Positions 1 through 64,000 of a DNA stretch of 64,000 nucleotides are shown one piece after another. Both the position numbers and the translations under genes were made by a program. Positions within the stretch are counted from its first letter, which is position 1, and every line of letters starts with the position of its first letter. The notes under the pieces were generated by a model that did no database searches, had not been told where the DNA came from, and saw nothing but the letters and a program-made list of their open reading frames with translations. The stretch is taken from positions 43,200 through 107,199 of the IMG/VR virus record IMGVR_UViG_2728369130_000006; one strand, 5' to 3'. This stretch comes from a virus (lineage: Duplodnaviria > Heunggongvirae > Uroviricota > Caudoviricetes).

Positions 1-105
1 CAAAGGTATGCAATAAAGCGAAACGGAAACCTTGTTTATGATTTTGATGATGGACAGCATGGGAATAATTTAGACTTTTTCAAAGCAATTTGCAAATGCG
101 TTTAA
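1..105 (+). CDS. 3' end of an upstream gene (partial, ...KAICKCV*)
   Basis: Open frame from the window edge to a TAA at 103-105. Confidence 0.4.
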   Translation, partial: QRYAIKRNGNLVYDFDDGQHGNNLDFFKAICKCV

Positions 106-130
106 AATATTTATTTTATTAAGGAGATTC

Positions 131-691
131 ATGATGAAAGATAGAGATAGAGCTATTGATAGTATATTAAAGTTTTTAGAAGATGAAACGAAAAGAATAC
201 TCTTGGTAAGAGGGTATGATCATAATGCCAAAGCAAGAGTAGTTCTTTCTTGTTTAAATGCAATGTTTGATAGAGGAATTATAAGAACAAATTCTATGTC
301 CAATATATCATACCGTATACATCAAGCCTTCGACTTTAAGAAAAAATTTTTACCTGATGCAGTCAAATCAACAACAAGTTACAAAATAGGAAATATGACA
401 ATTAGAATAAATAGTTATGGAAGCAATACTAAGGTTGATTTGAAGGGTAATGAAAATACATTTACTCTATACTTTCCTGTTCAACTAGTCCTACAAAATC
501 AAAAAGATTATAGCAATTTTTTAAATGACATAAAGAATTGTAATTCAAGAAAAATAATATTGATTACAACAAATGAATGGGGCATAAAAGATTGGGATAT
601 TGAAAAGCATGTTGATGAAGTGTTTTTTTATGATGTTAAGCATGATAATCCGCAACTTATGAGCAATTTAAGAAATAATGGTGCAATTTAA
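131..691 (+). CDS. hypothetical protein
   Basis: 186-aa ORF with an AGGAG RBS at 122-126 before the ATG. No recognisable motif. Confidence 0.5.
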   Translation: MMKDRDRAIDSILKFLEDETKRILLVRGYDHNAKARVVLSCLNAMFDRGIIRTNSMSNISYRIHQAFDFKKKFLPDAVKSTTSYKIGNMTIRINSYGSNTKVDLKGNENTFTLYFPVQLVLQNQKDYSNFLNDIKNCNSRKIILITTNEWGIKDWDIEKHVDEVFFYDVKHDNPQLMSNLRNNGAI

Positions 692-780
692 AAATCATTA
701 TACTTTCAATTTAAATTCGTTGGCAAAATTGTAAAGATGATTTATGGTCGAATATCTACAATTTTGCCACCGGATTTAAG

Positions 781-809
781 TTGACAAAACTAATTAATAA
801 TGATATAAT
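781..809 (+). promoter_or_regulatory. sigma-A-like promoter TTGACA-N17-TATAAT with the conserved spacer AAACTAATTAATAATGA
   Basis: ttgacaaaactaattaataatgatataat read directly from the sequence. Lies upstream of the 853 gene. Confidence 0.6.
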
Positions 810-852
810 AAAAATATAGAAAAGAAGATAACATATATAGGGGGAATTATTA

Positions 853-1272
853 ATGAAAAACAAAAAGATGAAGAGTGTTGTATTAGCTGTCGGATTAGCT
901 GGAGCTTTGGTAGGAGGAACTGTAACATATGCCGCAACGAATTGGTTTGAACAATTAAAGAGTGAATCTGTAGCAAGTATTCAAGCTCCAAGCGTAGATT
1001 ATAAAAAGGCATTTCAATCAGACTTAGATAAATTAAAAAGTGCTTTAAAAGATGAGGCATCAGATTTAGTAGAAGAAAATAATCAAAATCTAAAGTATGA
1101 TCTCAATGAGTACAAAAAGACAAAAACAAAAGATATGGAAAAGAAAGTTATTGGCGAAAAACTAAAAGAAATTAGAACAGCTCTAGAAAGCGCCGAAGCA
1201 AAAGCATTAGAGAATGGGAAGGCAAAAATTGATACTGCATATGAGCAAGTATTGCAAGAGAATGGCTTTTAA
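853..1272 (+). CDS. membrane-anchored/secreted coiled-coil protein
   Basis: N-terminal hydrophobic segment MKSVVLAVGLAGALVGG and a good RBS GGGGGAAT. Confidence 0.5.
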   Translation: MKNKKMKSVVLAVGLAGALVGGTVTYAATNWFEQLKSESVASIQAPSVDYKKAFQSDLDKLKSALKDEASDLVEENNQNLKYDLNEYKKTKTKDMEKKVIGEKLKEIRTALESAEAKALENGKAKIDTAYEQVLQENGF

Positions 1273-1286
1273 GAGGAGGGTATATA

Positions 1287-1556
1287 ATGGAATTAGAAAC
1301 AATTATGGGTGTCGAAATATTGAAATGGGAAGAATATGATATCCTTGAAGGAGATACACTTCAATTTTACAATGTTGAATTTCTTTTACCTGAACTAGAA
1401 AGTTATAATACAGGAAATGTTATTGTCGCTTTGAGTCGGCAAGGAGAACTTGCAATTTATGATGATGAAAAATTTGTGAAAGAATTAAACATTGCCTCAT
1501 TAAGATCATTTAGAGAAAAACTCAATGAATATTGGGAGACAAAAACAGAGAAATAA
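1287..1556 (+). CDS. hypothetical protein
   Basis: 89-aa ORF with RBS AGGAGGG. Confidence 0.45.
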   Translation: MELETIMGVEILKWEEYDILEGDTLQFYNVEFLLPELESYNTGNVIVALSRQGELAIYDDEKFVKELNIASLRSFREKLNEYWETKTEK

Positions 1557-1580
1557 GACAGCTTATGCTGTCTTATTTTC
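1554..1580 (+). terminator. rho-independent terminator hairpin
   Basis: taagacagc-ttat-gctgtctta followed by tttt. Confidence 0.5.
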
Positions 1581-1602
1581 ATATAGAAGGGATGTAGGCT
1601 AT

Positions 1603-2571
1603 TTGCAGAAACGACTAATTGAATTACTTAACATTTATGCTCCATCAGGTGCAGAATCCGCAGTACGATCCTATTTAAAGCCTATATTGAAGAAATTAAT
1701 GACAGACGTTTTCGAAGATTCTTATGGAAATCTTTTAGCATCAAAAAAATTTGGAACGGGTAAGGGAGCCACGATAATGCTCTCAGCTCATATGGATACC
1801 GTATACGGGATAAAAAGAGAGAAGAGGGTGGTTAATAAGGGTGGGATTATTACCGCAGAGTTGCCTGATGGTTCTCGTACGATTCTAGGTGCGGATGATA
1901 GAGCAGGAATAGCAATTATCCTTTCAGTTATTGAGAAAATTCCAGAACATTTTAACGGTACGATTAAAGTCGCATTCAGCAGAGAAGAAGAAATAGGTCT
2001 TGTCGGAGCAGAAAAGATAAACAAGTCATTTTATAAGGATGTTGATTTGGCGATTGTTGTAGATCGTCAAGGGAGTAGAGATATTGTTGTAGGATCAGAA
2101 TATCCTTTCTGCTGTAATGAGGTTGGCGATTTTGTTGAAAGAATTTCAAAAGAGATCGGTTTAGATTATTCATGTGTAAAAGGAAGGTCATCTGATGCGT
2201 GCATTTTCGCTAAGAATGGAGTCAATACAATAAATTTGAGCGCAGGATACCAGAATGAGCATACAGAATTGGAATTTTTGTCGATATATAATATGAAGGA
2301 TACAATTAAATTAATCTTAATGATTCTTTCTTCAATTAACGATAGTTATCAAGATTTTGTTAATGTGCCGCGTGAGAGCAAATGGATAGCTTATAGTGAG
2401 TATGAAAAAGAATTTATTTGGGAAGAAGAGGAGGATGATTGTGGCTTAGTGTGTGCTTATATGGTCGATGGGAAAATTACAATAAAACAAGGAGAAGATG
2501 AGATTATTATGTCACCAGATAATTTTTTTAATTTATCCAGAAAAATTGTTAAAACATTTGGAAAAACATAG
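1603..2571 (+). CDS. M42/M20-like metallopeptidase
   Basis: Motifs SAHMDTV, GADDRAG, REEEIGLVGA and NEHTE match the co-catalytic metal ligand pattern of M42/M20 peptidases. Start assigned to the in-frame TTG at 1603, after the terminator and after GAAGGGA. Confidence 0.45.
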   Translation: MQKRLIELLNIYAPSGAESAVRSYLKPILKKLMTDVFEDSYGNLLASKKFGTGKGATIMLSAHMDTVYGIKREKRVVNKGGIITAELPDGSRTILGADDRAGIAIILSVIEKIPEHFNGTIKVAFSREEEIGLVGAEKINKSFYKDVDLAIVVDRQGSRDIVVGSEYPFCCNEVGDFVERISKEIGLDYSCVKGRSSDACIFAKNGVNTINLSAGYQNEHTELEFLSIYNMKDTIKLILMILSSINDSYQDFVNVPRESKWIAYSEYEKEFIWEEEEDDCGLVCAYMVDGKITIKQGEDEIIMSPDNFFNLSRKIVKTFGKT

Positions 2572-2605
2572 TATAATAGTCTCACAACGCATAAGGAGGA
2601 AATTC

Positions 2606-3238
2606 ATGAGACTTTTTAAGAAAATAGCCATTGTCGCTTTAACGATTGGAATAGGAATTTTTATAGTGGCGTGGGTAAGTGGCAATGCAATGAAATCAAA
2701 CAAAGAGGAAGTGTCTACAGAAAGCAAAAGCAATGACACATCTGTTGAAAAAGTATCTAATGAGACTGACGAAATGGAAGATGAACATTATCAAATGGAA
2801 TTTACACCCGAAGAATTTCAACAGCATTACAATGAAGAAGCGGTGAATTTATTAGGAAACGATCTGTTGAATATCCACCCCGTTTTAAAAGAAGGAGAAG
2901 AAACAAATATTTTTTATCATAATTTTAATAATAATTTTTCCTTAATGGGCAATTTCGATGAGGATTCAAAAGAGGTAAGCGATCTGATTCTCATTAAAAG
3001 AGGAGATATATCAGAAGACCTTGAAGATTATTATAGAGTTATTGGGGTTTTAATGAATGTGTTTAATCCTGATATGTCTAAAAATGATAGAGGTAAGTTG
3101 TTATTCACTGATTTAGATGCTGAGAACACTATAAAAAATAAGACAGCTAAATCAAAAGAATACCACGACTTAAAATATACTCTGGATTACTCCAGTGAAA
3201 AATTAGGCTTGATGTTTACCATAGCAAAACCAGAATAA
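2606..3238 (+). CDS. membrane-anchored hypothetical protein
   Basis: RBS AAGGAGGA before the ATG at 2606. Transmembrane helix IAIVALTIGIGIFIVAWV. Confidence 0.5.
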   Translation: MRLFKKIAIVALTIGIGIFIVAWVSGNAMKSNKEEVSTESKSNDTSVEKVSNETDEMEDEHYQMEFTPEEFQQHYNEEAVNLLGNDLLNIHPVLKEGEETNIFYHNFNNNFSLMGNFDEDSKEVSDLILIKRGDISEDLEDYYRVIGVLMNVFNPDMSKNDRGKLLFTDLDAENTIKNKTAKSKEYHDLKYTLDYSSEKLGLMFTIAKPE

Positions 3239-3261
3239 TAAACTTTTGTTTTTGAAATCCT

Positions 3262-3290
3262 TTGACAAAGTCCAATTATAATGTTATAAT
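3262..3290 (+). promoter_or_regulatory. sigma-A-like promoter (TTGACA-17-TATAAT) with a conserved upstream TTTTTGAAATCC element
   Basis: Read directly from the sequence. About 30 nt upstream are shared with the promoter at 5775. Confidence 0.5.
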
Positions 3291-3311
3291 ATTTATAACA
3301 TTATAATTGGA
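3271..3311. promoter_or_regulatory. perfect 19-bp inverted repeat (operator-like) overlapping the -10
   Basis: tccaattataatgttataa-tat-ttataacattataattgga. Confidence 0.55.
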
Positions 3312-3342
3312 CACAAAACGAAAATAACATTGAAAAGGATTG

Positions 3343-4623
3343 ATGAGAATGAAAACAACTAGCCCCTCATGGAGCATTAAAGACTTATTCAGGATGGCAG
3401 AAAGTGGAGAGTTGAATTTTAACTATCCAATTCAAAGACCAAGTGGTCAATGGGATGAACTACAAAAATCGTTATATATTCATACAGCGGCATCTGGATG
3501 GGCGATGCCACCTATCTTAGTTTTTAAGGCAGATAAATATGAATATGTATTAGACGGTAAACAGCGTAGCACTAACCTTATAAATTTCGTTAGAGGTGTA
3601 AGAGACCCTGAAACAGGAGTATATCCTGACAAGGCATACCCCTTACATGTAGAAACTCCAGACCTTTTTATACAAGGAATGAAAGGTAAGATTGAAAAGG
3701 TTAAGATAGCAGGTAAATATTTTGATGAATTGCCTCAAGATATACAAGCTGAAATCATGACCACTAATATTCCAGTCCAAAGAATTGAAGATGCTACTGA
3801 CGAAGAGATTGAGGAGCTATTCTTTAGATGGAATAATGGTACACCATTGACAAAACAGCAAAAATCACGTGCGAAAATGGGAACAAAAAATGCAATTATG
3901 ATCGAAGAATTGTTGAAACATCCATTTATGAAGGAGGTTGCACAGTTTACTCCATTGCAACGTAGAAGAAGTGATGATGAAGCAGTTATTCTACAGGCAA
4001 TCATGCTGATGAAGGATAAAGATCAAATTGAAAGCTTTGTCGCGGATAAAATTTTGAATTTCGCCACGGATATGAGAAATACTGATTTAACATCAATCGT
4101 GAAAGAGTTTAAAGATATTCTTAATTATGCTTATTCTGCAAACATCTCAAGCCCATTGTTCAAAAAGCTTCAATTGCCAACGGTCTTCATGGTAGCAAAA
4201 AAAGCTAAGGATAAAAAATTATCTCCTGAAATCTTTGGTAAATGGGTTGAAGATTTCAACTTCGCACTTGGTAAAAGGTCGAAAGAAAAGGCTCTTGTTA
4301 AAGTCGAAGACGACTATAAAGAGAAGTATCAAGGAGCGGGTAGTGTAAAACGGAATAAAATACTTGGTCGCTTGAATGCAATGATGGCGCATTTTGATGA
4401 GTTTGTTGCCTTGCAAGAGAAATTAGAAGAAAAACCAAAAGAAGAGCCGAAAAAAGAACAAAAGAAAGAAGAAAACGTTAAAAAAGATCAGAAGTCTAAA
4501 GATAAAGAAGTAAAAGCTAAGACGGAGAAAAAAGAGGAAGAGCCAAAGAAAGAGAAGAAAGATAAAAGCGGTGATTTGAAAGATATTGTCGCAGAACCAA
4601 AACATGTGACAACAAAATCTTAA
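3343..4623 (+). CDS. DUF262 (ParB/Srx-like nuclease/NTPase domain) protein with a Lys/Glu-rich C-terminal tail
   Basis: N-terminal DGKQRST motif and surrounding pattern typical of DUF262 (GmrSD N-domain). No DUF1524/HNH partner. Tail KEEPKKEQKKEENVKKDQKSKDKE. Confidence 0.5.
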   Translation: MRMKTTSPSWSIKDLFRMAESGELNFNYPIQRPSGQWDELQKSLYIHTAASGWAMPPILVFKADKYEYVLDGKQRSTNLINFVRGVRDPETGVYPDKAYPLHVETPDLFIQGMKGKIEKVKIAGKYFDELPQDIQAEIMTTNIPVQRIEDATDEEIEELFFRWNNGTPLTKQQKSRAKMGTKNAIMIEELLKHPFMKEVAQFTPLQRRRSDDEAVILQAIMLMKDKDQIESFVADKILNFATDMRNTDLTSIVKEFKDILNYAYSANISSPLFKKLQLPTVFMVAKKAKDKKLSPEIFGKWVEDFNFALGKRSKEKALVKVEDDYKEKYQGAGSVKRNKILGRLNAMMAHFDEFVALQEKLEEKPKEEPKKEQKKEENVKKDQKSKDKEVKAKTEKKEEEPKKEKKDKSGDLKDIVAEPKHVTTKS

Positions 4624-4650
4624 CGCAGGGATATTTCCTGCGTTTTTCTT
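4623..4650 (+). terminator. rho-independent terminator
   Basis: acgcagg-gatattt-cctgcgt followed by ttttctt. Confidence 0.5.
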
Positions 4651-4728
4651 ATTATTTATTTAAAAGTTTGTCATTATCAAATATAATAGAAGAGTGTTTA
4701 TGTAAAGTAAATATCAAGGAGTTTTAAT

Positions 4729-5091
4729 ATGATTTTAAATGAAAGGTTGAAGATATTAAGAGATCAACATAGTCCTAAGTTATCTCAGAAGGCTCTCTGT
4801 AAAAAAATAGGTTTAAATCGCTCAACATATGCAAGATATGAGACTGGCGCTAATGAACCAGATTGTCGGACATTAATTAAAATCGCCGACTTCTTCAATG
4901 TTACAGTAGACTATTTATTAGGTCGCTCCAATGAAAAGTGGATACTAAATGAAGAGTTTAACGATGAAAATTTAGAGAGTGCCTTAAGAGGAGCTTTACA
5001 CTTATCAGATGAATCAAAACAACAGATTATTGATTTCATAAATTTTCTTAAAGAAAAGGAGAATAAAAAATTGTCAAAAGAGGAGTTTTAA
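4729..5091 (+). CDS. XRE-family HTH transcriptional regulator
   Basis: LSQKALCKKIGLNRSTYARYETGANEPDCRTLIKIADFFNVTVDYLLG is a classic Cro/CI-type HTH. Confidence 0.6.
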   Translation: MILNERLKILRDQHSPKLSQKALCKKIGLNRSTYARYETGANEPDCRTLIKIADFFNVTVDYLLGRSNEKWILNEEFNDENLESALRGALHLSDESKQQIIDFINFLKEKENKKLSKEEF

Positions 5092-5103
5092 GAAGATATT
5101 TTC

Positions 5104-5138
5104 GAGGGAGGAGACTGAATAGCTTCTCCCTCTTTGGG
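5104..5138 (+). terminator. putative terminator hairpin
   Basis: gagggaggag...cttctccctc followed by tttggg. Confidence 0.35.
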
Positions 5139-5356
5139 CTGAAAAAAGAAAGTCCAAAATCAAATAATGACGAAGACGATTGATTTTGAACAGAGGGCGT
5201 ACCCTCTATAACTATTGTAGCAATGAATATAATCTGGATCAATAATATTTAATCGTCTTGGAAAGAAATTCATTATTTATATGTGAACATTATGGTAAAT
5301 TTGTTATAATCTAAAGGTAATGTTATTTAACTATGTTGTTGTTGAGGAGTGATAAA

Positions 5357-5722
5357 ATGATTAAAGATGTGGAAGGCAGGATTGAAATTTTTCGAGACAT
5401 CATAAAACTCGCAGAGAAAAGAAGGAAGCTTGTAGAAAGTAATCGAGAGTATACAAAAGAAAATGATACTTTAAAAAATTATGTCGATAATCTTAGCTTT
5501 GAAGATGTAAAAGTTTTGCAAACAGTTATGTATCTAGGTAGAGATAGAGAGTATGATGAAAATTTATCATCCAGTGAAATCTATAAAGAAGTAAGGAAAA
5601 GTTTTGATATGCAAGGATGGGATAGCAAAGAGATTGAGGCACATCAGATGACAGGTAAAGTTCCTTTAGATCAATACCTTAATAGTGGGCTTGAAATATT
5701 AGAGATTAATTGGGAAAAGTAA
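5357..5722 (+). CDS. hypothetical protein
   Basis: RBS GAGGAGTGA before the ATG at 5357. Confidence 0.4.
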   Translation: MIKDVEGRIEIFRDIIKLAEKRRKLVESNREYTKENDTLKNYVDNLSFEDVKVLQTVMYLGRDREYDENLSSSEIYKEVRKSFDMQGWDSKEIEAHQMTGKVPLDQYLNSGLEILEINWEK

Positions 5723-5774
5723 CACATCAAAAAGAGTCGGTCTAAAGCTGATTCTTTTTGGTTTTTGAAATCTT

Positions 5775-5803
5775 TTGACAAAGGATTGTATTGATGGTAT
5801 AAT
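5775..5803 (+). promoter_or_regulatory. sigma-A-like promoter (TTGACA-17-TG-n-TATAAT), second copy of the TTTTTGAAATC upstream class
   Basis: Read directly from the sequence. Confidence 0.5.
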
Positions 5804-5878
5804 TTAAATATAAACAATTGAAAGCTGTAACCGATAAGAGTAATAGAATAATGGTTGTATAGGGCTGGAGTGAATATT

Positions 5879-6076
5879 TTGAGCGAAATTAAAGATAGAA
5901 GACGATATCTTATTTTTGAACTTTTAAAGTTTAGAGCTTATTTCAGCAAAGAAGATATACCTTGGTTGGAAAGCCGATCTCTTGCCAAATTAGAAATACT
6001 TCATATTAGAATGAAGTGCTCAAAAGGAAGAAAGATAGAAGTTGAAAGTCGAGATATAAGGAATTTTAATAAATAA
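5879..6076 (+). CDS. hypothetical protein (start uncertain)
   Basis: ORF downstream of the promoter. TTG at 5879 lies after GGAGTG. Confidence 0.3.
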   Translation: MSEIKDRRRYLIFELLKFRAYFSKEDIPWLESRSLAKLEILHIRMKCSKGRKIEVESRDIRNFNK

Positions 6077-6091
6077 AAGCTTGAAATTCCT

Positions 6092-6120
6092 TTTACGAAA
6101 CTAATTAATAATGCTATAAT
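6092..6120 (+). promoter_or_regulatory. promoter with the conserved AAACTAATTAATAATG spacer (degenerate -35, TATAAT -10)
   Basis: Read directly from the sequence. Confidence 0.45.
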
Positions 6121-6151
6121 AAGTGTATAAAGGTGTAAAGGAGAAATAAAA

Positions 6152-6352
6152 ATGAGTGTAGATATTAAAAAAATCGAATCTGTAAGCTTTGTTAAATTAA
6201 ATCAGGAAGTTATGAAAATTATCCGTGAACATGCAAAAGAGGGTTCTGAACTTGAAAAAGATTTATACGCTTTAACTAATCTTATCGATAATGAAAGAAA
6301 GAAAAATGAAAAGATTAAAGAACTTGCCTACTTTTTGTCAAATGCATTATAA
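6152..6352 (+). CDS. hypothetical protein
   Basis: RBS AAAGGAG. Confidence 0.45.
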   Translation: MSVDIKKIESVSFVKLNQEVMKIIREHAKEGSELEKDLYALTNLIDNERKKNEKIKELAYFLSNAL

Positions 6353-6467
6353 GTCAATTGGAGCGATAAAAATTATACAGTTTATACTTGTTATTTGGTT
6401 AATACAAACGATCTTGTTAGGACTATACACATTAATTAATTATATGAAGAGCTAAAAGATTGGAGAG

Positions 6468-7193
6468 ATGTTAATGGATAAGTTCGGAGACAGAATGAAA
6501 GGGTATGAAAATACTTATCGAATGAAGTTACCAAAACGAATGCCAATTATCATTAGAATAGATGGGAAATCGTTTCATACATACACAAGAGGATTGGAGA
6601 AACCATTTGATCGGTATTTGACGTATGCGATGTGGGAAACGTGCAAATATCTTGCACAAAATATTATGGGTTGTAAATTAGCCTATACGCAGTCAGATGA
6701 GATTAGTTTACTTCTTACCAACTACGATAAACTAACAACAGAGTCGTGGTTTGATAACAATCTTCAAAAGATAGTTTCGGTCTCTGCTTCACTTGCTACG
6801 GCAAAATTTAATGAGATTATGCGTGAGGAATACCCAGAAAAACAGTTCGCCTTGTTTGATGCTAGAGCGTGGGTGTTACCTAAAGATGAAGTGTGTAATT
6901 ATTTTTTGTGGAGGCAACAGGATGCAACGAAAAATAGCATTTCAATGGTTGCACAAGCAAACTTTCCACATAATCAACTTCAAGGTTTAAATGGCGATCA
7001 GATGCAAGATAAGTTATTCTTAGAGAAGGGTATTAATTGGAATGACATTCCCACGTGGCAAAAACGCGGAGCTTGTATTAAAAAGATTTATTTTGAAAAG
7101 AACGGAGCTATAAGAAACGTGTGGGATGTAGACCTTGAAACACCTATTTTTTCACAGGATAGAGAATATGTTGAACAATATGTGTATTTATAA
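6468..7193 (+). CDS. Thg1-like protein (tRNA-His guanylyltransferase family, 3'-5' nucleotidyltransferase)
   Basis: IRIDGKSFHTYT, KPFD and AYTQSDEISLL correspond to the Thg1 signature RLDGRNFH, KPND and AYGQSDEYSFV. Confidence 0.6.
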   Translation: MLMDKFGDRMKGYENTYRMKLPKRMPIIIRIDGKSFHTYTRGLEKPFDRYLTYAMWETCKYLAQNIMGCKLAYTQSDEISLLLTNYDKLTTESWFDNNLQKIVSVSASLATAKFNEIMREEYPEKQFALFDARAWVLPKDEVCNYFLWRQQDATKNSISMVAQANFPHNQLQGLNGDQMQDKLFLEKGINWNDIPTWQKRGACIKKIYFEKNGAIRNVWDVDLETPIFSQDREYVEQYVYL

Positions 7194-7219
7194 AACGCTA
7201 GTCTTGAGGAGGATTTTAA

Positions 7220-7414
7220 ATGTCTGTAAGAAAACATGGAAGAAAAAGAGTAAGATGTAACGGTAAAGTGTGGGGCAATACTCAAGTGTTCGAATACCGA
7301 TCTCCTTCGATTACGTTGGATTGTGAAAAGCTAACAGATGAAGAATTTAAAAAATTAAGTGGTGAAGTAAAGACTTATAACATAAAAGACTTAAAAGACA
7401 AAAATAAAAATTGA
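7220..7414 (+). CDS. hypothetical small protein
   Basis: RBS GAGGAGGA. Confidence 0.4.
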   Translation: MSVRKHGRKRVRCNGKVWGNTQVFEYRSPSITLDCEKLTDEEFKKLSGEVKTYNIKDLKDKNKN

Positions 7415-7450
7415 ACAGATAAAATCTTAATTTTATACAGGGGCGATAAA

Positions 7451-7660
7451 ATGGCTGTAGATATATTTAAAGAGACTATGAACAATCAACAATTGATTGA
7501 AGTATATGAAGAAATTGGTGATAAATGCTTAGGAAACAAAGAATATAAATTAACAGAGTTTGAACTATGTATAATGTCCGCAATTTCGAAAAGAAAACTT
7601 ACACATCGAACAAAATTCAAATATGGCTCACCTTCAAGGTATAATGAAGGCAGATATTGA
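7451..7660 (+). CDS. hypothetical small protein
   Basis: Conserved TTTTATACAGGGG junction upstream. Confidence 0.4.
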   Translation: MAVDIFKETMNNQQLIEVYEEIGDKCLGNKEYKLTEFELCIMSAISKRKLTHRTKFKYGSPSRYNEGRY

Positions 7661-7691
7661 TAAAGGTTTAATCTTATACTGAGGTGATTGA

Positions 7692-7895
7692 ATGAGTAGT
7701 GTAGCTAGAGAGATGATTGAAGATCATGAAAGAATGGCTAGAAGGGTTCAGAATTTCATATGGGAAGGCAAACCATTTAAAAGCAAGAAGATAGAGCATA
7801 CAGTCGAAGAGTTTGAAGATTTTCTAGAAGGTCTTAGAAAAGATTGTTGGGATAGTTATGATACAGGTGCTTGTGAAATGGGATGGAGAAAATAA
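7692..7895 (+). CDS. hypothetical small protein
   Basis: RBS GAGGTGA. Confidence 0.4.
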   Translation: MSSVAREMIEDHERMARRVQNFIWEGKPFKSKKIEHTVEEFEDFLEGLRKDCWDSYDTGACEMGWRK

Positions 7896-7923
7896 AAGAT
7901 TAGACATATAGGGAGGTTCTTAA

Positions 7924-8142
7924 ATGAGAAGCATGGAGGAAATTGTAGCAGAATTATCGGATGAAAAATTGAAAGAAGCATTTGAAGAGATTGTCGAATG
8001 GCGAAAAGATGGAGTATTGAAGGCAGGGGTTATTAGAAATATATATGATACCTATGTTAAACAGGGTGTGACATATCCTTTTTATATGATGGAAAATCCT
8101 ATACTCTTTGAAATTTCTAAAAGAAGCTACATTGGAAAATAG
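7924..8142 (+). CDS. hypothetical small protein (intact paralog of the disrupted ORF at 10357)
   Basis: RBS GGGAGG. Shares sequence with the 10357 ORF. Confidence 0.45.
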   Translation: MRSMEEIVAELSDEKLKEAFEEIVEWRKDGVLKAGVIRNIYDTYVKQGVTYPFYMMENPILFEISKRSYIGK

Positions 8143-8175
8143 ATAAAAGTTTACTTTTATACAGGGGATGATTAT

Positions 8176-8427
8176 ATGAAGAAATTAATTATACCAGTGG
8201 TTACATTAACACTGATACTGGTATCTTGTAGCAGTGAAGAGGAAAAAGTAAATGCTTCATTAGGAAGATTAGAAAAGATTGGCTCGGATGACATTGGTAG
8301 TGGTATTGATATTTTTAGAGATAAAGAGACAGGATGTCAATACATGAATATAAGTGCAGGTTATGGTCAAGTAATTGAACCAATGGTGCAAGCAGATGGC
8401 AAACCCTATTGTCCAAAAAAGAAATAA
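8176..8427 (+). CDS. lipoprotein
   Basis: Signal peptide with lipobox LILVSC. Confidence 0.5.
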   Translation: MKKLIIPVVTLTLILVSCSSEEEKVNASLGRLEKIGSDDIGSGIDIFRDKETGCQYMNISAGYGQVIEPMVQADGKPYCPKKK

Positions 8428-8443
8428 AAGGAGGCGTGTTTCC

Positions 8444-8713
8444 ATGCCTATAAAAGCAGAAGAAGTTGTTGTATCATTAAACAGTCTAATGGAATCTAGA
8501 GGGAGTATCGTCAGGTTTAAAACAGACCGAGGGAGAGCATACCTTCCTTCGATCGAGATTGTGATATATGATGATTATATTGACAGCTTTATTATCAATA
8601 TGGACGATAAGTTCTACAATGAATTGGCAAATCATTTAAAAGCCAAATTTAAAATCTTTAACATTAGTTTCAACAATACACGCTCATGCTTCTGGCATCA
8701 AGATATTGTCTAA
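8444..8713 (+). CDS. hypothetical protein
   Basis: RBS AAAGGAGG before the ATG at 8444. Confidence 0.4.
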   Translation: MPIKAEEVVVSLNSLMESRGSIVRFKTDRGRAYLPSIEIVIYDDYIDSFIINMDDKFYNELANHLKAKFKIFNISFNNTRSCFWHQDIV

Positions 8714-8743
8714 AAAGTTTAAATAAACACGAGGTGGAAGAAA

Positions 8744-9618
8744 TGCTTGAAGATAATTATATATTAGGATTACTGTATGGAGATGGTTATTTTCAGCAGA
8801 AAAATAGATATGAATGGTTTTTGTTTTCTACTACACATAAAGAATTGTCTGATAAAGTTATAAGTTATTTAGATAAAAACAATATTAAATACTTTAATCA
8901 TAGAAGACATTTTCCTAAAGGACATAAAAAAGAAAATTATGAAATTCTTGAATTAATTGAGATTACTGATGAAAAATTCAGAGAGTATCTATTATGTCAA
9001 GGCTTCAATTCAGACAATGCAAGTGAAAGAATTAAATGGAACAGGGATTTTATTAGGGGAATAATTGAGACGAAAGGTTCTCTATTCACTTACCAACATA
9101 GGAACAGTATTGCTTGGCGCATATCTATTAGTGGTAATGAAGATGATGTTAAATATATCAAGCATATGTTGGAAACAGAATTGAATGTTTCAGTAGGCGA
9201 TGTATCCAGAAGAAGAGATAGAGAAAGCAAAGGAATCATTAGTGAATCATACAGACTCAATATTCAGAATAGAGCAGGTGTAAGAGAAGTAGTCAACTTT
9301 ATCAAGGGAGAAAATATATCTAAGTATCTAAATGAAATGATTGAGAAATTTGAGAAATTTGATTTGGAAACTCCATACAACATGAAAAGAAAAGTATTTA
9401 AACATTATAAATTCGCAGTTGGAGCGATGGCTAGAGATTTAGGCATTGTTATCAAAGGAAAGCGTGGAGGGGGAAGAAATTTCAAACCTATATACCTATG
9501 GGAAGGTGATACAGAAATAGCTTGTTTCTCTGGATGGGAAAATGCTTATAAGTGGACGTGTAAAATGTACGAAGAAGAGTTGTGTCGCATTCCGCCAGAA
9601 GTACACAGTGAAGATTGA
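8744..9618 (+). CDS. LAGLIDADG-family homing endonuclease (two-motif, free-standing)
   Basis: LGLLYGDGYF and FIRGIIETKGSL are LAGLIDADG motifs 1 and 2. RBS GAGGTGG before the ATG at 8744. Confidence 0.55.
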
Positions 9619-9853
9619 TAAAACTTTAATTTTATGAAGAGGTGAAAATTTTGGGGAAGCGTTACAATTAATCGGATATCTACTGTATATTTCTATTTTG
9701 TCTCTGGTCAGTTTTATAATGTTTAATCTAATTTTTACACTCCCCCAATCAATCATCTTGGTGTTGTCAACATTGTTAATCTCATTTATGTTGGGGTGGG
9801 AATTTAGAGATATTGATGTGTGGGAAAAATATTAATTATTAATAGAGGAGTAG

Positions 9854-10066
9854 GTGATATTTATGCATCTAAATATTGTGCATGGCGATTACACTTTCGC
9901 CGCATGGAGAGATGGAGAAGATAAAAAGTTTAATAAAAAAGTTCATGAATTAAGAATGCAAGGTTACAGGAAGGTAGGAAAAGATTGCGATTATCTTAAT
10001 TATTATGAATATTACAAGAAAAAGAAGAATAAGAAAGTTATCACTTTAACGATTATGTGTTCTTGA
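9854..10066 (+). CDS. hypothetical small protein
   Basis: RBS GAGGAG. Confidence 0.4.
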   Translation: MIFMHLNIVHGDYTFAAWRDGEDKKFNKKVHELRMQGYRKVGKDCDYLNYYEYYKKKKNKKVITLTIMCS

Positions 10067-10077
10067 GGAGTAGTGAA

Positions 10078-10299
10078 ATGAAAGAAAATAAAAAAGGAAA
10101 CACAGAAACAAACAAAAGAGATAGACACCTGAATGACGAAATGCATGAAATATTGCAGTTGTTTATAGAAAATGGCAAGAAAGCAACAGGATATTTTGAA
10201 ATAGGTAAGATTGGTACGGAATCAATGATAAAAATCAAAAGGGAGAATATTGAAAGCACAGAGCATCTGATTAGAGAACTGATAAAGATTCACGCTTAA
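10078..10299 (+). CDS. hypothetical small protein
   Basis: RBS GAGGAG before the ATG at 10078. Confidence 0.4.
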   Translation: MKENKKGNTETNKRDRHLNDEMHEILQLFIENGKKATGYFEIGKIGTESMIKIKRENIESTEHLIRELIKIHA

Positions 10300-10356
10300 A
10301 ATTCAAAGCAAAGATTTAAAAGAAAAAATATCAACACATCAATTGGAGGTAAAACC

Positions 10357-10581
10357 ATGGTTACAATTGAAGAAATGATTGCACAGTTGTCTGACGATGA
10401 ATTACGTCAAGCTTTTAATGAGATTTTAGAATGGAGAGCTACATGAGAGTTATCGATAGATGGTATAGTTAGAAACGTACTATCCAGATATAATAATCAA
10501 GGATTTAACTATCCACTTCATGTTATAGATACTCCCTTCTTATTTGAAATTTCAAGAAGGCATTATCAGGAGGGAGAGTAA
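10357..10581 (+). pseudogene. paralog of the 7924 gene interrupted by an in-frame TGA (10444-10446)
   Basis: The frame reads MVTIEEMIAQLSDDELRQAFNEILEWRAT*ELSIDGIVRNV...FLFEISRR. The 7924 product reads ...LSDEKLKEAFEEIVEWRKDGVLKAGVIRNI...LFEISKR. Confidence 0.45.
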
Positions 10582-10700
10582 TTGAAATTTGATTTAAAAA
10601 ACCATGCAAAGACTGTCCTTTTATCAAGGGGAGTTCTACTAATCGTACATTATCTAAAGAAAGATTAGATGGCATTGTAGATGACATTAGTAACAATGAT

Positions 10701-10883
10701 ATGACTTTTACATGTCATAAAACTTTAAATCTTCCTGAAAGAGAACAACAACACTGTGCGGGTGCTCTAATTTATTTAGAGAGAGAAGATAATCCTAATC
10801 AGATGATGAGAATCGCAGAACGATTAGAGCTTTATGATCGTAGAGAGTTGAATATGACCGCGGACATTATCGACAAAAAGTAA
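10701..10883 (+). CDS. hypothetical protein, possibly N-terminally truncated or frameshifted
   Basis: The frame is open upstream to 10593 and encodes CKDCPF without a canonical start. A TTG ORF at 10582 lies in the +1 frame. Confidence 0.3.
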   Translation: MTFTCHKTLNLPEREQQHCAGALIYLEREDNPNQMMRIAERLELYDRRELNMTADIIDKK

Positions 10884-10898
10884 ATTTTAAATATTCTG

Positions 10899-10927
10899 TT
10901 GACAAAAGATAATAAAATTGATATAAT
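10899..10927 (+). promoter_or_regulatory. sigma-A-like promoter TTGACA-17-TATAAT
   Basis: Read directly from the sequence. Confidence 0.45.
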
Positions 10928-11071
10928 TATTAATAAATAATGAAATATAATTGACAAACACTTTTTAATTGAAAAATGTTATCATTGGAGAGAGTTATAA
11001 TATGATTAGCAGTAATAACATAAAGAATTGGCGTTCAACAATCTATAAAACTGAGTAAAGGAAGAGAACAT

Positions 11072-11464
11072 ATGAGAAATGTCTTTAAATTCAAAGTTGG
11101 TGATCAAATAAGAATTAAAAAAGAATTAATTCTTGGTGAAGCATATTCAATGCAAAATTCGGACATAACGAGTATACTCACAAAAGAAATGAGTAAGCAC
11201 CTTGGAGAAAGGGCTACAATTATGGCCGTTTCTGAAAAGGGTTATACTTTAGACATTTCTCCAAGGTGCTATTTCGTTGACGAAATGTTAAAGCGCGTAA
11301 TTGATCTAAAAGCGAAGTCATTATATACACCAATTAGAGAGGTAGAAGAATTTCACGAACATATGCTTCGCTTGGTTAAGAAACAGCAGATTGATCAAGT
11401 GCTTGACACAAAAAACAAAAAATTATTTAGCCAATTATTAAACAATAAAAATTATCCGAAATAA
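11072..11464 (+). CDS. hypothetical protein
   Basis: RBS AAGGAAGAG. Confidence 0.45.
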   Translation: MRNVFKFKVGDQIRIKKELILGEAYSMQNSDITSILTKEMSKHLGERATIMAVSEKGYTLDISPRCYFVDEMLKRVIDLKAKSLYTPIREVEEFHEHMLRLVKKQQIDQVLDTKNKKLFSQLLNNKNYPK

Positions 11465-11481
11465 ACATCGAATCATTATGT

Positions 11482-11511
11482 TTGATTAAAACTCATTAAT
11501 AATGATATAAT
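11482..11511 (+). promoter_or_regulatory. promoter with a variant conserved spacer (AAACTCATTAATAATGA, TATAAT)
   Basis: Read directly from the sequence. No protein gene lies directly downstream. Confidence 0.4.
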
Positions 11512-11536
11512 AGTGATATAAGGTGAGGGGAGGAGG

Positions 11537-11554
11537 ATGCGAACAATTCTTTGA
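11537..11554 (+). other. 5-codon mini-ORF (MRTIL*) behind a strong RBS
   Basis: aggtgaggggaggagg followed by ATG cga aca att ctt tga. Confidence 0.25.
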
Positions 11555-11736
11555 AAATGTTGTGGTAAAATAAGTAAAATAATGTGTATACAATTCATAA
11601 GAAAAAGTAAAAATAAACGTAAATAAACAGAAAGGACTGAGCATAAAAGGCTGTCAATAAGACGCTTTTTAATCACTCACAATTCGAATACACTCCGTCT
11701 TATATAGGTTCTAAGTTAACATTATTAATCATATTT

Positions 11737-11765
11737 TTGACTATATATACATTAAATGATAAAAT
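11737..11765 (+). promoter_or_regulatory. promoter TTGACT-17-TAAAAT
   Basis: Read directly from the sequence. Lies upstream of the 11833 gene. Confidence 0.4.
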
Positions 11766-11832
11766 TTTAAACAGAAAAATCACCCTAGAACCATTGATAT
11801 AAGCAAATAAATGAGAATCTACATAAAACGAA

Positions 11833-12900
11833 TTGGGAGATGATTTTGGTATGGTGATGAACATGACAAAAGAAATTAATAATGATTTATTTAACGCAAA
11901 AGTAAAAGAAGATTACCTATCTGAAATGGTTGAAAACCATAGTATTTCAGAAGCTACAGTTACCAGTTATAGGAGAATATTTACCATTACCGCAGAATAT
12001 GAAAACGCATTGAAAAAAGATTTGAATCAATTCAATTTCCAAGAAGTTGAAACAATCTTATATGGTTTTAACTCAAAACACAAAAACACTGTTGAAGGCT
12101 ATGCGAGAATAATTTCATCTTATTTGAAGTGGTCGGTACGGAAAGGACTGACTAATGAAAATGTACTCCAAGATTTAAAGCCAACTGATTTCGAAAAATA
12201 TGTAACAGAGGCAGAAGAATACATTACAGAGAAGCAATTGAGAAGATATGAAGATTTAACTGAAAATTATCAAGACTCTGCACTGTTGAGACTTTACTTT
12301 TTAGGAGTAGGCGGGAAGAATTTATCGGAAATTAGATATTTTGAGAAGACAGATATTGATTTCAACAATAAAATATTAAGGCTAAAAAATGTATTTGAAG
12401 AAGGAAATAGTGATAATGATTTTGAACCGATTAAATTCACTGAAAGGTATTTGCCAGTAGACGATAGGACGCTCTATTTACTTAAAGGAGCAATGAATCA
12501 AAAGGTTTACATGAAGAAGAATGGTAATATATCACATTTGAAAAATAATGTTAAACCTTATATGGATTTGGTCGATAACAAGTATGTATTCAGGCCATCG
12601 ATTTCAAACTTGCAAAATTGGAGAAGTCCTATTAAAAAGCATGTCCTATTCACGAGGATAAATCAACTCGCAGAAAACCTTGGTATTGATTATTTAACAT
12701 CTAAGTTTCTCCAGAGAAGTGGGATGATTTATTATGCAAGCCAACTTGTAAAAGATGGTGTGCTTTCTTATCAAGATAGGCAAATGGTTGCAGAGCATTA
12801 TAACGTTAAATCTGCTACCAATTTAAGAGGATTTCTAACAATTGAAAATATTATTAAGACGTACCCGCAAGTTGTTGAAGGAGATGATAAAGTTGAGTAG
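11833..12900 (+). CDS. hypothetical protein, with an N-terminal region weakly resembling the SAM-like core-binding domain of tyrosine recombinases
   Basis: 355-aa ORF. No R-H-R-Y catalytic signature recognised. Confidence 0.35.
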   Translation: MGDDFGMVMNMTKEINNDLFNAKVKEDYLSEMVENHSISEATVTSYRRIFTITAEYENALKKDLNQFNFQEVETILYGFNSKHKNTVEGYARIISSYLKWSVRKGLTNENVLQDLKPTDFEKYVTEAEEYITEKQLRRYEDLTENYQDSALLRLYFLGVGGKNLSEIRYFEKTDIDFNNKILRLKNVFEEGNSDNDFEPIKFTERYLPVDDRTLYLLKGAMNQKVYMKKNGNISHLKNNVKPYMDLVDNKYVFRPSISNLQNWRSPIKKHVLFTRINQLAENLGIDYLTSKFLQRSGMIYYASQLVKDGVLSYQDRQMVAEHYNVKSATNLRGFLTIENIIKTYPQVVEGDDKVE

Positions 12901-13231
12901 AGCAAGCAACAAGAAACCCTACACCATTCATAAGATCGAGATGCACATTAATAAAGAAAGATTGAAAATGCTTCTAGAAAGCAGAGGCATTGGTGAATAT
13001 AAAGATTTATATGAACTGATAAAAGACAAATATGGGTTAGACCTTTCTTATAAAGGGTTTATGAGCCTATTGTCGAATCAGTCTACTTGGAAATTGCTTT
13101 ATGCCTGGGCAATTGCAAAGGTTGTAAATGTAAATATACCAGACATTTTCAATGAAGTTCAAATTGATGTAGAGAAAAAGAAGAAGGAAAAAGAGAAGTG
13201 GAAAGAAGAGTATCAGAATAAGGGTAAGTAA
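12893..13231 (+). CDS. putative HTH (XRE-like) DNA-binding protein
   Basis: LSYKGFMSLLSNQSTWKLLYAWAIAKVVNVNIPDIF resembles an HTH followed by the ...DELF ending. Start uncertain (TTG at 12893). Confidence 0.3.
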   Translation: MSRASNKKPYTIHKIEMHINKERLKMLLESRGIGEYKDLYELIKDKYGLDLSYKGFMSLLSNQSTWKLLYAWAIAKVVNVNIPDIFNEVQIDVEKKKKEKEKWKEEYQNKGK

Positions 13232-13386
13232 AGTTCTACCCTTATTCTACATACATAACCAAAAAAAGAGTAGACATTACTAAAGTCTTATGATATAGTA
13301 ACCATACAGAAAAAATACGAACACATGATCGGTTTTTAGATTGACGATCAAGAGTGTACAACTAAATAAAAGGGAGAGGTTAATTT

Positions 13387-13773
13387 ATGTTACAAGTATT
13401 TGTGGAAGTGGCCGAACAATTCATCCAATCTTTATCACTGCCTTCAATTGCAAAAGGGATATTGAAGTCAGAAGATGATTGCGATCTTTTCTTTAAAAAA
13501 TTCTATAAGAGAAATAGAAGCAAATTGGATGATTTGCTCGATTTCAAAGAATATAAAATTTCAAACTCGCAAATGACTTTAGATAGATTTTTAGATAATT
13601 GCCGTACCTATGGGATTCATAAAATATTTGAAGAAACTTTTATGCAATCTTTCTCACCAGAAGACATTGAAATTATAAACAAGGCATTAGATGGTGGAAG
13701 AGTGACGTTAGAGAAAATTTACATAAACTTTGTTTCTAACCCTCACAAAAACATTATGAAGAATGTTTTATAA
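13387..13773 (+). CDS. hypothetical protein
   Basis: RBS AGGGAGAGG. Confidence 0.4.
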   Translation: MLQVFVEVAEQFIQSLSLPSIAKGILKSEDDCDLFFKKFYKRNRSKLDDLLDFKEYKISNSQMTLDRFLDNCRTYGIHKIFEETFMQSFSPEDIEIINKALDGGRVTLEKIYINFVSNPHKNIMKNVL

Positions 13774-13777
13774 CGCC

Positions 13778-13806
13778 TTGACAAAAATGATTAATAATGT
13801 TATAAT
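13778..13806 (+). promoter_or_regulatory. promoter TTGACA-AAAATGATTAATAATGT-TATAAT
   Basis: Read directly from the sequence. Confidence 0.5.
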
Positions 13807-13819
13807 AATTGTATGTTGT

Positions 13820-13843
13820 GAGGGAGATCACCTCTCCCTTTTC
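13820..13843 (+). terminator. small hairpin with a T-run between the two motif copies
   Basis: gagggaga-tcacc-tctccctt followed by tt. Confidence 0.35.
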
Positions 13844-13847
13844 AGTA

Positions 13848-13863
13848 CAAAACTAATTAATAA
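13848..13863 (+). promoter_or_regulatory. conserved AAACTAATTAATAATG element without a -10 hexamer, 20 nt before the ATG
   Basis: acaaaactaattaataatgaatcaggagg followed by the ATG at 13883. Confidence 0.4.
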
Positions 13864-13882
13864 TGAATCAGGAGGATTTTGA

Positions 13883-15028
13883 ATGGCAGAATTGCAACAA
13901 ACTAAGAATAGCTTTAGATTTAAAGGGAAAGTGACTCGAATCGATAAGGACGGAGCTTTCAAAGAGGATGTTTCCAAAAATCAAGGCAAGTTATATAGAA
14001 GCTTACGTTTTGGAGTGAAAACAAGCCCGAATAATGAAATGATGGTTTCTATGTTTGATTTTAAACCAGACGAGGTTTTCTTATGGAATAGCGAAAAAGC
14101 AAAAAAAGCAAAAGAAGAGAATAAGTCTTATAAAGGAGAAAGGATTCCTTTTGAAGAGTGGGTAGAGAAAGAAGACGAGCTTAGGGAATCAGGATATGCA
14201 GTGTTGCAATCGAGAATTGGCCTTGAATATGATGAAGATGGTAAATTAAATAGTAAGGGTGTACCCTCTTATGTTGCCTCGAAAGAAATTTATGATCAAT
14301 TAAGTAATAATGACAGTGTAGTAGTGGAAGGCAAGATTCGATATAATACATATGAGAATCAACAAGGCAAGACGGTTGAGAGAAAAGACTTTCAAATAGA
14401 AAAAGTACATAGATTAAAAGATATTGATTTTGAAAGTGAAAAATTTGAGGAAGTTACATATTTTGAGCAAGACATGGTTTATGTTGATGCAGAATTGGAT
14501 AGGGAACAAAATAAGGTCTATATAACTGGTCGAACAATTGACTATAATAAAAATTGGCATGATTCTCAATTTGTAATCGATTATTCCGATGGTCAAGACG
14601 GAATTGATGAAGGTATGAAGAAGCTTGGAGATTCGTTTTTAAAACGTATTAAGTTTGGAGACCTTGTTTCGGTATTCGGAAACGCTTTGAATCAAATGGT
14701 CGTAGAAGAATCTGAGGATGAGGAAGAAAATCCAGATGAATTATTGAAATCTCTTGGAGGAAGGTCTAAACCTGCACATGCACAGAAATACACCATTCGA
14801 AATTACATTCAAGAGATGAGAATTGAAGGTATTGATGCATGGGAAAGAAAAATGTATAAAGAAGAGGATTTTGTAGACAATGGTTTGCTTCAAAAAGATG
14901 AAGACCTTCAAAATGAATTAGGTGGCAAATCTAAAAAAGAATCTAGCAATCCTTTTGATACTGATGACGATCCATTCGCAAATGATGGAAAGCCGATTGA
15001 CATCTCTGATGATGATTTACCTTTCTGA
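13883..15028 (+). CDS. SSB-like single-stranded DNA-binding protein with an acidic C-terminal tail
   Basis: C-terminus DISDDDLPF mimics the SSB tail DDDIPF. Position lies next to the recombinase ATPase. Confidence 0.45.
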   Translation: MAELQQTKNSFRFKGKVTRIDKDGAFKEDVSKNQGKLYRSLRFGVKTSPNNEMMVSMFDFKPDEVFLWNSEKAKKAKEENKSYKGERIPFEEWVEKEDELRESGYAVLQSRIGLEYDEDGKLNSKGVPSYVASKEIYDQLSNNDSVVVEGKIRYNTYENQQGKTVERKDFQIEKVHRLKDIDFESEKFEEVTYFEQDMVYVDAELDREQNKVYITGRTIDYNKNWHDSQFVIDYSDGQDGIDEGMKKLGDSFLKRIKFGDLVSVFGNALNQMVVEESEDEEENPDELLKSLGGRSKPAHAQKYTIRNYIQEMRIEGIDAWERKMYKEEDFVDNGLLQKDEDLQNELGGKSKKESSNPFDTDDDPFANDGKPIDISDDDLPF

Positions 15029-15053
15029 TAAAACTAATTAATAATGATAAAAT
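15025..15053 (+). promoter_or_regulatory. promoter-like copy of the conserved element (weak -35, -10 TAAAAT)
   Basis: Read directly from the sequence. Confidence 0.4.
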
Positions 15054-15148
15054 AAACATATTAAACTGATAACGTAATAAACGTAGGATGTTAAATCAAG
15101 AATGGAAGCATCCCCATTCACAATTAAATGTGAAAAAGGGGAAAATAT

Positions 15149-16217
15149 AATGTCATTTTTAAAACAACTTAAACCAAACAAACCAACAGCAAGCTTGGAA
15201 GGATATTTTATCTCAATGCTCGCAAAGTCAAAGTTTGGGAAAACGACTTTCTCAGTAGATTTAGCAAAAGAGTTCTATGGAAATTTAGATAGTACACTGC
15301 TCTTGGCTACTGAGATTGGATATAAAACAATGGATGGAGTCTTTGCTGTTCCAGTTACAGGATTTGATTACGCGGAAGAAGATGATGGTCAACAACGTGG
15401 TTTTATTGAGACGATTGATGAGCTGATTGAAAACAAATCTGATGTTCCGTTTCGATTTATCATCATTGACACTATCACAGCTTTAGAAAGATATGCGATT
15501 GCATATGTCTTAAGAAAAGCGGGTCGTGAAGATGGTAAACGATATACAGACATCTCTGATATCCCTTGGGGGAAAGGCTACAATATGGTGGCTGAAGAAA
15601 TTTACAAGCAGATTGATAGACTTAAGAAAGCTGGATTCGGTGTATTCATTATCGGTCATGAAAAAACGCGTAAGATTACAAATAAAGATGGTTTTGAATA
15701 TGATTATACGACATTCAATGTGTTGTCAAAGACCTCTGATATTATCGAGCGCGAAGCGGATATGATCATCTATGGTGATCTGCAAGTCGAAAAAAGTGAA
15801 GAAGGTAAAGCTTTTGAGACTAGAAAACTTCGCTTTCGTAGTGATGGAAATATCCTTTGTGGAACGCGATTCCGCACCTTTCCAAGTGTGATTGATAATG
15901 ACGCAAAAATTTTCGTGAAAACTTTCAAAGAAGCAATTTTGGGATTATACAATGGTGACGAAAAGGCCGTTGCAGAGGCTCAAAAAGAACAGAAAGAAGA
16001 AGCGGAAGTAAAGGCAGAAAAATCAATTGAAAAGGAAAAACGATCTGCTGAATTTTTAATTAAAGACATTGAAAAAATAGTTGGAAGTTTAGACAACGAT
16101 GTTAAGAAAGAAATTGCTGTTTATTTCAAAGAAATCCTAGGTAATGTAAACTTTAGGAAATCCGAAGACGTAGATGCTTTGGAAAAGGCTTTAAAATTTG
16201 TGAAAAGCAAACGGTAA
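15149..16217 (+). CDS. AAA_24/Sak4-like RecA-fold ATPase (phage recombination)
   Basis: P-loop AKSKFGKTT. The hydrophobic stretch FRFIIIDTIT resembles a Walker B motif. Confidence 0.5.
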
Positions 16218-16231
16218 TCAAACAATAAAAT

Positions 16232-16266
16232 AGTAGGAAGCTTATGCCTTCCTACTATTTTTTTAT
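16232..16266 (+). terminator. rho-independent terminator
   Basis: agtaggaag-cttatgc-cttcctact followed by atttttttat. Confidence 0.55.
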
Positions 16267-16312
16267 CCTTTAACACATCATTCTAGAGTAACGATTCTAG
16301 GAAGTGATAAAT

Positions 16313-16987
16313 ATGAAGAAAAATAAAATTACAACATGTGTACTTGCTGTAGGGCTGGTAGTGTCGGTAGGCGGTTGGACTTTAGCACATGATGATGTAA
16401 ATCGCCTTAAAAATGAAACAGAAGAACAGAAAAAAGATTTAGACAATAAAGAAGCCAAGATAGCCAACCTAGATGATGTTGTTAAAAACAAGGATAAAGA
16501 ACTAAAAGAGAATAAAAAGGTTATCGTAAAAAAAGAATCACAAATTGAAAATAAAGAAAAACTTTTAAAGAAGAAAAATAAAGAGATTAAGCAATTAAAA
16601 AATAAACTAAATAAAAAAGAACAGAAAAATTTTAATATCGAGAAGAAAGGAAGTGATGTGGGCGGTTATCACATTGGGAAATTTGAGATGACTTCCTATA
16701 TTGCAATGTGTCAAGAAGGATGTACAGGGATCACAAGGACAGGAATAGATATTAAAGATCGTATTACCTATGAAGGGTACAGAATTATAGCAACCGATCC
16801 AAATGTAATACCGCTATGGTCTATTGTTAAAATTCACACAAAGTCAGGAAGTTTTACCGCTATAAGCCTTGATACAGGTGGAGGCATCAAAGGTAAAATA
16901 ATTGATTTCTTAGTATCATCCGAGAATGAAGCCAGAATAAATGGTAGGCAGATGGTGGATATAGAGATTATTAGAAGGGGGAAGTGA
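16313..16987 (+). CDS. membrane-anchored coiled-coil protein with a C-terminal 3D domain (MltA/YuiC-like peptidoglycan-binding or lytic fold)
   Basis: Transmembrane helix, K/E-rich coiled coil, and a 3D-like pattern in TGGGIKG....D. Confidence 0.45.
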   Translation: MKKNKITTCVLAVGLVVSVGGWTLAHDDVNRLKNETEEQKKDLDNKEAKIANLDDVVKNKDKELKENKKVIVKKESQIENKEKLLKKKNKEIKQLKNKLNKKEQKNFNIEKKGSDVGGYHIGKFEMTSYIAMCQEGCTGITRTGIDIKDRITYEGYRIIATDPNVIPLWSIVKIHTKSGSFTAISLDTGGGIKGKIIDFLVSSENEARINGRQMVDIEIIRRGK

Positions 16988-16990
16988 GAA

Positions 16991-17575
16991 ATGGAAATCT
17001 TCATTCTGGAAGGGTGCAGAGGAACTGGTAAAACATCTGTGGCAATTAAGTTACGCCAAAGAACCCCAGAAACTACTTTAATCAACTTTACAGGATTTCA
17101 TGATGATGGAGAGAGTGGTTTAAGCAAAGTTAAGCATTACTATGATTCGTGGATGAACGCGCTTTTTTCTCTAAGTAGTCATCAATCAAAATTTGTTTTC
17201 GACAGATTTTATTTTTCTGAAATGGTATATTCTCACCTCTATAAAGAATATTCTTTCAAGGATAATTACGAAAATTTAAATGACTTATTAGAAGACCTAT
17301 CGGAAATGGGAGTGAAAATTCATATTATCCTATTGACCATTAATGATGAAACCGAACTTTCATCTAGATTAATGAGAGATAAAGTTCCTTTCAATAAGGT
17401 AGATGATAATGTTCAAGAGTCATTAAAACAACAAGAAATTTATAAGAAATTGTTTGATCAATTTTATTTTAAATACGGAAGTGAAAATTTGCAACTACAT
17501 GAAATTGATACAAGTGGCAAAGAAAGTGATGAAGTTTTTAATTTAATTATTGAAAATCTAAATAAAGGCCGTTAA
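16991..17575 (+). CDS. P-loop (deoxy)nucleotide kinase-like protein
   Basis: FILEGCRGTGKTS resembles the dNMP/thymidylate kinase P-loop. Confidence 0.4.
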   Translation: MEIFILEGCRGTGKTSVAIKLRQRTPETTLINFTGFHDDGESGLSKVKHYYDSWMNALFSLSSHQSKFVFDRFYFSEMVYSHLYKEYSFKDNYENLNDLLEDLSEMGVKIHIILLTINDETELSSRLMRDKVPFNKVDDNVQESLKQQEIYKKLFDQFYFKYGSENLQLHEIDTSGKESDEVFNLIIENLNKGR

Positions 17576-17591
17576 TCGGTCTTTATTTAGA

Positions 17592-17620
17592 TTGACCAAA
17601 CCAATTAATAATGATATAAT
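17592..17620 (+). promoter_or_regulatory. promoter TTGACC-AAACCAATTAATAATGA-TATAAT
   Basis: Read directly from the sequence. Confidence 0.55.
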
Positions 17621-17650
17621 AATAATATGAAAAATAAAAGGGGGATTGCT

Positions 17651-18241
17651 ATGGCTAAAATGACAAGAAAGTGTCAGTATTGTGGATTAGATGACACGCA
17701 TGTAGATGAAATGGAGTTTGAATATGTTGGGAAGAAAAAGCCGCAGAAGAAATATTATCACAAGCATTGTTGGGAAAAACATTTAAAAGAAAAAGAGTTT
17801 CGAGAAAAAGAGAGGAAAGAACTTGATAGGCTAGTTGAAACAATAAAAAACATATACGGTTTAAAAAAGTTTCCAAATAACATTTATCCATATCTACAAG
17901 ATTTAAGAAATGGAACAGAGTTTTTTGGAAAGCATGATTATAAATATAAAGAAGGTTATTCTTACGATTTAATTGCAGAAACTTTCGAATACTGTTCCGA
18001 AACAATTGAAAATGCAAATAGAAAGAAGTCTTTTAGTGGAGCAACAAATGCAATTAGATATGGATTGACTATTGTGTGCAATAAATTGTCAATTGTTGAA
18101 GAGCGAAGAAGACAAAAAGAAGAGCAGGAAAGACAGATTAGAAAACATTTTGAAAACATAAATGAAGAAGAGTATATCTTTGAAAATAGTTATAAAAAGC
18201 CTTCTAAACATACAGATATCACTGATTTTTTAGATGACTAG
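17651..18241 (+). CDS. zinc-finger protein, hypothetical
   Basis: CQYCG...HKHC. RBS AAAGGGGG. Confidence 0.4.
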   Translation: MAKMTRKCQYCGLDDTHVDEMEFEYVGKKKPQKKYYHKHCWEKHLKEKEFREKERKELDRLVETIKNIYGLKKFPNNIYPYLQDLRNGTEFFGKHDYKYKEGYSYDLIAETFEYCSETIENANRKKSFSGATNAIRYGLTIVCNKLSIVEERRRQKEEQERQIRKHFENINEEEYIFENSYKKPSKHTDITDFLDD

Positions 18242-18256
18242 GAGAGATGTTTTTAG

Positions 18257-19789
18257 ATGGCGAAAGATAATACAAAAGAGTTGGTCAAAAGAGAAGTAAA
18301 AGAAATTCGTGAAAAGGCTTCAATCAATGAAGCATATTTTGTAGGGCTTTTATGGTCTGATCCGTTCAATAACTATAGTGAATATAGTGAATTAATCAAT
18401 CAAGAAGAATTTATTCATGATGTTTGGGGATTTTATTTTGAGCTGGGGCGAAAAATGTTTGATGAAGGCATTAAACAATTTGACGACATCACTGTCCACA
18501 CAAAAGTAAAAGAGTATAACATCATGGATGACTTTGAAAAGTTCGGAAAAATGACGACCATCGATGATGCGGTTTCAATAGTTCGTGGTAATCCTGCAAA
18601 TATTTCCTACTATTTTGAAACTGTTAAGAAAAATTATGTAATCAGAAGACTTTTTGAGTTATTTGGAGACAAAGTGTTAATCGAAAAGGGAAAGTATAAG
18701 TGGAGAGAGATGAATAGAGAACAGCTTTCTATGTACTGGAATGATAAGATTAACAAAATTAGTATGAATAATGTCAACAACAGATATGAAACAGAGAATT
18801 TATACATAGAAGCAGAAGAGTTTATTAGGCGATTAGAACAAGACACTGCGGATATGCTACCTTTTTATAATAGCACTCTTATGAACAGTATAACGCAAGG
18901 AGTGGCTAGAGGACATGTCTTAATGTTCGGTGGCTTTGGTAATACAGGTAAATCATCAATTACCGCTGAAAAGTTTACGATGAGTTGTATTGATAACAAT
19001 GAGAAGCTTCTAGTGGTCTTAAATGAAGAAGATGCACAGGCATATAGACAAAAGATCGTATTATCTATCCTGTTTCATGAGTATAAAACAGGAATAGATA
19101 GACGGCGTATGGTTAATGGGAAGCTTCAACAAAATGATAAAGATAAGATTCACAATGCATTTGCAAAAATGAAGGAACTGATTGATAAGGAAACAATCAA
19201 AATAATCTTCATGGAAAAATACGTAATTAGAGACCTTGAAAAAATAATTAGATTCTGGGCAAATAGAGGTTATATAAATCTTCTTATCGATACGCACAAA
19301 GTCTCCGATGATTCACATCATGACAAGCGTTGGGAAACTTTTGTTGAAGATATGAAGACTATATATCGTATTACTCGTAAGAATGCTGGCGGTTGCAACC
19401 TTCGTACTCTTGTTACATTTCAGTTGGCTGACTATGCAATTAAGAATCGCTATTTAGACTTTGATGCAATTGGAGAAGGGAAAGCGGCGAAGAACGAAGC
19501 ATCTGTTGTTATGATGTTTAGACCTATTTGGGCAGATGAATACAAAGGTGAAAAGAAGGAATTAAACTGCTATAGATTAAAGAAAAACCCTAAAGGAGAT
19601 GGGTATCTTAAAGAGTTTTTCCAATTAGAAAAAGGGAAAACATATTACCTAGTCTTTACTCCTAAAAACAGATTCGGAGCTAATAACGACAATGGACAGC
19701 CTGTGTTAGTTATTGAACCAATATTTAATAGTAATCACTTTAAAGAGATTGGGTGGACGTTTGTACCAAACGAAAAAGCAGGAAGGTAG
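18257..19789 (+). CDS. DnaB-like replicative DNA helicase
   Basis: Size, N-terminal domain plus a RecA-like core with P-loop GGFGNTGKSS, and its position in the replication module. Confidence 0.45.
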   Translation: MAKDNTKELVKREVKEIREKASINEAYFVGLLWSDPFNNYSEYSELINQEEFIHDVWGFYFELGRKMFDEGIKQFDDITVHTKVKEYNIMDDFEKFGKMTTIDDAVSIVRGNPANISYYFETVKKNYVIRRLFELFGDKVLIEKGKYKWREMNREQLSMYWNDKINKISMNNVNNRYETENLYIEAEEFIRRLEQDTADMLPFYNSTLMNSITQGVARGHVLMFGGFGNTGKSSITAEKFTMSCIDNNEKLLVVLNEEDAQAYRQKIVLSILFHEYKTGIDRRRMVNGKLQQNDKDKIHNAFAKMKELIDKETIKIIFMEKYVIRDLEKIIRFWANRGYINLLIDTHKVSDDSHHDKRWETFVEDMKTIYRITRKNAGGCNLRTLVTFQLADYAIKNRYLDFDAIGEGKAAKNEASVVMMFRPIWADEYKGEKKELNCYRLKKNPKGDGYLKEFFQLEKGKTYYLVFTPKNRFGANNDNGQPVLVIEPIFNSNHFKEIGWTFVPNEKAGR

Positions 19790-19836
19790 TCTCTCTCAAG
19801 TTGATTATTTAGTTAGTAAAAGAGGTGGTAAGATGG

Positions 19837-20931
19837 ATGTCGGACTTGCAGGAAATCAAAGAAAGGATACTTAGAGAAGATAAGGTCGAAGATATTTACA
19901 GAGCAATGGGCTGTGAGTATATATCATACAGTGGAGGAAGAATAGAAGCTCAATTGCCATCAAGGTATCATAGCAACAATAAGAGAGCGGTTCAGACCAA
20001 GCTTAATAAATGGCTTACCTCAGCTATCCGCAATAGACCAGATTTTGAGAGCGGAAATATCGACTCTTCGCCGGATATATTTTCTCTTATATCTTATATT
20101 GTCAATGATAAACGTGGAGAAGATATCTTAAAGGATTTACATAATGCAAAGACATTTATCTGCGAACATCTAGGATGGACAGAGTTTTTAAAAGGTGGAT
20201 CGTTTAAAACAAAAAAAGATTATGTAGCACCTCTTAAAGCTATTTTAAAAGATAAAAAAAGGGTTAAAGAAATTAGACCAAACCCTGTTCTTCCAGAAGA
20301 AATCTTAAATGATTATTACTTTTATAATAAACCTCTACCTTATAAAGGATGGATTGATGAGGGGATTTCATATAAAACTCAAGAAATGTATGGGATTGGT
20401 TTCGATCTTGATACAAAAAGAGTAATCATTCCAATGAGAAATAGATTTGGACAATTGGTTGGTGTCAAAGGCAGAATAATGAAAGATGAGGATGATGACA
20501 GAAAATACCTCTATCTTTATCCTTATCAAAATCGCTATGAGTGGTTTAACTTTCATTACGCACTTCCCTACATACAGATGGAGAAAAGAGTATATATCTT
20601 TGAAGCGGAAAAGTCTAATATGAAAGCTTTTGATAATGGGATATATAATACATTAGGTATTGGTTCATCTGAGATATCTCCAGAGCAGGCACAAATCGTA
20701 ATGCAAATAGGGTTAGATATAGAAATAGTTCTATGCTATGACAAAGGTATAACGATTGATGAAATACGAAAAAATGCAAAAATATTTGAAGGAAGAAGAG
20801 TGTTTGCGATGTTCGATACAGAAGGTGTTCTTGAAGAGAAAAATTCTCCTATTGACCAAGGTATTGACACATGGAATAAGCTACTTGACAGTTGTGTATT
20901 TGAAGTAAAAATACCTAAAAATAAATCTTAA
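19837..20931 (+). CDS. putative DNA primase (TOPRIM-like)
   Basis: Acidic motifs IFEAEKS and FDTEG in a Toprim-like arrangement. Lies directly downstream of the helicase. Confidence 0.3.
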   Translation: MSDLQEIKERILREDKVEDIYRAMGCEYISYSGGRIEAQLPSRYHSNNKRAVQTKLNKWLTSAIRNRPDFESGNIDSSPDIFSLISYIVNDKRGEDILKDLHNAKTFICEHLGWTEFLKGGSFKTKKDYVAPLKAILKDKKRVKEIRPNPVLPEEILNDYYFYNKPLPYKGWIDEGISYKTQEMYGIGFDLDTKRVIIPMRNRFGQLVGVKGRIMKDEDDDRKYLYLYPYQNRYEWFNFHYALPYIQMEKRVYIFEAEKSNMKAFDNGIYNTLGIGSSEISPEQAQIVMQIGLDIEIVLCYDKGITIDEIRKNAKIFEGRRVFAMFDTEGVLEEKNSPIDQGIDTWNKLLDSCVFEVKIPKNKS

Positions 20932-20940
20932 AAACATATT

Positions 20941-20969
20941 TACAAAACTAATTAATAATGTTATATTGG
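20941..20969 (+). promoter_or_regulatory. promoter TTTACA-AAACTAATTAATAATGT-TATATT
   Basis: Read directly from the sequence. Confidence 0.5.
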
Positions 20970-21066
20970 TTTTATGAGTTTTGTCATAGTTCAATTTTAT
21001 CAGAGGTGATATAATGATCGACATATCCGAAATACATATAACTCCCGAAAGGGGAAATATTCATAT

Positions 21067-21095
21067 TTCATAAAACTAATTAATAATGATGAAAT
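21067..21095 (+). promoter_or_regulatory. second copy of the conserved element (weak hexamers), flanked by direct repeats GAAAGGGGAAAT
   Basis: Read directly from the sequence. Confidence 0.35.
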
Positions 21096-21225
21096 AGTTG
21101 CTTTTGCTTTTGGATATTATTCTGAAAGGGGAAATGAAATATGAAAAATATCGATAAATTAGAAATGGCTAAAGGATATGAAGAAATGGGGAAAATCAAC
21201 TTAGAAATATCTGAGGAGTTTTTCT

Positions 21226-22938
21226 TTGCAGAAGAAGGTGTTATTTATTATGAATTGGATACAAAGAGAACCTACAAGAAAGCCAAATAATGATGATTCG
21301 ATCCTAGAAAGGATTGCAAAAATCAGAGGCATCGAAGATTATCAAAAATTTTTAAACCCTACAGAGGAGGAATTACACGATCCATACTCCATGAAAAATA
21401 TCCAAGATGCAAGCAACCGTATCATAAAGGCAATTGATAAGAATGAAAGAATAATTGTTTCATATGATCCAGATGCGGATGGGTTGACAGCTACAACAAT
21501 CATGTTGAGATATTTGAAAAATTACACCGATAATGTTGATTACATATATGGTGAAAGAAGTGATGGACACGGTATTACGGAGATGATTAAAATCAGTAAT
21601 CTTTCTCCGTCAAAAGACGCTGATCGGATTGAGCATAACAAATCAAATACAGATAAGATTCGCAATGCGGATTTGCTGATTTTAATTGACTCATCATCAA
21701 ATGATGTAGAGACTTGTAAATTTATAAGAGAAAAATTAAATACAGATATTATAATATTAGATCACCACGCTATTGAAAGTAAGAATCCTTATGCACTATT
21801 AGTTAATCCACAGCAGGATGAATGCGAATATCCTAACAAGTATTTGAGTGGTGCAGGAGTAGTATTTAAAACCATTCAAGTAATGGAGGACACATTAAAT
21901 CAGGTAGACGTTTGGCAATACATTGATCTGGTGGCAGTTGGTCTCTATGCGGATGTTATGAGATTAGATATCTTAGAAAACAGATATTTAATCATGCAAG
22001 GATTAAGAAATATGAAGAATACTGGTCTTGTTCGCATTTTAAAAGGTGGAAAAGTGAATACGTACAAAATGAAAGGCGATGCAATTGGATTCACCATTGC
22101 TCCAATGTTAAACGGTGCGGCGCGTATGGACAACATCAAATTAGCAATCGATATATTGTTAGAAGATGATGATAAGGTCTGTAAAAAAATTCGCCTGCAA
22201 ATGCACAAATTAAATCAGTATCGAAAAGAAAAGCAAAAAGAGATTACCGATCAATACAAAAAGAACATTGACGACACCAAAAAAGTTCTTATTGTTACCG
22301 ATGAACAATCAAGTAAAGGATTTAATGGTATTGTAGCTCAACAGCTATCAGAGGAATACAAGCGCCCTGTGATTGTTGGGCGTATACATAACGGTAAGTT
22401 ATCAGGAAGTTTTCGAAGTTATAACGGATTTAAGTTTAAGAGGTTTTTAAATCAATTTGATGGAGAGCTTGATGCTCTTGGACATGAAGGTGCAGGAGGT
22501 ATTGAGATATCTCAAGAGTTACTGCCTGATCTAGAGAAATATATTGAAAGACATATGCCTTCTCTTGAAGATGTGAAACCTACTGTATATTACGATCTAG
22601 ATATCAGCGTAGATGAGGTTGGTCAATATGTAAAAGAGTTAGACAAATTCAATCTGCTTACAGGGAATGGATTCCCTAAAGTGATTGTTCGAGTTAATGG
22701 TATATCGGTAGAAGAGCCGTCTTGTATTGGGGAGACAAAAGAGACAGTGAAAATAGGAACTTTAAATGATATGGAATTAATTAAGTTTAGAGTTAACGAA
22801 GAATACGCGTCAGAACTAAGTTATTTTGATATGATTGATGTAGTAGGTCAGCTAACAATGAACGAGTGGTTCAATTTTGCAACGAGAAAATTAGTAGCTG
22901 TACCACAGGTGATATTACACGATTATGTGAAAAGTTGA
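21226..22938 (+). CDS. RecJ-like DHH-family single-strand exonuclease
   Basis: DHH motifs DPDADG, LLILIDSSSND and IIILDHHA. Confidence 0.55.
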   Translation: MQKKVLFIMNWIQREPTRKPNNDDSILERIAKIRGIEDYQKFLNPTEEELHDPYSMKNIQDASNRIIKAIDKNERIIVSYDPDADGLTATTIMLRYLKNYTDNVDYIYGERSDGHGITEMIKISNLSPSKDADRIEHNKSNTDKIRNADLLILIDSSSNDVETCKFIREKLNTDIIILDHHAIESKNPYALLVNPQQDECEYPNKYLSGAGVVFKTIQVMEDTLNQVDVWQYIDLVAVGLYADVMRLDILENRYLIMQGLRNMKNTGLVRILKGGKVNTYKMKGDAIGFTIAPMLNGAARMDNIKLAIDILLEDDDKVCKKIRLQMHKLNQYRKEKQKEITDQYKKNIDDTKKVLIVTDEQSSKGFNGIVAQQLSEEYKRPVIVGRIHNGKLSGSFRSYNGFKFKRFLNQFDGELDALGHEGAGGIEISQELLPDLEKYIERHMPSLEDVKPTVYYDLDISVDEVGQYVKELDKFNLLTGNGFPKVIVRVNGISVEEPSCIGETKETVKIGTLNDMELIKFRVNEEYASELSYFDMIDVVGQLTMNEWFNFATRKLVAVPQVILHDYVKS

Positions 22939-22968
22939 GGTGAGAAATAATTCTCACCTTTTTCTTTT
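22938..22968 (+). terminator. rho-independent terminator
   Basis: aggtgagaa-ataa-ttctcacct followed by ttttcttttat. Confidence 0.55.
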
Positions 22969-22975
22969 ATATACA

Positions 22976-23004
22976 TTTACAAAACTAACTAATAATGTTA
23001 TAAT
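22976..23004 (+). promoter_or_regulatory. promoter TTTACA-AAACTAACTAATAATGT-TATAAT
   Basis: Read directly from the sequence. Confidence 0.5.
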
Positions 23005-23034
23005 GATAATATCAAAAAGTTAAAGGATGATGAC

Positions 23035-23745
23035 ATGGCAAAGGAAGCAAGGGTTACTCAGTTAAAAAACGATTTGAAACAATTGAACTACAACAATGCC
23101 TTAAGAGCTTTGCATTGGATGATCGAGACAATGAATGCAAACAACAATTATATGAGGCATGATGGAAGCCATTATTATTATCATTTAGTTGATACAGCTC
23201 AGGATTTATTGAATCATGGGATCAGGAATGAATCAATTATTACAGCTTGTATACTTCATGATTCAATAGAAGATATTCCAGAGGTGGACTATTATTTAAT
23301 TGAGGATCAATATGGGAAAGATGTTGCTCATTTGGTTTTGAGTGTCACAAAACAAGATGATATTGATTATAAAATTGAAGAAAATTTAAAAGACTATTTA
23401 AATAATATTTTAATATGCTTGGGAGCTTGCCTAATAAAAGCGGCAGACAGAAAGCATAACTTTAGCACATTGAATGAATCAAATAGGAAACATGAAATGA
23501 AACAGGTGAAGGAAACAGAGGAATTTTATATTCCTTTCTTTAAGCAAGCTCGAAAGAAATATCCAGATTATTCTGCTTATTTTCATTCTGTGAAAACTTC
23601 GATCATGCCCCATTTATTGAGAATTAAGAAAGCTTATAAGGATGAGGCAAAACTAAAAGAGAAAATTAAAGAGCTTGAACACAAACTAGATCAAGAGAGA
23701 ATGAAAAGAAAGGCGTTAGAAAAGAAAGTTAAACGAGGTGAATAA
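23035..23745 (+). CDS. SpoT/RelA-type HD-domain hydrolase (small alarmone hydrolase-like) with a C-terminal coiled coil
   Basis: H..YYYHLVD, ILHDSIEDIPE and LIKAADRKHNFSTL match the (p)ppGpp hydrolase HD signature (LLHDVVEDT ... LADRLHNMRTL). Confidence 0.55.
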   Translation: MAKEARVTQLKNDLKQLNYNNALRALHWMIETMNANNNYMRHDGSHYYYHLVDTAQDLLNHGIRNESIITACILHDSIEDIPEVDYYLIEDQYGKDVAHLVLSVTKQDDIDYKIEENLKDYLNNILICLGACLIKAADRKHNFSTLNESNRKHEMKQVKETEEFYIPFFKQARKKYPDYSAYFHSVKTSIMPHLLRIKKAYKDEAKLKEKIKELEHKLDQERMKRKALEKKVKRGE

Positions 23746-23889
23746 GATTTTAGGCTATATTAAATACATATTAGACACAGCGTGGTTCAACTTAGTTTGG
23801 TATAAATGGCACTTAGGAGCAGACATTAGAATTTTTGAGAATTGTAGTTGGAGAAATTATAGGGAAAATAAAGAAACAGGAGAGAGTCA

Positions 23890-24150
23890 ATGAAAGATGT
23901 TTTACTTGTACATGGTAGTATTATAAAGGCTTATGTACCACGAGACTATGAAAAGATTGAAACGTATATTGTAATTCGTGTAAGACAGGTGAATCCAAAT
24001 ACTATGAATCGCTGGGACTATGCTTGCGTGCCTTTGAGTGAGGGATATCGATTAGACTATAGCAAGTATAGCAAGGATTGGCAGTCAAATATTATATATT
24101 TTAACCATACAGATATCGAAGAAGTTGTTAAAAAAGCAAAACTTTATTAA
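23890..24150 (+). CDS. hypothetical protein
   Basis: RBS GGAGAGAG. Confidence 0.4.
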   Translation: MKDVLLVHGSIIKAYVPRDYEKIETYIVIRVRQVNPNTMNRWDYACVPLSEGYRLDYSKYSKDWQSNIIYFNHTDIEEVVKKAKLY

Positions 24151-24227
24151 AGATAGAAGATCATCTGAAAGTTGGATGTATAAAACCATTCTTTTATTAA
24201 CTATAAATATAGAGGAGAGCGATTATA

Positions 24228-24491
24228 ATGGATTATGGTAGATTTATATTTTTTAGCTTTAAGACAGATCACCCCATAGGTGGGATGTGTGATGTGTTGT
24301 GTCACTTTAATAACCATAATGAAGCTAAAGAACAGCTGAATAATCGAAAAAAACTTATCAACATTTTTAAGCATGACTACTTTGAACTGTTTGACTGTCA
24401 AAGAAGAGAAGTCATCATGCATGCTCAAGGCAACTTGCCAGTGCAATTAGTTGTTGATGTTGTAAAAACTGCTGAGGAGTTGAGTGAATGA
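24228..24491 (+). CDS. hypothetical protein
   Basis: RBS GAGGAGAG. Confidence 0.4.
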   Translation: MDYGRFIFFSFKTDHPIGGMCDVLCHFNNHNEAKEQLNNRKKLINIFKHDYFELFDCQRREVIMHAQGNLPVQLVVDVVKTAEELSE

Positions 24492-24531
24492 CTAAGACTA
24501 AAGATGAAAACCAACGAAAGGAATTGAGTAA

Positions 24532-25014
24532 ATGAAGTTAACTGATAAATTTGTTTTCTTCTGGGGAGCGGAAGATGTTTTTTCAAACTTTCATTACTTT
24601 CCGTTTGAACATCAAGGTATTTTGTTTAAATGGTCAGAACAAGCTGTAATGTATAGAAAGGCAAAGCTTTTTGGAGCACATACAATTGCATCGAAAATCT
24701 TAAAAGCTAATTCACCAAAAGAATGTAAAGCTTTGGGAAGAAGTAGACAAATCCCATTTAATGAAGAAATCTGGTTGAAAAACAGAGAGAGAATTTATAA
24801 AGAAGTCTTAAAGGATAAGTTCTCACATCCACATGCAAAGATCGCAATCCTATCTACAGGGAATAGGATGTTGGTTGAGGCAAGCCCTTATGATAAGATT
24901 TGGGGTATTGGATTAGCGGCAAGTCATCCTGATGCCGAAAACCCTGAAAAGTGGAAAGGCTTAAATTTATTAGGTAAAGTTCTTATGGAGGTTAGGAGTG
25001 AGTTGAGGGAGTGA
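24532..25014 (+). CDS. NADAR (YbiA/DUF1768) domain protein
   Basis: FFWG...SNF..FPF...G..F.S.EQAVMYRKAKLF....A..IL.A.SP...K.LGR matches the YbiA-like NADAR fold. Confidence 0.55.
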   Translation: MKLTDKFVFFWGAEDVFSNFHYFPFEHQGILFKWSEQAVMYRKAKLFGAHTIASKILKANSPKECKALGRSRQIPFNEEIWLKNRERIYKEVLKDKFSHPHAKIAILSTGNRMLVEASPYDKIWGIGLAASHPDAENPEKWKGLNLLGKVLMEVRSELRE

Positions 25015-25311
25015 CTTCTTATACTGCTGAATATATTGAAAATAGACTCGAAATATTATTCCCAAAATACAAGATTGAGCAAGTTGGAATGCATTTAACA
25101 GAGGTTGCTCTTACAAATATTGACTCTCATATAAGACTTTCTTTGGAGTTAAATATGCAAAGAAATATGCTGAATTAAAAGAAGATAGAATTATACATTT
25201 AAATAAAGTTCTGACATTAAGAAGTGTATTGGGAGATATTTACGAAATAAAATTGGGAATAGACGAAGAATCAAAAACTGTTTATTGGAAACCTGTTTGA
25301 AAGGGGAGTAT

Positions 25312-25761
25312 ATGAGCGAAATTATTATCTATGCTGATGGCGGTTGTAGGAATAATGGTAAAGAGAATAATATTGGTGGTTGGGGAGCGGTGCTTCAATA
25401 TAACGGCCATGTAAAAGAGCTTTACGCAGGAGAAAGAAATACTACCAATAATATTCAAGAATTAAAAGGAGCTATCAATGCACTAGAAGCACTTAAAACA
25501 ACAAATATTCCTGTTCGTTTACACATGGATTCTGCTTATGTGGTAAATGGAATAAATCAATGGGTTAAAGGTTGGAAGAAAAAAGGCTGGAAGAAAGGCG
25601 ATGGAAAAAATCCTGAAAACCTTGAGCTTTGGAAACATCTTGATAATCTTGTTTCAAAACAGGAAGATATTCAAGTATTAAAAGTAAAAGGACATGCAGG
25701 TGTTGATCTAAATGAAAGAGCAGATGAGTTGGCGAACTTAGCTATGGACGAGGTGGAGTAA
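25312..25761 (+). CDS. ribonuclease HI
   Basis: IYADGGCRNNG, ELKGAINALE, HMDSAYV and the ...ADELAN catalytic motifs. Confidence 0.65.
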   Translation: MSEIIIYADGGCRNNGKENNIGGWGAVLQYNGHVKELYAGERNTTNNIQELKGAINALEALKTTNIPVRLHMDSAYVVNGINQWVKGWKKKGWKKGDGKNPENLELWKHLDNLVSKQEDIQVLKVKGHAGVDLNERADELANLAMDEVE

Positions 25762-26216
25762 TGATTAAAATTATTCAAGGCGATTTGTTAGAAGCAAAAG
25801 AAAATATTATTGCACATCAGGTAAATTGTAAAGGTGTCATGGGAAGTGGCGTAGCAAAGCAAATTAAGCAAAAATATAATAAAGCGTTTAATGATTATAA
25901 AAATTTAATTACTAGACGAGCCGTGGAAGAACTTTTAGGGAGCGTTCAATATGTGCCCATTGATGACAAGAAATACATTGCCAATTTATTTGGACAATAC
26001 AAATATGGATATGATGGAATCCAATATACAAATATAGAAGCATTATCAGATTGCTTATTTGATTTGAGAAAAGAAGCAGAAAAACATGAGCTATCGGTTG
26101 CTATGCCTTATATGATCGGTTGCGACCGTGGCGGAGCGGACTGGAGAGAAGTTGAAGGACTAATCATTGATGCATTTGAAGGATATGAAGTAACTTTATA
26201 TAAATTGAAAAGGTGA
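25761..26216 (+). CDS. macro-domain protein (ADP-ribose binding/processing)
   Basis: IIQGDLLEAKENIIAHQVNCKGVMGSGVAKQI follows the macro-domain N-terminal pattern. Confidence 0.5.
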   Translation: MIKIIQGDLLEAKENIIAHQVNCKGVMGSGVAKQIKQKYNKAFNDYKNLITRRAVEELLGSVQYVPIDDKKYIANLFGQYKYGYDGIQYTNIEALSDCLFDLRKEAEKHELSVAMPYMIGCDRGGADWREVEGLIIDAFEGYEVTLYKLKR

Positions 26217-26225
26217 AGATGATTT

Positions 26226-26897
26226 ATGGGGAAAGAAACTGTTTATCGAGGTATGAAGCCTTTTTTGCAACTTGCAAATATTAAATTAGACCTTGAAAAA
26301 GCAAAGAAAGATTTTATAAACCTTCTTCCTCCAGAATATCAGGAGGAGTTTAAAAACAAATCATATTTGGCTGGTGGAGCTATCTACAGTTTATACAATA
26401 ATCAAATACCAAAGGATTATGATTTCTTTTTAACAGATGAATCACTCGTAAAAGAATTACGGAGATTCTTTGATAATGGAACACTTAAATATAAAAATGG
26501 TGTCAAAATCGGAAAGTATAAGGGTGAGACTCTTGTATACACTGACAATGCAATATCAATTGGAATGTACCAGATAATTACTAAATGGGTGGGCAAACCA
26601 GAGGATGTAATTGGAGAATTTGACTTTAAACATAATATGTATTACTACATAAATGGAGAGATTGAGACGTTAGTTGGCTGGGAGTATTTAAATGACAATA
26701 AGCTTAAATACAATGAAAAGAGAGCTAGAGATATTTGCGGAACAATTATTAGAATAAAGAAATTTGTTGAGCGCGGATTTACCGTTACTAATCATGAAGT
26801 AGCGAAGATGCTTTTAAAATTACATGAAGTTGGCTTTAATGAAGGAGAGTTAGAAATTTTACATATAAACGATGAAAGAAACGATTTTGGCAGTTGA
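26226..26897 (+). CDS. putative Pol-beta-superfamily nucleotidyltransferase (CCA-enzyme-like head motif)
   Basis: LAGGAIYSLYNNQIPKDYDFFLT versus GGAVRD.LLG..PKDIDIAT. Confidence 0.3.
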   Translation: MGKETVYRGMKPFLQLANIKLDLEKAKKDFINLLPPEYQEEFKNKSYLAGGAIYSLYNNQIPKDYDFFLTDESLVKELRRFFDNGTLKYKNGVKIGKYKGETLVYTDNAISIGMYQIITKWVGKPEDVIGEFDFKHNMYYYINGEIETLVGWEYLNDNKLKYNEKRARDICGTIIRIKKFVERGFTVTNHEVAKMLLKLHEVGFNEGELEILHINDERNDFGS

Positions 26898-26922
26898 CAA
26901 AACTAATTAATAATGAGAAAAT
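26894..26922 (+). promoter_or_regulatory. promoter TTGACA-AAACTAATTAATAATGA-GAAAAT
   Basis: Read directly from the sequence. Confidence 0.45.
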
Positions 26923-26982
26923 AATAAATTATAATACATAATTAATTGTTAGTTCGATCTTGCTTAATAAGGAGAGGTTTTG

Positions 26983-27204
26983 ATGCATTATATATATGAA
27001 TCAAAGTGCAACAAAAAGGCAAAAGAAAGAGCTAATTTTTACTTTACAGAGGTTTATAACAATCTGTACGAAGTAACAAAGCATAAATTCGGGATCACTG
27101 GTCACAGATTAAATTCAAAAGATGTTATGCAAACCTTACAAAATGAAGACAGAGTAGTTATCGAAAGACTGGATGGATCAATTTATGCAAACCATCTTTT
27201 TTAA
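26983..27204 (+). CDS. hypothetical small protein
   Basis: RBS AAGGAGAGG. Confidence 0.4.
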   Translation: MHYIYESKCNKKAKERANFYFTEVYNNLYEVTKHKFGITGHRLNSKDVMQTLQNEDRVVIERLDGSIYANHLF

Positions 27205-27213
27205 AACATTACA

Positions 27214-27229
27214 AAACTAATTAATAATG
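27214..27229 (+). promoter_or_regulatory. conserved element without a -10 hexamer, 21 nt before the ATG
   Basis: acaaaactaattaataatgctagaggag followed by the ATG at 27250. Confidence 0.4.
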
Positions 27230-27249
27230 CTAGAGGAGATATATAAATA

Positions 27250-27486
27250 ATGGAGATTAAAATTTTAAAGTATGAAAAAAGTCATTCAGGCTACTTTTTA
27301 AAACACAAAGCACTGGTAGAAGCATCTGGTGAGATTGATGAAAATGATTTGATTTTCAATGCTAGCATTGAAGTTGGTTATCATCCTAAAGAGTATGGGC
27401 TATATGGTTTTAAAGTGAAAAAATTCTCTATCAAGGATCAGACTAGGTTTATCATTGCTTGGGAAACAGATCGGAGGAAGATTTGA
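27250..27486 (+). CDS. hypothetical small protein
   Basis: RBS AGAGGAG. Confidence 0.4.
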   Translation: MEIKILKYEKSHSGYFLKHKALVEASGEIDENDLIFNASIEVGYHPKEYGLYGFKVKKFSIKDQTRFIIAWETDRRKI

Positions 27487-27998
27487 TGAGAGAAGTACAA
27501 TGCTTCAAAATTAAGCGCGACACAAAATATGATGAAGCTGTTAAGAAGCATTTTTCATTAGTGGATAAATGGAAAGGGATGTATAGCAAAGTAGGAAGTT
27601 TGCTTGATGAGAACATTACAAGACTAGGATTCAATCCAAAAGAACCACATATTGATTTTTCTGAGTTAAAAAAAGAAGAGAATAAGAGAATCTTTAAGCA
27701 AGATGGAACACTTAAAAGAAGTTTTAAAAGATCAAAACAGTTATTAGAAGACTATAAAAATCTAATTCAGGAAGAAGGATTGTCAGAATATGTGAACCTT
27801 TCAATAATTAATTTTTCTTACGGCATGTTGAGAAGAAATGGAGAAAATTTGGAGAGCTTTGTCACAAGTGACCATGACTTATATTACAAAGCAGATTTTG
27901 ATTTAAAAGCACGTTCTAGTGGATTAGTTGAACCAATTACAGAAATCGAATATCAAGAAAAGTATCTAGAAGAACTCAAAAAGCTAAGAGAGGAATAG
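27486..27998 (+). CDS. hypothetical protein
   Basis: RBS GGAGGAAG before the ATG at 27486. Confidence 0.4.
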   Translation: MREVQCFKIKRDTKYDEAVKKHFSLVDKWKGMYSKVGSLLDENITRLGFNPKEPHIDFSELKKEENKRIFKQDGTLKRSFKRSKQLLEDYKNLIQEEGLSEYVNLSIINFSYGMLRRNGENLESFVTSDHDLYYKADFDLKARSSGLVEPITEIEYQEKYLEELKKLREE

Positions 27999-28348
27999 TA
28001 TATGGAGTTAAAGATTAGCGTAAATAAGATTCGCTTTTTAGATTCAAAGCTTACATCTGAAATGTTAAATAATAACGATGCAGTTATAGGAACAATTGAT
28101 GGAAGAACAGTCTTACTAACCGTAGTAGACCTAAAAGACATTATAAAACAAGTAGAAAAGAAGGAGGATCAATTATGATTTGGACTGTTTTAGCTTGTGG
28201 TATTTACAATATTTTTCTCAGTTTAATTTTAAAGACGAGAGATTTTGGTAGTTCGGTATTATTTAAAGTTATCCCATTCTTTTTGGGATTAGGATGTTTA
28301 ATTTATTTTCTAAAAGTAACAGGATTTGCTTTGTAGAGGCAGTGAATT

Positions 28349-28696
28349 ATGAGCGTTTATATGATGTTTTTAATTTTATTATTTGCACATTTGTTGGCTG
28401 ATTACCCATTGCAAGGAGACTTTCTTGCGAATATGAAAGGTAAAAATCTAATTATCTTAGCAACACATGCTGGAATTTGGACGGGTGTCATCTGTATCGC
28501 ATTATGGCTTATGAATATTCTTGTTACACCAATAGATATTGTATGGCTATTTGTAGTTCATACTATTGCAGATTATATGAAGGCAAAACCTCTAGGGTTT
28601 TATAAAAAGTTAAATCCGCTAGGTACAGGATTAGCGATCGATCAGGGTATACATATTTTACAGATCATCATCTTATTGACATATAAAACAATTTGA
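28349..28696 (+). CDS. DUF3307-like integral membrane protein
   Basis: HLLADYPLQ motif and about three transmembrane helices. Confidence 0.4.
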   Translation: MSVYMMFLILLFAHLLADYPLQGDFLANMKGKNLIILATHAGIWTGVICIALWLMNILVTPIDIVWLFVVHTIADYMKAKPLGFYKKLNPLGTGLAIDQGIHILQIIILLTYKTI

Positions 28697-28708
28697 AGGG
28701 AGTAAGGA

Positions 28709-29008
28709 ATGGCCAAATATCGTAAAAAACCTATTGTTGTTGAAGCGAAGTTGTTCGAGATGGGGATGGAAGATGGATACGCGTGTTATCCGTTGTTTTC
28801 CAATAAATTTCTTGGTTTCTATCCGAAAAACGGTTATCTGCCTAGAGCGGGAAGAAAGCCGGCGATGAAGACGCTTGAAGGATGGTATGAAGTAGAAGTT
28901 GGAAAGCACTATATTGTTACAGGTGTTAAAGGTGAGCGATATCCAGTTGAAAAAGAGATTTTTGAAGAGACATATGAATTAATTGAAGAGAGCGGCGTTC
29001 ATAAGTGA
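28709..29008 (+). CDS. hypothetical protein
   Basis: RBS GGGAGTAAGGA. Confidence 0.4.
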   Translation: MAKYRKKPIVVEAKLFEMGMEDGYACYPLFSNKFLGFYPKNGYLPRAGRKPAMKTLEGWYEVEVGKHYIVTGVKGERYPVEKEIFEETYELIEESGVHK

Positions 29009-29074
29009 ATATAAAAAGCAAAAGAGTCGAAATTACAAGGTTTAATAAAAGATAGTTTTTATTAGGAGGACAAA

Positions 29075-29479
29075 ATGGATAAACCTAAAATTGAACATGT
29101 GACATTTTGTAGAAATGAAGGGAAATTTAATTGGTTAGACCCAAAAGAGATAAATGCACAATATGTATTTAATTTTCCTCATCTAACAGTAGAACAAATA
29201 TCGGAAATGGGCTTAAAAACAAGTTTTCTGGTTGATATAGAAAAAGACTATGGCTTCTCGCCAGAATCATATTCACCTCTAGATGTTGCATACGAAATTA
29301 AAGAAATTTACGACAGTTATTGGATTCATACAGGACAAAAAGATATTCAAAAACTTGTCGAGTATTTAGAGTCGATTAATGAAGAACAAGAAGAGTTAAA
29401 GCATAAATACGAGATTGAAAATGCTAAATATCAAATATATTTTTGGGAAAATGAACTTAAACGATTAGAAACACTGTAG
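29075..29479 (+). CDS. hypothetical protein
   Basis: RBS AGGAGGA. Confidence 0.4.
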   Translation: MDKPKIEHVTFCRNEGKFNWLDPKEINAQYVFNFPHLTVEQISEMGLKTSFLVDIEKDYGFSPESYSPLDVAYEIKEIYDSYWIHTGQKDIQKLVEYLESINEEQEELKHKYEIENAKYQIYFWENELKRLETL

Positions 29480-29727
29480 GAAATTTCGTTTTATGTGTGA
29501 GGAGTGAACTAAGTGGATAAAAAATTACAGTGGTGTTTCCAAAAATTAGATGAAAAGTTAAGTGAATTAGGGTAATCAGATTCATCATTTGAATATGCAC
29601 CTCATATTAGAGAGCCTTTTGATAAAGTTATTGAAAGCTTAAATGAGATTCGTACATATTTAGGCGGATATTAAATAAAAGTTAACCGATATTTCAATAA
29701 TGAAGATGAATAAAGGAGGACAAAACA

Positions 29728-30060
29728 ATGGATGGAACATTTTTAGGGAAAATCGTACAAGCTGAATTTGGAACTGTTAAAGAAAGAGATTTTCTTCTCG
29801 GTCTTCAACTTTCATTTAAGTTTAATAGAGGAGATCATGTTAGCGATGGTGGATACCATATTGTAAATGTTAGTGAAAATTGCTTTTGGGAAAGCGAAAT
29901 CCAAAAATATGAAATGTATGAAAGAGTATTGAAAGACTTAAAGAAAGTTCTTGACGATGCAAAAGTTAATTATGTTTCTGAATTGATTGGAAAGCCAATT
30001 GAAATTGAAATAGAAGGCGATCGGTTTAAATCTTTTAGAATACTAACAGAAGTTTTATAG
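29728..30060 (+). CDS. hypothetical protein
   Basis: RBS AAGGAGGA. Confidence 0.4.
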   Translation: MDGTFLGKIVQAEFGTVKERDFLLGLQLSFKFNRGDHVSDGGYHIVNVSENCFWESEIQKYEMYERVLKDLKKVLDDAKVNYVSELIGKPIEIEIEGDRFKSFRILTEVL

Positions 30061-30264
30061 GTGAATAGATATGTTGAAATACTTAAAACGTTTTATATGC
30101 AAATACAGAGATCATGATTGGATTACATATACAGTTAGTACAGGATTTTGGGGTAATGATATTGAGCAGGCTGGATATTGTAGGCGGTGTGGATTTGATA
30201 CACATGGAGAATATGAGAGTTAAAACTGAGTGATTTGAAATATTTTAAGGGAGGAGGATATTGA

Positions 30265-30459
30265 ATGAGCTATTATGCACAATTCTTTTTCAAGTGTAAA
30301 GACTGTGGTTTTATGCTGTCTCTTATGGGACAAGCAGATCGACAATCAGAGGTAGAAATTTGTCCATGTTGTGGTGGAGATTTGGATTATGCGCCAAAGA
30401 AAGATAGAGAAAATTATATTCGTGATTTGAAGGTAGAGATTGCCGAAATTGATATGTGA
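30265..30459 (+). CDS. small zinc-ribbon protein
   Basis: CKDCG...CPCCG. RBS GGGAGGAGG. Confidence 0.45.
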   Translation: MSYYAQFFFKCKDCGFMLSLMGQADRQSEVEICPCCGGDLDYAPKKDRENYIRDLKVEIAEIDM

Positions 30460-30471
30460 GGAGGGTAACTC

Positions 30472-30654
30472 TTGAGAGATGACATAACCATTATTTACAT
30501 GACAATACTAACCGCATCCCCATTTCTAGGGGCTTTTATTGGTCAATTTTTTTCTAAAAAACAAAAAGGAATGGCAATGATGTTAGGAGCAATAATTTCT
30601 ACTTCTGCGGCCTCAGCTTTTACTCCGATACTATTAACAATGACAATCCAATAA
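30472..30654 (+). CDS. small membrane protein
   Basis: Two hydrophobic helices. Confidence 0.35.
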   Translation: MRDDITIIYMTILTASPFLGAFIGQFFSKKQKGMAMMLGAIISTSAASAFTPILLTMTIQ

Positions 30655-30854
30655 GGAGGCTGTTAATGAAAACAAATAAATATAGTTGTATCCTTTTTAT
30701 GTTTGTTATCCTTGGATTTGGTTTGACAATCATAACAACAAATTCTGTCCCCTCTTATATTTATTGGGAAGCAACATACTTTATCTTTTAATTGAAATAG
30801 CTAATATGATACATAAACTTACAAAAGAAAAGGTTAATCTAGGTGAGGATTGTA

Positions 30855-31046
30855 ATGAGACATAAAGATATTAGCTTTGCTTTGGCAGTTTTAGAAAAAG
30901 AAGCAGAGGAAAGAATTGATGCATTATTCAATAAGGAATGGGAAAAACCATATGAAGATGGAGCTGTAACAGATATCAGAATGATTAAATCAGCAATAAA
31001 GAAAATTAAAGATGTATTTAAAGATGAGATAGTGGAAGGAGAGTAA
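30855..31046 (+). CDS. hypothetical small protein
   Basis: RBS GGTGAGGA. Confidence 0.35.
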   Translation: MRHKDISFALAVLEKEAEERIDALFNKEWEKPYEDGAVTDIRMIKSAIKKIKDVFKDEIVEGE

Positions 31047-31048
31047 TT

Positions 31049-31237
31049 TTGAAAATAATTTGTGTAGATAATTTTAATAAAGAAACCGTAGACGACGTGT
31101 TGGTTTGTGAAAACATTAATAAATACCACGGGGAGAAAATTGTTGATTTTTTAAATGAGAAATTTTCAGGATTGGACAGCCTTAAATGTTACCGATTAGT
31201 TGATGATGATTACGAATTATACAAATTTGAAATTTAA
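31049..31237 (+). CDS. hypothetical small protein
   Basis: TTG start after GGAGAG. Confidence 0.3.
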   Translation: MKIICVDNFNKETVDDVLVCENINKYHGEKIVDFLNEKFSGLDSLKCYRLVDDDYELYKFEI

Positions 31238-31436
31238 CTAAAGGAATGAATGAATTTGAAAGCCATTAAATCTCCTTTCAAAATGCTTTTTATTCTTATG
31301 ACTATTAGACAAAAAAATGTTTATATAAACTTTAAACAATTGTCCTACCCTGAAAAGCATTTTTATAAATGGCAATGGAATATTTTAGACAGAATTTATA
31401 ATGACTAAAAGATTAATTGAATGAGGGTGAAATTAA

Positions 31437-31637
31437 ATGTTTTATGAAGGAATGACTTGGTTCGATTTGGTTAGAAAGTATTTTCCTGATGCAGACGATA
31501 AAGAGTGCGAGTTTATTCTTTGGGAAACAACCGAATTTCCATTAGTGCCACCTGAAAAAATTGAGGAAAGATTGAAGGAAAATCAACTTATGTGGCTGGC
31601 GGAAAAGAGAAGTAACAAAAGAATTAGTGGAGAGTGA
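31437..31637 (+). CDS. hypothetical small protein
   Basis: RBS GAGGGTGA. Confidence 0.35.
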   Translation: MFYEGMTWFDLVRKYFPDADDKECEFILWETTEFPLVPPEKIEERLKENQLMWLAEKRSNKRISGE

Positions 31638-31784
31638 AATATGCAGAAGATCACTGTCGAGATACCTCTTGAATGGAAGGGATTAATTGAAGATCGGTAT
31701 GGGTTGATTGAGGATTGGCTGTTTAATGTATGCTATGAAAAGCAAAAACAAATGAAAAAAGCTAAATCATAAAGGAGTGTTTTA

Positions 31785-31991
31785 ATGAAGTTTATATATT
31801 TTAATGATACAGGAAGAGAAATAAGTATACACCCTGCAACGAAAATTCATGGAACTGTATGTGACATGGAGGCAATCAGGCCATATGAAAAGAGAGTTTT
31901 TAATCTTCCAGAGGGCACATATCCTTTGGTTAAAATGTGGGACTATGGTGATAGAGGATTGCAAATTTTAGTTTCACCTAACGTTTGTTAA
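31785..31991 (+). CDS. hypothetical small protein
   Basis: RBS AAGGAGTG. Confidence 0.35.
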   Translation: MKFIYFNDTGREISIHPATKIHGTVCDMEAIRPYEKRVFNLPEGTYPLVKMWDYGDRGLQILVSPNVC

Positions 31992-32038
31992 GTATGAATT
32001 AAGAAGAACATAATCAATATACAAGGGAGAGTTTTCGA

Positions 32039-32224
32039 ATGATTAAGATGCAAAAAGGCTATTTATTGAAAGGCAAAAACAGAGTAGTTACAGATAAATT
32101 AATTATTGCAGATGTAAGAGATGAAGACCTTGAGGAAGTCCAAATTGCTATTCCTGTAAAGCAGATTAAAAATTGGGCAGAAGAAATTGAATTAATGGGA
32201 CTAGATGAAGAAAAGGAATTTTGA
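32039..32224 (+). CDS. hypothetical small protein
   Basis: RBS AGGGAGAG. Confidence 0.35.
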   Translation: MIKMQKGYLLKGKNRVVTDKLIIADVRDEDLEEVQIAIPVKQIKNWAEEIELMGLDEEKEF

Positions 32225-32242
32225 TAATTATGAGGTGAAAAT

Positions 32243-32479
32243 ATGAATGAGTGGAAGATAATGTACCAATGCGATAAATGTGGACATATAAGTGGATGGA
32301 AGCTGGATGAATGTTGTGGCGGTTGCGACACATTGAAAAATCCCATCAAAGATAAATATGGATTTTCAGATGGGTATGATGGATGGGATAAAGTAGTGGT
32401 TAAATGGTCATTCAAAGGGAGTATATTTAATCCTTTTAGCTGGTGTGATTGGGGATGGATTGTAAAATATGATAAATAA
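32243..32479 (+). CDS. small Cys-rich (zinc-binding) protein
   Basis: CDKCG...CCGGC. RBS GAGGTGA. Confidence 0.4.
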   Translation: MNEWKIMYQCDKCGHISGWKLDECCGGCDTLKNPIKDKYGFSDGYDGWDKVVVKWSFKGSIFNPFSWCDWGWIVKYDK

Positions 32480-32505
32480 AATATCATTTTTATCAAGGTG
32501 AGATT

Positions 32506-32709
32506 ATGAACAAAGAAAAATTGAAAGAGTTTTTAAAAGAATTAAATAAGTTGGAAGTTAAGTATGGCATCCATATTAGTGCCGATTATCGAGAAGAGAT
32601 CGATTACAACTGGCATGAAGAACCTTATGTTGGTGGAATTGATGCATATTTAGTCTTTAGTGATGAAGAAGGCAACTCAATGACAGAGAATGACCTTAAT
32701 ATATATTGA
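32506..32709 (+). CDS. hypothetical small protein
   Basis: RBS AGGTGAGA. Confidence 0.35.
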   Translation: MNKEKLKEFLKELNKLEVKYGIHISADYREEIDYNWHEEPYVGGIDAYLVFSDEEGNSMTENDLNIY

Positions 32710-32785
32710 TAATCTAGCCGACATTGAAAATTACTTCATAGACATAAACATCTTAAAATATGTCATAAACGGAAGGATGAAAAGA

Positions 32786-32977
32786 ATGGATTTAGTTGTC
32801 TTTAAAAGAGATGTTTTCTTTGCTGATAATCATAGTGATATTGTTTTTAAAAAAGGTAAAGAATATGAAATTTTGAGCGAAGATAAAGAATTTATATATG
32901 TTAATTCAAAGCCAAAGACAAGTGAATGTTCTAAAATCCCTAAAAAAGAAGAAGGATTTATTTTTGAATACAAGTAG
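32786..32977 (+). CDS. hypothetical small protein
   Basis: RBS GGAAGGA before the ATG at 32786. Confidence 0.3.
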   Translation: MDLVVFKRDVFFADNHSDIVFKKGKEYEILSEDKEFIYVNSKPKTSECSKIPKKEEGFIFEYK

Positions 32978-33026
32978 TACATAGGGTTATACATGAATTT
33001 TTTATCATGGAAGGAGAAATATTATT

Positions 33027-33242
33027 GTGAAAGATTATAAAGATACTAAGTTACTCAGCGAAGATTGTATGGTTAATCGTGCTTTTTACGGAGTCGGAAT
33101 AACTGGAGAAAATAAAGTTCCTCAAAAAAGATTGTCCAATATTACAATAACACATTCTATTCATGGAAAAATTAAATTAGATAGAGAAGAGGCAATAAAT
33201 TTAAAATTGTTTTTAGAAAATTCTTTAGAACAAGAATTTTAA
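33027..33242 (+). CDS. hypothetical small protein
   Basis: GTG start after GGAAGGAGA. Confidence 0.3.
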   Translation: MKDYKDTKLLSEDCMVNRAFYGVGITGENKVPQKRLSNITITHSIHGKIKLDREEAINLKLFLENSLEQEF

Positions 33243-33647
33243 AATCTTACTTTTATTAAGGGGTGATAAACATGGATGGTAGAGAATTTTTGATTATTGG
33301 CAGACTTCAAGCATGGTTGGAAGATAAAATCAAAGAATCTAATGATGACAAGGAGCAATATGTTTACGAACAAGTATTATGGAAAGTTGATGAACTTAGA
33401 AACTGAATAAAAATCTATCCTATAAAGGAGTTTTGAGATGAAACTACAAGATGTTTTAGAAAAATTTAAACAGCAAGGTAATTATGATGTATCACTTTAT
33501 TATGGAGAAAGTGTTGGTTGTGATGATTTAAGTATTCTGCCTCAGCATGAAGAGTATTCAGAAAATGGTGTTTATGTTTGGGTACAGAAAGCGCAATGAA
33601 GTCTTATTTAGAAGGAATCGGAAAAGAAATTTATAAAGGAGAATTTA

Positions 33648-34001
33648 ATGAGAATGCGAATTTCCAAGAGTAATAAGGATAAATTGATGAGTGAGCTGAA
33701 TACATTTATCGATGATCTTATAGATCAGAAAGATCACCTGTCTGAACAGTTAAAGAATTTTAATGCAGAAGAAAAAGTGGCGAAAGCCTTAAAAGAAATC
33801 GAGGAAATTAAAAGAGCAAGTCTCTACGTTATGAATGATCAAGAAGATAAGGATGCAAAAGAATTTATAGAGAAACATTGGAATAGTTGCAAAGGAAATG
33901 TTCAATATATTCTTGAAGGAACTGGCCTTGGTACAGTCATCAGTATTAAATGTAAAGAATGTAATGAAGTAAAAAATATAACAGATGATTCAAATTGGTA
34001 A
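33648..34001 (+). CDS. hypothetical protein with a C-terminal CxxC pair
   Basis: RBS AAGGAGAA. CKGN...CKECNE. Confidence 0.4.
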   Translation: MRMRISKSNKDKLMSELNTFIDDLIDQKDHLSEQLKNFNAEEKVAKALKEIEEIKRASLYVMNDQEDKDAKEFIEKHWNSCKGNVQYILEGTGLGTVISIKCKECNEVKNITDDSNW

Positions 34002-34015
34002 AAGGATGGATACAT

Positions 34016-34276
34016 ATGAGTGAACTATTCCATTATGGAATGTACACCTTTTGGTATAACAATCTTGAAGAGTTTTATGCTTGGTTCAATCAGGAGATGA
34101 AGAGGTTAAGACCAAAAGGAACATGTGCACAAGATATGGCTACGACAACAGGACATACAGCTTTCTGCAAGACATACCCTACTTTTGATGATGCATTTAG
34201 AGCTTATATAAGAAGTGTTGAAGAGAATAGGCATAAAGAGATGTTGACTGATATACAAGGAAAAGAATTGTTGTGA
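34016..34276 (+). CDS. hypothetical protein
   Basis: RBS AAAGGATGG before the ATG at 34016. Confidence 0.35.
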   Translation: MSELFHYGMYTFWYNNLEEFYAWFNQEMKRLRPKGTCAQDMATTTGHTAFCKTYPTFDDAFRAYIRSVEENRHKEMLTDIQGKELL

Positions 34277-34301
34277 TTTCATTTTAATAAGAGGTGGCAA
34301 G

Positions 34302-34484
34302 ATGGAAGGATTGCTGGATTTCTTTAAAGAAAATTGCGTAGCATTACAAATAACAATAGACATAAATCGTAAACCAACGGTACACGCCGTTCCAAAAGGA
34401 CGTAGTTTCATGGATATGGAATCTACAGATGGTGAAACAGTTGTAGAAGCTTTGAAAAATATGAAGAATAGGTTGTTTGGATAA
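34302..34484 (+). CDS. hypothetical small protein
   Basis: RBS AGAGGTGG. Confidence 0.35.
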   Translation: MEGLLDFFKENCVALQITIDINRKPTVHAVPKGRSFMDMESTDGETVVEALKNMKNRLFG

Positions 34485-34511
34485 AACATCAATAGATAAT
34501 AAGGAGATAAC

Positions 34512-34739
34512 ATGATTAAAAAATATGTAGTTGCTTATTACAGTAATATCTATACGAATGTATTTTTAAACGGCGGATGGGAAAATCAATACATAGGGCA
34601 AGGCATTGTACATGAATCTAAAAAATTCAACCATCCTCCTAAAACATTGAGTTCGTGTTTAAATCTAGTTAGTCATTATGCTCCAAAAGACAAGGGATAT
34701 GACTATGCAAAAATTGAAGAGAGATATTATAAAAGTTAA
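34512..34739 (+). CDS. hypothetical small protein
   Basis: RBS AAGGAGA. Confidence 0.35.
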   Translation: MIKKYVVAYYSNIYTNVFLNGGWENQYIGQGIVHESKKFNHPPKTLSSCLNLVSHYAPKDKGYDYAKIEERYYKS

Positions 34740-34758
34740 ATTGGTTTAGGAGAATTAT

Positions 34759-35100
34759 ATGGATGAACTTGTTCAATATTATATTGTAAACAAAGAACTT
34801 AATATGTCAAAAGGAAAAATGTCTGCACAAGTTGCACATGGCGCAACTATTTCCGCTGTGATGCTGAGTGAGCAAGAGACATTTCAGAAATGGTATGAGA
34901 AGGATCAAAAAAAGATCATACTTCAAGGGAAAGAAAAAGACTTACATAAAATTTTATCGAATGTCACTTACAGCTTTATGGTTACTGATAATGGCTTAAC
35001 AGAGATACCAAAAGGATCAAAGACTGTTGTTGTCTTACCGCCTATGAAAAAATCAGAGGCGCAAAGATATGTGAAGAGATTACAGTTATTCAAAGGTTAG
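34759..35100 (+). CDS. PTH2-family peptidyl-tRNA hydrolase
   Basis: YIVNKELNMSKGKMSAQVAHGA, KIILQGKEKDL, DNGLTEIPKGSKTVVVLPP match PTH2 (VVRTDL.MGKGKIAAQ.SHA ... DAG.T.I..GS.TVL.IGP). Confidence 0.55.
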   Translation: MDELVQYYIVNKELNMSKGKMSAQVAHGATISAVMLSEQETFQKWYEKDQKKIILQGKEKDLHKILSNVTYSFMVTDNGLTEIPKGSKTVVVLPPMKKSEAQRYVKRLQLFKG

Positions 35101-35111
35101 GAGAGAAATAG

Positions 35112-35447
35112 ATGTCGAAATTTGAATTTGACGTGGAAAGAAAAGGTTTAATTAGCGATGGATATCATACTTTTGATGAATTATATTATCATCGAATGAT
35201 CTTATTTTCTGTCATTTGTAATACATACAAAGATAAAGCATGGAAGTCTTGGAAACATGATGATGGAACAATGTTTGATGACTACTTCATTGTTGGGATT
35301 GAGACTACTCACGGCCACTATACTTATCACTATCACAAAGATTATTGGGAATTGTTTGATGTTAAAAAATTAGAATTTGCTCCAAAATGGGATGGGCATA
35401 AATCAGAAGATATTGATAGATTGTTCAGCTTAATTGGCAATAGCTAA
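35112..35447 (+). CDS. hypothetical protein
   Basis: RBS GGAGAGAAA. Confidence 0.4.
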   Translation: MSKFEFDVERKGLISDGYHTFDELYYHRMILFSVICNTYKDKAWKSWKHDDGTMFDDYFIVGIETTHGHYTYHYHKDYWELFDVKKLEFAPKWDGHKSEDIDRLFSLIGNS

Positions 35448-35580
35448 AAGGGGAATTATAAATGTATTTTGAATTTGGTGAACTTCTTATCATGCTCATT
35501 CTGCAAGGATTTACATGTTATTGTATTGGATATAGGGTTGGAAAGGAGTAAATTCAGTATTTTTATAAAGGAGTTATATT

Positions 35581-35865
35581 ATGTTTTCATTGGAGAATAT
35601 TAAGAGTCGAATAGCTAAAGATGATGGTGTAGGAAACTACGCCAACGTCTCTTGTGAGGAGATAGATTGGATTGTAGAGCTGGCATCGAAAGCCAAGGAG
35701 TATGAAGAGATTATATCTTTTATTGCGAATATTGATGTTATCTTCATGAATCCAGATGGCACAGAAAGAGAATGGGATGATAAAGAAGCTTTGAAGAAAA
35801 TTGACGAATTAGCTACACCTGTGTGGGAAGAAATATGTAGGAAAAGTAGGAGAAGTGATGAATGA
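35581..35865 (+). CDS. hypothetical acidic protein
   Basis: RBS AAGGAG. Confidence 0.4.
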   Translation: MFSLENIKSRIAKDDGVGNYANVSCEEIDWIVELASKAKEYEEIISFIANIDVIFMNPDGTEREWDDKEALKKIDELATPVWEEICRKSRRSDE

Positions 35866-36089
35866 AATTTCCATTTTATACAGGAGTCGATAAAGATTGA
35901 ATATTGAAGGATTTATTGAATTGGCAGAAAAAGAAATAAAACAACTAAAAGAGGATATGCACTATTCTAGGCACGATGTTTCTATAAGGATTCTTTTACA
36001 AGCAATAGAAGATAGACAAAAGACAATTGAAGAAGTTAAAGAGAAATATCTTAATAGATAAAATGCGAGTTTTATAAAGGAGGATAACA

Positions 36090-36365
36090 ATGAAATTTGC
36101 AAAAGTAAGTGGAGACAATGTAGTGATTAAGTTGCCAATTAATTTATTACAGGTCGCATTCGACAACAACCCAAACAATTATGATGAAGAGATTAAGGTT
36201 AAATATAAAAGGAGATTTGCACAGGCATTTGCCAATAAGGTTAATAGCACATCTGCAAACAGCGAGAGTGGTTTGACAGTATTCCAGGAGTGGATAGATG
36301 AAATTTTCGAGGAAATGATTGAAGATGAAGAATCATATATTAAATATCCCAAAGAAGAAGAATAA
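36090..36365 (+). CDS. hypothetical acidic protein
   Basis: Preceded by the repeat AAATGCGAGTTTTATAAAGGAGG. Confidence 0.4.
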   Translation: MKFAKVSGDNVVIKLPINLLQVAFDNNPNNYDEEIKVKYKRRFAQAFANKVNSTSANSESGLTVFQEWIDEIFEEMIEDEESYIKYPKEEE

Positions 36366-36399
36366 TATATAAATGCGAGTTTTATAAAGAGGTGTGAAT

Positions 36400-36774
36400 A
36401 TGAAAACCAAGCTATTTAAAATCCGCAACAAAGAGACAGGAGAGTTTTCTAAAGGTGGCACGTGGAGATATGGTATTTGGACTAAAGGTGGGAAAACATG
36501 GACTAATATAGGTCATGTTAAAAGTCACCTAAATCAGTTTCTAATAGATTATAGAAATAACCATGAAAGATATCCATATCATAATGCTGAAATAGTCGAG
36601 GTGGAAGTTGATTATGATGATTGTTTTGCTTACGATGTTAATATTCTTGTAGAAGAAATAGAAGATAAACAAAAGGCAAAAGAAAAGAAAGCAGAAGAAC
36701 TATATAAAAAATGGGAAGAAGAACGTGAGCGAAAACTGTTAGAAGAACTAAAAAAGAAATATCCTAATGGATGA
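36400..36774 (+). CDS. hypothetical protein
   Basis: Preceded by a second copy of the AAATGCGAGTTTTATAAAGAGG junction. Confidence 0.4.
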   Translation: MKTKLFKIRNKETGEFSKGGTWRYGIWTKGGKTWTNIGHVKSHLNQFLIDYRNNHERYPYHNAEIVEVEVDYDDCFAYDVNILVEEIEDKQKAKEKKAEELYKKWEEERERKLLEELKKKYPNG

Positions 36775-37003
36775 AATTTTCATCTTGAAAGAGGTGTATT
36801 AGTGTGAAGTTGACAGATGAAGAATTAAAAAAATTGCCTAAAAATTGCTTGAATTGGAATGAAAAAGATGGATTAATTATTAATAAAGATATTCTAAAGT
36901 CGATATGCAATGAGTTGTTAGAATACAGAAAAAAGAATAATGGATAAACCTCTTCTAGTTTATACATATGAAAAATCAAACTGATTAAAGGAGAATGATT
37001 GAT

Positions 37004-37213
37004 ATGGAACTCAATAAAACAACCCTCAATACAAAGAATCTGCGTATTAATAGCGATTTATTTCTAATTAACAATAACGATGGTAGCTACTACGTAGGGA
37101 AAAGCAGATTCTCTCAGTCGGGAGTAACTATTGATGAAAATGAATACAGATACCTTCTTTCACTTAGTAAATATCCAATTGTTTTAAATAAAGTATGTTT
37201 ATCACAATTATAA
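37004..37213 (+). CDS. hypothetical small protein
   Basis: RBS AAGGAGA. Confidence 0.35.
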   Translation: MELNKTTLNTKNLRINSDLFLINNNDGSYYVGKSRFSQSGVTIDENEYRYLLSLSKYPIVLNKVCLSQL

Positions 37214-37458
37214 AAAGTTTTTTTGTAAGGGAGAGTGAAAATATGAATAAGATACATAAGATATTAAGCTATGAGTGTAAGGATTTATCTATACTTACTC
37301 ATCAATTGAATAAAGATATTGATAACTATGACAATTGGAAAACCGATTGATTGATGCAAATAGAGAGTCTGGATGCTACTTTTACATTTTGACAGTTTAT
37401 AAATAATGAAACAAATAACGAAGTGATTAAACTGGCGAAAATAGGAGGGAAAACAGCA

Positions 37459-37689
37459 ATGAATGAATTTCTTTATACATTAGCTGAAATAAAATATAGG
37501 ATGTATCATGAGCTTTTTATATTTAAGCCTACTGCATATACAGACGATGAATGTAATCGCAGAATAAAGTACCTTGCAAAATATGAGCAAACCTTGGCAA
37601 TTATTAATTTACTACCCATTGAGGAAGAAAGAAGGTTGCGAGCAATTGAGAATGAGTATTTTTCAGATGCACCATATGTCAGCAAATAG
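37459..37689 (+). CDS. hypothetical small protein
   Basis: RBS AGGAGGGAAA before the ATG at 37459. Confidence 0.35.
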   Translation: MNEFLYTLAEIKYRMYHELFIFKPTAYTDDECNRRIKYLAKYEQTLAIINLLPIEEERRLRAIENEYFSDAPYVSK

Positions 37690-37724
37690 ATAAAATTCAA
37701 CTTTTATGAAGGAGGGTCTCCAGT

Positions 37725-38045
37725 ATGGAAAGTTATGTGCACATTAAATGCCCTAAATGTACCTATAGTTTTAATGAGTATATCGACAATCACTATTCTC
37801 ATGTAAGTGATTTTGAGGTATGTGAACATTGCGGTTCAGTGAACCAGATTACAAAATTCAATGAAATCAAAGATACAGATGTAATTCTCGATATCATTGG
37901 TGAAGAATTAGAAAATGCGAATTATCATAGCTTTACCTCACTTCCGATGTGTATTTTTGATGTAGTTAAAGATTTTGCTAAACCAGAAGATCATGTGAAT
38001 CTTGCAAGGAGAATTGCTCTAGCTATTCATGAAGGGGTGAGATAA
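37725..38045 (+). CDS. zinc-ribbon protein, hypothetical
   Basis: CPKC...CEHCG. RBS GAAGGAGGG. Confidence 0.4.
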   Translation: MESYVHIKCPKCTYSFNEYIDNHYSHVSDFEVCEHCGSVNQITKFNEIKDTDVILDIIGEELENANYHSFTSLPMCIFDVVKDFAKPEDHVNLARRIALAIHEGVR

Positions 38046-38181
38046 AGCATGAAGGTTGTAATTGGTTCTCTGATTATCTTGTTTATTTTTGCTTTTGGAG
38101 TATGGTTAATGCTAAGCCCAACTTTCGGGAAAGTAGGCAAGCAAGCAACTAAAATTAAAAAAATTATGGAGGAAGATAAGA

Positions 38182-38982
38182 ATGAATAAAAAGATTATTG
38201 GTGGAATTATTGTTGGTGGAGCATTGGTATTAGGAGGGATTCTGGGATCAATGTTTATTGAGAAGATCCCAAATGGATATGTAGGAGTTGTTTACTCACC
38301 AAATGGTGGAGTGAAAGATACGACATTAGATCAAGGATGGCATGTGGTTGGTCTGTTTGACAAGGTAACAGAATATCCTGTTCGTATGCAAACTGTGAAC
38401 AATGAAGATATTAAAGTAGCTACTTCTGATGGGAAAAACATTTCAATGGATATCGCCTATAACTATGTCGTTCAGCCAGATAAAGTAGTTGATGTATTCA
38501 ATAAGTTCGGTGCAGTTGATGTTGAACAAATTGAAAATACATACTTGAAAACGCGTCTATGGGATGCGGCAAGACAATCAATTTCTAAATATTCAGTAAT
38601 TGATACATATGGTCAAAAATCTTCCGAAGCGGCCGCAGAAGTTCAAAAGGCTTTTGCAGAAGACATGAAGAAATATGGATTCATTATTGATGATTTAACT
38701 CTTGGTGTTCCAAAACCAGATAAAGCTACACAAGAAGCAATTGACGCGCGTGTGAAATCATCTCAAGAGCTTGAGCGTTCTCAAACAGAAATCAAAATTG
38801 CAGAAGCAGAAGCTAAGAAGAAAAAGATTGAAGCGCAAGGTATTGCAGACTATAACGAAACCATTAGAAAATCGATGTCAGATGAAATGATCAAATATCA
38901 ATGGATTCAAAAATGGGACGGTAAGACACCTAAAGCAACTGGCTCAAATTCAATGATTCAACTGCCGTTAGAGGATAAGTAA
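38182..38982 (+). CDS. SPFH/band-7 (prohibitin/HflK-like) membrane protein
   Basis: N-terminal transmembrane helix, then GYVGVVYS....TL.QGWHVV..FDKV...P...Q.......V.T.DG, then an A/E/K coiled coil. Confidence 0.55.
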   Translation: MNKKIIGGIIVGGALVLGGILGSMFIEKIPNGYVGVVYSPNGGVKDTTLDQGWHVVGLFDKVTEYPVRMQTVNNEDIKVATSDGKNISMDIAYNYVVQPDKVVDVFNKFGAVDVEQIENTYLKTRLWDAARQSISKYSVIDTYGQKSSEAAAEVQKAFAEDMKKYGFIIDDLTLGVPKPDKATQEAIDARVKSSQELERSQTEIKIAEAEAKKKKIEAQGIADYNETIRKSMSDEMIKYQWIQKWDGKTPKATGSNSMIQLPLEDK

Positions 38983-38983
38983 T

Positions 38984-39014
38984 AAAGTCAAGGGAGCTAC
39001 TCCCTGGCTTTATT
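38984..39014 (+). terminator. putative terminator hairpin
   Basis: aagtcaagggag-cta-ctccctggctt followed by tatt. Confidence 0.35.
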
Positions 39015-39052
39015 ATAAGATTAAAAATTCAATAATAAGGGAGAGATAAAAT

Positions 39053-39247
39053 ATGAAAAGATATGAAGTTGAATTAGAAATTGTTCAAAAATTCACTACT
39101 ACAGTAGTTGTTCAGGGTGACTTTAAAGATAGTCTCGATCCAAGAATCGATAAACTTGCTGAGGAAAAGGCAGATTTAATGAATCATGATGATTGGAACT
39201 ATGAAGAGACTGAATTTGAAATTTTAAATGTATTCGAAGAAAAATAA
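39053..39247 (+). CDS. hypothetical small acidic protein
   Basis: RBS AGGGAGAG. Confidence 0.35.
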   Translation: MKRYEVELEIVQKFTTTVVVQGDFKDSLDPRIDKLAEEKADLMNHDDWNYEETEFEILNVFEEK

Positions 39248-39278
39248 AAGGAAGAGTTAAAATGCAGGTGAAGTATGT

Positions 39279-39638
39279 ATGATAAAGGTTTCGGTATATA
39301 CAGCAAATACAGATATAGACCATAATCATGGAACATTTACGAAAGGTACGAAGTATTTTGGAAGACATTCATTAAGCGGTGATATGTTTCTTATGATGAG
39401 TAATGAAGGATATTGGATTCCTTTTGTTGTAAGGTATTTTGCTAAGGGCGGTCTAAATTCTTTTTTGAAAAACTTTAAGAAAGAAAAAGAATGTTTATAC
39501 ATACGAAATAAAAAGGATATTTATAAAATTGGATTAACTCATGAATGGGAAAGCTTAAACGAATTTACAAATGTGTATTCTCGATGTGAGGGGTGTTATT
39601 ACTCTAAGGCATTTTGCAACTGTGAAGAAGAAGACTAA
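39279..39638 (+). CDS. hypothetical Cys-rich protein
   Basis: C-terminal CEGCYYSKAFCNCEE. Confidence 0.35.
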   Translation: MIKVSVYTANTDIDHNHGTFTKGTKYFGRHSLSGDMFLMMSNEGYWIPFVVRYFAKGGLNSFLKNFKKEKECLYIRNKKDIYKIGLTHEWESLNEFTNVYSRCEGCYYSKAFCNCEEED

Positions 39639-39708
39639 TTTGGCAAGGAAAAAGATATTATATCCAATTCATTAAAGATGATTTAGGTTTAAAAAAGGAG
39701 AGGAATAA

Positions 39709-40290
39709 ATGAGAGTAGATATTATGGTAGACATTGAATCACTTGGTAAAAAGATCGATTCAACAATCATTCAAATTGCCGCAATATCTTTCGATATTAA
39801 CACAGGTAAATACATATCAAGTTTTAATCAGGTTGTTGATTTGGGAAGAAATTCTGAACAACCAAATCTGGACGCGGACACAATTAAATGGTGGATTGAA
39901 ACAGATGTCAAACTCTTTGCAGAGCTTATTAGCAATGGAACTGTGTCTTCATCTGAGTTGTTTAATAATTTTTATAAATGGATTGTAGATCAGGGAGAAA
40001 AGAAAAGCATTTATCTATGGGGAAATGGGATTCTTTTTGATAATAAGATGATACAGTATCAACTTGAAAATCATCACAATCTTCCATACCCTATATTTTA
40101 TAAAAATGATAGAGACGTTAGAACAATCCTAGAATTGGCAAGTAAAAAGAGCGGGGTTAACGAAAGAGAGATAAAAGAAAGAGTAAAACATTTTATGATT
40201 GATGAAAATTTAGTTGAGCATAATGCATTGGATGATGTTAAATATCAAATCAGATTAGTCACGGAATGTTATAGAACTTTAATTTCTTAA
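39709..40290 (+). CDS. DEDDh-family 3'-5' exonuclease (DnaQ/oligoribonuclease-like)
   Basis: VDIESLG (Exo I) and VEHNALDDV (Exo III, H-x4-D). Confidence 0.5.
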   Translation: MRVDIMVDIESLGKKIDSTIIQIAAISFDINTGKYISSFNQVVDLGRNSEQPNLDADTIKWWIETDVKLFAELISNGTVSSSELFNNFYKWIVDQGEKKSIYLWGNGILFDNKMIQYQLENHHNLPYPIFYKNDRDVRTILELASKKSGVNEREIKERVKHFMIDENLVEHNALDDVKYQIRLVTECYRTLIS

Positions 40291-40317
40291 AAAGAGCGAT
40301 ATAATCGTTCTTTTTTG
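40291..40317 (+). terminator. putative terminator
   Basis: aagagcgat-ataa-tcgttctt followed by ttttt. Confidence 0.35.
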
Positions 40318-40346
40318 TTTACTAAACTAATTAATAATGTTATAAT
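40318..40346 (+). promoter_or_regulatory. promoter TTTACT-AAACTAATTAATAATGT-TATAAT
   Basis: Read directly from the sequence. A perfect 7-bp stem GGCACTT-gttta-AAGTGCC lies in the leader at 40367-40385. Confidence 0.5.
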
Positions 40347-40478
40347 AGACTTATCAATAAAAAGACGGCACTTGTTTAAAGTGCCGCAGAAAAGAAGAAA
40401 ACATAGTGTTGTGGGAATTAATATAGCCCTCTTATTGTACTATAGTTCTGAATAAAATTCAACAAAGGAGATAGATAT

Positions 40479-41201
40479 ATGACTACAGATAGAGAAATTG
40501 TCTTAAAAGCGTTGGTGGGGAGTCATAATTATAATTTAGCAACAGAAGAGTCTGATAAGGATTATAAAGTATTTGTCGCTCCAACTTTTGAAGACTTATA
40601 TATGGGAAAAGAATATTCAAAATCAGTAATTACTGATTCGGAAGACAATGATTTTCATGATATCAGAAAGCTGTCAAAGTTGCTTTTTAAATCAAATATC
40701 AACTTCCTTGAGGTATTGGCCTCGACAGAAATCGAAGTAGCGAACAACCCTGAAATTGAAGAAATCTATTCAATGAGGGAGGACATTTTTCGAATGAATC
40801 TGCCGTATTTATATAATGCTTGCGGCGGAATGCATAAGAACAAAATGAGTCTTTTACATAAAGGAACAGAAGGAACTCAACATTTAGTTGATAAGTTTGG
40901 ATATGACACCAAACAAGCTCAGCACGCTTATAGATGCTTAAAGGTAATTGTAGATTACGCAGAGAATAAATTTGAAGACTTTGAAGCGGTTATTAAATAC
41001 TCTGGAGAAGATAAAGAATTTATGATGGATATTAGGAATGGAGTTTTTGAAAGAGAGGTTTTTGAAAACTTTATTAAACATTATCATGATTCTATGTTTT
41101 CTCATCTCAAAGAGGTGTATCACTCACATGAACCCAACTTAGAATTAAAGTCAAAAATTGATAAGTTAATCATGCAGTTAGTAAAAAGAAAACTAAAATA
41201 A
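40479..41201 (+). CDS. Pol-beta-superfamily nucleotidyltransferase (pfam10127/RlaP-like)
   Basis: LVGSHNYNLATEESDKDYKVFV fits the hG[GS]x9-13Dh[DE]h motif. Confidence 0.45.
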   Translation: MTTDREIVLKALVGSHNYNLATEESDKDYKVFVAPTFEDLYMGKEYSKSVITDSEDNDFHDIRKLSKLLFKSNINFLEVLASTEIEVANNPEIEEIYSMREDIFRMNLPYLYNACGGMHKNKMSLLHKGTEGTQHLVDKFGYDTKQAQHAYRCLKVIVDYAENKFEDFEAVIKYSGEDKEFMMDIRNGVFEREVFENFIKHYHDSMFSHLKEVYHSHEPNLELKSKIDKLIMQLVKRKLK

Positions 41202-41248
41202 AACTACATATTAATAGAAAAACATTTAATTTAATAAGGGGGAAGTTT

Positions 41249-41833
41249 ATGAAAAACTGTACTAATCATTTCAATTTAAGGTGGACAGAGAGGATAGTTG
41301 GAATTGAAGATGAAAAGGAAATTAAAGATTATGTAGCAAAGAATAAGGATTTGATTTATGAACATGCGAATAAAACATTTGAATTTGCTACATTTATTTA
41401 TAAAGGACAGATTGGGGATAATGTTACAAGAAATTACCACATCAAAGACAATATCATTTTTGTAACAAATACCACAGATGATGCATTTATCACAACCTAT
41501 AAAATTGATTTTGGGCTTCCAGAAGACTTAAATGCAACAATTAGAAAACGTCTGATCGAAGAGATCGAAAAGCTAAGGAATGAAAAAGAAAATATTGAGC
41601 TTAAGATCTTAGAGGAAGTTGAAGACAAAGAGCATGAAATTAAAACAACAGAAGATAATATAAAAATATTAGAAGAACAGCTTTCAAATTTTCGTAAACA
41701 AAAAGAATTTTTACAAAATGAAGTGAAGTCTATAAAAAGTAAGTCATTAAACGTTGGATTAGAGTTAAAAAGATACACCTTAATGTTGGTTAACTCTAAA
41801 GATTATAAAAAAGATTTAACAACTTTAAAATAA
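41249..41833 (+). CDS. hypothetical coiled-coil protein
   Basis: RBS GGGGGAAG. Confidence 0.4.
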   Translation: MKNCTNHFNLRWTERIVGIEDEKEIKDYVAKNKDLIYEHANKTFEFATFIYKGQIGDNVTRNYHIKDNIIFVTNTTDDAFITTYKIDFGLPEDLNATIRKRLIEEIEKLRNEKENIELKILEEVEDKEHEIKTTEDNIKILEEQLSNFRKQKEFLQNEVKSIKSKSLNVGLELKRYTLMLVNSKDYKKDLTTLK

Positions 41834-41863
41834 AAAATACATAAAAATTGTAAGGATGATGAT

Positions 41864-42685
41864 ATGAATAAAAGAAAAATGGGAGTGGACAGAAAAGGAG
41901 TGGTGATATGGAAAGATGAAAACAATAAAAGAGTTTGCTCAGTTGAAAATTGTTTTATAAAACACAATAAGCAGGGGTATTGTGTAAAGCATTATAGAGA
42001 ACTAAAAGAGGACAAGGTGTGCAAGGTTGAAAATTGCTATCTGAAAATTTTAGCCTCAAATTTATGTACAAGGCATTATAAACAAAAATACAGAAATGGT
42101 GAAACTGTAAATAGGACTATATATGATAAAAATGAAATAATTCTTCATAGTCAATATGCAGAAATAAAAATGTTTGATAAGTATGGAAAGTATGTAGCAT
42201 CAACAATTATTGATATTGAAGATGTGGATAAAGTGAAAAAATATAAATGGCATTTGAATGATAATGGATATGTTAGAAGTAGAAGTATTAATACATATAT
42301 TCATAGGTTTTTATTAAATGCTGTTTTAGATGATGTTGATCATATAAATCATGACACATTAGATAACAGAAAAGGCAACTTAAGAGAATGTTCGCATTCC
42401 GATAATAATAAAAATTCTGTGAAAGTCAACTCAAACACAGGGATCAGAGGGGTTTATTATTCAAAAAATAATAACAAATATTATAGCTCCATACATTCGA
42501 ATGGAAAGAGATATGCAACAGAGTTTTGTGAAACTTTATCGGAAGCACTAAATTATAGAGAAATAATGGAATTATACTTACATAAAGAATATTCTCCTAA
42601 ATACGATTATCTTTTGTCTAAATACGGGGAGATAAATGAAGAGGAGTTTTTAAATATCGCTAAATATATTAGCAATTACAGTTGA
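41864..42685 (+). CDS. HNH-family homing endonuclease with an AP2 DNA-binding domain (free-standing)
   Basis: YVRSRS...HRFLL....DHINHDTLDNRKGNLRECS..DN (HNH_3) and GIRGVYY...NKYYSSIHSNGKRY (AP2). N-terminal CxxH/CxxHY repeats. Confidence 0.5.
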   Translation: MNKRKMGVDRKGVVIWKDENNKRVCSVENCFIKHNKQGYCVKHYRELKEDKVCKVENCYLKILASNLCTRHYKQKYRNGETVNRTIYDKNEIILHSQYAEIKMFDKYGKYVASTIIDIEDVDKVKKYKWHLNDNGYVRSRSINTYIHRFLLNAVLDDVDHINHDTLDNRKGNLRECSHSDNNKNSVKVNSNTGIRGVYYSKNNNKYYSSIHSNGKRYATEFCETLSEALNYREIMELYLHKEYSPKYDYLLSKYGEINEEEFLNIAKYISNYS

Positions 42686-42695
42686 GGTGAAGTGA

Positions 42696-44654
42696 ATGTC
42701 AGAAAACATCAAGCAATTGTCAGAGAAAGATAAAGTTAGAAGAAAAATATCCGTATGGTTAGGGGCTTCTAATCATATTGCTGTAATTCATACAGTTAAA
42801 GAACTTGTAGGGAATAGTGTAGACGAAATAAACAAGGGCAATGGAGACAGAATTAAAATTACTTTACATAATGATAAAACTATAACTGTCGAAGACAATT
42901 GTAAAGGACTTCCCTTTGAAGGAAAAAATGAAAATGGTGTTGAAAATTATAAGCTTTTAACAGAGACGTTATTCGCGGGAACAAAATATGATAATGGTAT
43001 TGAAAATGAAAATTATACGGTTGGAACAAATGGCGTGTTTCTGACTGTGCTCACATTTTCATCACAGAAAGTTGAGTATGAAGTATCTCGACCGAATGGG
43101 AAAGTATACTCTCTTTCATATGAAAAAGGGGAGATTGCTCAGCCTTTTGCTGAAATTGGAGAGAACGATAAAACCTATACAAAAATAAAATATACGTTAG
43201 ATGATGATGTTTATGAAGAAAATTACTTCACATTTGATGAATTATGCGAATTAGCTTCACAACAAGCATCCCTAATTAACGGGCAGATTGAAGTTGTTGA
43301 TGAAATCAATAATATAGAAAAGTGTTTTAAATATGAAAATGGAATACGAGAACTTTTAGAATTGCAAACTTCTCAATTAGAATCTATTCACGACACTATT
43401 TTTTTTGAAAAAGAAGCGTCATTCGAGGCAAAACAAGATGGGAAAAGTGTATTAGATAATATGAAAATTTCTTTAGCTCTAACTTATACTAAAGAAGATG
43501 AAGATAATTTACAAATTGAGTTTTTAAATGGAAGTAATCTTATCCATCATGGAACAATTTACGATGGTCTTGTTAGTGGATTAAGGAATATTATAAATAG
43601 ATATTTAAATGAAAATAATATGTATAAAAAAAATGAAAAACAGATAACCAAAGATGATGTTACTGTTGGCCTAAATTATATTATTAATTTTAAATCTTAT
43701 TTTCCTGTCTTCGCAAACCAAACCAAGTTCGCATCATATGTAAAATATTATGAATCTGTCATGAAAAATACCTTGGAATCATTTTTTGAGTCCTACGTTA
43801 TCGAAAATAAAAACTCAATGGATATTATCGCAAAAAAAGTATTAGTAAACAAAAATAGTCGAGAAAAAGCTGAGGCGACAAGGCTCAATGTCAAAAAGAA
43901 ACTGTCGGGTACGGTTAACAATTTAACCAATCGTGTTGAGGGTTTTGTAAACTGTAAATCAAAAGATAATACAAAAACAGAATTATATCTTGTGGAAGGG
44001 AAGTCAGCTTTAGGATCAACCAAACAAGGAAGAGATGCTGAGTTTCAGGCTATATATGCATTGCGTGGCAAGATTCTCAACTGCTTAAAGGCTGATTATG
44101 ACAAAATTTTTAAAAATGACATTATTATCGATCTGATTAAATTACTTGGGTGTGGCATCGAAGTTAAATCTAAACATGCCAAAGACTTGAATAGTTTTGA
44201 TATCAACAAATTACGATGGTCAAAAATAGTCATTACAACAGATGCAGACGTAGATGGATTCCACATTAGAACACTCCTTCTTACGGCTATCTATAGGCTT
44301 ATGCCTACTCTTATTGAAAAGGGATATGTATATATTGCAGAATCTCCATTATATGAAATTGAACAAGATGACACATCAGTATTTGCATACAGTGACAAAG
44401 AAAAAGATGAAATTGTATCAAATATGAAAGGTGACTATACGGTTCAACGATCTAAAGGGTTAGGAGAGAATACCGCAGAAATGATGTGGGAAACCACCAT
44501 GAATCCTGAAACGCGTAAATTAATCAAGGTAACTCCAAGCGGCATAGAAGACACTTTGCATTACTTTGAAATGTTTCTAGGAGACGATTTATCTGCACGC
44601 AAAAAATATATTGAAGATAACCTTCATCTTTATATAGAAGATGCGCTTGATTAG
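42696..44654 (+). CDS. type II DNA topoisomerase, ATPase/TOPRIM subunit (GyrB/ParE/T4 gp39-like)
   Basis: GHKL ATPase N-terminus (VKELVGNSVDE). TOPRIM region LYLVEGKSA...ITTDADVDGFHI. Confidence 0.6.
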   Translation: MSENIKQLSEKDKVRRKISVWLGASNHIAVIHTVKELVGNSVDEINKGNGDRIKITLHNDKTITVEDNCKGLPFEGKNENGVENYKLLTETLFAGTKYDNGIENENYTVGTNGVFLTVLTFSSQKVEYEVSRPNGKVYSLSYEKGEIAQPFAEIGENDKTYTKIKYTLDDDVYEENYFTFDELCELASQQASLINGQIEVVDEINNIEKCFKYENGIRELLELQTSQLESIHDTIFFEKEASFEAKQDGKSVLDNMKISLALTYTKEDEDNLQIEFLNGSNLIHHGTIYDGLVSGLRNIINRYLNENNMYKKNEKQITKDDVTVGLNYIINFKSYFPVFANQTKFASYVKYYESVMKNTLESFFESYVIENKNSMDIIAKKVLVNKNSREKAEATRLNVKKKLSGTVNNLTNRVEGFVNCKSKDNTKTELYLVEGKSALGSTKQGRDAEFQAIYALRGKILNCLKADYDKIFKNDIIIDLIKLLGCGIEVKSKHAKDLNSFDINKLRWSKIVITTDADVDGFHIRTLLLTAIYRLMPTLIEKGYVYIAESPLYEIEQDDTSVFAYSDKEKDEIVSNMKGDYTVQRSKGLGENTAEMMWETTMNPETRKLIKVTPSGIEDTLHYFEMFLGDDLSARKKYIEDNLHLYIEDALD

Positions 44655-44666
44655 GAGGAAAAGTAA

Positions 44667-46838
44667 ATGACTAACATGATTGAAGAAAACATTGTTGAAA
44701 CGCTTACCAAAAATTATATGCCTTATACAGCGCATGTTATTATGGAGAGAGCTTTACCTGAAATCGATGGGTTAAAACCATCTCAAAGAAGGATATTATA
44801 CACCATGTACAAGATGGGTTTACAAAAGGGAGGCCGTAAAAAATCTCAAGGTGTAGTAGGACAAACTATGTTTTTGCATCCTCATGGTGATGCGGCTATC
44901 TATGAGACACTCGTAAGGATGTCTAAAGATGCAGAAGCACTTTTGATTCCATTTATCGATTCGAAAGGTAACTTCGGGAAGCAGTATTCCAGAGATATGA
45001 AGTACGCATCAGCGCGATATACTGAGGTAAGACTTACTGAAATTGCTAAAGAACTGTTTAAAAACATTGATAAAAATACCGTTGAGATGATCGATAACTA
45101 TGATGGAACACTGAAAGAGCCAAGATACCTTCCTGTAACTTTCCCAGCAATATTAACGAATCCGCAGAATGGGATTGCGAATGGCATGGCATCAAGTATT
45201 GCACCATTCAATCTAAATGAAGTAATTGACTACACTATTCAATACATCAAAAATCCAAAACATACAAAGGTTTCTGACTATATTAAAGCTCCAGACTTTC
45301 CTACAGGCGGAAATATTGTGTATAACCAAAGTGAACTTGAAAGAATTTATGATACTGGCAAAGGATCAGTGGTTATTCGCTCTTCATACAGGTTTGAGAA
45401 AAACTCAATTATTTTTGAGGACATTCCTTATACAACATCCTTTGAAGCGGTCATAGAGAAGATTTCCCAGCTTGTTAAAGAAGGGAAACTTAAAGAGGTT
45501 GTAGATGTAGATGATATTTACGGAATCAATTCAAAGGGTATTGAAGTTACAGTTAAAAACAATATTGACAAAAAGCTACTCGTAGAAAAGTTATTCAAAT
45601 TAACTCCGCTACAATCTTCTTTCGGATGCAACTTCAATATCATTGTAAATGGTAGACCAAAGGTTTTGGGAGTAAAGCAAATTATTCACGAATGGTTAGC
45701 TTTTAGAGCAAATACAATCAAACGTGGATTTAGATTTGAAAAGCAGAAGAAGGAATCTAAAATGCATTTGTTGTCTGCATTAAAACAGGTTCTTTTAGAT
45801 ATTGATAAAGCGATCAAGATCATTAGAGAAACCAAGACAAATAATGAAGTTGTCGAAAGACTTATGACTGTGTTTTCGATTGATAAAGAACAAGCAGAAT
45901 TTGTTGCGGAGATTAAATTAAGACATCTCAATAAAGAATATCTAATTAATCGTATTAAAGATATTGAAAACCTAAAGTGTGAAATTGAGAACTTAGACGA
46001 CCTTTTAAACAATCGCAAAAGGTTGGCTCAGTATATTATCGATGAATTGGCTAATGTTAAAAAACTATACGGGAAGCAAAGAAAGTCAAACGTTATCCAA
46101 CTAAGTGATATCCCGAAAATAGAAGCGGATAAAATTGAAGTTGATGATTACAATGTAAAAGTCTTTATAACTAAAGATGGTTATCTGAAAAAAGTTCCTC
46201 TCACATCTCTAAGGGGAAATTACTCGATTAAAGTTAAAGACGGGGATGAAGTTATTAAAGAAGTGGAAACCACTAATAACTCAGAAGTTTTAGTATTTAC
46301 GGATCAGCACCGAGTGTACAAGCACAAAATTTATGAAATTGAAGACCACAAACCATCTAGCTTAGGAGAGTATTTACCGTCATTATTAGAATTAAAAGAA
46401 GAAAACGTTCTTTTTGTAACAGTGACTAATGATTATGATGGGTATCTAATTGTTGGGTTTGAGGACGGAAAGGTTGCAAAAATTGATCTTTCTGCATACC
46501 AAACTAAACAAAATAGAAAAATGCTTACTAAAGCTTATGCAGATAAAACAGCCATTTTCTTTGAGCACATTAGAGAAGATATTGATATTTTGGTGGTTTC
46601 TTCAATTGGAAAGGCTTTAGTATTTAATACATCAATGATTAATTCAAAAACCAGCAAGACTACAATAGGTGTTCAAGTGTTAAAATCAAAGAATGACAGT
46701 ATTGCCGAGGCGTATTATTTACTAAAAGACAAGTTTGAAGAGGCAGAATATTACCGAACTGCAAATGCCGGAGTTGGAAAGTATCTTCGTAAGGAAGACT
46801 TTTCAGATATTTTATTAACGCTTGACAAAACTAATTAA
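44667..46838 (+). CDS. type II DNA topoisomerase, DNA breakage-reunion subunit (GyrA/ParC/T4 gp52-like)
   Basis: YMPYTAHVIMERALPEIDGLKPSQRRILY and active-site region KYASARYTEVRL. Confidence 0.6.
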   Translation: MTNMIEENIVETLTKNYMPYTAHVIMERALPEIDGLKPSQRRILYTMYKMGLQKGGRKKSQGVVGQTMFLHPHGDAAIYETLVRMSKDAEALLIPFIDSKGNFGKQYSRDMKYASARYTEVRLTEIAKELFKNIDKNTVEMIDNYDGTLKEPRYLPVTFPAILTNPQNGIANGMASSIAPFNLNEVIDYTIQYIKNPKHTKVSDYIKAPDFPTGGNIVYNQSELERIYDTGKGSVVIRSSYRFEKNSIIFEDIPYTTSFEAVIEKISQLVKEGKLKEVVDVDDIYGINSKGIEVTVKNNIDKKLLVEKLFKLTPLQSSFGCNFNIIVNGRPKVLGVKQIIHEWLAFRANTIKRGFRFEKQKKESKMHLLSALKQVLLDIDKAIKIIRETKTNNEVVERLMTVFSIDKEQAEFVAEIKLRHLNKEYLINRIKDIENLKCEIENLDDLLNNRKRLAQYIIDELANVKKLYGKQRKSNVIQLSDIPKIEADKIEVDDYNVKVFITKDGYLKKVPLTSLRGNYSIKVKDGDEVIKEVETTNNSEVLVFTDQHRVYKHKIYEIEDHKPSSLGEYLPSLLELKEENVLFVTVTNDYDGYLIVGFEDGKVAKIDLSAYQTKQNRKMLTKAYADKTAIFFEHIREDIDILVVSSIGKALVFNTSMINSKTSKTTIGVQVLKSKNDSIAEAYYLLKDKFEEAEYYRTANAGVGKYLRKEDFSDILLTLDKTN

Positions 46839-46850
46839 TAATGATATTAT
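46822..46850 (+). promoter_or_regulatory. promoter TTGACA-AAACTAATTAATAATGA-TATTAT, embedded in the last codons of the topoisomerase A gene
   Basis: acg ctt gac aaa act aat taa gives ...TLDKTN*. Confidence 0.5.
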
Positions 46851-46920
46851 AATAAGTGTAACGTGTTGAATAGGAGGTCGTCTAAGCCAATGAAGTTTAA
46901 ATGATTTTAAAAAAACAACA

Positions 46921-46936
46921 AAACTAATTAATAATG
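46921..46936 (+). promoter_or_regulatory. conserved element without a -10 hexamer, 20 nt before the nrdH start
   Basis: acaaaactaattaataatgacaaaggag followed by the TTG at 46956. Confidence 0.4.
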
Positions 46937-46955
46937 ACAAAGGAGTTTGATTTAA

Positions 46956-47189
46956 TTGAAAAATGTAATGGTTTATACAAAAAACGGATGTCCACAATGT
47001 GAAATGACAAAAAGATTTTTAACAGGAGAAGACATTGAATTTACATCTATCAATGTAGAAGAAGATGAAAAAGCAATGGATTATGTTAAACATACTTTAG
47101 GCTTGACAGCTATGCCTGTTGTGGTTGTAGAGGGAGAAGAACCATTCACAGGTTTTAGACCAGATAAATTAGAAGAACTTAAAAAATAA
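46956..47189 (+). CDS. nrdH: NrdH glutaredoxin-like redoxin
   Basis: VYTKNGCPQCEMTKRFL (CxxC), about 77 aa, immediately upstream of nrdI and nrdE. Confidence 0.6.
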   Translation: MKNVMVYTKNGCPQCEMTKRFLTGEDIEFTSINVEEDEKAMDYVKHTLGLTAMPVVVVEGEEPFTGFRPDKLEELKK

Positions 47190-47578
47190 TGTTGTTAGTT
47201 TTTGTTTCACTAACAGGCAATGTTAGAAACTTTGTTGGCAGGGTTGGAATGGATAGTCTTGAATTAGATTATTCCAACCCTTTAACAGAGGTTGATGAAG
47301 ATTATATTGTGGTAACTCCCTCATATGATGATGATTTGACAGATGTTATAAGTGAATTTATCGAATACAAAGATAACTTAAAACACTTGGTTGGGTTTGT
47401 TGGCAGTGGAAATAGGAATTTTGATGATGAGTATTGTTTTAATGCTAGAGACCTTTCAAATAAATACAATAAACCATTGATATTCAAGTTTGAATTTAGT
47501 GGTACAGAAAAAGATATAACTGATTTTAAAAAGGAAGTGCATAAATTTGGAGTCACCGAAATTAACAAAGAAAGTTAA
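47189..47578 (+). CDS. nrdI: NrdI flavodoxin-like protein
   Basis: [15 protein letters not shown]-terminal motif, 129 aa, synteny with nrdE. Confidence 0.55.
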
Positions 47579-48704
47579 AGATGATAGTTATTTTACTTTG
47601 AATAACTTATTAAACATCCCTAAAGATGGAAAGATTCAACTTGAGAAAGATAGAGAGGCCGCAAGAGCATACTTTCTAGAGCATGTAAATCCAAATACAG
47701 TGTTTTTTCATACCCTTGATGAAAAGCTTGATTACTTAGTTGAAAATAAATACATAAAAGATGACATTTTGAACAAGTATAGCAGAAAGTTTATTAAACG
47801 GTTATTTAAAAAATTGTATAATCACAAATTTAGATTCCGTAGCTTTATGGGAGCTTATAAATTTTATCAGCAATATGCAATGAAAACCAATGATAAAGAA
47901 AGATTCTTAGAAAGATTTGAAGACAGAATTGCTTTCACTGCATTAGCAATAGCTAACGGTGATGAACATTTTGCAATGGACTTGGCAGATGAAATGATTA
48001 ATCAGCGATATCAACCTGCAACACCTACATTTTTAAACATTGGTAAAGAGAGAGCGGGAGAAATGGTTTCTTGCTTCTTGCTAACTTTGTCAGATGATAT
48101 GAACAGTATTGGTCGGTCAATTAATTCAGCTTTACAACTGTCTAAACGAGGTGGAGGAGTTGGAATAAATCTATCCAACATCAGGGCAAATAATGATCCG
48201 ATTAAAGGGATTTATGGATTGGCCGATGGAGTAGTTCCTATCATGAAACTATTTGAAGATGCTTTTTCTTATGCAAATCAAGGTGGGGCAAGAGATGGAG
48301 CTGGTGTAGTCTATCTCAATATCTTCCATCCAGATGTTGTAGATTTCTTAGCAGTTCGGAAAGAAAATGCCGATGAGAAAGTTCGAATTAAAACGCTATC
48401 GCTCGGCTTGGTTGTTCCAGACAAATATTATGAACTTATCAAAAAAAATGAATATATGTATCTCTTTTCTCCACATGATGTAGAAAAAGCTTATGGCGTT
48501 CCATTCTCTTATGTTGATATCACGAAAGAGTATGAGAACATGGTCAACAACCCTGAAATTAGAAAAACTAAAATCAAGGCGCGTGAGCTTGAAACAGAGA
48601 TTAGCAACTTACAGAATGAGAGTGGATACCCATACATAATCAATATTGATACGGCTAATAATGCGAATCCTATTAACGGAAAGATTATTATGTCTAACTT
48701 GTGT
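47547..48704 (+). CDS. nrdE: ribonucleotide reductase class Ib large subunit NrdE, exon 1 (ends ...IIMSNLC)
   Basis: N-terminus matches NrdE ([21 protein letters not shown]). The frame hits TAA immediately after the conserved SNLC. The remainder of the protein resumes at 49769. Confidence 0.65.
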
Positions 48705-49768
48705 TAAACGTAGCACCTTCATACAGCAATGTATGTCGAAAACCTTGTTAAAACGGTGGAAGTCTTACTGAGATAATACCGTAGGAAGCATTAATCACAA
48801 TCAGCAGATGCCTTTAATAATTAGAGATTATTGGAGGAATCAATATAGAAGATAAATATTTTGGATTTATTTATGAGACTACCAATCTAATCAATTGAAT
48901 TAAATACATTGGAAAATGCATATTTAAGCGTCAAAATAATTGGAAGACTTATTTAGGCTCTGGAACGTATTTGAAAAGAGCAATAAAAAAATATGGAAAA
49001 GAAAATTTTAAGCGAGAAATATTATTTTTAGCATTGGATAATGAAGAGTTAAATGAATTAGAAGAATTTATCATAAAGATAAGTGATGCAGTTGAGTCTT
49101 CAAACTATTATAATTTAAAAATCACTTCTATTGGTGGAGATGTTTTTACCTACAACCCACGAAAAGAAGAAATAAGAGAGATACGAAGACAGCAATTTTC
49201 AGGAGAGGGTAATTATTGGTATGGAAGAGAAAAGCCCTCTTACATCATTCAATCTATTAAAGAGGCAAATTCAAAAAAGATAATTGCTGACGGAGTTTTA
49301 TATGACAGTATTACTGAGTGTGCAAAATTAACTGGATTAAAGATATCGACAATACATGCACGGTTAAACAGTGATACGAATGATAAATTTTTCTATGCAG
49401 ATAAGTATGGCAATACAATTCCTAAAAGACTAAGAAACAAAAAAATCAATTCAAGTAAAAGCCTGTAAAAATAAAAATTGAAGGGAAAATATTCAATTCT
49501 AAAAAAGAAGCTCGAAAAGAATTGCATATTGGTCAGGCAACTCTTGAAAAAATGATTAGTGAAGGTAGATGCAAAATTGTGGATTAATGAACCTCTAACG
49601 ACTATCGAAACCACGCAAAAGCGGAAGGGAGTAGAGTACACCACAAGCGATTGGTGGTGGAAAAGCAAGGAATCCTACAGGGATTATGATATAGTCTGCT
49701 CTGCATGGCGACATGTAGCTGTGGTTTGCCCACGCCTTAGACGTAGCGAATCTAGGGGAACATATAGG
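48705..49768 (+). other. group I intron in nrdE (about 1064 nt) carrying a degenerate homing-endonuclease ORF
   Basis: Exon 1 ends on U after SNLC. The downstream frame restores the conserved ...TEIFQ... (NLCxEI). The 3' roughly 200 nt (49560-49768) are GC-richer, look structured and end in G. Confidence 0.55.
48845..49468 (+). pseudogene. decayed GIY-YIG homing endonuclease gene (I-TevI-like) inside the intron
   Basis: KYFGFIYETTNLIN then a frameshift into IKYIGK...GSGTYLKRAIKKYG (GIY-YIG motifs). The ORF has no ATG. The C-terminal HTH repeat GVLYDSITECAKLTGLKISTIHARL is followed, after a stop, by a second repeat KIFNSKKEARKELHIGQATLEKMIS. Confidence 0.5.
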
Positions 49769-50797
49769 ACAGAAATCTTTCAAATTATGAAAGATTCAAT
49801 CATTAGAGACGATCAAACATATGAGATTCTAGGAAGTGACATTAGTTGCAATTTAGGATCAACCAATGTTGTAAAGCTCATGGAGTCACCGAACTTTGGG
49901 AAATCGGTTAGGACAATGCTACGTGCACTAACTTACGTTACTGATAATTCAAATATCGATTCTGTACCAACAGTGAAAAATGGGAATGACAGATATCATT
50001 CTGTTGGTCTTGGAGCTATGAATCTTCATGGTTATCTAGCAAAAAATCATATTGAATATGGCTCTCCAGAAGCTTTAGAGTTTACAGACATTTATTTTAT
50101 GCTATTAAACTTTTGGACTCTTGCTGAAAGTAATGATATTGCTCGAGAAAGAGGAGAGACATTTTTTGAATTTGAAAAATCAAAATATGCAGATGGAACT
50201 TATTTTGATATGTATTTAAATGCTCCTGATTTCGAATTTAAGCATGAAAAAGTTAAAAAACTATTTGAGGGAATCTTTATTCCTAAGCATCAAGATTGGA
50301 AAAGACTTAAAGAAAATATCATGAGATATGGACTTTATAATGCATATAGATTGGCAACTGCACCAACAGGCTCTATTTCATACATTAATGAAGCAACGGC
50401 CTCAATTCACCCGATTACTCAGCGAATTGAGGAGAGAACCGAAGGCAAGCGAGGTAAAGTATATTATCCAGTTCCATATCTTTCTGATGACACGATTCCT
50501 TATTATAAAACGGCCTATGATATTGATCAACGCAAGATTATTAATACATATGCAATAGCGCAAAAACATGTTGATCAAGGCATGAGCATGACTCTGTTCT
50601 TTAGAGAAGAGCTTCCAGAAGGTATGTATGAATGGAAGGCTGATAGCGAATACCCTACTAAAAAGACCACTCGTGATTTAAGCATTCTTAGAAACTATGC
50701 ATGGAAAAAAGGTATTAAATCAGTCTATTACATTAGAACATTCACTGATGATGGAGATATGATCGGAGCTAATGAATGTGAAAGTTGCTCAATTTAA
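49769..50797 (+). CDS. nrdE: NrdE exon 2 (C-terminal half, ending ...CESCSI)
   Basis: Conserved RNR large-subunit C-terminal region and redox-active C-terminal cysteines. Confidence 0.6.
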   Translation, partial: TEIFQIMKDSIIRDDQTYEILGSDISCNLGSTNVVKLMESPNFGKSVRTMLRALTYVTDNSNIDSVPTVKNGNDRYHSVGLGAMNLHGYLAKNHIEYGSPEALEFTDIYFMLLNFWTLAESNDIARERGETFFEFEKSKYADGTYFDMYLNAPDFEFKHEKVKKLFEGIFIPKHQDWKRLKENIMRYGLYNAYRLATAPTGSISYINEATASIHPITQRIEERTEGKRGKVYYPVPYLSDDTIPYYKTAYDIDQRKIINTYAIAQKHVDQGMSMTLFFREELPEGMYEWKADSEYPTKKTTRDLSILRNYAWKKGIKSVYYIRTFTDDGDMIGANECESCSI

Positions 50798-50815
50798 GGA
50801 GGAAGTGTTTTAAAG

Positions 50816-51784
50816 ATGAATAATGAAAAGGTGATAAATATCCTTAAGCCAATTAACTGGAACGCTGTTGAGGATATGTTAGATAAGAAAACTTATGAAC
50901 AACTTGCTAGTCAATTCTGGTTAGCGAATCGTATGCCTGTTGGAAAAGATAAGAAAGATTGGAGTTTGCTTTCTGAAATTGAACAAAAGCTAGTTGGCAA
51001 AGTATTTGGAGGATTAACTGGACTAGATACTTTACAATCAGAAGACGGAATTGATGCAATCAAAAAAGATGCAATCACTCAACATGAAAGAGCGGTTTAT
51101 AACAATATAGCATTTATGGAATCTGAGCATGCAAAAAGTTACTCTTCTATTTTTAGCACTTTGAATACTCCAAAAGAAATTCGTGAGATTTTTGAGTGGG
51201 CGGAAAACAATGAGTACCTACAAAAGAAAGCTTCCATTATCAGAGAGGTATATCATAATGGAAGTCCTTTGCAAAAGAAAGTTGCAAGTGTTTTTCTAGA
51301 ATCATTCTTATTTTACTCAGGATTTTACACACCTCTTTATTATATGGGGAGAGGAAAATTAATCAATGTAGCTGAGGTAATCAAGCTAATCATTCGTGAT
51401 GAATCAGCTCATGGAGCTTACATTGGATACAAGTTTAAAGTAGGATTCAATAAATTGCCTGATCAAGAAAAAGAAGAATTAAAATCTTGGGCATATAATT
51501 TACTATATACCCTTTACGAAAATGAATGTAAATACACAGAATACCTATATGACAAAATTGGATGGACTGAAGATGTCAAAGTATTTCTCAGATATAATGC
51601 GAACAAAGCTTTGATGAATTTAGGATTGTCTCCATTATTCCCTGACACTGCGGATGATGTAAATCCAATAGTCATTAATGGTCTTTCAACTACTACAACA
51701 AATCATGATTTCTTTAGTGCGGTCGGGAATGGATACCTGATGTCAGTTGTAGAAGATATGAGAGACTCTGATTACGATTATTAA
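50816..51784 (+). CDS. nrdF: ribonucleotide reductase small subunit NrdF (R2)
   Basis: Ferritin-like diiron motifs (ESEHAKSY, RDESAHGAY) and the C-terminal ...DYDY. Confidence 0.65.
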   Translation: MNNEKVINILKPINWNAVEDMLDKKTYEQLASQFWLANRMPVGKDKKDWSLLSEIEQKLVGKVFGGLTGLDTLQSEDGIDAIKKDAITQHERAVYNNIAFMESEHAKSYSSIFSTLNTPKEIREIFEWAENNEYLQKKASIIREVYHNGSPLQKKVASVFLESFLFYSGFYTPLYYMGRGKLINVAEVIKLIIRDESAHGAYIGYKFKVGFNKLPDQEKEELKSWAYNLLYTLYENECKYTEYLYDKIGWTEDVKVFLRYNANKALMNLGLSPLFPDTADDVNPIVINGLSTTTTNHDFFSAVGNGYLMSVVEDMRDSDYDY

Positions 51785-51805
51785 ACTAATTAATAATGAT
51801 AAAAT
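51777..51805 (+). promoter_or_regulatory. promoter-like copy of the conserved element (weak -35, -10 TAAAAT)
   Basis: Read directly from the sequence. Confidence 0.35.
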
Positions 51806-51826
51806 ACATTAATGAGGAGAATGAAC

Positions 51827-52570
51827 ATGGAAAAAGGGAAAAGACGCTATTACAAAGTAGGAGAAATTGTTTGGGTTATCAAAGAAAAGACAGAGGCGAA
51901 AGTCCTCTCTATCGATCCAAACTCTCTTGAGGTAAAAGTTGAAATTAAACTCGATAAGAGCGCAAAAAAAGAAAAAACATTAAAAATGTGGGAAATCGAC
52001 AAGCTGAAATATGAAGCAAAAGAAAGATTTCTAAAATCAAGAAAACAAAAAAATAAAAAGGTTACATACTTCGCATCAGTTAATGGAGGGGTAATCCCTA
52101 CAAAAGATAAAGAAAATGGTGGTAGGGATTGCTATGCAAGATTAGAACCAATTGTTCGTGAGGGGAAAGAGATTTACGAATTACATATTCCGAAATTAAC
52201 ATTAGCTAAAATCCCTTTGGGATTTGCCTCCTACCTAAATCTTGGAGATGTTTTATCCCTAAAACACGAACGCTCATCGATTGGATCAATTGGGATGGCA
52301 AATTTAAGTGGACTGATCGATGCGACATATCAAGGTGAAGTTATTTTGCAAGTAGTTCCATTGATCGCCGATGTAATCATCTCAAGTGAAGTGGACGAAC
52401 TTTTCCATGATAAAAAAACAGATACATATTTTGTACCGTATTCTAAAGCAATTGCTCAAGCTGTTGTCTTAAAGCAGTCGGATGCAGAAGATGAACATAT
52501 TTCATATGAAGAGTTGATTAAGAAACCTAGTACACGTGGAACTGGTGGTTGGGGTTCTACAGGAAAATAA
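51827..52570 (+). CDS. dut: dUTPase with an N-terminal extension
   Basis: RSSIGSIGMANLSGLIDATYQGEV matches dUTPase motif 3 (RSG...G.IDSDYRGEV). RBS GAGGAGAATG. Confidence 0.5.
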   Translation: MEKGKRRYYKVGEIVWVIKEKTEAKVLSIDPNSLEVKVEIKLDKSAKKEKTLKMWEIDKLKYEAKERFLKSRKQKNKKVTYFASVNGGVIPTKDKENGGRDCYARLEPIVREGKEIYELHIPKLTLAKIPLGFASYLNLGDVLSLKHERSSIGSIGMANLSGLIDATYQGEVILQVVPLIADVIISSEVDELFHDKKTDTYFVPYSKAIAQAVVLKQSDAEDEHISYEELIKKPSTRGTGGWGSTGK

Positions 52571-52573
52571 ATA

Positions 52574-52610
52574 AAAAAATAGAGAGTGAAATTTCACTCT
52601 CTATTTTTTA
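52574..52610. terminator. perfectly palindromic (bidirectional) rho-independent terminator
   Basis: aaaaaatagagagtgaaatttcactctctatttttt. Confidence 0.6.
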
Positions 52611-52626
52611 AAAAGGAGATAATAAT

Positions 52627-52914
52627 ATGCTATCATCTGTAACAATTTTAATTTGTGCGTCAGCCCTAGTGGTAATCATAGGAGCGTTTTCAGAGCTTAG
52701 AGTTCACTTTTATGAGAAAAGGTATATGGATATCCTTAGAGCATCTGAGGACAGGGAGGTCAATGTCGATAAATTGGCAAGGGCATCGTTACAGATGATT
52801 AAAGAACACGAATTGATTTTAGAGCAGAATAATATTCTTCGTAGTATTTTAACACAACATTTTAGTGATGAAGAAATTAAAAATATGATTAAGAAAATCG
52901 GAGAGGATAGATGA
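52627..52914 (+). CDS. small membrane protein
   Basis: RBS AAGGAGA. N-terminal transmembrane helix. Confidence 0.4.
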   Translation: MLSSVTILICASALVVIIGAFSELRVHFYEKRYMDILRASEDREVNVDKLARASLQMIKEHELILEQNNILRSILTQHFSDEEIKNMIKKIGEDR

Positions 52915-52975
52915 ACCATGAGCGATTTACACAAGGATATTGAAGAACTATTGTCAGGAAAAAGAAAAATAGAAA

Positions 52976-53004
52976 TTGACTAAACTAATTAATAATGTTA
53001 TAAT
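52976..53004 (+). promoter_or_regulatory. promoter TTGACT-AAACTAATTAATAATGT-TATAAT
   Basis: Read directly from the sequence. Confidence 0.55.
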
Positions 53005-53043
53005 AATTGTATAAGTTGATGAAATATCTAAAGGAGTTTTTAA

Positions 53044-53595
53044 ATGGCACTATTTATAATTACAGCTCCAAGTGGAGCTGGGAAGACAACGATTATGAAT
53101 GAAATTAAAAATTACACTGAAATGATCGGAGAATGTATTTCTACAACAACTAGACCTATAAGAAAAGGTGAGGTGGATGGTGAGTCGTACTATTTCCTTA
53201 CAAAAAAAGAGTTTACTTCTGCAATAAATGATGGTGAATTTGCTGAACATGTTGTCTATGGAGGTCATTACTATGGGATAACCAAGTATCAAATTGAAAC
53301 TGTTTTGAAGAAATATAACCATGCATATATAATCGCTGATTATCATGGATATGAACAATTAAAAGAAGTATATCCAGATGCAGTTGGAATCTTCCTACAC
53401 ATGAGCAAAGAGGATTGTCTAGCGAACATGCTCCTAAGAGGAGACGCCATTGAACAGTCCTTATCACGAATTGAAACTTATGAAAATGAAATGAAGAATA
53501 GAGATAAGTTTGACTATGTGGTTAAAAATGTTCGAGGGAAAGGTATGAGATTTACAGTGCAAATTATTTTAAACATTATTAATCAATACTCTTAG
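53044..53595 (+). CDS. gmk: guanylate kinase-like nucleoside monophosphate kinase
   Basis: ITAPSGAGKTT, ISTTTRPIRKGEVDGESYYF, ....GEFAEHVVYGGHYYG match the guanylate kinase signature. Confidence 0.55.
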   Translation: MALFIITAPSGAGKTTIMNEIKNYTEMIGECISTTTRPIRKGEVDGESYYFLTKKEFTSAINDGEFAEHVVYGGHYYGITKYQIETVLKKYNHAYIIADYHGYEQLKEVYPDAVGIFLHMSKEDCLANMLLRGDAIEQSLSRIETYENEMKNRDKFDYVVKNVRGKGMRFTVQIILNIINQYS

Positions 53596-53605
53596 GAGGC
53601 TTAAG

Positions 53606-53788
53606 ATGAATCAACTTAAAGATGAATTAAGAGCTTTATTTAAAAAGAAAACATACTTAGAAAAATTAATGGATCAGTCAAGTGACGTAAAGATTGAGAT
53701 TAATAGAATCTGTAATGATATACATAAGAAAAAGATTGAAATGATGGAATTAATGAAGCAGAGTATTCTTCAATCGAAAATTGTTTAA
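53606..53788 (+). CDS. hypothetical small coiled-coil protein
   Basis: RBS AGGAGG. Confidence 0.35.
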   Translation: MNQLKDELRALFKKKTYLEKLMDQSSDVKIEINRICNDIHKKKIEMMELMKQSILQSKIV

Positions 53789-54258
53789 ACAGTTGATATA
53801 ACTAGCATAAGGAGGGATATTCTTGGAAGAAGAATTAAATCGTTCAAAAGTAGAGCTTAATAAAATTGAAAAGAGATTAGAATCTGCTTTGAAAGCAATC
53901 GAATCATCTAAAGAATATATAGCTTACTTAGAAAATGAAAACAATTTACTTTATGGTCGATTAAACAATATTGTTAATTTGGCGAGTAAAGAAATAAAGT
54001 AGTTCAAATTTTAAGATAAGAGAGTTAATAAAATAAGGATTTTATGCAGGAGAAAACACATGGAAAACAGATACTTATTAAACGAAGGAGACTTGGAAAT
54101 TTTAAATTCTCTAAAAACACAGCTTGATATTCATGTGTCACAGCTTGTGGATCGCGGAGTAAGAAAAGCGAATATTGAAATTGAGATACTGTCTCACGTT
54201 AAAAAGCTTTTAAAAGAAGAAGCAATTTACGATTAGGATTTTGTAGAGGTGAAACGTT

Positions 54259-54858
54259 ATGGAAGATGAACAATATGAAACACGAGATACAATTGATGAG
54301 CCAATCATAAAAGTATATTCATATGGTTCTAGCGTTTATAATTCTCAAACTAAAAACTCAGACTCAGACTATATTGTCGTAGTGGATTCTGACGACAGGA
54401 ATCTGTATTACAGTGTGCGAGAAGAGGGAGCAGATTACACAGTTTATAGTGAAGGTAAATTTATTGAGAGGATTAAAGATCATCATATTAGTGTCATGGA
54501 GTGTATCTTTCAAAACCCAAATGATCCATACCTTAAATATTTTATGCTTGATAAAGAAAAACTTAGGCGTGAAATTTCTGCTGTATCATCTAATAGCTTT
54601 GTAAAATGCAAAAAGAAACTGGCTATTGGAGAGGACTATATTGGGAAAAAGAGCATGTTTCATTCATTAAGAATTTTGATGTTCGGTATTCAAATTGCAA
54701 AACATAGCAAAATCATTGACTATTCATGCGCCAATCATCTTTTGGACGAGATTTTAAAAATGAACTCTTGGGATGAAATTAGAGAGGTGTTTAAGCCTAT
54801 CTATAATAATTTAAAAACTGAATTTAGAGAGGTTGCACCGTTAGGAGATGATAAGTAA
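54259..54858 (+). CDS. Pol-beta-superfamily nucleotidyltransferase (pfam10127-like, paralog of the 40479 gene)
   Basis: KVYSYGSSVYNSQTKNSDSDYIVVVD. Confidence 0.45.
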   Translation: MEDEQYETRDTIDEPIIKVYSYGSSVYNSQTKNSDSDYIVVVDSDDRNLYYSVREEGADYTVYSEGKFIERIKDHHISVMECIFQNPNDPYLKYFMLDKEKLRREISAVSSNSFVKCKKKLAIGEDYIGKKSMFHSLRILMFGIQIAKHSKIIDYSCANHLLDEILKMNSWDEIREVFKPIYNNLKTEFREVAPLGDDK

Positions 54859-55132
54859 AGTGATTAATTTAATTAAAAGATTGTTTTGTAATCATGATTT
54901 CAAACTTGTGGCTACATATAAAAGAGATATTGATAAGACTGTTGGTTATGAACTGAAAGAAATTTATATCATCTATTGTCCTAAATGTAAAAAGGAAAAA
55001 GAAGTTTTGAGACATGATTATGACAGGATTTGCGAGAAACAAAAATATGATGAGGAATATAGGAATAAAAAGGAGATAAGAAAAACTCAAAAGGAGAAAA
55101 GAAGACTTGAAAGGAAAAGAAATCGATCTTGA
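54848..55132 (+). CDS. zinc-ribbon protein with a basic tail
   Basis: CNHD...CPKCKKEKE. Confidence 0.35.
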   Translation: MISKVINLIKRLFCNHDFKLVATYKRDIDKTVGYELKEIYIIYCPKCKKEKEVLRHDYDRICEKQKYDEEYRNKKEIRKTQKEKRRLERKRNRS

Positions 55133-55946
55133 CAAAATTGAGGTGTTTGACTCTCCAAGAAGAGATGATGGCGAAATTGATTGGGGATTAAAAGCGATCA
55201 ATGCTCCTAACGTGTGGAGCAAAACAAAAGGAGAAGGTGTCCGTATACTTCTTATGGATACGGGAGTAGACACAGATCATCCTGAATTATCCCATGCATT
55301 TAAATCTGGTTATAACTTTTTTGAAAGAAGCCATAACGTTGAAGATGAGAAAGGGCATGGAAGTCATGTTGCTGGATTATTGGTAGGGAAAAATACTGGA
55401 GTTGCACCAGAAGCAGAACTGCATGTTATCAAAGTTTTAAACGATAACGGCAAGGGAAATATGGCAAGCGTAATGGATGGAATTACTTATGCAATTAACT
55501 ATGGCTTTGATGTCTTATGTATGTCTTTAGGGGTTGATAGAGAACTTCCCAATATTTTTAAAGAGAGGATCGAGAGAGCTTATAATGAAGGGATTGTCAT
55601 GGTTTGTGCAACTGGCAATGATGGGAACAACGAATCATTGTATCCTGCACGCTTGGACGAAGTGATAGCTGTTGGTGGTGTTGATAAAGATAAAAAAATT
55701 ACTCCATTTACTAATAGAGGATTCGATGTTCTTGCACCTTCAACTGAAATTCTAAGCTCTTATAAAGATGGGAAATATGCAAAAATGACTGGAACTTCAA
55801 TGGCGTCACCATTAGTTGCGGGAGCAATTGCATTATTAATCTCCCACTATAAAAATAACGGAAAGCAAATAGATATTAGAGAGATTAAGAAAAAGATGGA
55901 GAGTTTAAACAATAAGATTCTTGATTTAAATGAATTTATTACTTGA
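55107..55946 (+). CDS. subtilisin-like (S8) serine protease, no signal peptide
   Basis: Catalytic triad motifs LLMDTGVDTDH (D), HGSHVAGL (H), GTSMASPLVAG (S). TTG start after AAGGAG. Overlaps the upstream ORF by 26 nt. Confidence 0.55.
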   Translation: MKGKEIDLDKIEVFDSPRRDDGEIDWGLKAINAPNVWSKTKGEGVRILLMDTGVDTDHPELSHAFKSGYNFFERSHNVEDEKGHGSHVAGLLVGKNTGVAPEAELHVIKVLNDNGKGNMASVMDGITYAINYGFDVLCMSLGVDRELPNIFKERIERAYNEGIVMVCATGNDGNNESLYPARLDEVIAVGGVDKDKKITPFTNRGFDVLAPSTEILSSYKDGKYAKMTGTSMASPLVAGAIALLISHYKNNGKQIDIREIKKKMESLNNKILDLNEFIT

Positions 55947-57118
55947 TAAGTGAGCTGATAAGATTGGAATCATTAAAAGAAATCTTATATTCAAAGTTGC
56001 CAACAATGAAAAGTGAAGAATATAAAAAATACTTAGAAGAATCGGAGAACGGGTATATCAACATCAAGAGTCATCCAGAAGATGAGAACATAAAAATATT
56101 GTGTTATACAAAACTTACTGTATATGAGAAACGATGGAATCATGAGACTATGACCGCCAGAGGTTTAATTATTGACACAACAGAACTAAGTAATAATGGA
56201 TTAATATACATATTAGCAAAACCGTTTGATAAGTTCTTTAATTATGGTGAGAATCCAGAATATGAAAAAGACATTAACTTTTCAAAAATTGAATCTGTTA
56301 TGGAAAAAATCGATGGTTCATTAGGGATTTCCTACTTCTTTAACAATGAAATTCGATTTGCTACAAAAGGCAGTTTTACATCAGATCAGGCAATTAAAGC
56401 TACCGAAATGTGGAAAGAAAAATATTCACAAAATGAAGATATTGGTCACTATTGTCGAACGCCAGTAACTTATCTTGTCGAAATTATCTACCCAGAAAAT
56501 AGAGTGGTTGTTGATTATAAAGATAGTGAACACTTAGTGTTGCTTGGTGTTATATATCTCTTCGGCTCTATTCATGATGCTAATCGTGAAAATGTCGATT
56601 GGGAAGCTTACAGATTAAATATGTCTCTTGCTAAGCAATATAAATACAAATTTGAAGAGCTGATTCAAATGAAAGATATGCTGTCAGCTAATGAAGAAGG
56701 TTGGGTGATTAGATTTTCAAATGGTAAACGTTTGAAAATTAAAGGCAATGAATACTTACAGGTGCATAGATTAATGCATGGTCTGTCTACTAAGGCTAAA
56801 TATAAAGCTTGGGCAGAAAATAGAATTGATGAATACATATTGTCATTACCAGAAGAGTTCAGGCCAGAGATTGAGGGCTTTAAAAATAAGATCGATAGAA
56901 TTTTCGAAGCTCAATCAAAACTAATCCGAATGACCTTTAATCAAATTGCAAAAACCGACAAGAAAAAAGAGTTTGCTCTATTTGTAACAGAAAATATTCC
57001 ACCAGAGTTGCAAAAATATATGTTCGCAATGTATAACACAGGAAGATTCCCAGAACGAATGCTTAAAGAAGATATTTATAAAAACTATGGTGAATACGAA
57101 AAAGAGGAGATGTGCTAA
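55943..57118 (+). CDS. Rnl1-family ATP-dependent RNA ligase (T4 RnlA-like)
   Basis: Nucleotidyltransferase motif I EKIDGSL (KxDGSL). The upstream FDKFFNYGENP region resembles T4 Rnl1. TTG start overlaps the protease stop. Confidence 0.5.
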   Translation: MISELIRLESLKEILYSKLPTMKSEEYKKYLEESENGYINIKSHPEDENIKILCYTKLTVYEKRWNHETMTARGLIIDTTELSNNGLIYILAKPFDKFFNYGENPEYEKDINFSKIESVMEKIDGSLGISYFFNNEIRFATKGSFTSDQAIKATEMWKEKYSQNEDIGHYCRTPVTYLVEIIYPENRVVVDYKDSEHLVLLGVIYLFGSIHDANRENVDWEAYRLNMSLAKQYKYKFEELIQMKDMLSANEEGWVIRFSNGKRLKIKGNEYLQVHRLMHGLSTKAKYKAWAENRIDEYILSLPEEFRPEIEGFKNKIDRIFEAQSKLIRMTFNQIAKTDKKKEFALFVTENIPPELQKYMFAMYNTGRFPERMLKEDIYKNYGEYEKEEMC

Positions 57119-58140
57119 TGGAACAATTGAGATTTCTAATGCTAATTGGTTTGCCTGCAAGTGGAAAGTCCACATTTGCAAAAGAACTAATTGAAGGAGA
57201 AAACGGTGCTCAAAGAGATGACATTAAATATCTTTCATCAGATAAGATTCGAGAAGAATTATATGGGGATGAGAGTGTTCAGACTGACCCTTCAAAAGTT
57301 TTTGAACTAATGAGGACAAGAACATTAGACGCATTAAAAGAAGGTAAACACGTCATTTATGATGCTACTAATATTGGCCGAAAAAAGCGTAAAGGATTGC
57401 TTCAACAGCTTCCAAAAGGGGTGCATAAAACGGCAGTATACATGGCGACAGGCTATGGGACATGCATAGATATGAACACTCATCGTGAGAGAACTGTGCC
57501 AAAAATCGCAATAGACAATATGTATAAAAGTCTACAAATCCCTATTTATTCAGAAGGCTGGGACAATATTGTCTTCAACTATCCAGAAGGGCTAATTGAA
57601 GATGCGCTCCCTAAGCAATTTGTTGACGCGGTGAGAGCGGGAGTCTTGTTAAATAGAGAAGGATATAATCTTATGGATTTTCTTGCTTCATACTTTAGAG
57701 AGTTCTTTGCGATTCACGACTTTCCACAGGATTCGAAATATCATAGCTTTTCGACAAGTAGGCATACATATTACGTTTACAAACATGTTTTAGACAACTA
57801 TAAGACAGAAGATGAAACTGAGAAAGAATTGATGCTTTGGACTGCTCTTCTCCATGATATTGGGAAGCCATTCTGCAAGAGCTTTGCCAACAGAAAAGGT
57901 GAAGAGGTGAGATATGCCAACTTTATTGGACATGAATACGTTGGTTCACAATTAGCCGTACACCTTCTTAAACAAATGGGTTTTGACGATGGTTTTATAC
58001 ATACTGTTGTAACATTGATTCAATTTCATATGTATCTCTTAAATCAAGACGCTAATAAAGAAAAGCTTAAGAGATATGTGGGAGAGGATTTATTTAAGAA
58101 GTTAGAATTTCTAAGGGAAGCAGATACATTAGCACATTAA
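57118..58140 (+). CDS. polynucleotide kinase (P-loop) fused to an HD-domain phosphohydrolase (RNA end-healing enzyme)
   Basis: LIGLPASGKSTFAKEL (Walker A) plus the C-terminal H...HDIGKP...H...H HD signature. Adjacent to the RNA ligase. Confidence 0.5.
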   Translation: MEQLRFLMLIGLPASGKSTFAKELIEGENGAQRDDIKYLSSDKIREELYGDESVQTDPSKVFELMRTRTLDALKEGKHVIYDATNIGRKKRKGLLQQLPKGVHKTAVYMATGYGTCIDMNTHRERTVPKIAIDNMYKSLQIPIYSEGWDNIVFNYPEGLIEDALPKQFVDAVRAGVLLNREGYNLMDFLASYFREFFAIHDFPQDSKYHSFSTSRHTYYVYKHVLDNYKTEDETEKELMLWTALLHDIGKPFCKSFANRKGEEVRYANFIGHEYVGSQLAVHLLKQMGFDDGFIHTVVTLIQFHMYLLNQDANKEKLKRYVGEDLFKKLEFLREADTLAH

Positions 58141-58154
58141 AGAGGAGTGGAGTT

Positions 58155-58406
58155 ATGTTTTTAAAGTTTTTTAAGAAAAAAGAAGAAAAGAAGCCTGAGT
58201 TGAAAGTTTTTTCTTATACAATTTATAAAACTGATGGTTCTTCTATTGATGCTTTAGAATACATAGAAAGTGAGAGTAAGCTTTCAAATTTCTTAGTCAA
58301 TTCATTAGAATACAACAACACACTATGGGTTGTAGATCAGGACGATAAAAGATTCATTCTTAAAACAAAGGATATAAAAGAGATTGTAATTAATGGAGAG
58401 ATTTGA
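58155..58406 (+). CDS. hypothetical small protein
   Basis: RBS AGAGGAGTGGAG. Confidence 0.35.
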   Translation: MFLKFFKKKEEKKPELKVFSYTIYKTDGSSIDALEYIESESKLSNFLVNSLEYNNTLWVVDQDDKRFILKTKDIKEIVINGEI

Positions 58407-58409
58407 CTA

Positions 58410-58604
58410 TTGAATCTTAAATTTGAATTGAAAGACGGACGAATTTTCCTTATCGTAGAAATCAACATTTGGGATGGGGTTGTTGAGAGAAGAGATGTTA
58501 CAGATGATCTATATCCAATTATAGGGGAATATCTTAACCAGCCATATGCTCACGATTATCAAGAATTGGCCGAAATAAGAAAAACATTGAGAGGGGAAAT
58601 CTAA
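58410..58604 (+). CDS. hypothetical small protein
   Basis: TTG start. Confidence 0.3.
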   Translation: MNLKFELKDGRIFLIVEINIWDGVVERRDVTDDLYPIIGEYLNQPYAHDYQELAEIRKTLRGEI

Positions 58605-58605
58605 T

Positions 58606-59175
58606 ATGTCAGAAAAAGAAAAAAATAATACTCAAAATATTAGCGGCAAAAAACGAGACCTAATTCTCGGAGGAACGGTCAATGAAGAAAGCATCCATAA
58701 ATTAGTAGAGAAAATTATTGAAATCAATAGGTATGACGAGGATAAATTAGAAAAAGATAGTTCATATACGCCAAAACCAATCAAAATTTATGTTAATACA
58801 TATGGTGGTGTGCTGTACGATGCTAACATGCTAATTGGTGTAATCGAAAGCAGTAAAACTCCTATTCATACATACTGTAGTGGAAAAGCTATGAGCGCTG
58901 GGTTGTATATTTATGTATCAGGGCATAAGCGTTTCGCATCTAAGCTGGCTACTTTTATGTATCATGATGCTTCCACTGGTCAAAAAGACACTGTTGAAGG
59001 ATTAAAACGTGAAATTGATCATGTTGAAAAGCTTCGTGACAGATATGATCAATATATCATTAGCCGAACTAAGCTTCCTAAAGAACTAATGGATAAAACA
59101 AAGCGACACAAAGAAGAGCTTTACCTATTTGCAGATGAAGCGTTGGAATATGGAATTGTAGACGAAATTATTTAA
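58606..59175 (+). CDS. ClpP-like (S14) serine protease
   Basis: IYVNTYGGVLYDANMLIGVIESSKTPIHTYCSGKAMSAGLYIYVSG parallels ClpP I.SPGG.V.AG.AIYD......V.T.C.G.AASM. Catalytic Ser in GKAMSAG. Confidence 0.5.
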   Translation: MSEKEKNNTQNISGKKRDLILGGTVNEESIHKLVEKIIEINRYDEDKLEKDSSYTPKPIKIYVNTYGGVLYDANMLIGVIESSKTPIHTYCSGKAMSAGLYIYVSGHKRFASKLATFMYHDASTGQKDTVEGLKREIDHVEKLRDRYDQYIISRTKLPKELMDKTKRHKEELYLFADEALEYGIVDEII

Positions 59176-59177
59176 CT

Positions 59178-59206
59178 AATATAAAACTAATTAATAATGA
59201 ATAATG
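59178..59206 (+). promoter_or_regulatory. promoter-like copy of the conserved element (weak hexamers)
   Basis: Read directly from the sequence. Confidence 0.35.
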
Positions 59207-59216
59207 AGGTGTATCA

Positions 59217-60521
59217 GTGAAGGAATTAGTAAAGATATTTCACGAATTAAAAAATGAATCATCTCGAAACGGCAAAGAGGTGATTCTGAAAAAGTATGAA
59301 GATAATGAATTGTTTAAAGAAGTTTTAAAGTTTGTGTTCAACCCATACATAGTGACTGGAATCTCAACTAAGAAAATTAATAAAAACATAAAGCTTGATG
59401 AATATGTAACGATTATTCGAGACATTCAAGGTTTGATGGATTATTTGAAACGTCTCAATAGTGGTAGAGATGCAGACATTTTAAGTGTGCAATATTTCAT
59501 AGATAAACTTGAAACCGATGATGAAAAAGAATTAGCGAAACAAATCGCTACAAAAGATTTAAAAGTTGGTATTACCCAGAAAACTATCAACAAGGTTTAC
59601 GGCAAAGGTTTCATCCCAAGCTTTTCAGTAATGTTAGCAGAATCCTATGCCAAGAAAGAACCAAAAGTAAAGGGAAAATTCTATGTCACATTAAAGCTTG
59701 ACGGTAATCGATGTGTTGCAATCAAAGATGAGGGTAAGGTTAACTTTTTTACGCGGCAAGGGAAAGAAATCAATGGAATGACCGAGTTAGAAGAGCAGTT
59801 TAGATATTTGCCTGACGGATGGGTTTTCGATGGAGAACTTCTACTTGCTAATGAAGAGAATCTTTCTTCCGATGATCTTTTTAGAGCAACACAAAAAGTC
59901 GTTCGTAAAGATGGAGAAAAGAAAGATTTAGAGTTTTACATGTTTGATACTCTACCTCTTGCAGAATTTAAAGATGGGAAATCAAAAAATACATATGAAA
60001 AACGTAGAAATCAACTTGATTTATTTGATGGTATCCTTTCTGAAAACAGTTCGAATAACATAAGAATCTTGCCAGTTCTTTATGCAGGAGAGGACAAAGA
60101 AATGATCTCTGTCTTGATGAAGTGGGCAGAAGAGGCAGATCACGAAGGACTTATGATTAACAAGGCAGATGGCCTATATGCCACAAAGCGAACTGATAGC
60201 TTATTGAAAGTGAAAAAATTCAAAACAGCAGACCTTATTGTTACATCAATTGAAAAAGCTATCGATGGTCAGTTCAAAGGACTGCTTTCTAGAGTAAATG
60301 TTGAATACAAAGGCAATATCGTTGGTGTTGGATCAGGATTTACCCCTGATCAAAGAAGGGAATTTGGCGATAATCCTGACCTCATCTGTGGAAAAATTAT
60401 CGAGGTTCAATATTTCGAAGAATCTAAAGATGAAAAAACAGGACAGCCATCTTTGAGGTTTCCAGTATTTAAAGGCATTAGATATGACAAAGGAGTTGAT
60501 GATATTAATTATGGAGAATAG
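59217..60521 (+). CDS. ATP-dependent DNA ligase
   Basis: Motif I VTLKLDGNRCVA (KxDGxR), downstream nucleotidyltransferase motifs and an OB-like C-terminus. 434 aa. Confidence 0.55.
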   Translation: MKELVKIFHELKNESSRNGKEVILKKYEDNELFKEVLKFVFNPYIVTGISTKKINKNIKLDEYVTIIRDIQGLMDYLKRLNSGRDADILSVQYFIDKLETDDEKELAKQIATKDLKVGITQKTINKVYGKGFIPSFSVMLAESYAKKEPKVKGKFYVTLKLDGNRCVAIKDEGKVNFFTRQGKEINGMTELEEQFRYLPDGWVFDGELLLANEENLSSDDLFRATQKVVRKDGEKKDLEFYMFDTLPLAEFKDGKSKNTYEKRRNQLDLFDGILSENSSNNIRILPVLYAGEDKEMISVLMKWAEEADHEGLMINKADGLYATKRTDSLLKVKKFKTADLIVTSIEKAIDGQFKGLLSRVNVEYKGNIVGVGSGFTPDQRREFGDNPDLICGKIIEVQYFEESKDEKTGQPSLRFPVFKGIRYDKGVDDINYGE

Positions 60522-60909
60522 ACCAAAGAAAATTTTAATTACATATTTTAATAGTCAAGATATCTCTTCTATAGGAGCAAGAGAGGCAATGTTTCAGAAA
60601 GTTGTTAAAGACTTGGTTTCCGAAGGGAAAAAGACAGCGAGCTATCAAACACCTTCCCCTCAATTACGAAAAGAGTTTTTTACAGATGGAAGTGTAATTT
60701 ATTTTGCACCAATTGGACAAATAGAAGCGGATGAGAAATTCACACAAATCTTCGTAGATAAATCAATAATGTCCACTCAAAATGGTGTTGATTTTGTTAA
60801 AAATTCAATAATGACCAGAGTTAATTTGAATTTTAACACTGAGAAAAAACAAATCAATTTCTTTTCTTTAGAGAATGGAAAATTAAAAGTGACAACAGAA
60901 GGAGAGTAA
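60508..60909 (+). CDS. hypothetical protein
   Basis: ORF, start uncertain. Confidence 0.35.
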   Translation: MMENRPKKILITYFNSQDISSIGAREAMFQKVVKDLVSEGKKTASYQTPSPQLRKEFFTDGSVIYFAPIGQIEADEKFTQIFVDKSIMSTQNGVDFVKNSIMTRVNLNFNTEKKQINFFSLENGKLKVTTEGE

Positions 60910-60913
60910 TAAA

Positions 60914-61483
60914 ATGAGCGAACAAATCAAAGCTGTAATCAATCTAAATGAAAATGATGTTGAAAAATCTATTACTAAAGGAGATAACCTTGTAAAAGGT
61001 GATGAAATTATTGTTAGAGAATTTGTTAATGGAATTGACGTTTCGTTTAAACGAGTTATCAACAATCTCGTGGGATTTTCCACATCTCGCGATAAAGAAT
61101 CTGTTCTTGAATTTCATAAATTTGTTGACCATTTAAAAATTCATGTTGGTGATGGATATACTTTTTTAGGAAAGTGGTTAAAAAAAGGGGAATTTCTGCT
61201 TGAGGACATTCTTGACAATGAAACAGATCAGCACTTGCCTCATACAGCAGTAAAACGAATTGGACAAGATTTAGGGTTGAATGTAGCTCCTTTATTGTAT
61301 GCAGGGGAATATAAAGGAGCTGATCAGATTACAGAAATTGCTCTAAATGTTAAAGGTGATTTTGAAATTAAAACAGTCAAAAAACCATTTCAAATGAAAA
61401 TCATTAATAAAAAAGAAGAGAAAGTTAAAGCGGAGAACAAAGAAAAACAAAGCAAAAGGCAAATTAGCTCTAAAAAGAAATGA
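60914..61483 (+). CDS. hypothetical protein with a Lys-rich C-terminal tail
   Basis: RBS AGGAGAG. Confidence 0.4.
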   Translation: MSEQIKAVINLNENDVEKSITKGDNLVKGDEIIVREFVNGIDVSFKRVINNLVGFSTSRDKESVLEFHKFVDHLKIHVGDGYTFLGKWLKKGEFLLEDILDNETDQHLPHTAVKRIGQDLGLNVAPLLYAGEYKGADQITEIALNVKGDFEIKTVKKPFQMKIINKKEEKVKAENKEKQSKRQISSKKK

Positions 61484-62025
61484 GTTGCTTTCAATTTGAA
61501 ATAAATTTTGATAAAACCCTTGCTTTTACAGGTCATAGACCAGATAAATTGTTTGGCTATGACCCTCTGGAAGAGGGGAATATGCGACTGTTTCTAAAAT
61601 TAAAAACCCTTGTTGAGCGACTTATTAATAGAAGAGGAATAGATACATTTGTCTCAGGTATGGCACTTGGATCAGACATGTGGTCAGCGCAAGTAATCCT
61701 TTCTTTAAAAAAGAAATACCCACATATTAAATTGATTTGTGCAGTCCCCTGTATGAATCAAAGCGAAAAGTGGAAGAGAGGAGACAAAGATACATATCAT
61801 AATATTTTAAAAGATGCAGATCATATCTGCTATATATCAAAAGAAGATTACACTCCTTGGTGTATGCAAAAAAGAAATGAGTGGATGGTAGACAACTCTA
61901 AATTTCTAATAGCAATTTGGGATGGAATTGAAGCCGGAGGAACTTGGAATACAGTTAAATATGCTAATAAGAGACAAAGAAGTGTAATACGGCTTGATCC
62001 TAAATCTTTAAGTATCACTTTGTAG
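61480..62025 (+). CDS. YpsA-like (DUF1273) SLOG-domain protein
   Basis: LAFTGHRPDKL...SGMALGSDMWSAQVIL...WMVDNSKFLIAIWDG..GGTWNTVKYA matches the YpsA/UPF0398 pattern. Confidence 0.5.
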   Translation: MSCFQFEINFDKTLAFTGHRPDKLFGYDPLEEGNMRLFLKLKTLVERLINRRGIDTFVSGMALGSDMWSAQVILSLKKKYPHIKLICAVPCMNQSEKWKRGDKDTYHNILKDADHICYISKEDYTPWCMQKRNEWMVDNSKFLIAIWDGIEAGGTWNTVKYANKRQRSVIRLDPKSLSITL

Positions 62026-62314
62026 TGTAAGAAAAGGTGAGAATCAATTGAGTCAATTAAATAAAGTTAGTTTCATTCAAAAAAAATTTGACGAAAACGA
62101 TGTTGAAAAGACTTTAACATATTGCTATCAACTAATCTGGAATGATTTAAGGTTAAATGGAGTTTTGAATGGAGTAATTAATAGAGTAGAAGAATGATGT
62201 TAATACATAATAAGAAAGAGATGAATGCAAGATTTTCATCTCTTTCTTTTCAAATACTATAATAGTGTATATAATTAATATGAGAGTTGTGTACACTTCG
62301 GGAGATGAATTGTC

Positions 62315-63937
62315 ATTAGATATACAGCAATTTATACGCGTGTGTCCACAGATAAGCAAGTAGATCATGGAACAAGTCTTGAATATCAAAGAGAGGCTTG
62401 TTTAAGGAAGGCTGGAGAGCTTGGTATTCCCAACGAGTTTATTCTTGAATATGAAGAAAGAGGTTTCTCTGGTGAAGATATTGAACGTCCTCGAATGGAT
62501 GAATTGCGAGAGGATGTAAAAAAAGAAAAGATAGAAAGAATTATCATCGTTCACCCTGATCGCTTAAGTCGGAATATGATTGACCGACTTCTTGTTTGTA
62601 CTGAATTTGAAAAAAATAATGTTGAACTTGTCTTCGTTGATACTGAGTATAAGAATACAGAAGAAGGGAAGCTCTTTTTTAATATTCAGTCGTCAATCGC
62701 CGAGTATGAATTGGCTTTAATCAAAAAAAGAACAAGAAGAGGATCAATCAAGGCAGTTAAAAATGGATTCGTTATGCCTATGCGTGTACCGCCTTATGGA
62801 TACGACTATGTAGATAGGCAATTAGTTATCAACAAAGAAGAAGCAAAATTCGTTAGGAAAATTTATCAATGGTATGTTTATGATAAGTTGAAAATCAGAG
62901 AAATTGGTGAACGACTTTCCATATTGGGTGCTAAAACAAAAATGAAAAAAAGTCATTTATGGAATCAAAGCACCATCAATAAAATTCTTAAAAATGAAAC
63001 ATACATTGGGAAATTTTATTACAACAAGAAAAAAATGAAAAAGATTAAAGGCGAAAAAACTAAATCAGGTAAACCAAAAAGAGCTTATGAAAATAGAGAT
63101 AAAGAAGAATGGATCGAAGTATCTGTTCCTCCTATAGTCGATTTCGCGACATTCACATTAGCAGAAAATCAACGAGTCAAAAATACAAGTCATTCAGGGA
63201 ATGTGAAACATCAGTACCTTCTGAGGAAAATGATTAGGTGTGCTCACTGCGGTGCAAAATACTCGTCCTACACAACAACCTCTAAAACGAGATCAAGAGT
63301 AACAGGAGAGGTTACATCGACACATTCATACAAAAATTATAGATGTGTGAATAAGAATGGTCGAGTTTTCGGAGAAGGTGCAAAAAGTTGTTGTTCAAAA
63401 ATTTTAAAAGCGAATGAAATTGAAAAACAAATTTGGGAAATGGTTTATGATTTTATTTTTGATCCTTCGAAAATTGTTCATGCTGGAAAAGAAGAAAGAG
63501 CAAATGATTCAGTTAGACAAGCATACGATTTATTGAAGTTTAAATTAGAGGAGATATCTAAAGAACGAAAGAGAATACTTCAATTATTTAAAAAAGGTTA
63601 CATTGAAGAGAACGAAATGGATTTAGATATACAAAAGCTAAATGAAAAAGAAAAGTTAATCAAAGTTGAAATATCAAAATATGAGGATCAGATTCAAGAT
63701 AAAGAAATCGACAATCAGAATAAAAAGGATTTAATAAAATTTATTGGACAAATTAAAAATGAAATCAAGAATCAAGATAAGATTTCTTTTGAAGCAAAGC
63801 AAAAAATCATATCCTCACTCATCGATGAAATTATAGTTGAGTGGGAAGGTGAGCAATATAATATCTCAATTGTCGGTATGATTGGCAATCTCATTAAAGG
63901 ACGTAAAGAGCAATCAGAAACATACCTCGCCAGCTAA
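62315..63937 (+). CDS. large serine recombinase (resolvase catalytic domain + recombinase domain + zinc ribbon + coiled coil)
   Basis: In-frame AIYTRVSTDKQ.....SLEYQ, then ...VHPDRLSRN and the ELVF...EY motifs, CxxC...C pairs and a C-terminal coiled coil. Canonical GTG at 62342. The conserved N-terminus requires an ATT/ATA-type start near 62315. Confidence 0.6.
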   Translation: MRYTAIYTRVSTDKQVDHGTSLEYQREACLRKAGELGIPNEFILEYEERGFSGEDIERPRMDELREDVKKEKIERIIIVHPDRLSRNMIDRLLVCTEFEKNNVELVFVDTEYKNTEEGKLFFNIQSSIAEYELALIKKRTRRGSIKAVKNGFVMPMRVPPYGYDYVDRQLVINKEEAKFVRKIYQWYVYDKLKIREIGERLSILGAKTKMKKSHLWNQSTINKILKNETYIGKFYYNKKKMKKIKGEKTKSGKPKRAYENRDKEEWIEVSVPPIVDFATFTLAENQRVKNTSHSGNVKHQYLLRKMIRCAHCGAKYSSYTTTSKTRSRVTGEVTSTHSYKNYRCVNKNGRVFGEGAKSCCSKILKANEIEKQIWEMVYDFIFDPSKIVHAGKEERANDSVRQAYDLLKFKLEEISKERKRILQLFKKGYIEENEMDLDIQKLNEKEKLIKVEISKYEDQIQDKEIDNQNKKDLIKFIGQIKNEIKNQDKISFEAKQKIISSLIDEIIVEWEGEQYNISIVGMIGNLIKGRKEQSETYLAS

Positions 63938-64000
63938 TCGTATTTTAAGAATATTGGCTCATCCATACTATGCTAGTTGATAATATAACGGCAAAGCGTT

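Follow-up and report, generated by a model that had tools for sequence, protein, structure and literature searches.

A modular candidate counter-defence island with NADAR, macrodomain and Gad2-like genes in an SPbeta-like prophage of Bacillus licheniformis

The phage NADAR protein AdfN-Bas60 neutralises DarT1 and rescues phages, and does so without other phage factors (Johannesman et al. 2025, PMC11825919). Activity in vitro is conserved among NADARs and specificity in vivo is strong, the T4 NADAR and YbiA giving no rescue from DarT1 outside their own context (PMC11125620). Among macrodomains, T4 Tk.4/AdfM is a validated anti-DarTG2 factor (HIDEN-SEQ preprint, 10.1101/2025.11.20.689424), and SCO6735 cleaves dT-ADPr and rescues cells from DarT, its Q85A variant being dead; SCO6735 K34 is important for DNA binding and positions the DNA (PMC9411070). 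Phage small alarmone hydrolases (SAHs) neutralise every toxSAS toxin assayed (PMC7229694). Gad2 is the Gabija anti-defence 2 protein of SPbetaL6/L7 (Yirmiya et al., bioRxiv 10.1101/2023.05.01.538930), and its mechanism itself is still to be worked out (PMC12904381). At the level of gene neighbourhoods, NADAR-macrodomain linkages and fusions in DNA viruses were described in a bioinformatic survey (Iyer, Burroughs, Anantharaman, Aravind 2022, PMC9503650).

Here, homologs of these enzymes lie side by side. The window, a stretch of 64,000 nucleotides (positions 43,200 to 107,199 of IMG/VR record IMGVR_UViG_2728369130_000006), is part of an SPbeta-like prophage integrated in chromosomes of B. licheniformis, on contigs 0.7-4.3 Mb long. 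Four plus-strand open reading frames, encoding a NADAR, an RNase HI, a macrodomain and a nucleotidyltransferase, were confirmed between 24532 and 26897. The favoured reading, which we hold to be probable with appreciable doubt, is that 23035-26897 constitutes a single early-type transcription unit and a modular counter-defence island, with the enzyme roles proposed below. It draws on gene content, catalytic residues, homology to validated factors, promoter layout and presence or absence among relatives, and from these we infer the enzyme functions.

Both borders of the unit carry recognisable signals. An intrinsic, terminator-like hairpin with a T-run (22937..22960, plus strand; a 10-pair stem with 4 GC pairs, then TTTCTTTTAT) ends the upstream RecJ-like (YorK-type) gene. 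The promoter heading the unit (22976..23004, plus strand) is a perfect copy of a repeated 22-bp phage promoter motif, which consists of: TTTACA; a conserved spacer; TG; and then TATAAT. This promoter has an 11/12 match and an extended -10, and the motif occurs 18 times on the plus strand against 0.01 occurrences expected by chance. The next perfect copy (26894..26922, plus strand) overlaps the stop codon of the Gad2-like gene and starts the following unit; between the borders of the SpoT-like and Gad2-like genes, the copies at 22976 and 26894 are the only perfect ones. No terminator was found inside 23035-26897, the terminator and the promoter both being upstream of the HD gene, and neighbouring genes of the unit are joined by stop/start overlaps. 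Because the repeated promoter motif brackets this stretch, co-transcription from the SpoT-like hydrolase gene through the Gad2-like gene is likely. The cassette is situated directly downstream of helicase, primase and RecJ-like genes.

The first gene of the unit (23035..23745, plus strand) encodes a 236-residue SpoT/Rel-type HD hydrolase that resembles small alarmone hydrolases. The protein matches HD_4 (PF13328) with E=2.4e-11 (44 bits, cut-off 27.2) and aligns to the Rel/SpoT hydrolase RelSeq 1vj7 at 1e-10, with its HDxxED and DRxHN motifs intact. Like the PbcSpo/PaSpo types (Jimmy et al. 2020, PMC7229694), it is a phage single-domain Rel/SpoT-type HD hydrolase; unlike them, it carries a C-terminal coiled-coil-like tail at approximately residues 200-236. 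Every related phage has this gene next to the RecJ-like one. It is followed by three small plus-strand ORFs of 51, 86 and 87 aa (23738..24491), which have no assigned function, are kept in close relatives only, and show weak likenesses to DUF4176 (86 aa) and Phage_T4_Y07C (87 aa).

The NADAR gene (24532..25014, plus strand, 160 aa) encodes a candidate ADP-ribosyl-guanine glycohydrolase. The protein spans all of PF08719 (profile positions 1-163/163; 1.1e-42; 146.5 bits, cut-off 35.1) and matches the PnNADAR structure 8BAU at 9e-19. In the 8BAU alignment it keeps E36, K43, K66, R70 and E116, which correspond to PnNADAR E43, K50, K75, R79 and an acidic residue on the last strand; the ADPr-binding and catalytic roles of these residues are taken from PMC11543638 and PMC11825919. 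It is of the Glu type (LVEAS), without a fold extension, and is 38% identical over its full length (E=5e-29) to bas62_0106 of phage Bas62, which is of the AdfN-Bas60 type. AdfN-Bas60 from the phi92-like phages Bas60-62 is likewise a phage NADAR that stands alone and has a similar size, and the two proteins have the catalytic E/K pair and the last-strand Glu in common. The present protein differs in its Bacillota host, its temperate SPbeta-like phage and the macrodomain gene probably on the same transcript, and its activity is predicted. It also differs from the His-type gp30.3 of T4 and from DarT1-linked Asp-type NADARs with an N-terminal extension. A DarG1 identity (BC4488-type, DarT1-associated) was rejected: the protein has Glu, not Asp, it has no YbiA-fold extension, and no darT1 is adjacent, no ART domain having been detected in the window; it scores 48.8 bits against NF053876, for which the cut-off is 240. 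Together, the comparisons describe an orphan AdfN-like phage NADAR, homologous to validated AdfN, whose putative anti-DarT1 role is well supported. A metabolic role as a riboflavin-intermediate N-glycosidase is possible, because the protein exceeds the cut-off of the NCBI equivalog-domain model TIGR02464 for that activity (150 bits, cut-off 73.7).

Between the NADAR and RNase HI genes lies what is left of a frameshifted 99-aa gene (25011..25310, plus strand). It is a pseudogene here: compared with the ORF that is intact in the related loci L004 and L010, 10 bp are deleted. Its readable 55-aa ORF (25011-25178) had been overlooked in the sequence-only reading. The RNase HI gene (25312..25761, plus strand, 149 aa) starts at ATG 25312, with an alternative TTG at 25285, and encodes a canonical E. 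coli-type enzyme with a basic protrusion. The protein matches PF00075 at 3.5e-34 (118 bits, cut-off 25.8) and E. coli RNase HI 1rbt at 1.5e-33, with all positions of the D-E-D-H-D set aligned; against the NCBIfam equivalog NF001236 it scores 158.4 bits, marginally under the cut-off of 160. It is 80% identical to rnhA of phage vB_BcoS-136.

The macrodomain gene (25761..26216, plus strand, 151 aa) encodes a protein of the ALC1/TARG1 class. It scores above the gathering score of PF01661 (3.6e-9), and its best profile matches in the PDB are Bt_1257 (2.5e-17), DarG (5e-16) and SCO6735 (4e-15); against PADLOC DarG the match is 6e-24. Membership of the Gln-type SCO6735/Bt_1257 subclass was judged by Gln at the position of DarG K80 or TARG1 K84, together with the His and Asn of an H-x-x-N motif, and the protein has both. 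Q79 is invariant in its family and aligns with DarG K80, the first Lys of 'TKK', and with the Gln of the SCO6735/Bt_1257 'GQ'; H19 and N22 (H-x-x-N) are likewise invariant, so that H19, N22 and Q79 correspond to SCO6735 H24, N27 and Q85. The protein thus has the AN-x-x-GQ motif and the His/Asn/Gln active-site residues in common with the subclass described in PMC9411070. SCO6735 is the product of a bacterial, chromosomal, DNA-damage-induced gene, whereas the phage macrodomain is shorter and has Ser in place of K34: S29, invariant in the phage family, stands at this position instead of a basic residue.

The phage counterpart is T4 Tk.4/AdfM (32% identity, E=8e-13), which is also a stand-alone protein of ~150 aa in the ALC1/TARG1/DarG class with a catalytic Gln (NLYTQ in T4, NLFGQ here). 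In T4, adfM and adfN are at separate loci, whereas here the NADAR and macrodomain genes probably share one operon, ~750 bp apart. PhiKZ gp104 AdfM (PMC13309987), which is taken up into the phage nucleus, is of the Lys type (N23/K78), whereas the macrodomain here is of the Gln type. A DarG2 identity was rejected: Gln replaces the catalytic K80 and no DarT is nearby; at 151 aa the protein is without the C-terminal DarT-binding domain and covers only positions 1-147 of 338 of NF048014, its 73.7 bits staying far below the cut-off of 250. The protein is therefore named a candidate AdfM-like thymidine-ADPr DNA hydrolase, and its predicted anti-DarT2 role is well supported. The gene forms a clean 462-bp presence/absence cassette (an indel relative to L004) flanked by short RBS-type repeats, and these borders are consistent with illegitimate recombination. 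In several records the family is annotated as an 'Appr-1''-p processing' enzyme or a 'phosphatase'.

The last gene of the unit (26226..26897, plus strand) encodes a 223-aa minimal nucleotidyltransferase. No match was found in the local Pfam copy even at E<=10, and the CCA-enzyme family PF01743 was not detected. The protein matches phrog_1614 'nucleotidyltransferase' (1e-6) and has a precomputed Pfam assignment to PF26128 'Gad2'. Its BLASTP match to SPbetaL7 Gad2 is 1e-9 at ~22% identity, and in hhalign its family aligns to Gad2 with a probability of 98% (E=2.6e-13), over Gad2 residues 6-218 only. G50, G51, D64, D66, D133, H136 and R176 are invariant in the family, leaving the GG...DxD...D triad intact. 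The AF2 model (pLDDT 90.6) has the head-neck fold of CCA-adding enzymes and poly(A) polymerases, and Foldseek gives probability 1.0 to 3aqm, 1vfg, 4x4w and 1miv, with TM scores of 0.40-0.50 normalised to the query and ~0.23-0.33 normalised to the target. A full class II CCA-adding/PAP identity was rejected: the body and tail that hold tRNA/RNA are absent, and the protein has 223 aa against 340-420 aa. By these comparisons, it is the predicted equivalent of the N-terminal nucleotidyltransferase half of Gad2. The two have a homologous nucleotidyltransferase domain with aligned GG...DxD...FDF motifs, the same Pfam tag, and an occurrence in SPbeta-group phages; Gad2 has 400 aa, and the present protein is without the C-terminal half. 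No synteny was found between the flanks of the gene and the Gad2 (anti-Gabija) region of SPbetaL7, which is a different locus. The family is large and uncharacterised, with ~4,300 cluster representatives.

Much of what the sequence-only reading had proposed for the single proteins stands. Profile searches bear out its NADAR, RNase HI and macrodomain assignments, its TAATG junction at 25761 is real, and the SpoT-like gene that it placed upstream falls in a class including toxSAS neutralisers. The DarT-type counter-defence that it suggested for the NADAR and the macrodomain gains support from their homology to AdfN-Bas60 and T4 AdfM/Tk.4, with predicted catalytic residues kept. For the nucleotidyltransferase, the enzyme class holds by phrog_1614, triad and fold; the proposed part in ADPr chemistry does not, and the protein is better read as Gad2-like (anti-Gabija family), a relationship that had been overlooked.

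Every gene of the unit comes from an already described family, and relatives combine these genes differently. All unit genes are present in the window, L007 and L008. L004-L006 are without the macrodomain gene; compared with the window, their identity is 99.5% on the left side, as far as the RNase H stop at the junction, and 92.4% beyond it. L010 and L011 have no macrodomain gene either, and RNase H runs directly into the Gad2-like gene. PJN02 and FADO are without RNase H, and vB_BcoS-136 has RNase H and the macrodomain only, without NADAR and the Gad2-like gene. Because close and distant relatives hold every sub-combination, the proposal that the four genes are one functional unit is not supported, nor are they a fixed unit; we read them as a modular anti-defence island with exchangeable genes. 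Across divergent viral contigs, a macrodomain gene lies no more than 10 kb from NADAR at 15 of 79 NADAR loci and within 700 bp at 9, in both gene orders and always co-directionally. NADAR-macrodomain is the only adjacency that recurs; neither RNase H nor the nucleotidyltransferase is a general NADAR/macrodomain partner at these 79 loci. As in the PMC9503650 survey, the two genes here are co-directional, adjacent and in an early region of a large phage genome. The survey describes neither this Bacillus arrangement nor the RNase H or Gad2-like neighbours; phage NADAR/macrodomain counter-defence and NADAR-macrodomain linkage are already in print (PMC11825919, PMC13309987, 10.1101/2025.11.20.689424, PMC9503650). 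Among genomes of the B. cereus group, 11.2% carry DarTG and 13.9% carry Gabija, which we take to mean that targets exist in the genus.

In the favoured reading, the island would be a row of enzymes that can be exchanged one by one and that undo the modifications which host immunity makes to nucleic acids or nucleotides. The NADAR would hydrolyse ADP-ribose off guanine in phage DNA after DarT1-type attack, as an AdfN-like enzyme. The macrodomain would hydrolyse ADP-ribose off thymine after DarT2-type attack, like T4 AdfM and SCO6735, by the Gln-dependent, water-mediated mechanism of the SCO6735 subclass, not through the lysine of DarG. The SpoT-like hydrolase would degrade the products of toxSAS enzymes. 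Against Gabija or a related system, the Gad2-like nucleotidyltransferase may play the part of Gad2's catalytic half, transferring a nucleotidyl group either to the 3' end of a nucleic acid or to a small molecule. RNase HI would provide general removal of RNA:DNA hybrids and primers, as a chance resident of a hotspot beside replication genes, not a dedicated partner. A more integrated arrangement, a coordinated 'nucleic-acid damage eraser' operon, seems improbable: working together with the SAH, RNase HI and two base-specific de-ADP-ribosylases, the nucleotidyltransferase would act on the 3' ends of nucleic acids, either tailing or capping phage DNA ends to keep end-sensing nucleases such as Gabija from engaging, or rebuilding tRNA 3' ends after toxSAS or nuclease attack.

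Other explanations assign the same genes different targets. The NADAR and macrodomain could act mainly on small ADPr derivatives (Thoeris-type cADPR isomers, ADPr-1''-phosphate, NAD-breakdown products), erasing immune signals or toxic metabolites instead of repairing ADP-ribosylated DNA; Iyer et al. proposed this in general form, their survey favouring soluble ADPr-derivative targets (PMC9503650). A YpsA-SLOG gene elsewhere in the window (61480-62025) and the records naming the macrodomain family 'Appr-1''-p processing' or 'phosphatase' would fit. However, the nearest characterised relatives (AdfN-Bas60, T4 AdfM, SCO6735, DarG) target DNA bases, MacroD/Poa1p-type phosphatase macrodomains score far lower (6lfu ~1e-5, single sequence, partial coverage), and all assayed NADARs hydrolyse guanine-ADPr (PMC11125620). 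This makes small-molecule targets unlikely. No evidence was found for the Thoeris/cADPR target named in the sequence-only reading, and we know of no NADAR or macrodomain that degrades Thoeris signals. A unit for RNA/tRNA repair and replication housekeeping is unlikely too. RNase HI would then remove primers, the nucleotidyltransferase would restore tRNA 3' ends, the SpoT-like enzyme would take 3'-pyrophosphate off tRNA, and the macrodomain and NADAR would process ADPr by-products of RNA repair. The position right behind the helicase, primase and RecJ-like genes is compatible with this, as are the class II CCA-adding/PAP head fold, the Thg1-like enzyme, PTH2, Rnl1-type RNA ligase, kinase-HD (Pnkp-like), RlaP and Rv2179c-like exoribonuclease of the prophage, and the tie that Burroughs, Aravind and Iyer draw from NADAR and Macro to KptA-dependent RNA repair. 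Against it, no source of Appr>p is evident, because no KptA/Tpt1 or other ADP-ribosyltransferase was detected in the 78 window ORFs scanned in bulk (E<=1e-4) and the ~20 scanned singly. The RNA-repair genes are 17-30 kb off in other promoter units, and the nucleotidyltransferase has the head-neck only (223 aa against ~390 aa; TM to target ~0.28), its named relative Gad2 being an anti-Gabija factor.

Two further explanations concern whom the genes serve and whether they are connected at all. Service to the lysogen, as orphan-antitoxin-type immunity against ADP-ribosylating or pyrophosphorylating toxins of competitors or other mobile elements, accords with the integrated state of the prophage, with the proposal that SCO6735 guards its host from exogenous DarT-like toxins (PMC9411070), and with YbiA-type NADARs being antitoxins to the ART toxin YarT (PMC11125620). 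We consider it very unlikely: the gene set occupies the same position in the strictly lytic or virion-derived Bacillus siphophages PJN02, FADO, PK-3 and vB_BcoS-136, and the surrounding replication genes, with a repeated phage promoter in front of the unit, point to expression during phage development. The genes may also lack any functional connection, gathered by chance in a recombination hotspot, with the NADAR as a riboflavin-intermediate N-glycosidase. The sub-combinations in relatives, the RBS-type repeats at the macrodomain borders and the TIGR02464 score would all be expected. However, NADAR-macrodomain adjacency occurs in many divergent lineages, far more commonly than adjacency to RNase H or a Gad2-like gene, and four of the five enzymes come from families with demonstrated counter-defence members; chance alone thus appears a poor explanation.

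Current concepts are left unchanged by the island as read here, and the gain is in added family members and a tidy genetic system. Its natural presence/absence variants are ready isogenic comparisons for learning which host defence each gene counters, as with one sibling prophage, which has 99.5% identity as far as the junction and is set apart by the clean absence of the 462-bp macrodomain cassette. The compact 223-aa Gad2-like enzyme could help to explain how Gad2-type nucleotidyltransferases defeat Gabija; should the coordinated-eraser arrangement be true, this short, tractable protein would show how the Gad2 family works, and in the operon nature would have provided one module against both DarT1 and DarT2. 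If the favoured reading is confirmed, the Gln-type SCO6735 mechanism would extend to phage AdfM proteins, and the island would give the first case from Gram-positive bacteria (Bacillus, SPbeta-like) of a phage with guanine-specific NADAR and thymine-specific macrodomain anti-DarT erasers side by side on one transcript.

Here, the cassette lies in DNA of ~32% GC that is phage-like and carries nearly every gene on the + strand. The flanking genes include YorH, a DnaB-like helicase, a primase, a RecJ-like YorK-type exonuclease, a type II topoisomerase, a split RNR and a serine recombinase, which places the cassette in an integrated SPbeta-like prophage, directly behind the replication module. Sequence-identical copies of the three proteins looked up are found in Bacillus licheniformis assemblies (contigs of up to 4.3 Mb), under the names 'NADAR family protein', 'macro domain-containing protein' and, for the 223-aa protein, 'hypothetical protein'. 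Locus L008 is 99.85% identical to the window across 11 kb. When the region was compared with phage genomes by megablast, identity of ~75% was limited to the NADAR gene, with no close sequenced relative in that collection.

The ORFs proposed in the sequence-only reading are all real, and profile searches uphold its domain calls. NADAR (24532-25014, +, 160 aa) matches PF08719 over the full profile (E=1.1e-42) and TIGR02464 (6e-44); the macro protein (25761-26216, +, 151 aa) matches PF01661 (3.6e-9) and PADLOC DarG (6e-24); and RNase HI (25312-25761, +) matches both PF00075 (3.5e-34) and E. coli RNase HI structures (1.5e-33), with all catalytic positions aligned. The upstream SpoT-like gene is a Rel/SpoT-type HD hydrolase (23035-23745, +) with intact HDxxED and DRxHN motifs. 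At the TAATG junction (25761), the RNase H stop overlaps the macro start; 9 nt separate the macro stop from the start of the 223-aa gene (26226-26897, +). Between NADAR and RNase H is a pseudogene (25011-25310), in which a 55-aa ORF is the remnant of a 99-aa gene frameshifted by a 10-bp deletion (GAGAAAATAT-type segment). The 99-aa version is intact in the sibling prophages L004 and L010.

The arrangement of promoters indicates how these genes are grouped. A strong terminator (22937-22960) precedes a near-consensus promoter with an extended -10 (22976-23004) in front of the HD gene. The 22-bp promoter motif TTKACAAAACTAAYTAATAATG, comprising a -35 hexamer, a conserved spacer with a TG end and then a -10, occurs in 18 copies in the window, all on the + strand, as compared to 0.01 expected by chance (starts 781, 6092, 11863, 13778, 13844, 15025, 17592, 20939, 21067, 22976, 26894, 27208, 40318, 46822, 46915, 51777, 52976 and 59178). 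Because the perfect copies at 22976 and 26894 bracket the 3.9 kb from the HD gene to the 223-aa gene and none lies in between, this stretch represents one promoter-to-promoter unit. No convincing terminator was found between the HD-gene promoter and the end of the 223-aa gene; the one + strand terminator-like site inside the unit (24557-24575) is a weak 7-pair stem within the NADAR coding sequence. From this architecture, co-transcription of the HD gene through the 223-aa gene is likely. In form the motif resembles an early/middle promoter specific to the phage, its conserved spacer being operator-like, and it is possibly the repeated element of SPbeta.

NADAR keeps its catalytic residues. Among solved structures, the Phytophthora NADAR:ADPr complex 8BAU is its nearest match (9e-19), with E. 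coli YbiA ranking behind. Residues E36, K43, K66, R70 and E116 align with PnNADAR E43, K50, K75, R79 and the last-strand Glu, the ADPr-binding residues needed for catalysis (PMC11543638). The protein is Glu-type and lacks a fold extension, making it neither the His-type of T4 gp30.3 nor the DarT1-linked Asp-type (classes of PMC11125620). The family is present in 820 phage records, and bas62_0106 of the BASEL phage Bas62 shares 38% identity with the window protein along its entire length (E=5e-29). In this group, AdfN-Bas60 alone neutralises DarT1 and rescues three unrelated phages from DarTG1, and has no action on DarT2 damage (Johannesman et al., PMC11825919).

By its active-site residues, the macrodomain is distinct from DarG. 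The phage macro family profile matches Bt_1257 (2.5e-17), M. tuberculosis DarG (5e-16), SCO6735 (4e-15) and T. aquaticus DarG (1e-13), and contains an invariant N-L-F-G-Q motif that places Q79 in the column of DarG K80, TARG1 K84 and SCO6735 Q85. A DarG-type lysine enzyme is rejected: the family does not conserve K81 of the window protein, and the catalytic column is filled by Q79. In contrast to DarG, the protein has neither the catalytic Lys nor a DarT-binding domain, and it falls far under the NCBIfam cut-off. SCO6735 outperforms DarG in cleaving thymidine-linked ADPr on DNA and shields cells against DarT, and its Q85A and Q85E variants are inactive (PMC9411070). Macro H19 and N22 correspond to SCO6735 H24 and N27, whereas SCO6735 K34 is a Ser in the window protein. 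T4 Tk.4, which also has Gln at the catalytic position, is 32% identical (E=8e-13). Tk.4 is AdfM, needed on DarTG2 hosts as judged by a transposon screen and a clean knockout (10.1101/2025.11.20.689424). Given the position of Q79, the SCO6735 precedent and the Tk.4 homology, the protein is best described as a putative Gln-type AdfM-like enzyme.

The nucleotidyltransferase call for the 223-aa protein is borne out by a GG...DxD...D Pol-beta triad that is invariant in its family. The whole family carries the precomputed Pfam tag PF26128 'Gad2'. Our Pfam search of the protein gave no match even at E<=10, and authentic Gad2 was likewise unmatched, showing that the set searched was without the PF26128 model. 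BLASTP against the 400-aa Gad2 of SPbetaL7 scores 1e-9 and aligns the AGGAI-SL-NN...D-D and FDF motifs, and profile comparison covers Gad2 residues 6-218 (98% probability, E=2.6e-13); the protein is thus the counterpart of the catalytic, N-terminal half of Gad2. Gad2 itself is validated against Gabija (10.1101/2023.05.01.538930). The high-confidence AlphaFold model (pLDDT 90.6) resembles E. coli poly(A) polymerase and class II CCA-adding enzymes in their head and neck portions at probability 1.0 (TM 0.40-0.50 normalised to query); the body and tail of those enzymes are absent. Its viral structural neighbours are mostly uncharacterised, and the Gad2-like family holds 4,320 representatives at E<=1e-3. 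Two related proposals were rejected: the flanks have no homology to the SPbetaL7 Gad2 region, so the cassette does not sit at an SPbeta 'dedicated anti-Gabija locus', and similarity to the T4 NrdC.11 nucleotidyltransferase is absent. The temperate Psychrobacillus phage Perkons (MT325768.1) encodes a Gad2-like homolog (63408-63998, 45% identity) and an RNase HI homolog (34839-35281, 53%) at separate loci. Its host is reported to carry darTG and two Gabija systems (PMC13245101), which supports the counter-defence reading anecdotally.

The four consecutive genes had been read as one functional unit. Genome-by-genome comparison of the genes downstream of the RecJ-like and HD genes does not bear this out, and a fixed four-gene cassette is rejected. 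The full set, together with the broken 99-aa gene, occurs in the window, L007 and L008. The B. licheniformis prophages L004-L006 have NADAR, the intact 99-aa gene, RNase H and the Gad2-like gene, and no macro; L010-L011 likewise have NADAR, RNase H and the Gad2-like gene without macro. In the Bacillus siphophages PJN02 and FADO, NADAR is followed by a small ORF in the 99-aa slot, macro and the Gad2-like gene, RNase H being absent; spacing in 2S-4 and PK-3 is the same. Phage vB_BcoS-136 has RNase H (80% identical) and macro, followed by a terminator, and neither NADAR nor the Gad2-like gene. The Kirov/Tsamsa group has macro and lacks RNase H and the Gad2-like gene: in Kirov macro is alone near RecJ-HD, and in Tsamsa NADAR is ~7 kb off. 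The differing gene sets thus mark the slot behind RecJ-HD as a hotspot in which accessory genes assort independently. As far as the RNase H stop, L004-L006 share 99.5% identity with the window; precisely the 462-bp macro gene is then missing, and identity beyond it is 92.4%. This fall right at the macro junction indicates a recombination breakpoint. The macro gene is a clean indel (window junctions 25745-25765 and 26205-26230; L004 7985-8005) flanked by short RBS-containing repeats, GAGGTG(G/A)AG...ATG (GAGGTGGAGTAATG / AAGGTGAAGATGATTTATG).

Across IMG/VR, neighbour counts are indicative rather than statistical, as each search was represented by its best 80, partly redundant, loci. On this basis, the macro family lies within 10 kb of NADAR in 15 of 79 NADAR-anchored loci and within 700 bp in nine. 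The two genes come in either order but invariably share a strand, in lineages whose NADARs are only 38-43% identical to that of the window. RNase H is rejected as a general partner, being within 10 kb in 9/79 NADAR loci (the two nearest are close relatives) and 3/79 macro loci of the best 80, mostly in close relatives. The Gad2-like gene is also rejected, with 1/79 NADAR loci (best 80) having it within 10 kb and 22 distant viral loci (L012-L033) carrying it without NADAR, RNase H or an adjacent macro. In several divergent IMG/VR contigs, the macro and NADAR ORFs directly adjoin or share a few bases, with either one first (L049 3119-4072; L185 9508-10513; L145, L165, L167 and L168 ~9944-10938). 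Translational coupling or fusion is possible for some of these pairs. Iyer et al. 2022 (PMC9503650) had already drawn attention to NADAR-macro neighbourhoods and fusions in DNA viruses, without describing the Bacillus arrangement or an RNase H link.

Elsewhere, the window encodes an extensive RNA/tRNA-repair and NAD-linked toolkit: a Thg1-like 3'-5' polymerase (6468-7193), PTH2 and a WDGH-domain protein (~34759-35447), an Rnl1-type RNA ligase (55943-57118) adjoining a Pnkp-like kinase-HD gene (57112-58140), an ATP-dependent DNA ligase (59217-60521) and a YpsA-SLOG protein (61480-62025). RlaP and Rv2179c-like exoribonuclease matches fall within 39-53 kb. The GyrB-like and GyrA/ParC-like genes (42696-46838) form a complete type II topoisomerase. 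The RNR large subunit is split between ORFs 47547-48707 and 49559-50797 (Pfam barrel 1-212 / 213-523), with a 165-aa ORF (48971-49468) between the halves, a layout suggestive of an intron or intein carrying a homing endonuclease, of the kind known from SPbeta-type phages. HNH_3, I-TevI DNA-binding and LAGLIDADG matches also occur in the window. Within 1-38000, a GmrSD_N match (type IV restriction endonuclease N-terminal domain, 2.2e-9) and an MrpR-like recombinase could represent prophage-borne defence or recombination functions. The ~35 small + strand ORFs of 26980-38045 (mostly 50-130 aa), nearly all without a family match and interspersed with promoter-motif copies, are typical early-region 'dark matter'; further anti-defence genes might lie there.

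Taken together, the preserved catalytic residues, the validated homologs, the common promoter unit and the modular way in which genes come and go suggest the following function. The unit would be expressed during phage development. The HD hydrolase would act as a small alarmone hydrolase (SAH) against toxSAS, all tested toxSAS toxins being neutralised by phage SAHs (PMC7229694); the AdfN-like NADAR would erase guanine-ADPr; the AdfM-like macrodomain would erase thymine-ADPr via a Gln-water mechanism; and the Gad2-type nucleotidyltransferase would counter Gabija or a related system. RNase HI probably serves in replication or hybrid removal and happens to share the hotspot. The proposed DarT counter-defence aim thus appears sound for NADAR and macro, homologs of validated AdfN and AdfM, and does not extend to RNase HI or the nucleotidyltransferase. 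DarTG and Gabija are both common in Bacillus, in 11.2% and 13.9% of B. cereus-group genomes, respectively.

Erasure of soluble, Thoeris-type ADPr signals by NADAR and macro is an unlikely alternative, as their nearest characterised relatives all act on nucleic-acid bases. A role of the unit in RNA/tRNA repair, to which the wealth of tRNA-repair genes (Thg1-like, PTH2, WDGH, Rnl1-type ligase, kinase-HD) would point, is likewise improbable: those genes are in other promoter units, the nucleotidyltransferase has no tRNA-binding domains, and no ART or KptA was found among ~98 window ORFs (20 searched singly and 78 in bulk at E<=1e-4; ORFs <60 aa and divergent ARTs could escape detection). The same scan yielded no phage-encoded ART or KptA against which self-directed erasers would act. 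Protection of the lysogen is also unlikely, since phages represented solely by virion-derived genomes have these genes at the same position, which favours a function during infection.

The counter-defence unit is composed of described families, three of which have validated phage counter-defence members, and T4 is known to carry AdfN and AdfM at separate loci. The novelty is modest: a Bacillus/SPbeta-like case in which both predicted anti-DarT erasers would share one promoter unit with an SAH and a Gad2-like enzyme; recognition of the phage macro family, T4 AdfM included, as Gln-type like SCO6735; a natural macro-plus/macro-minus pair of near-identical prophages; and a short Gad2-like protein that is a possible handle on the mechanism of Gad2. 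The abutting macro-NADAR pairs of divergent contigs are promising candidate minimal dual anti-DarT modules.
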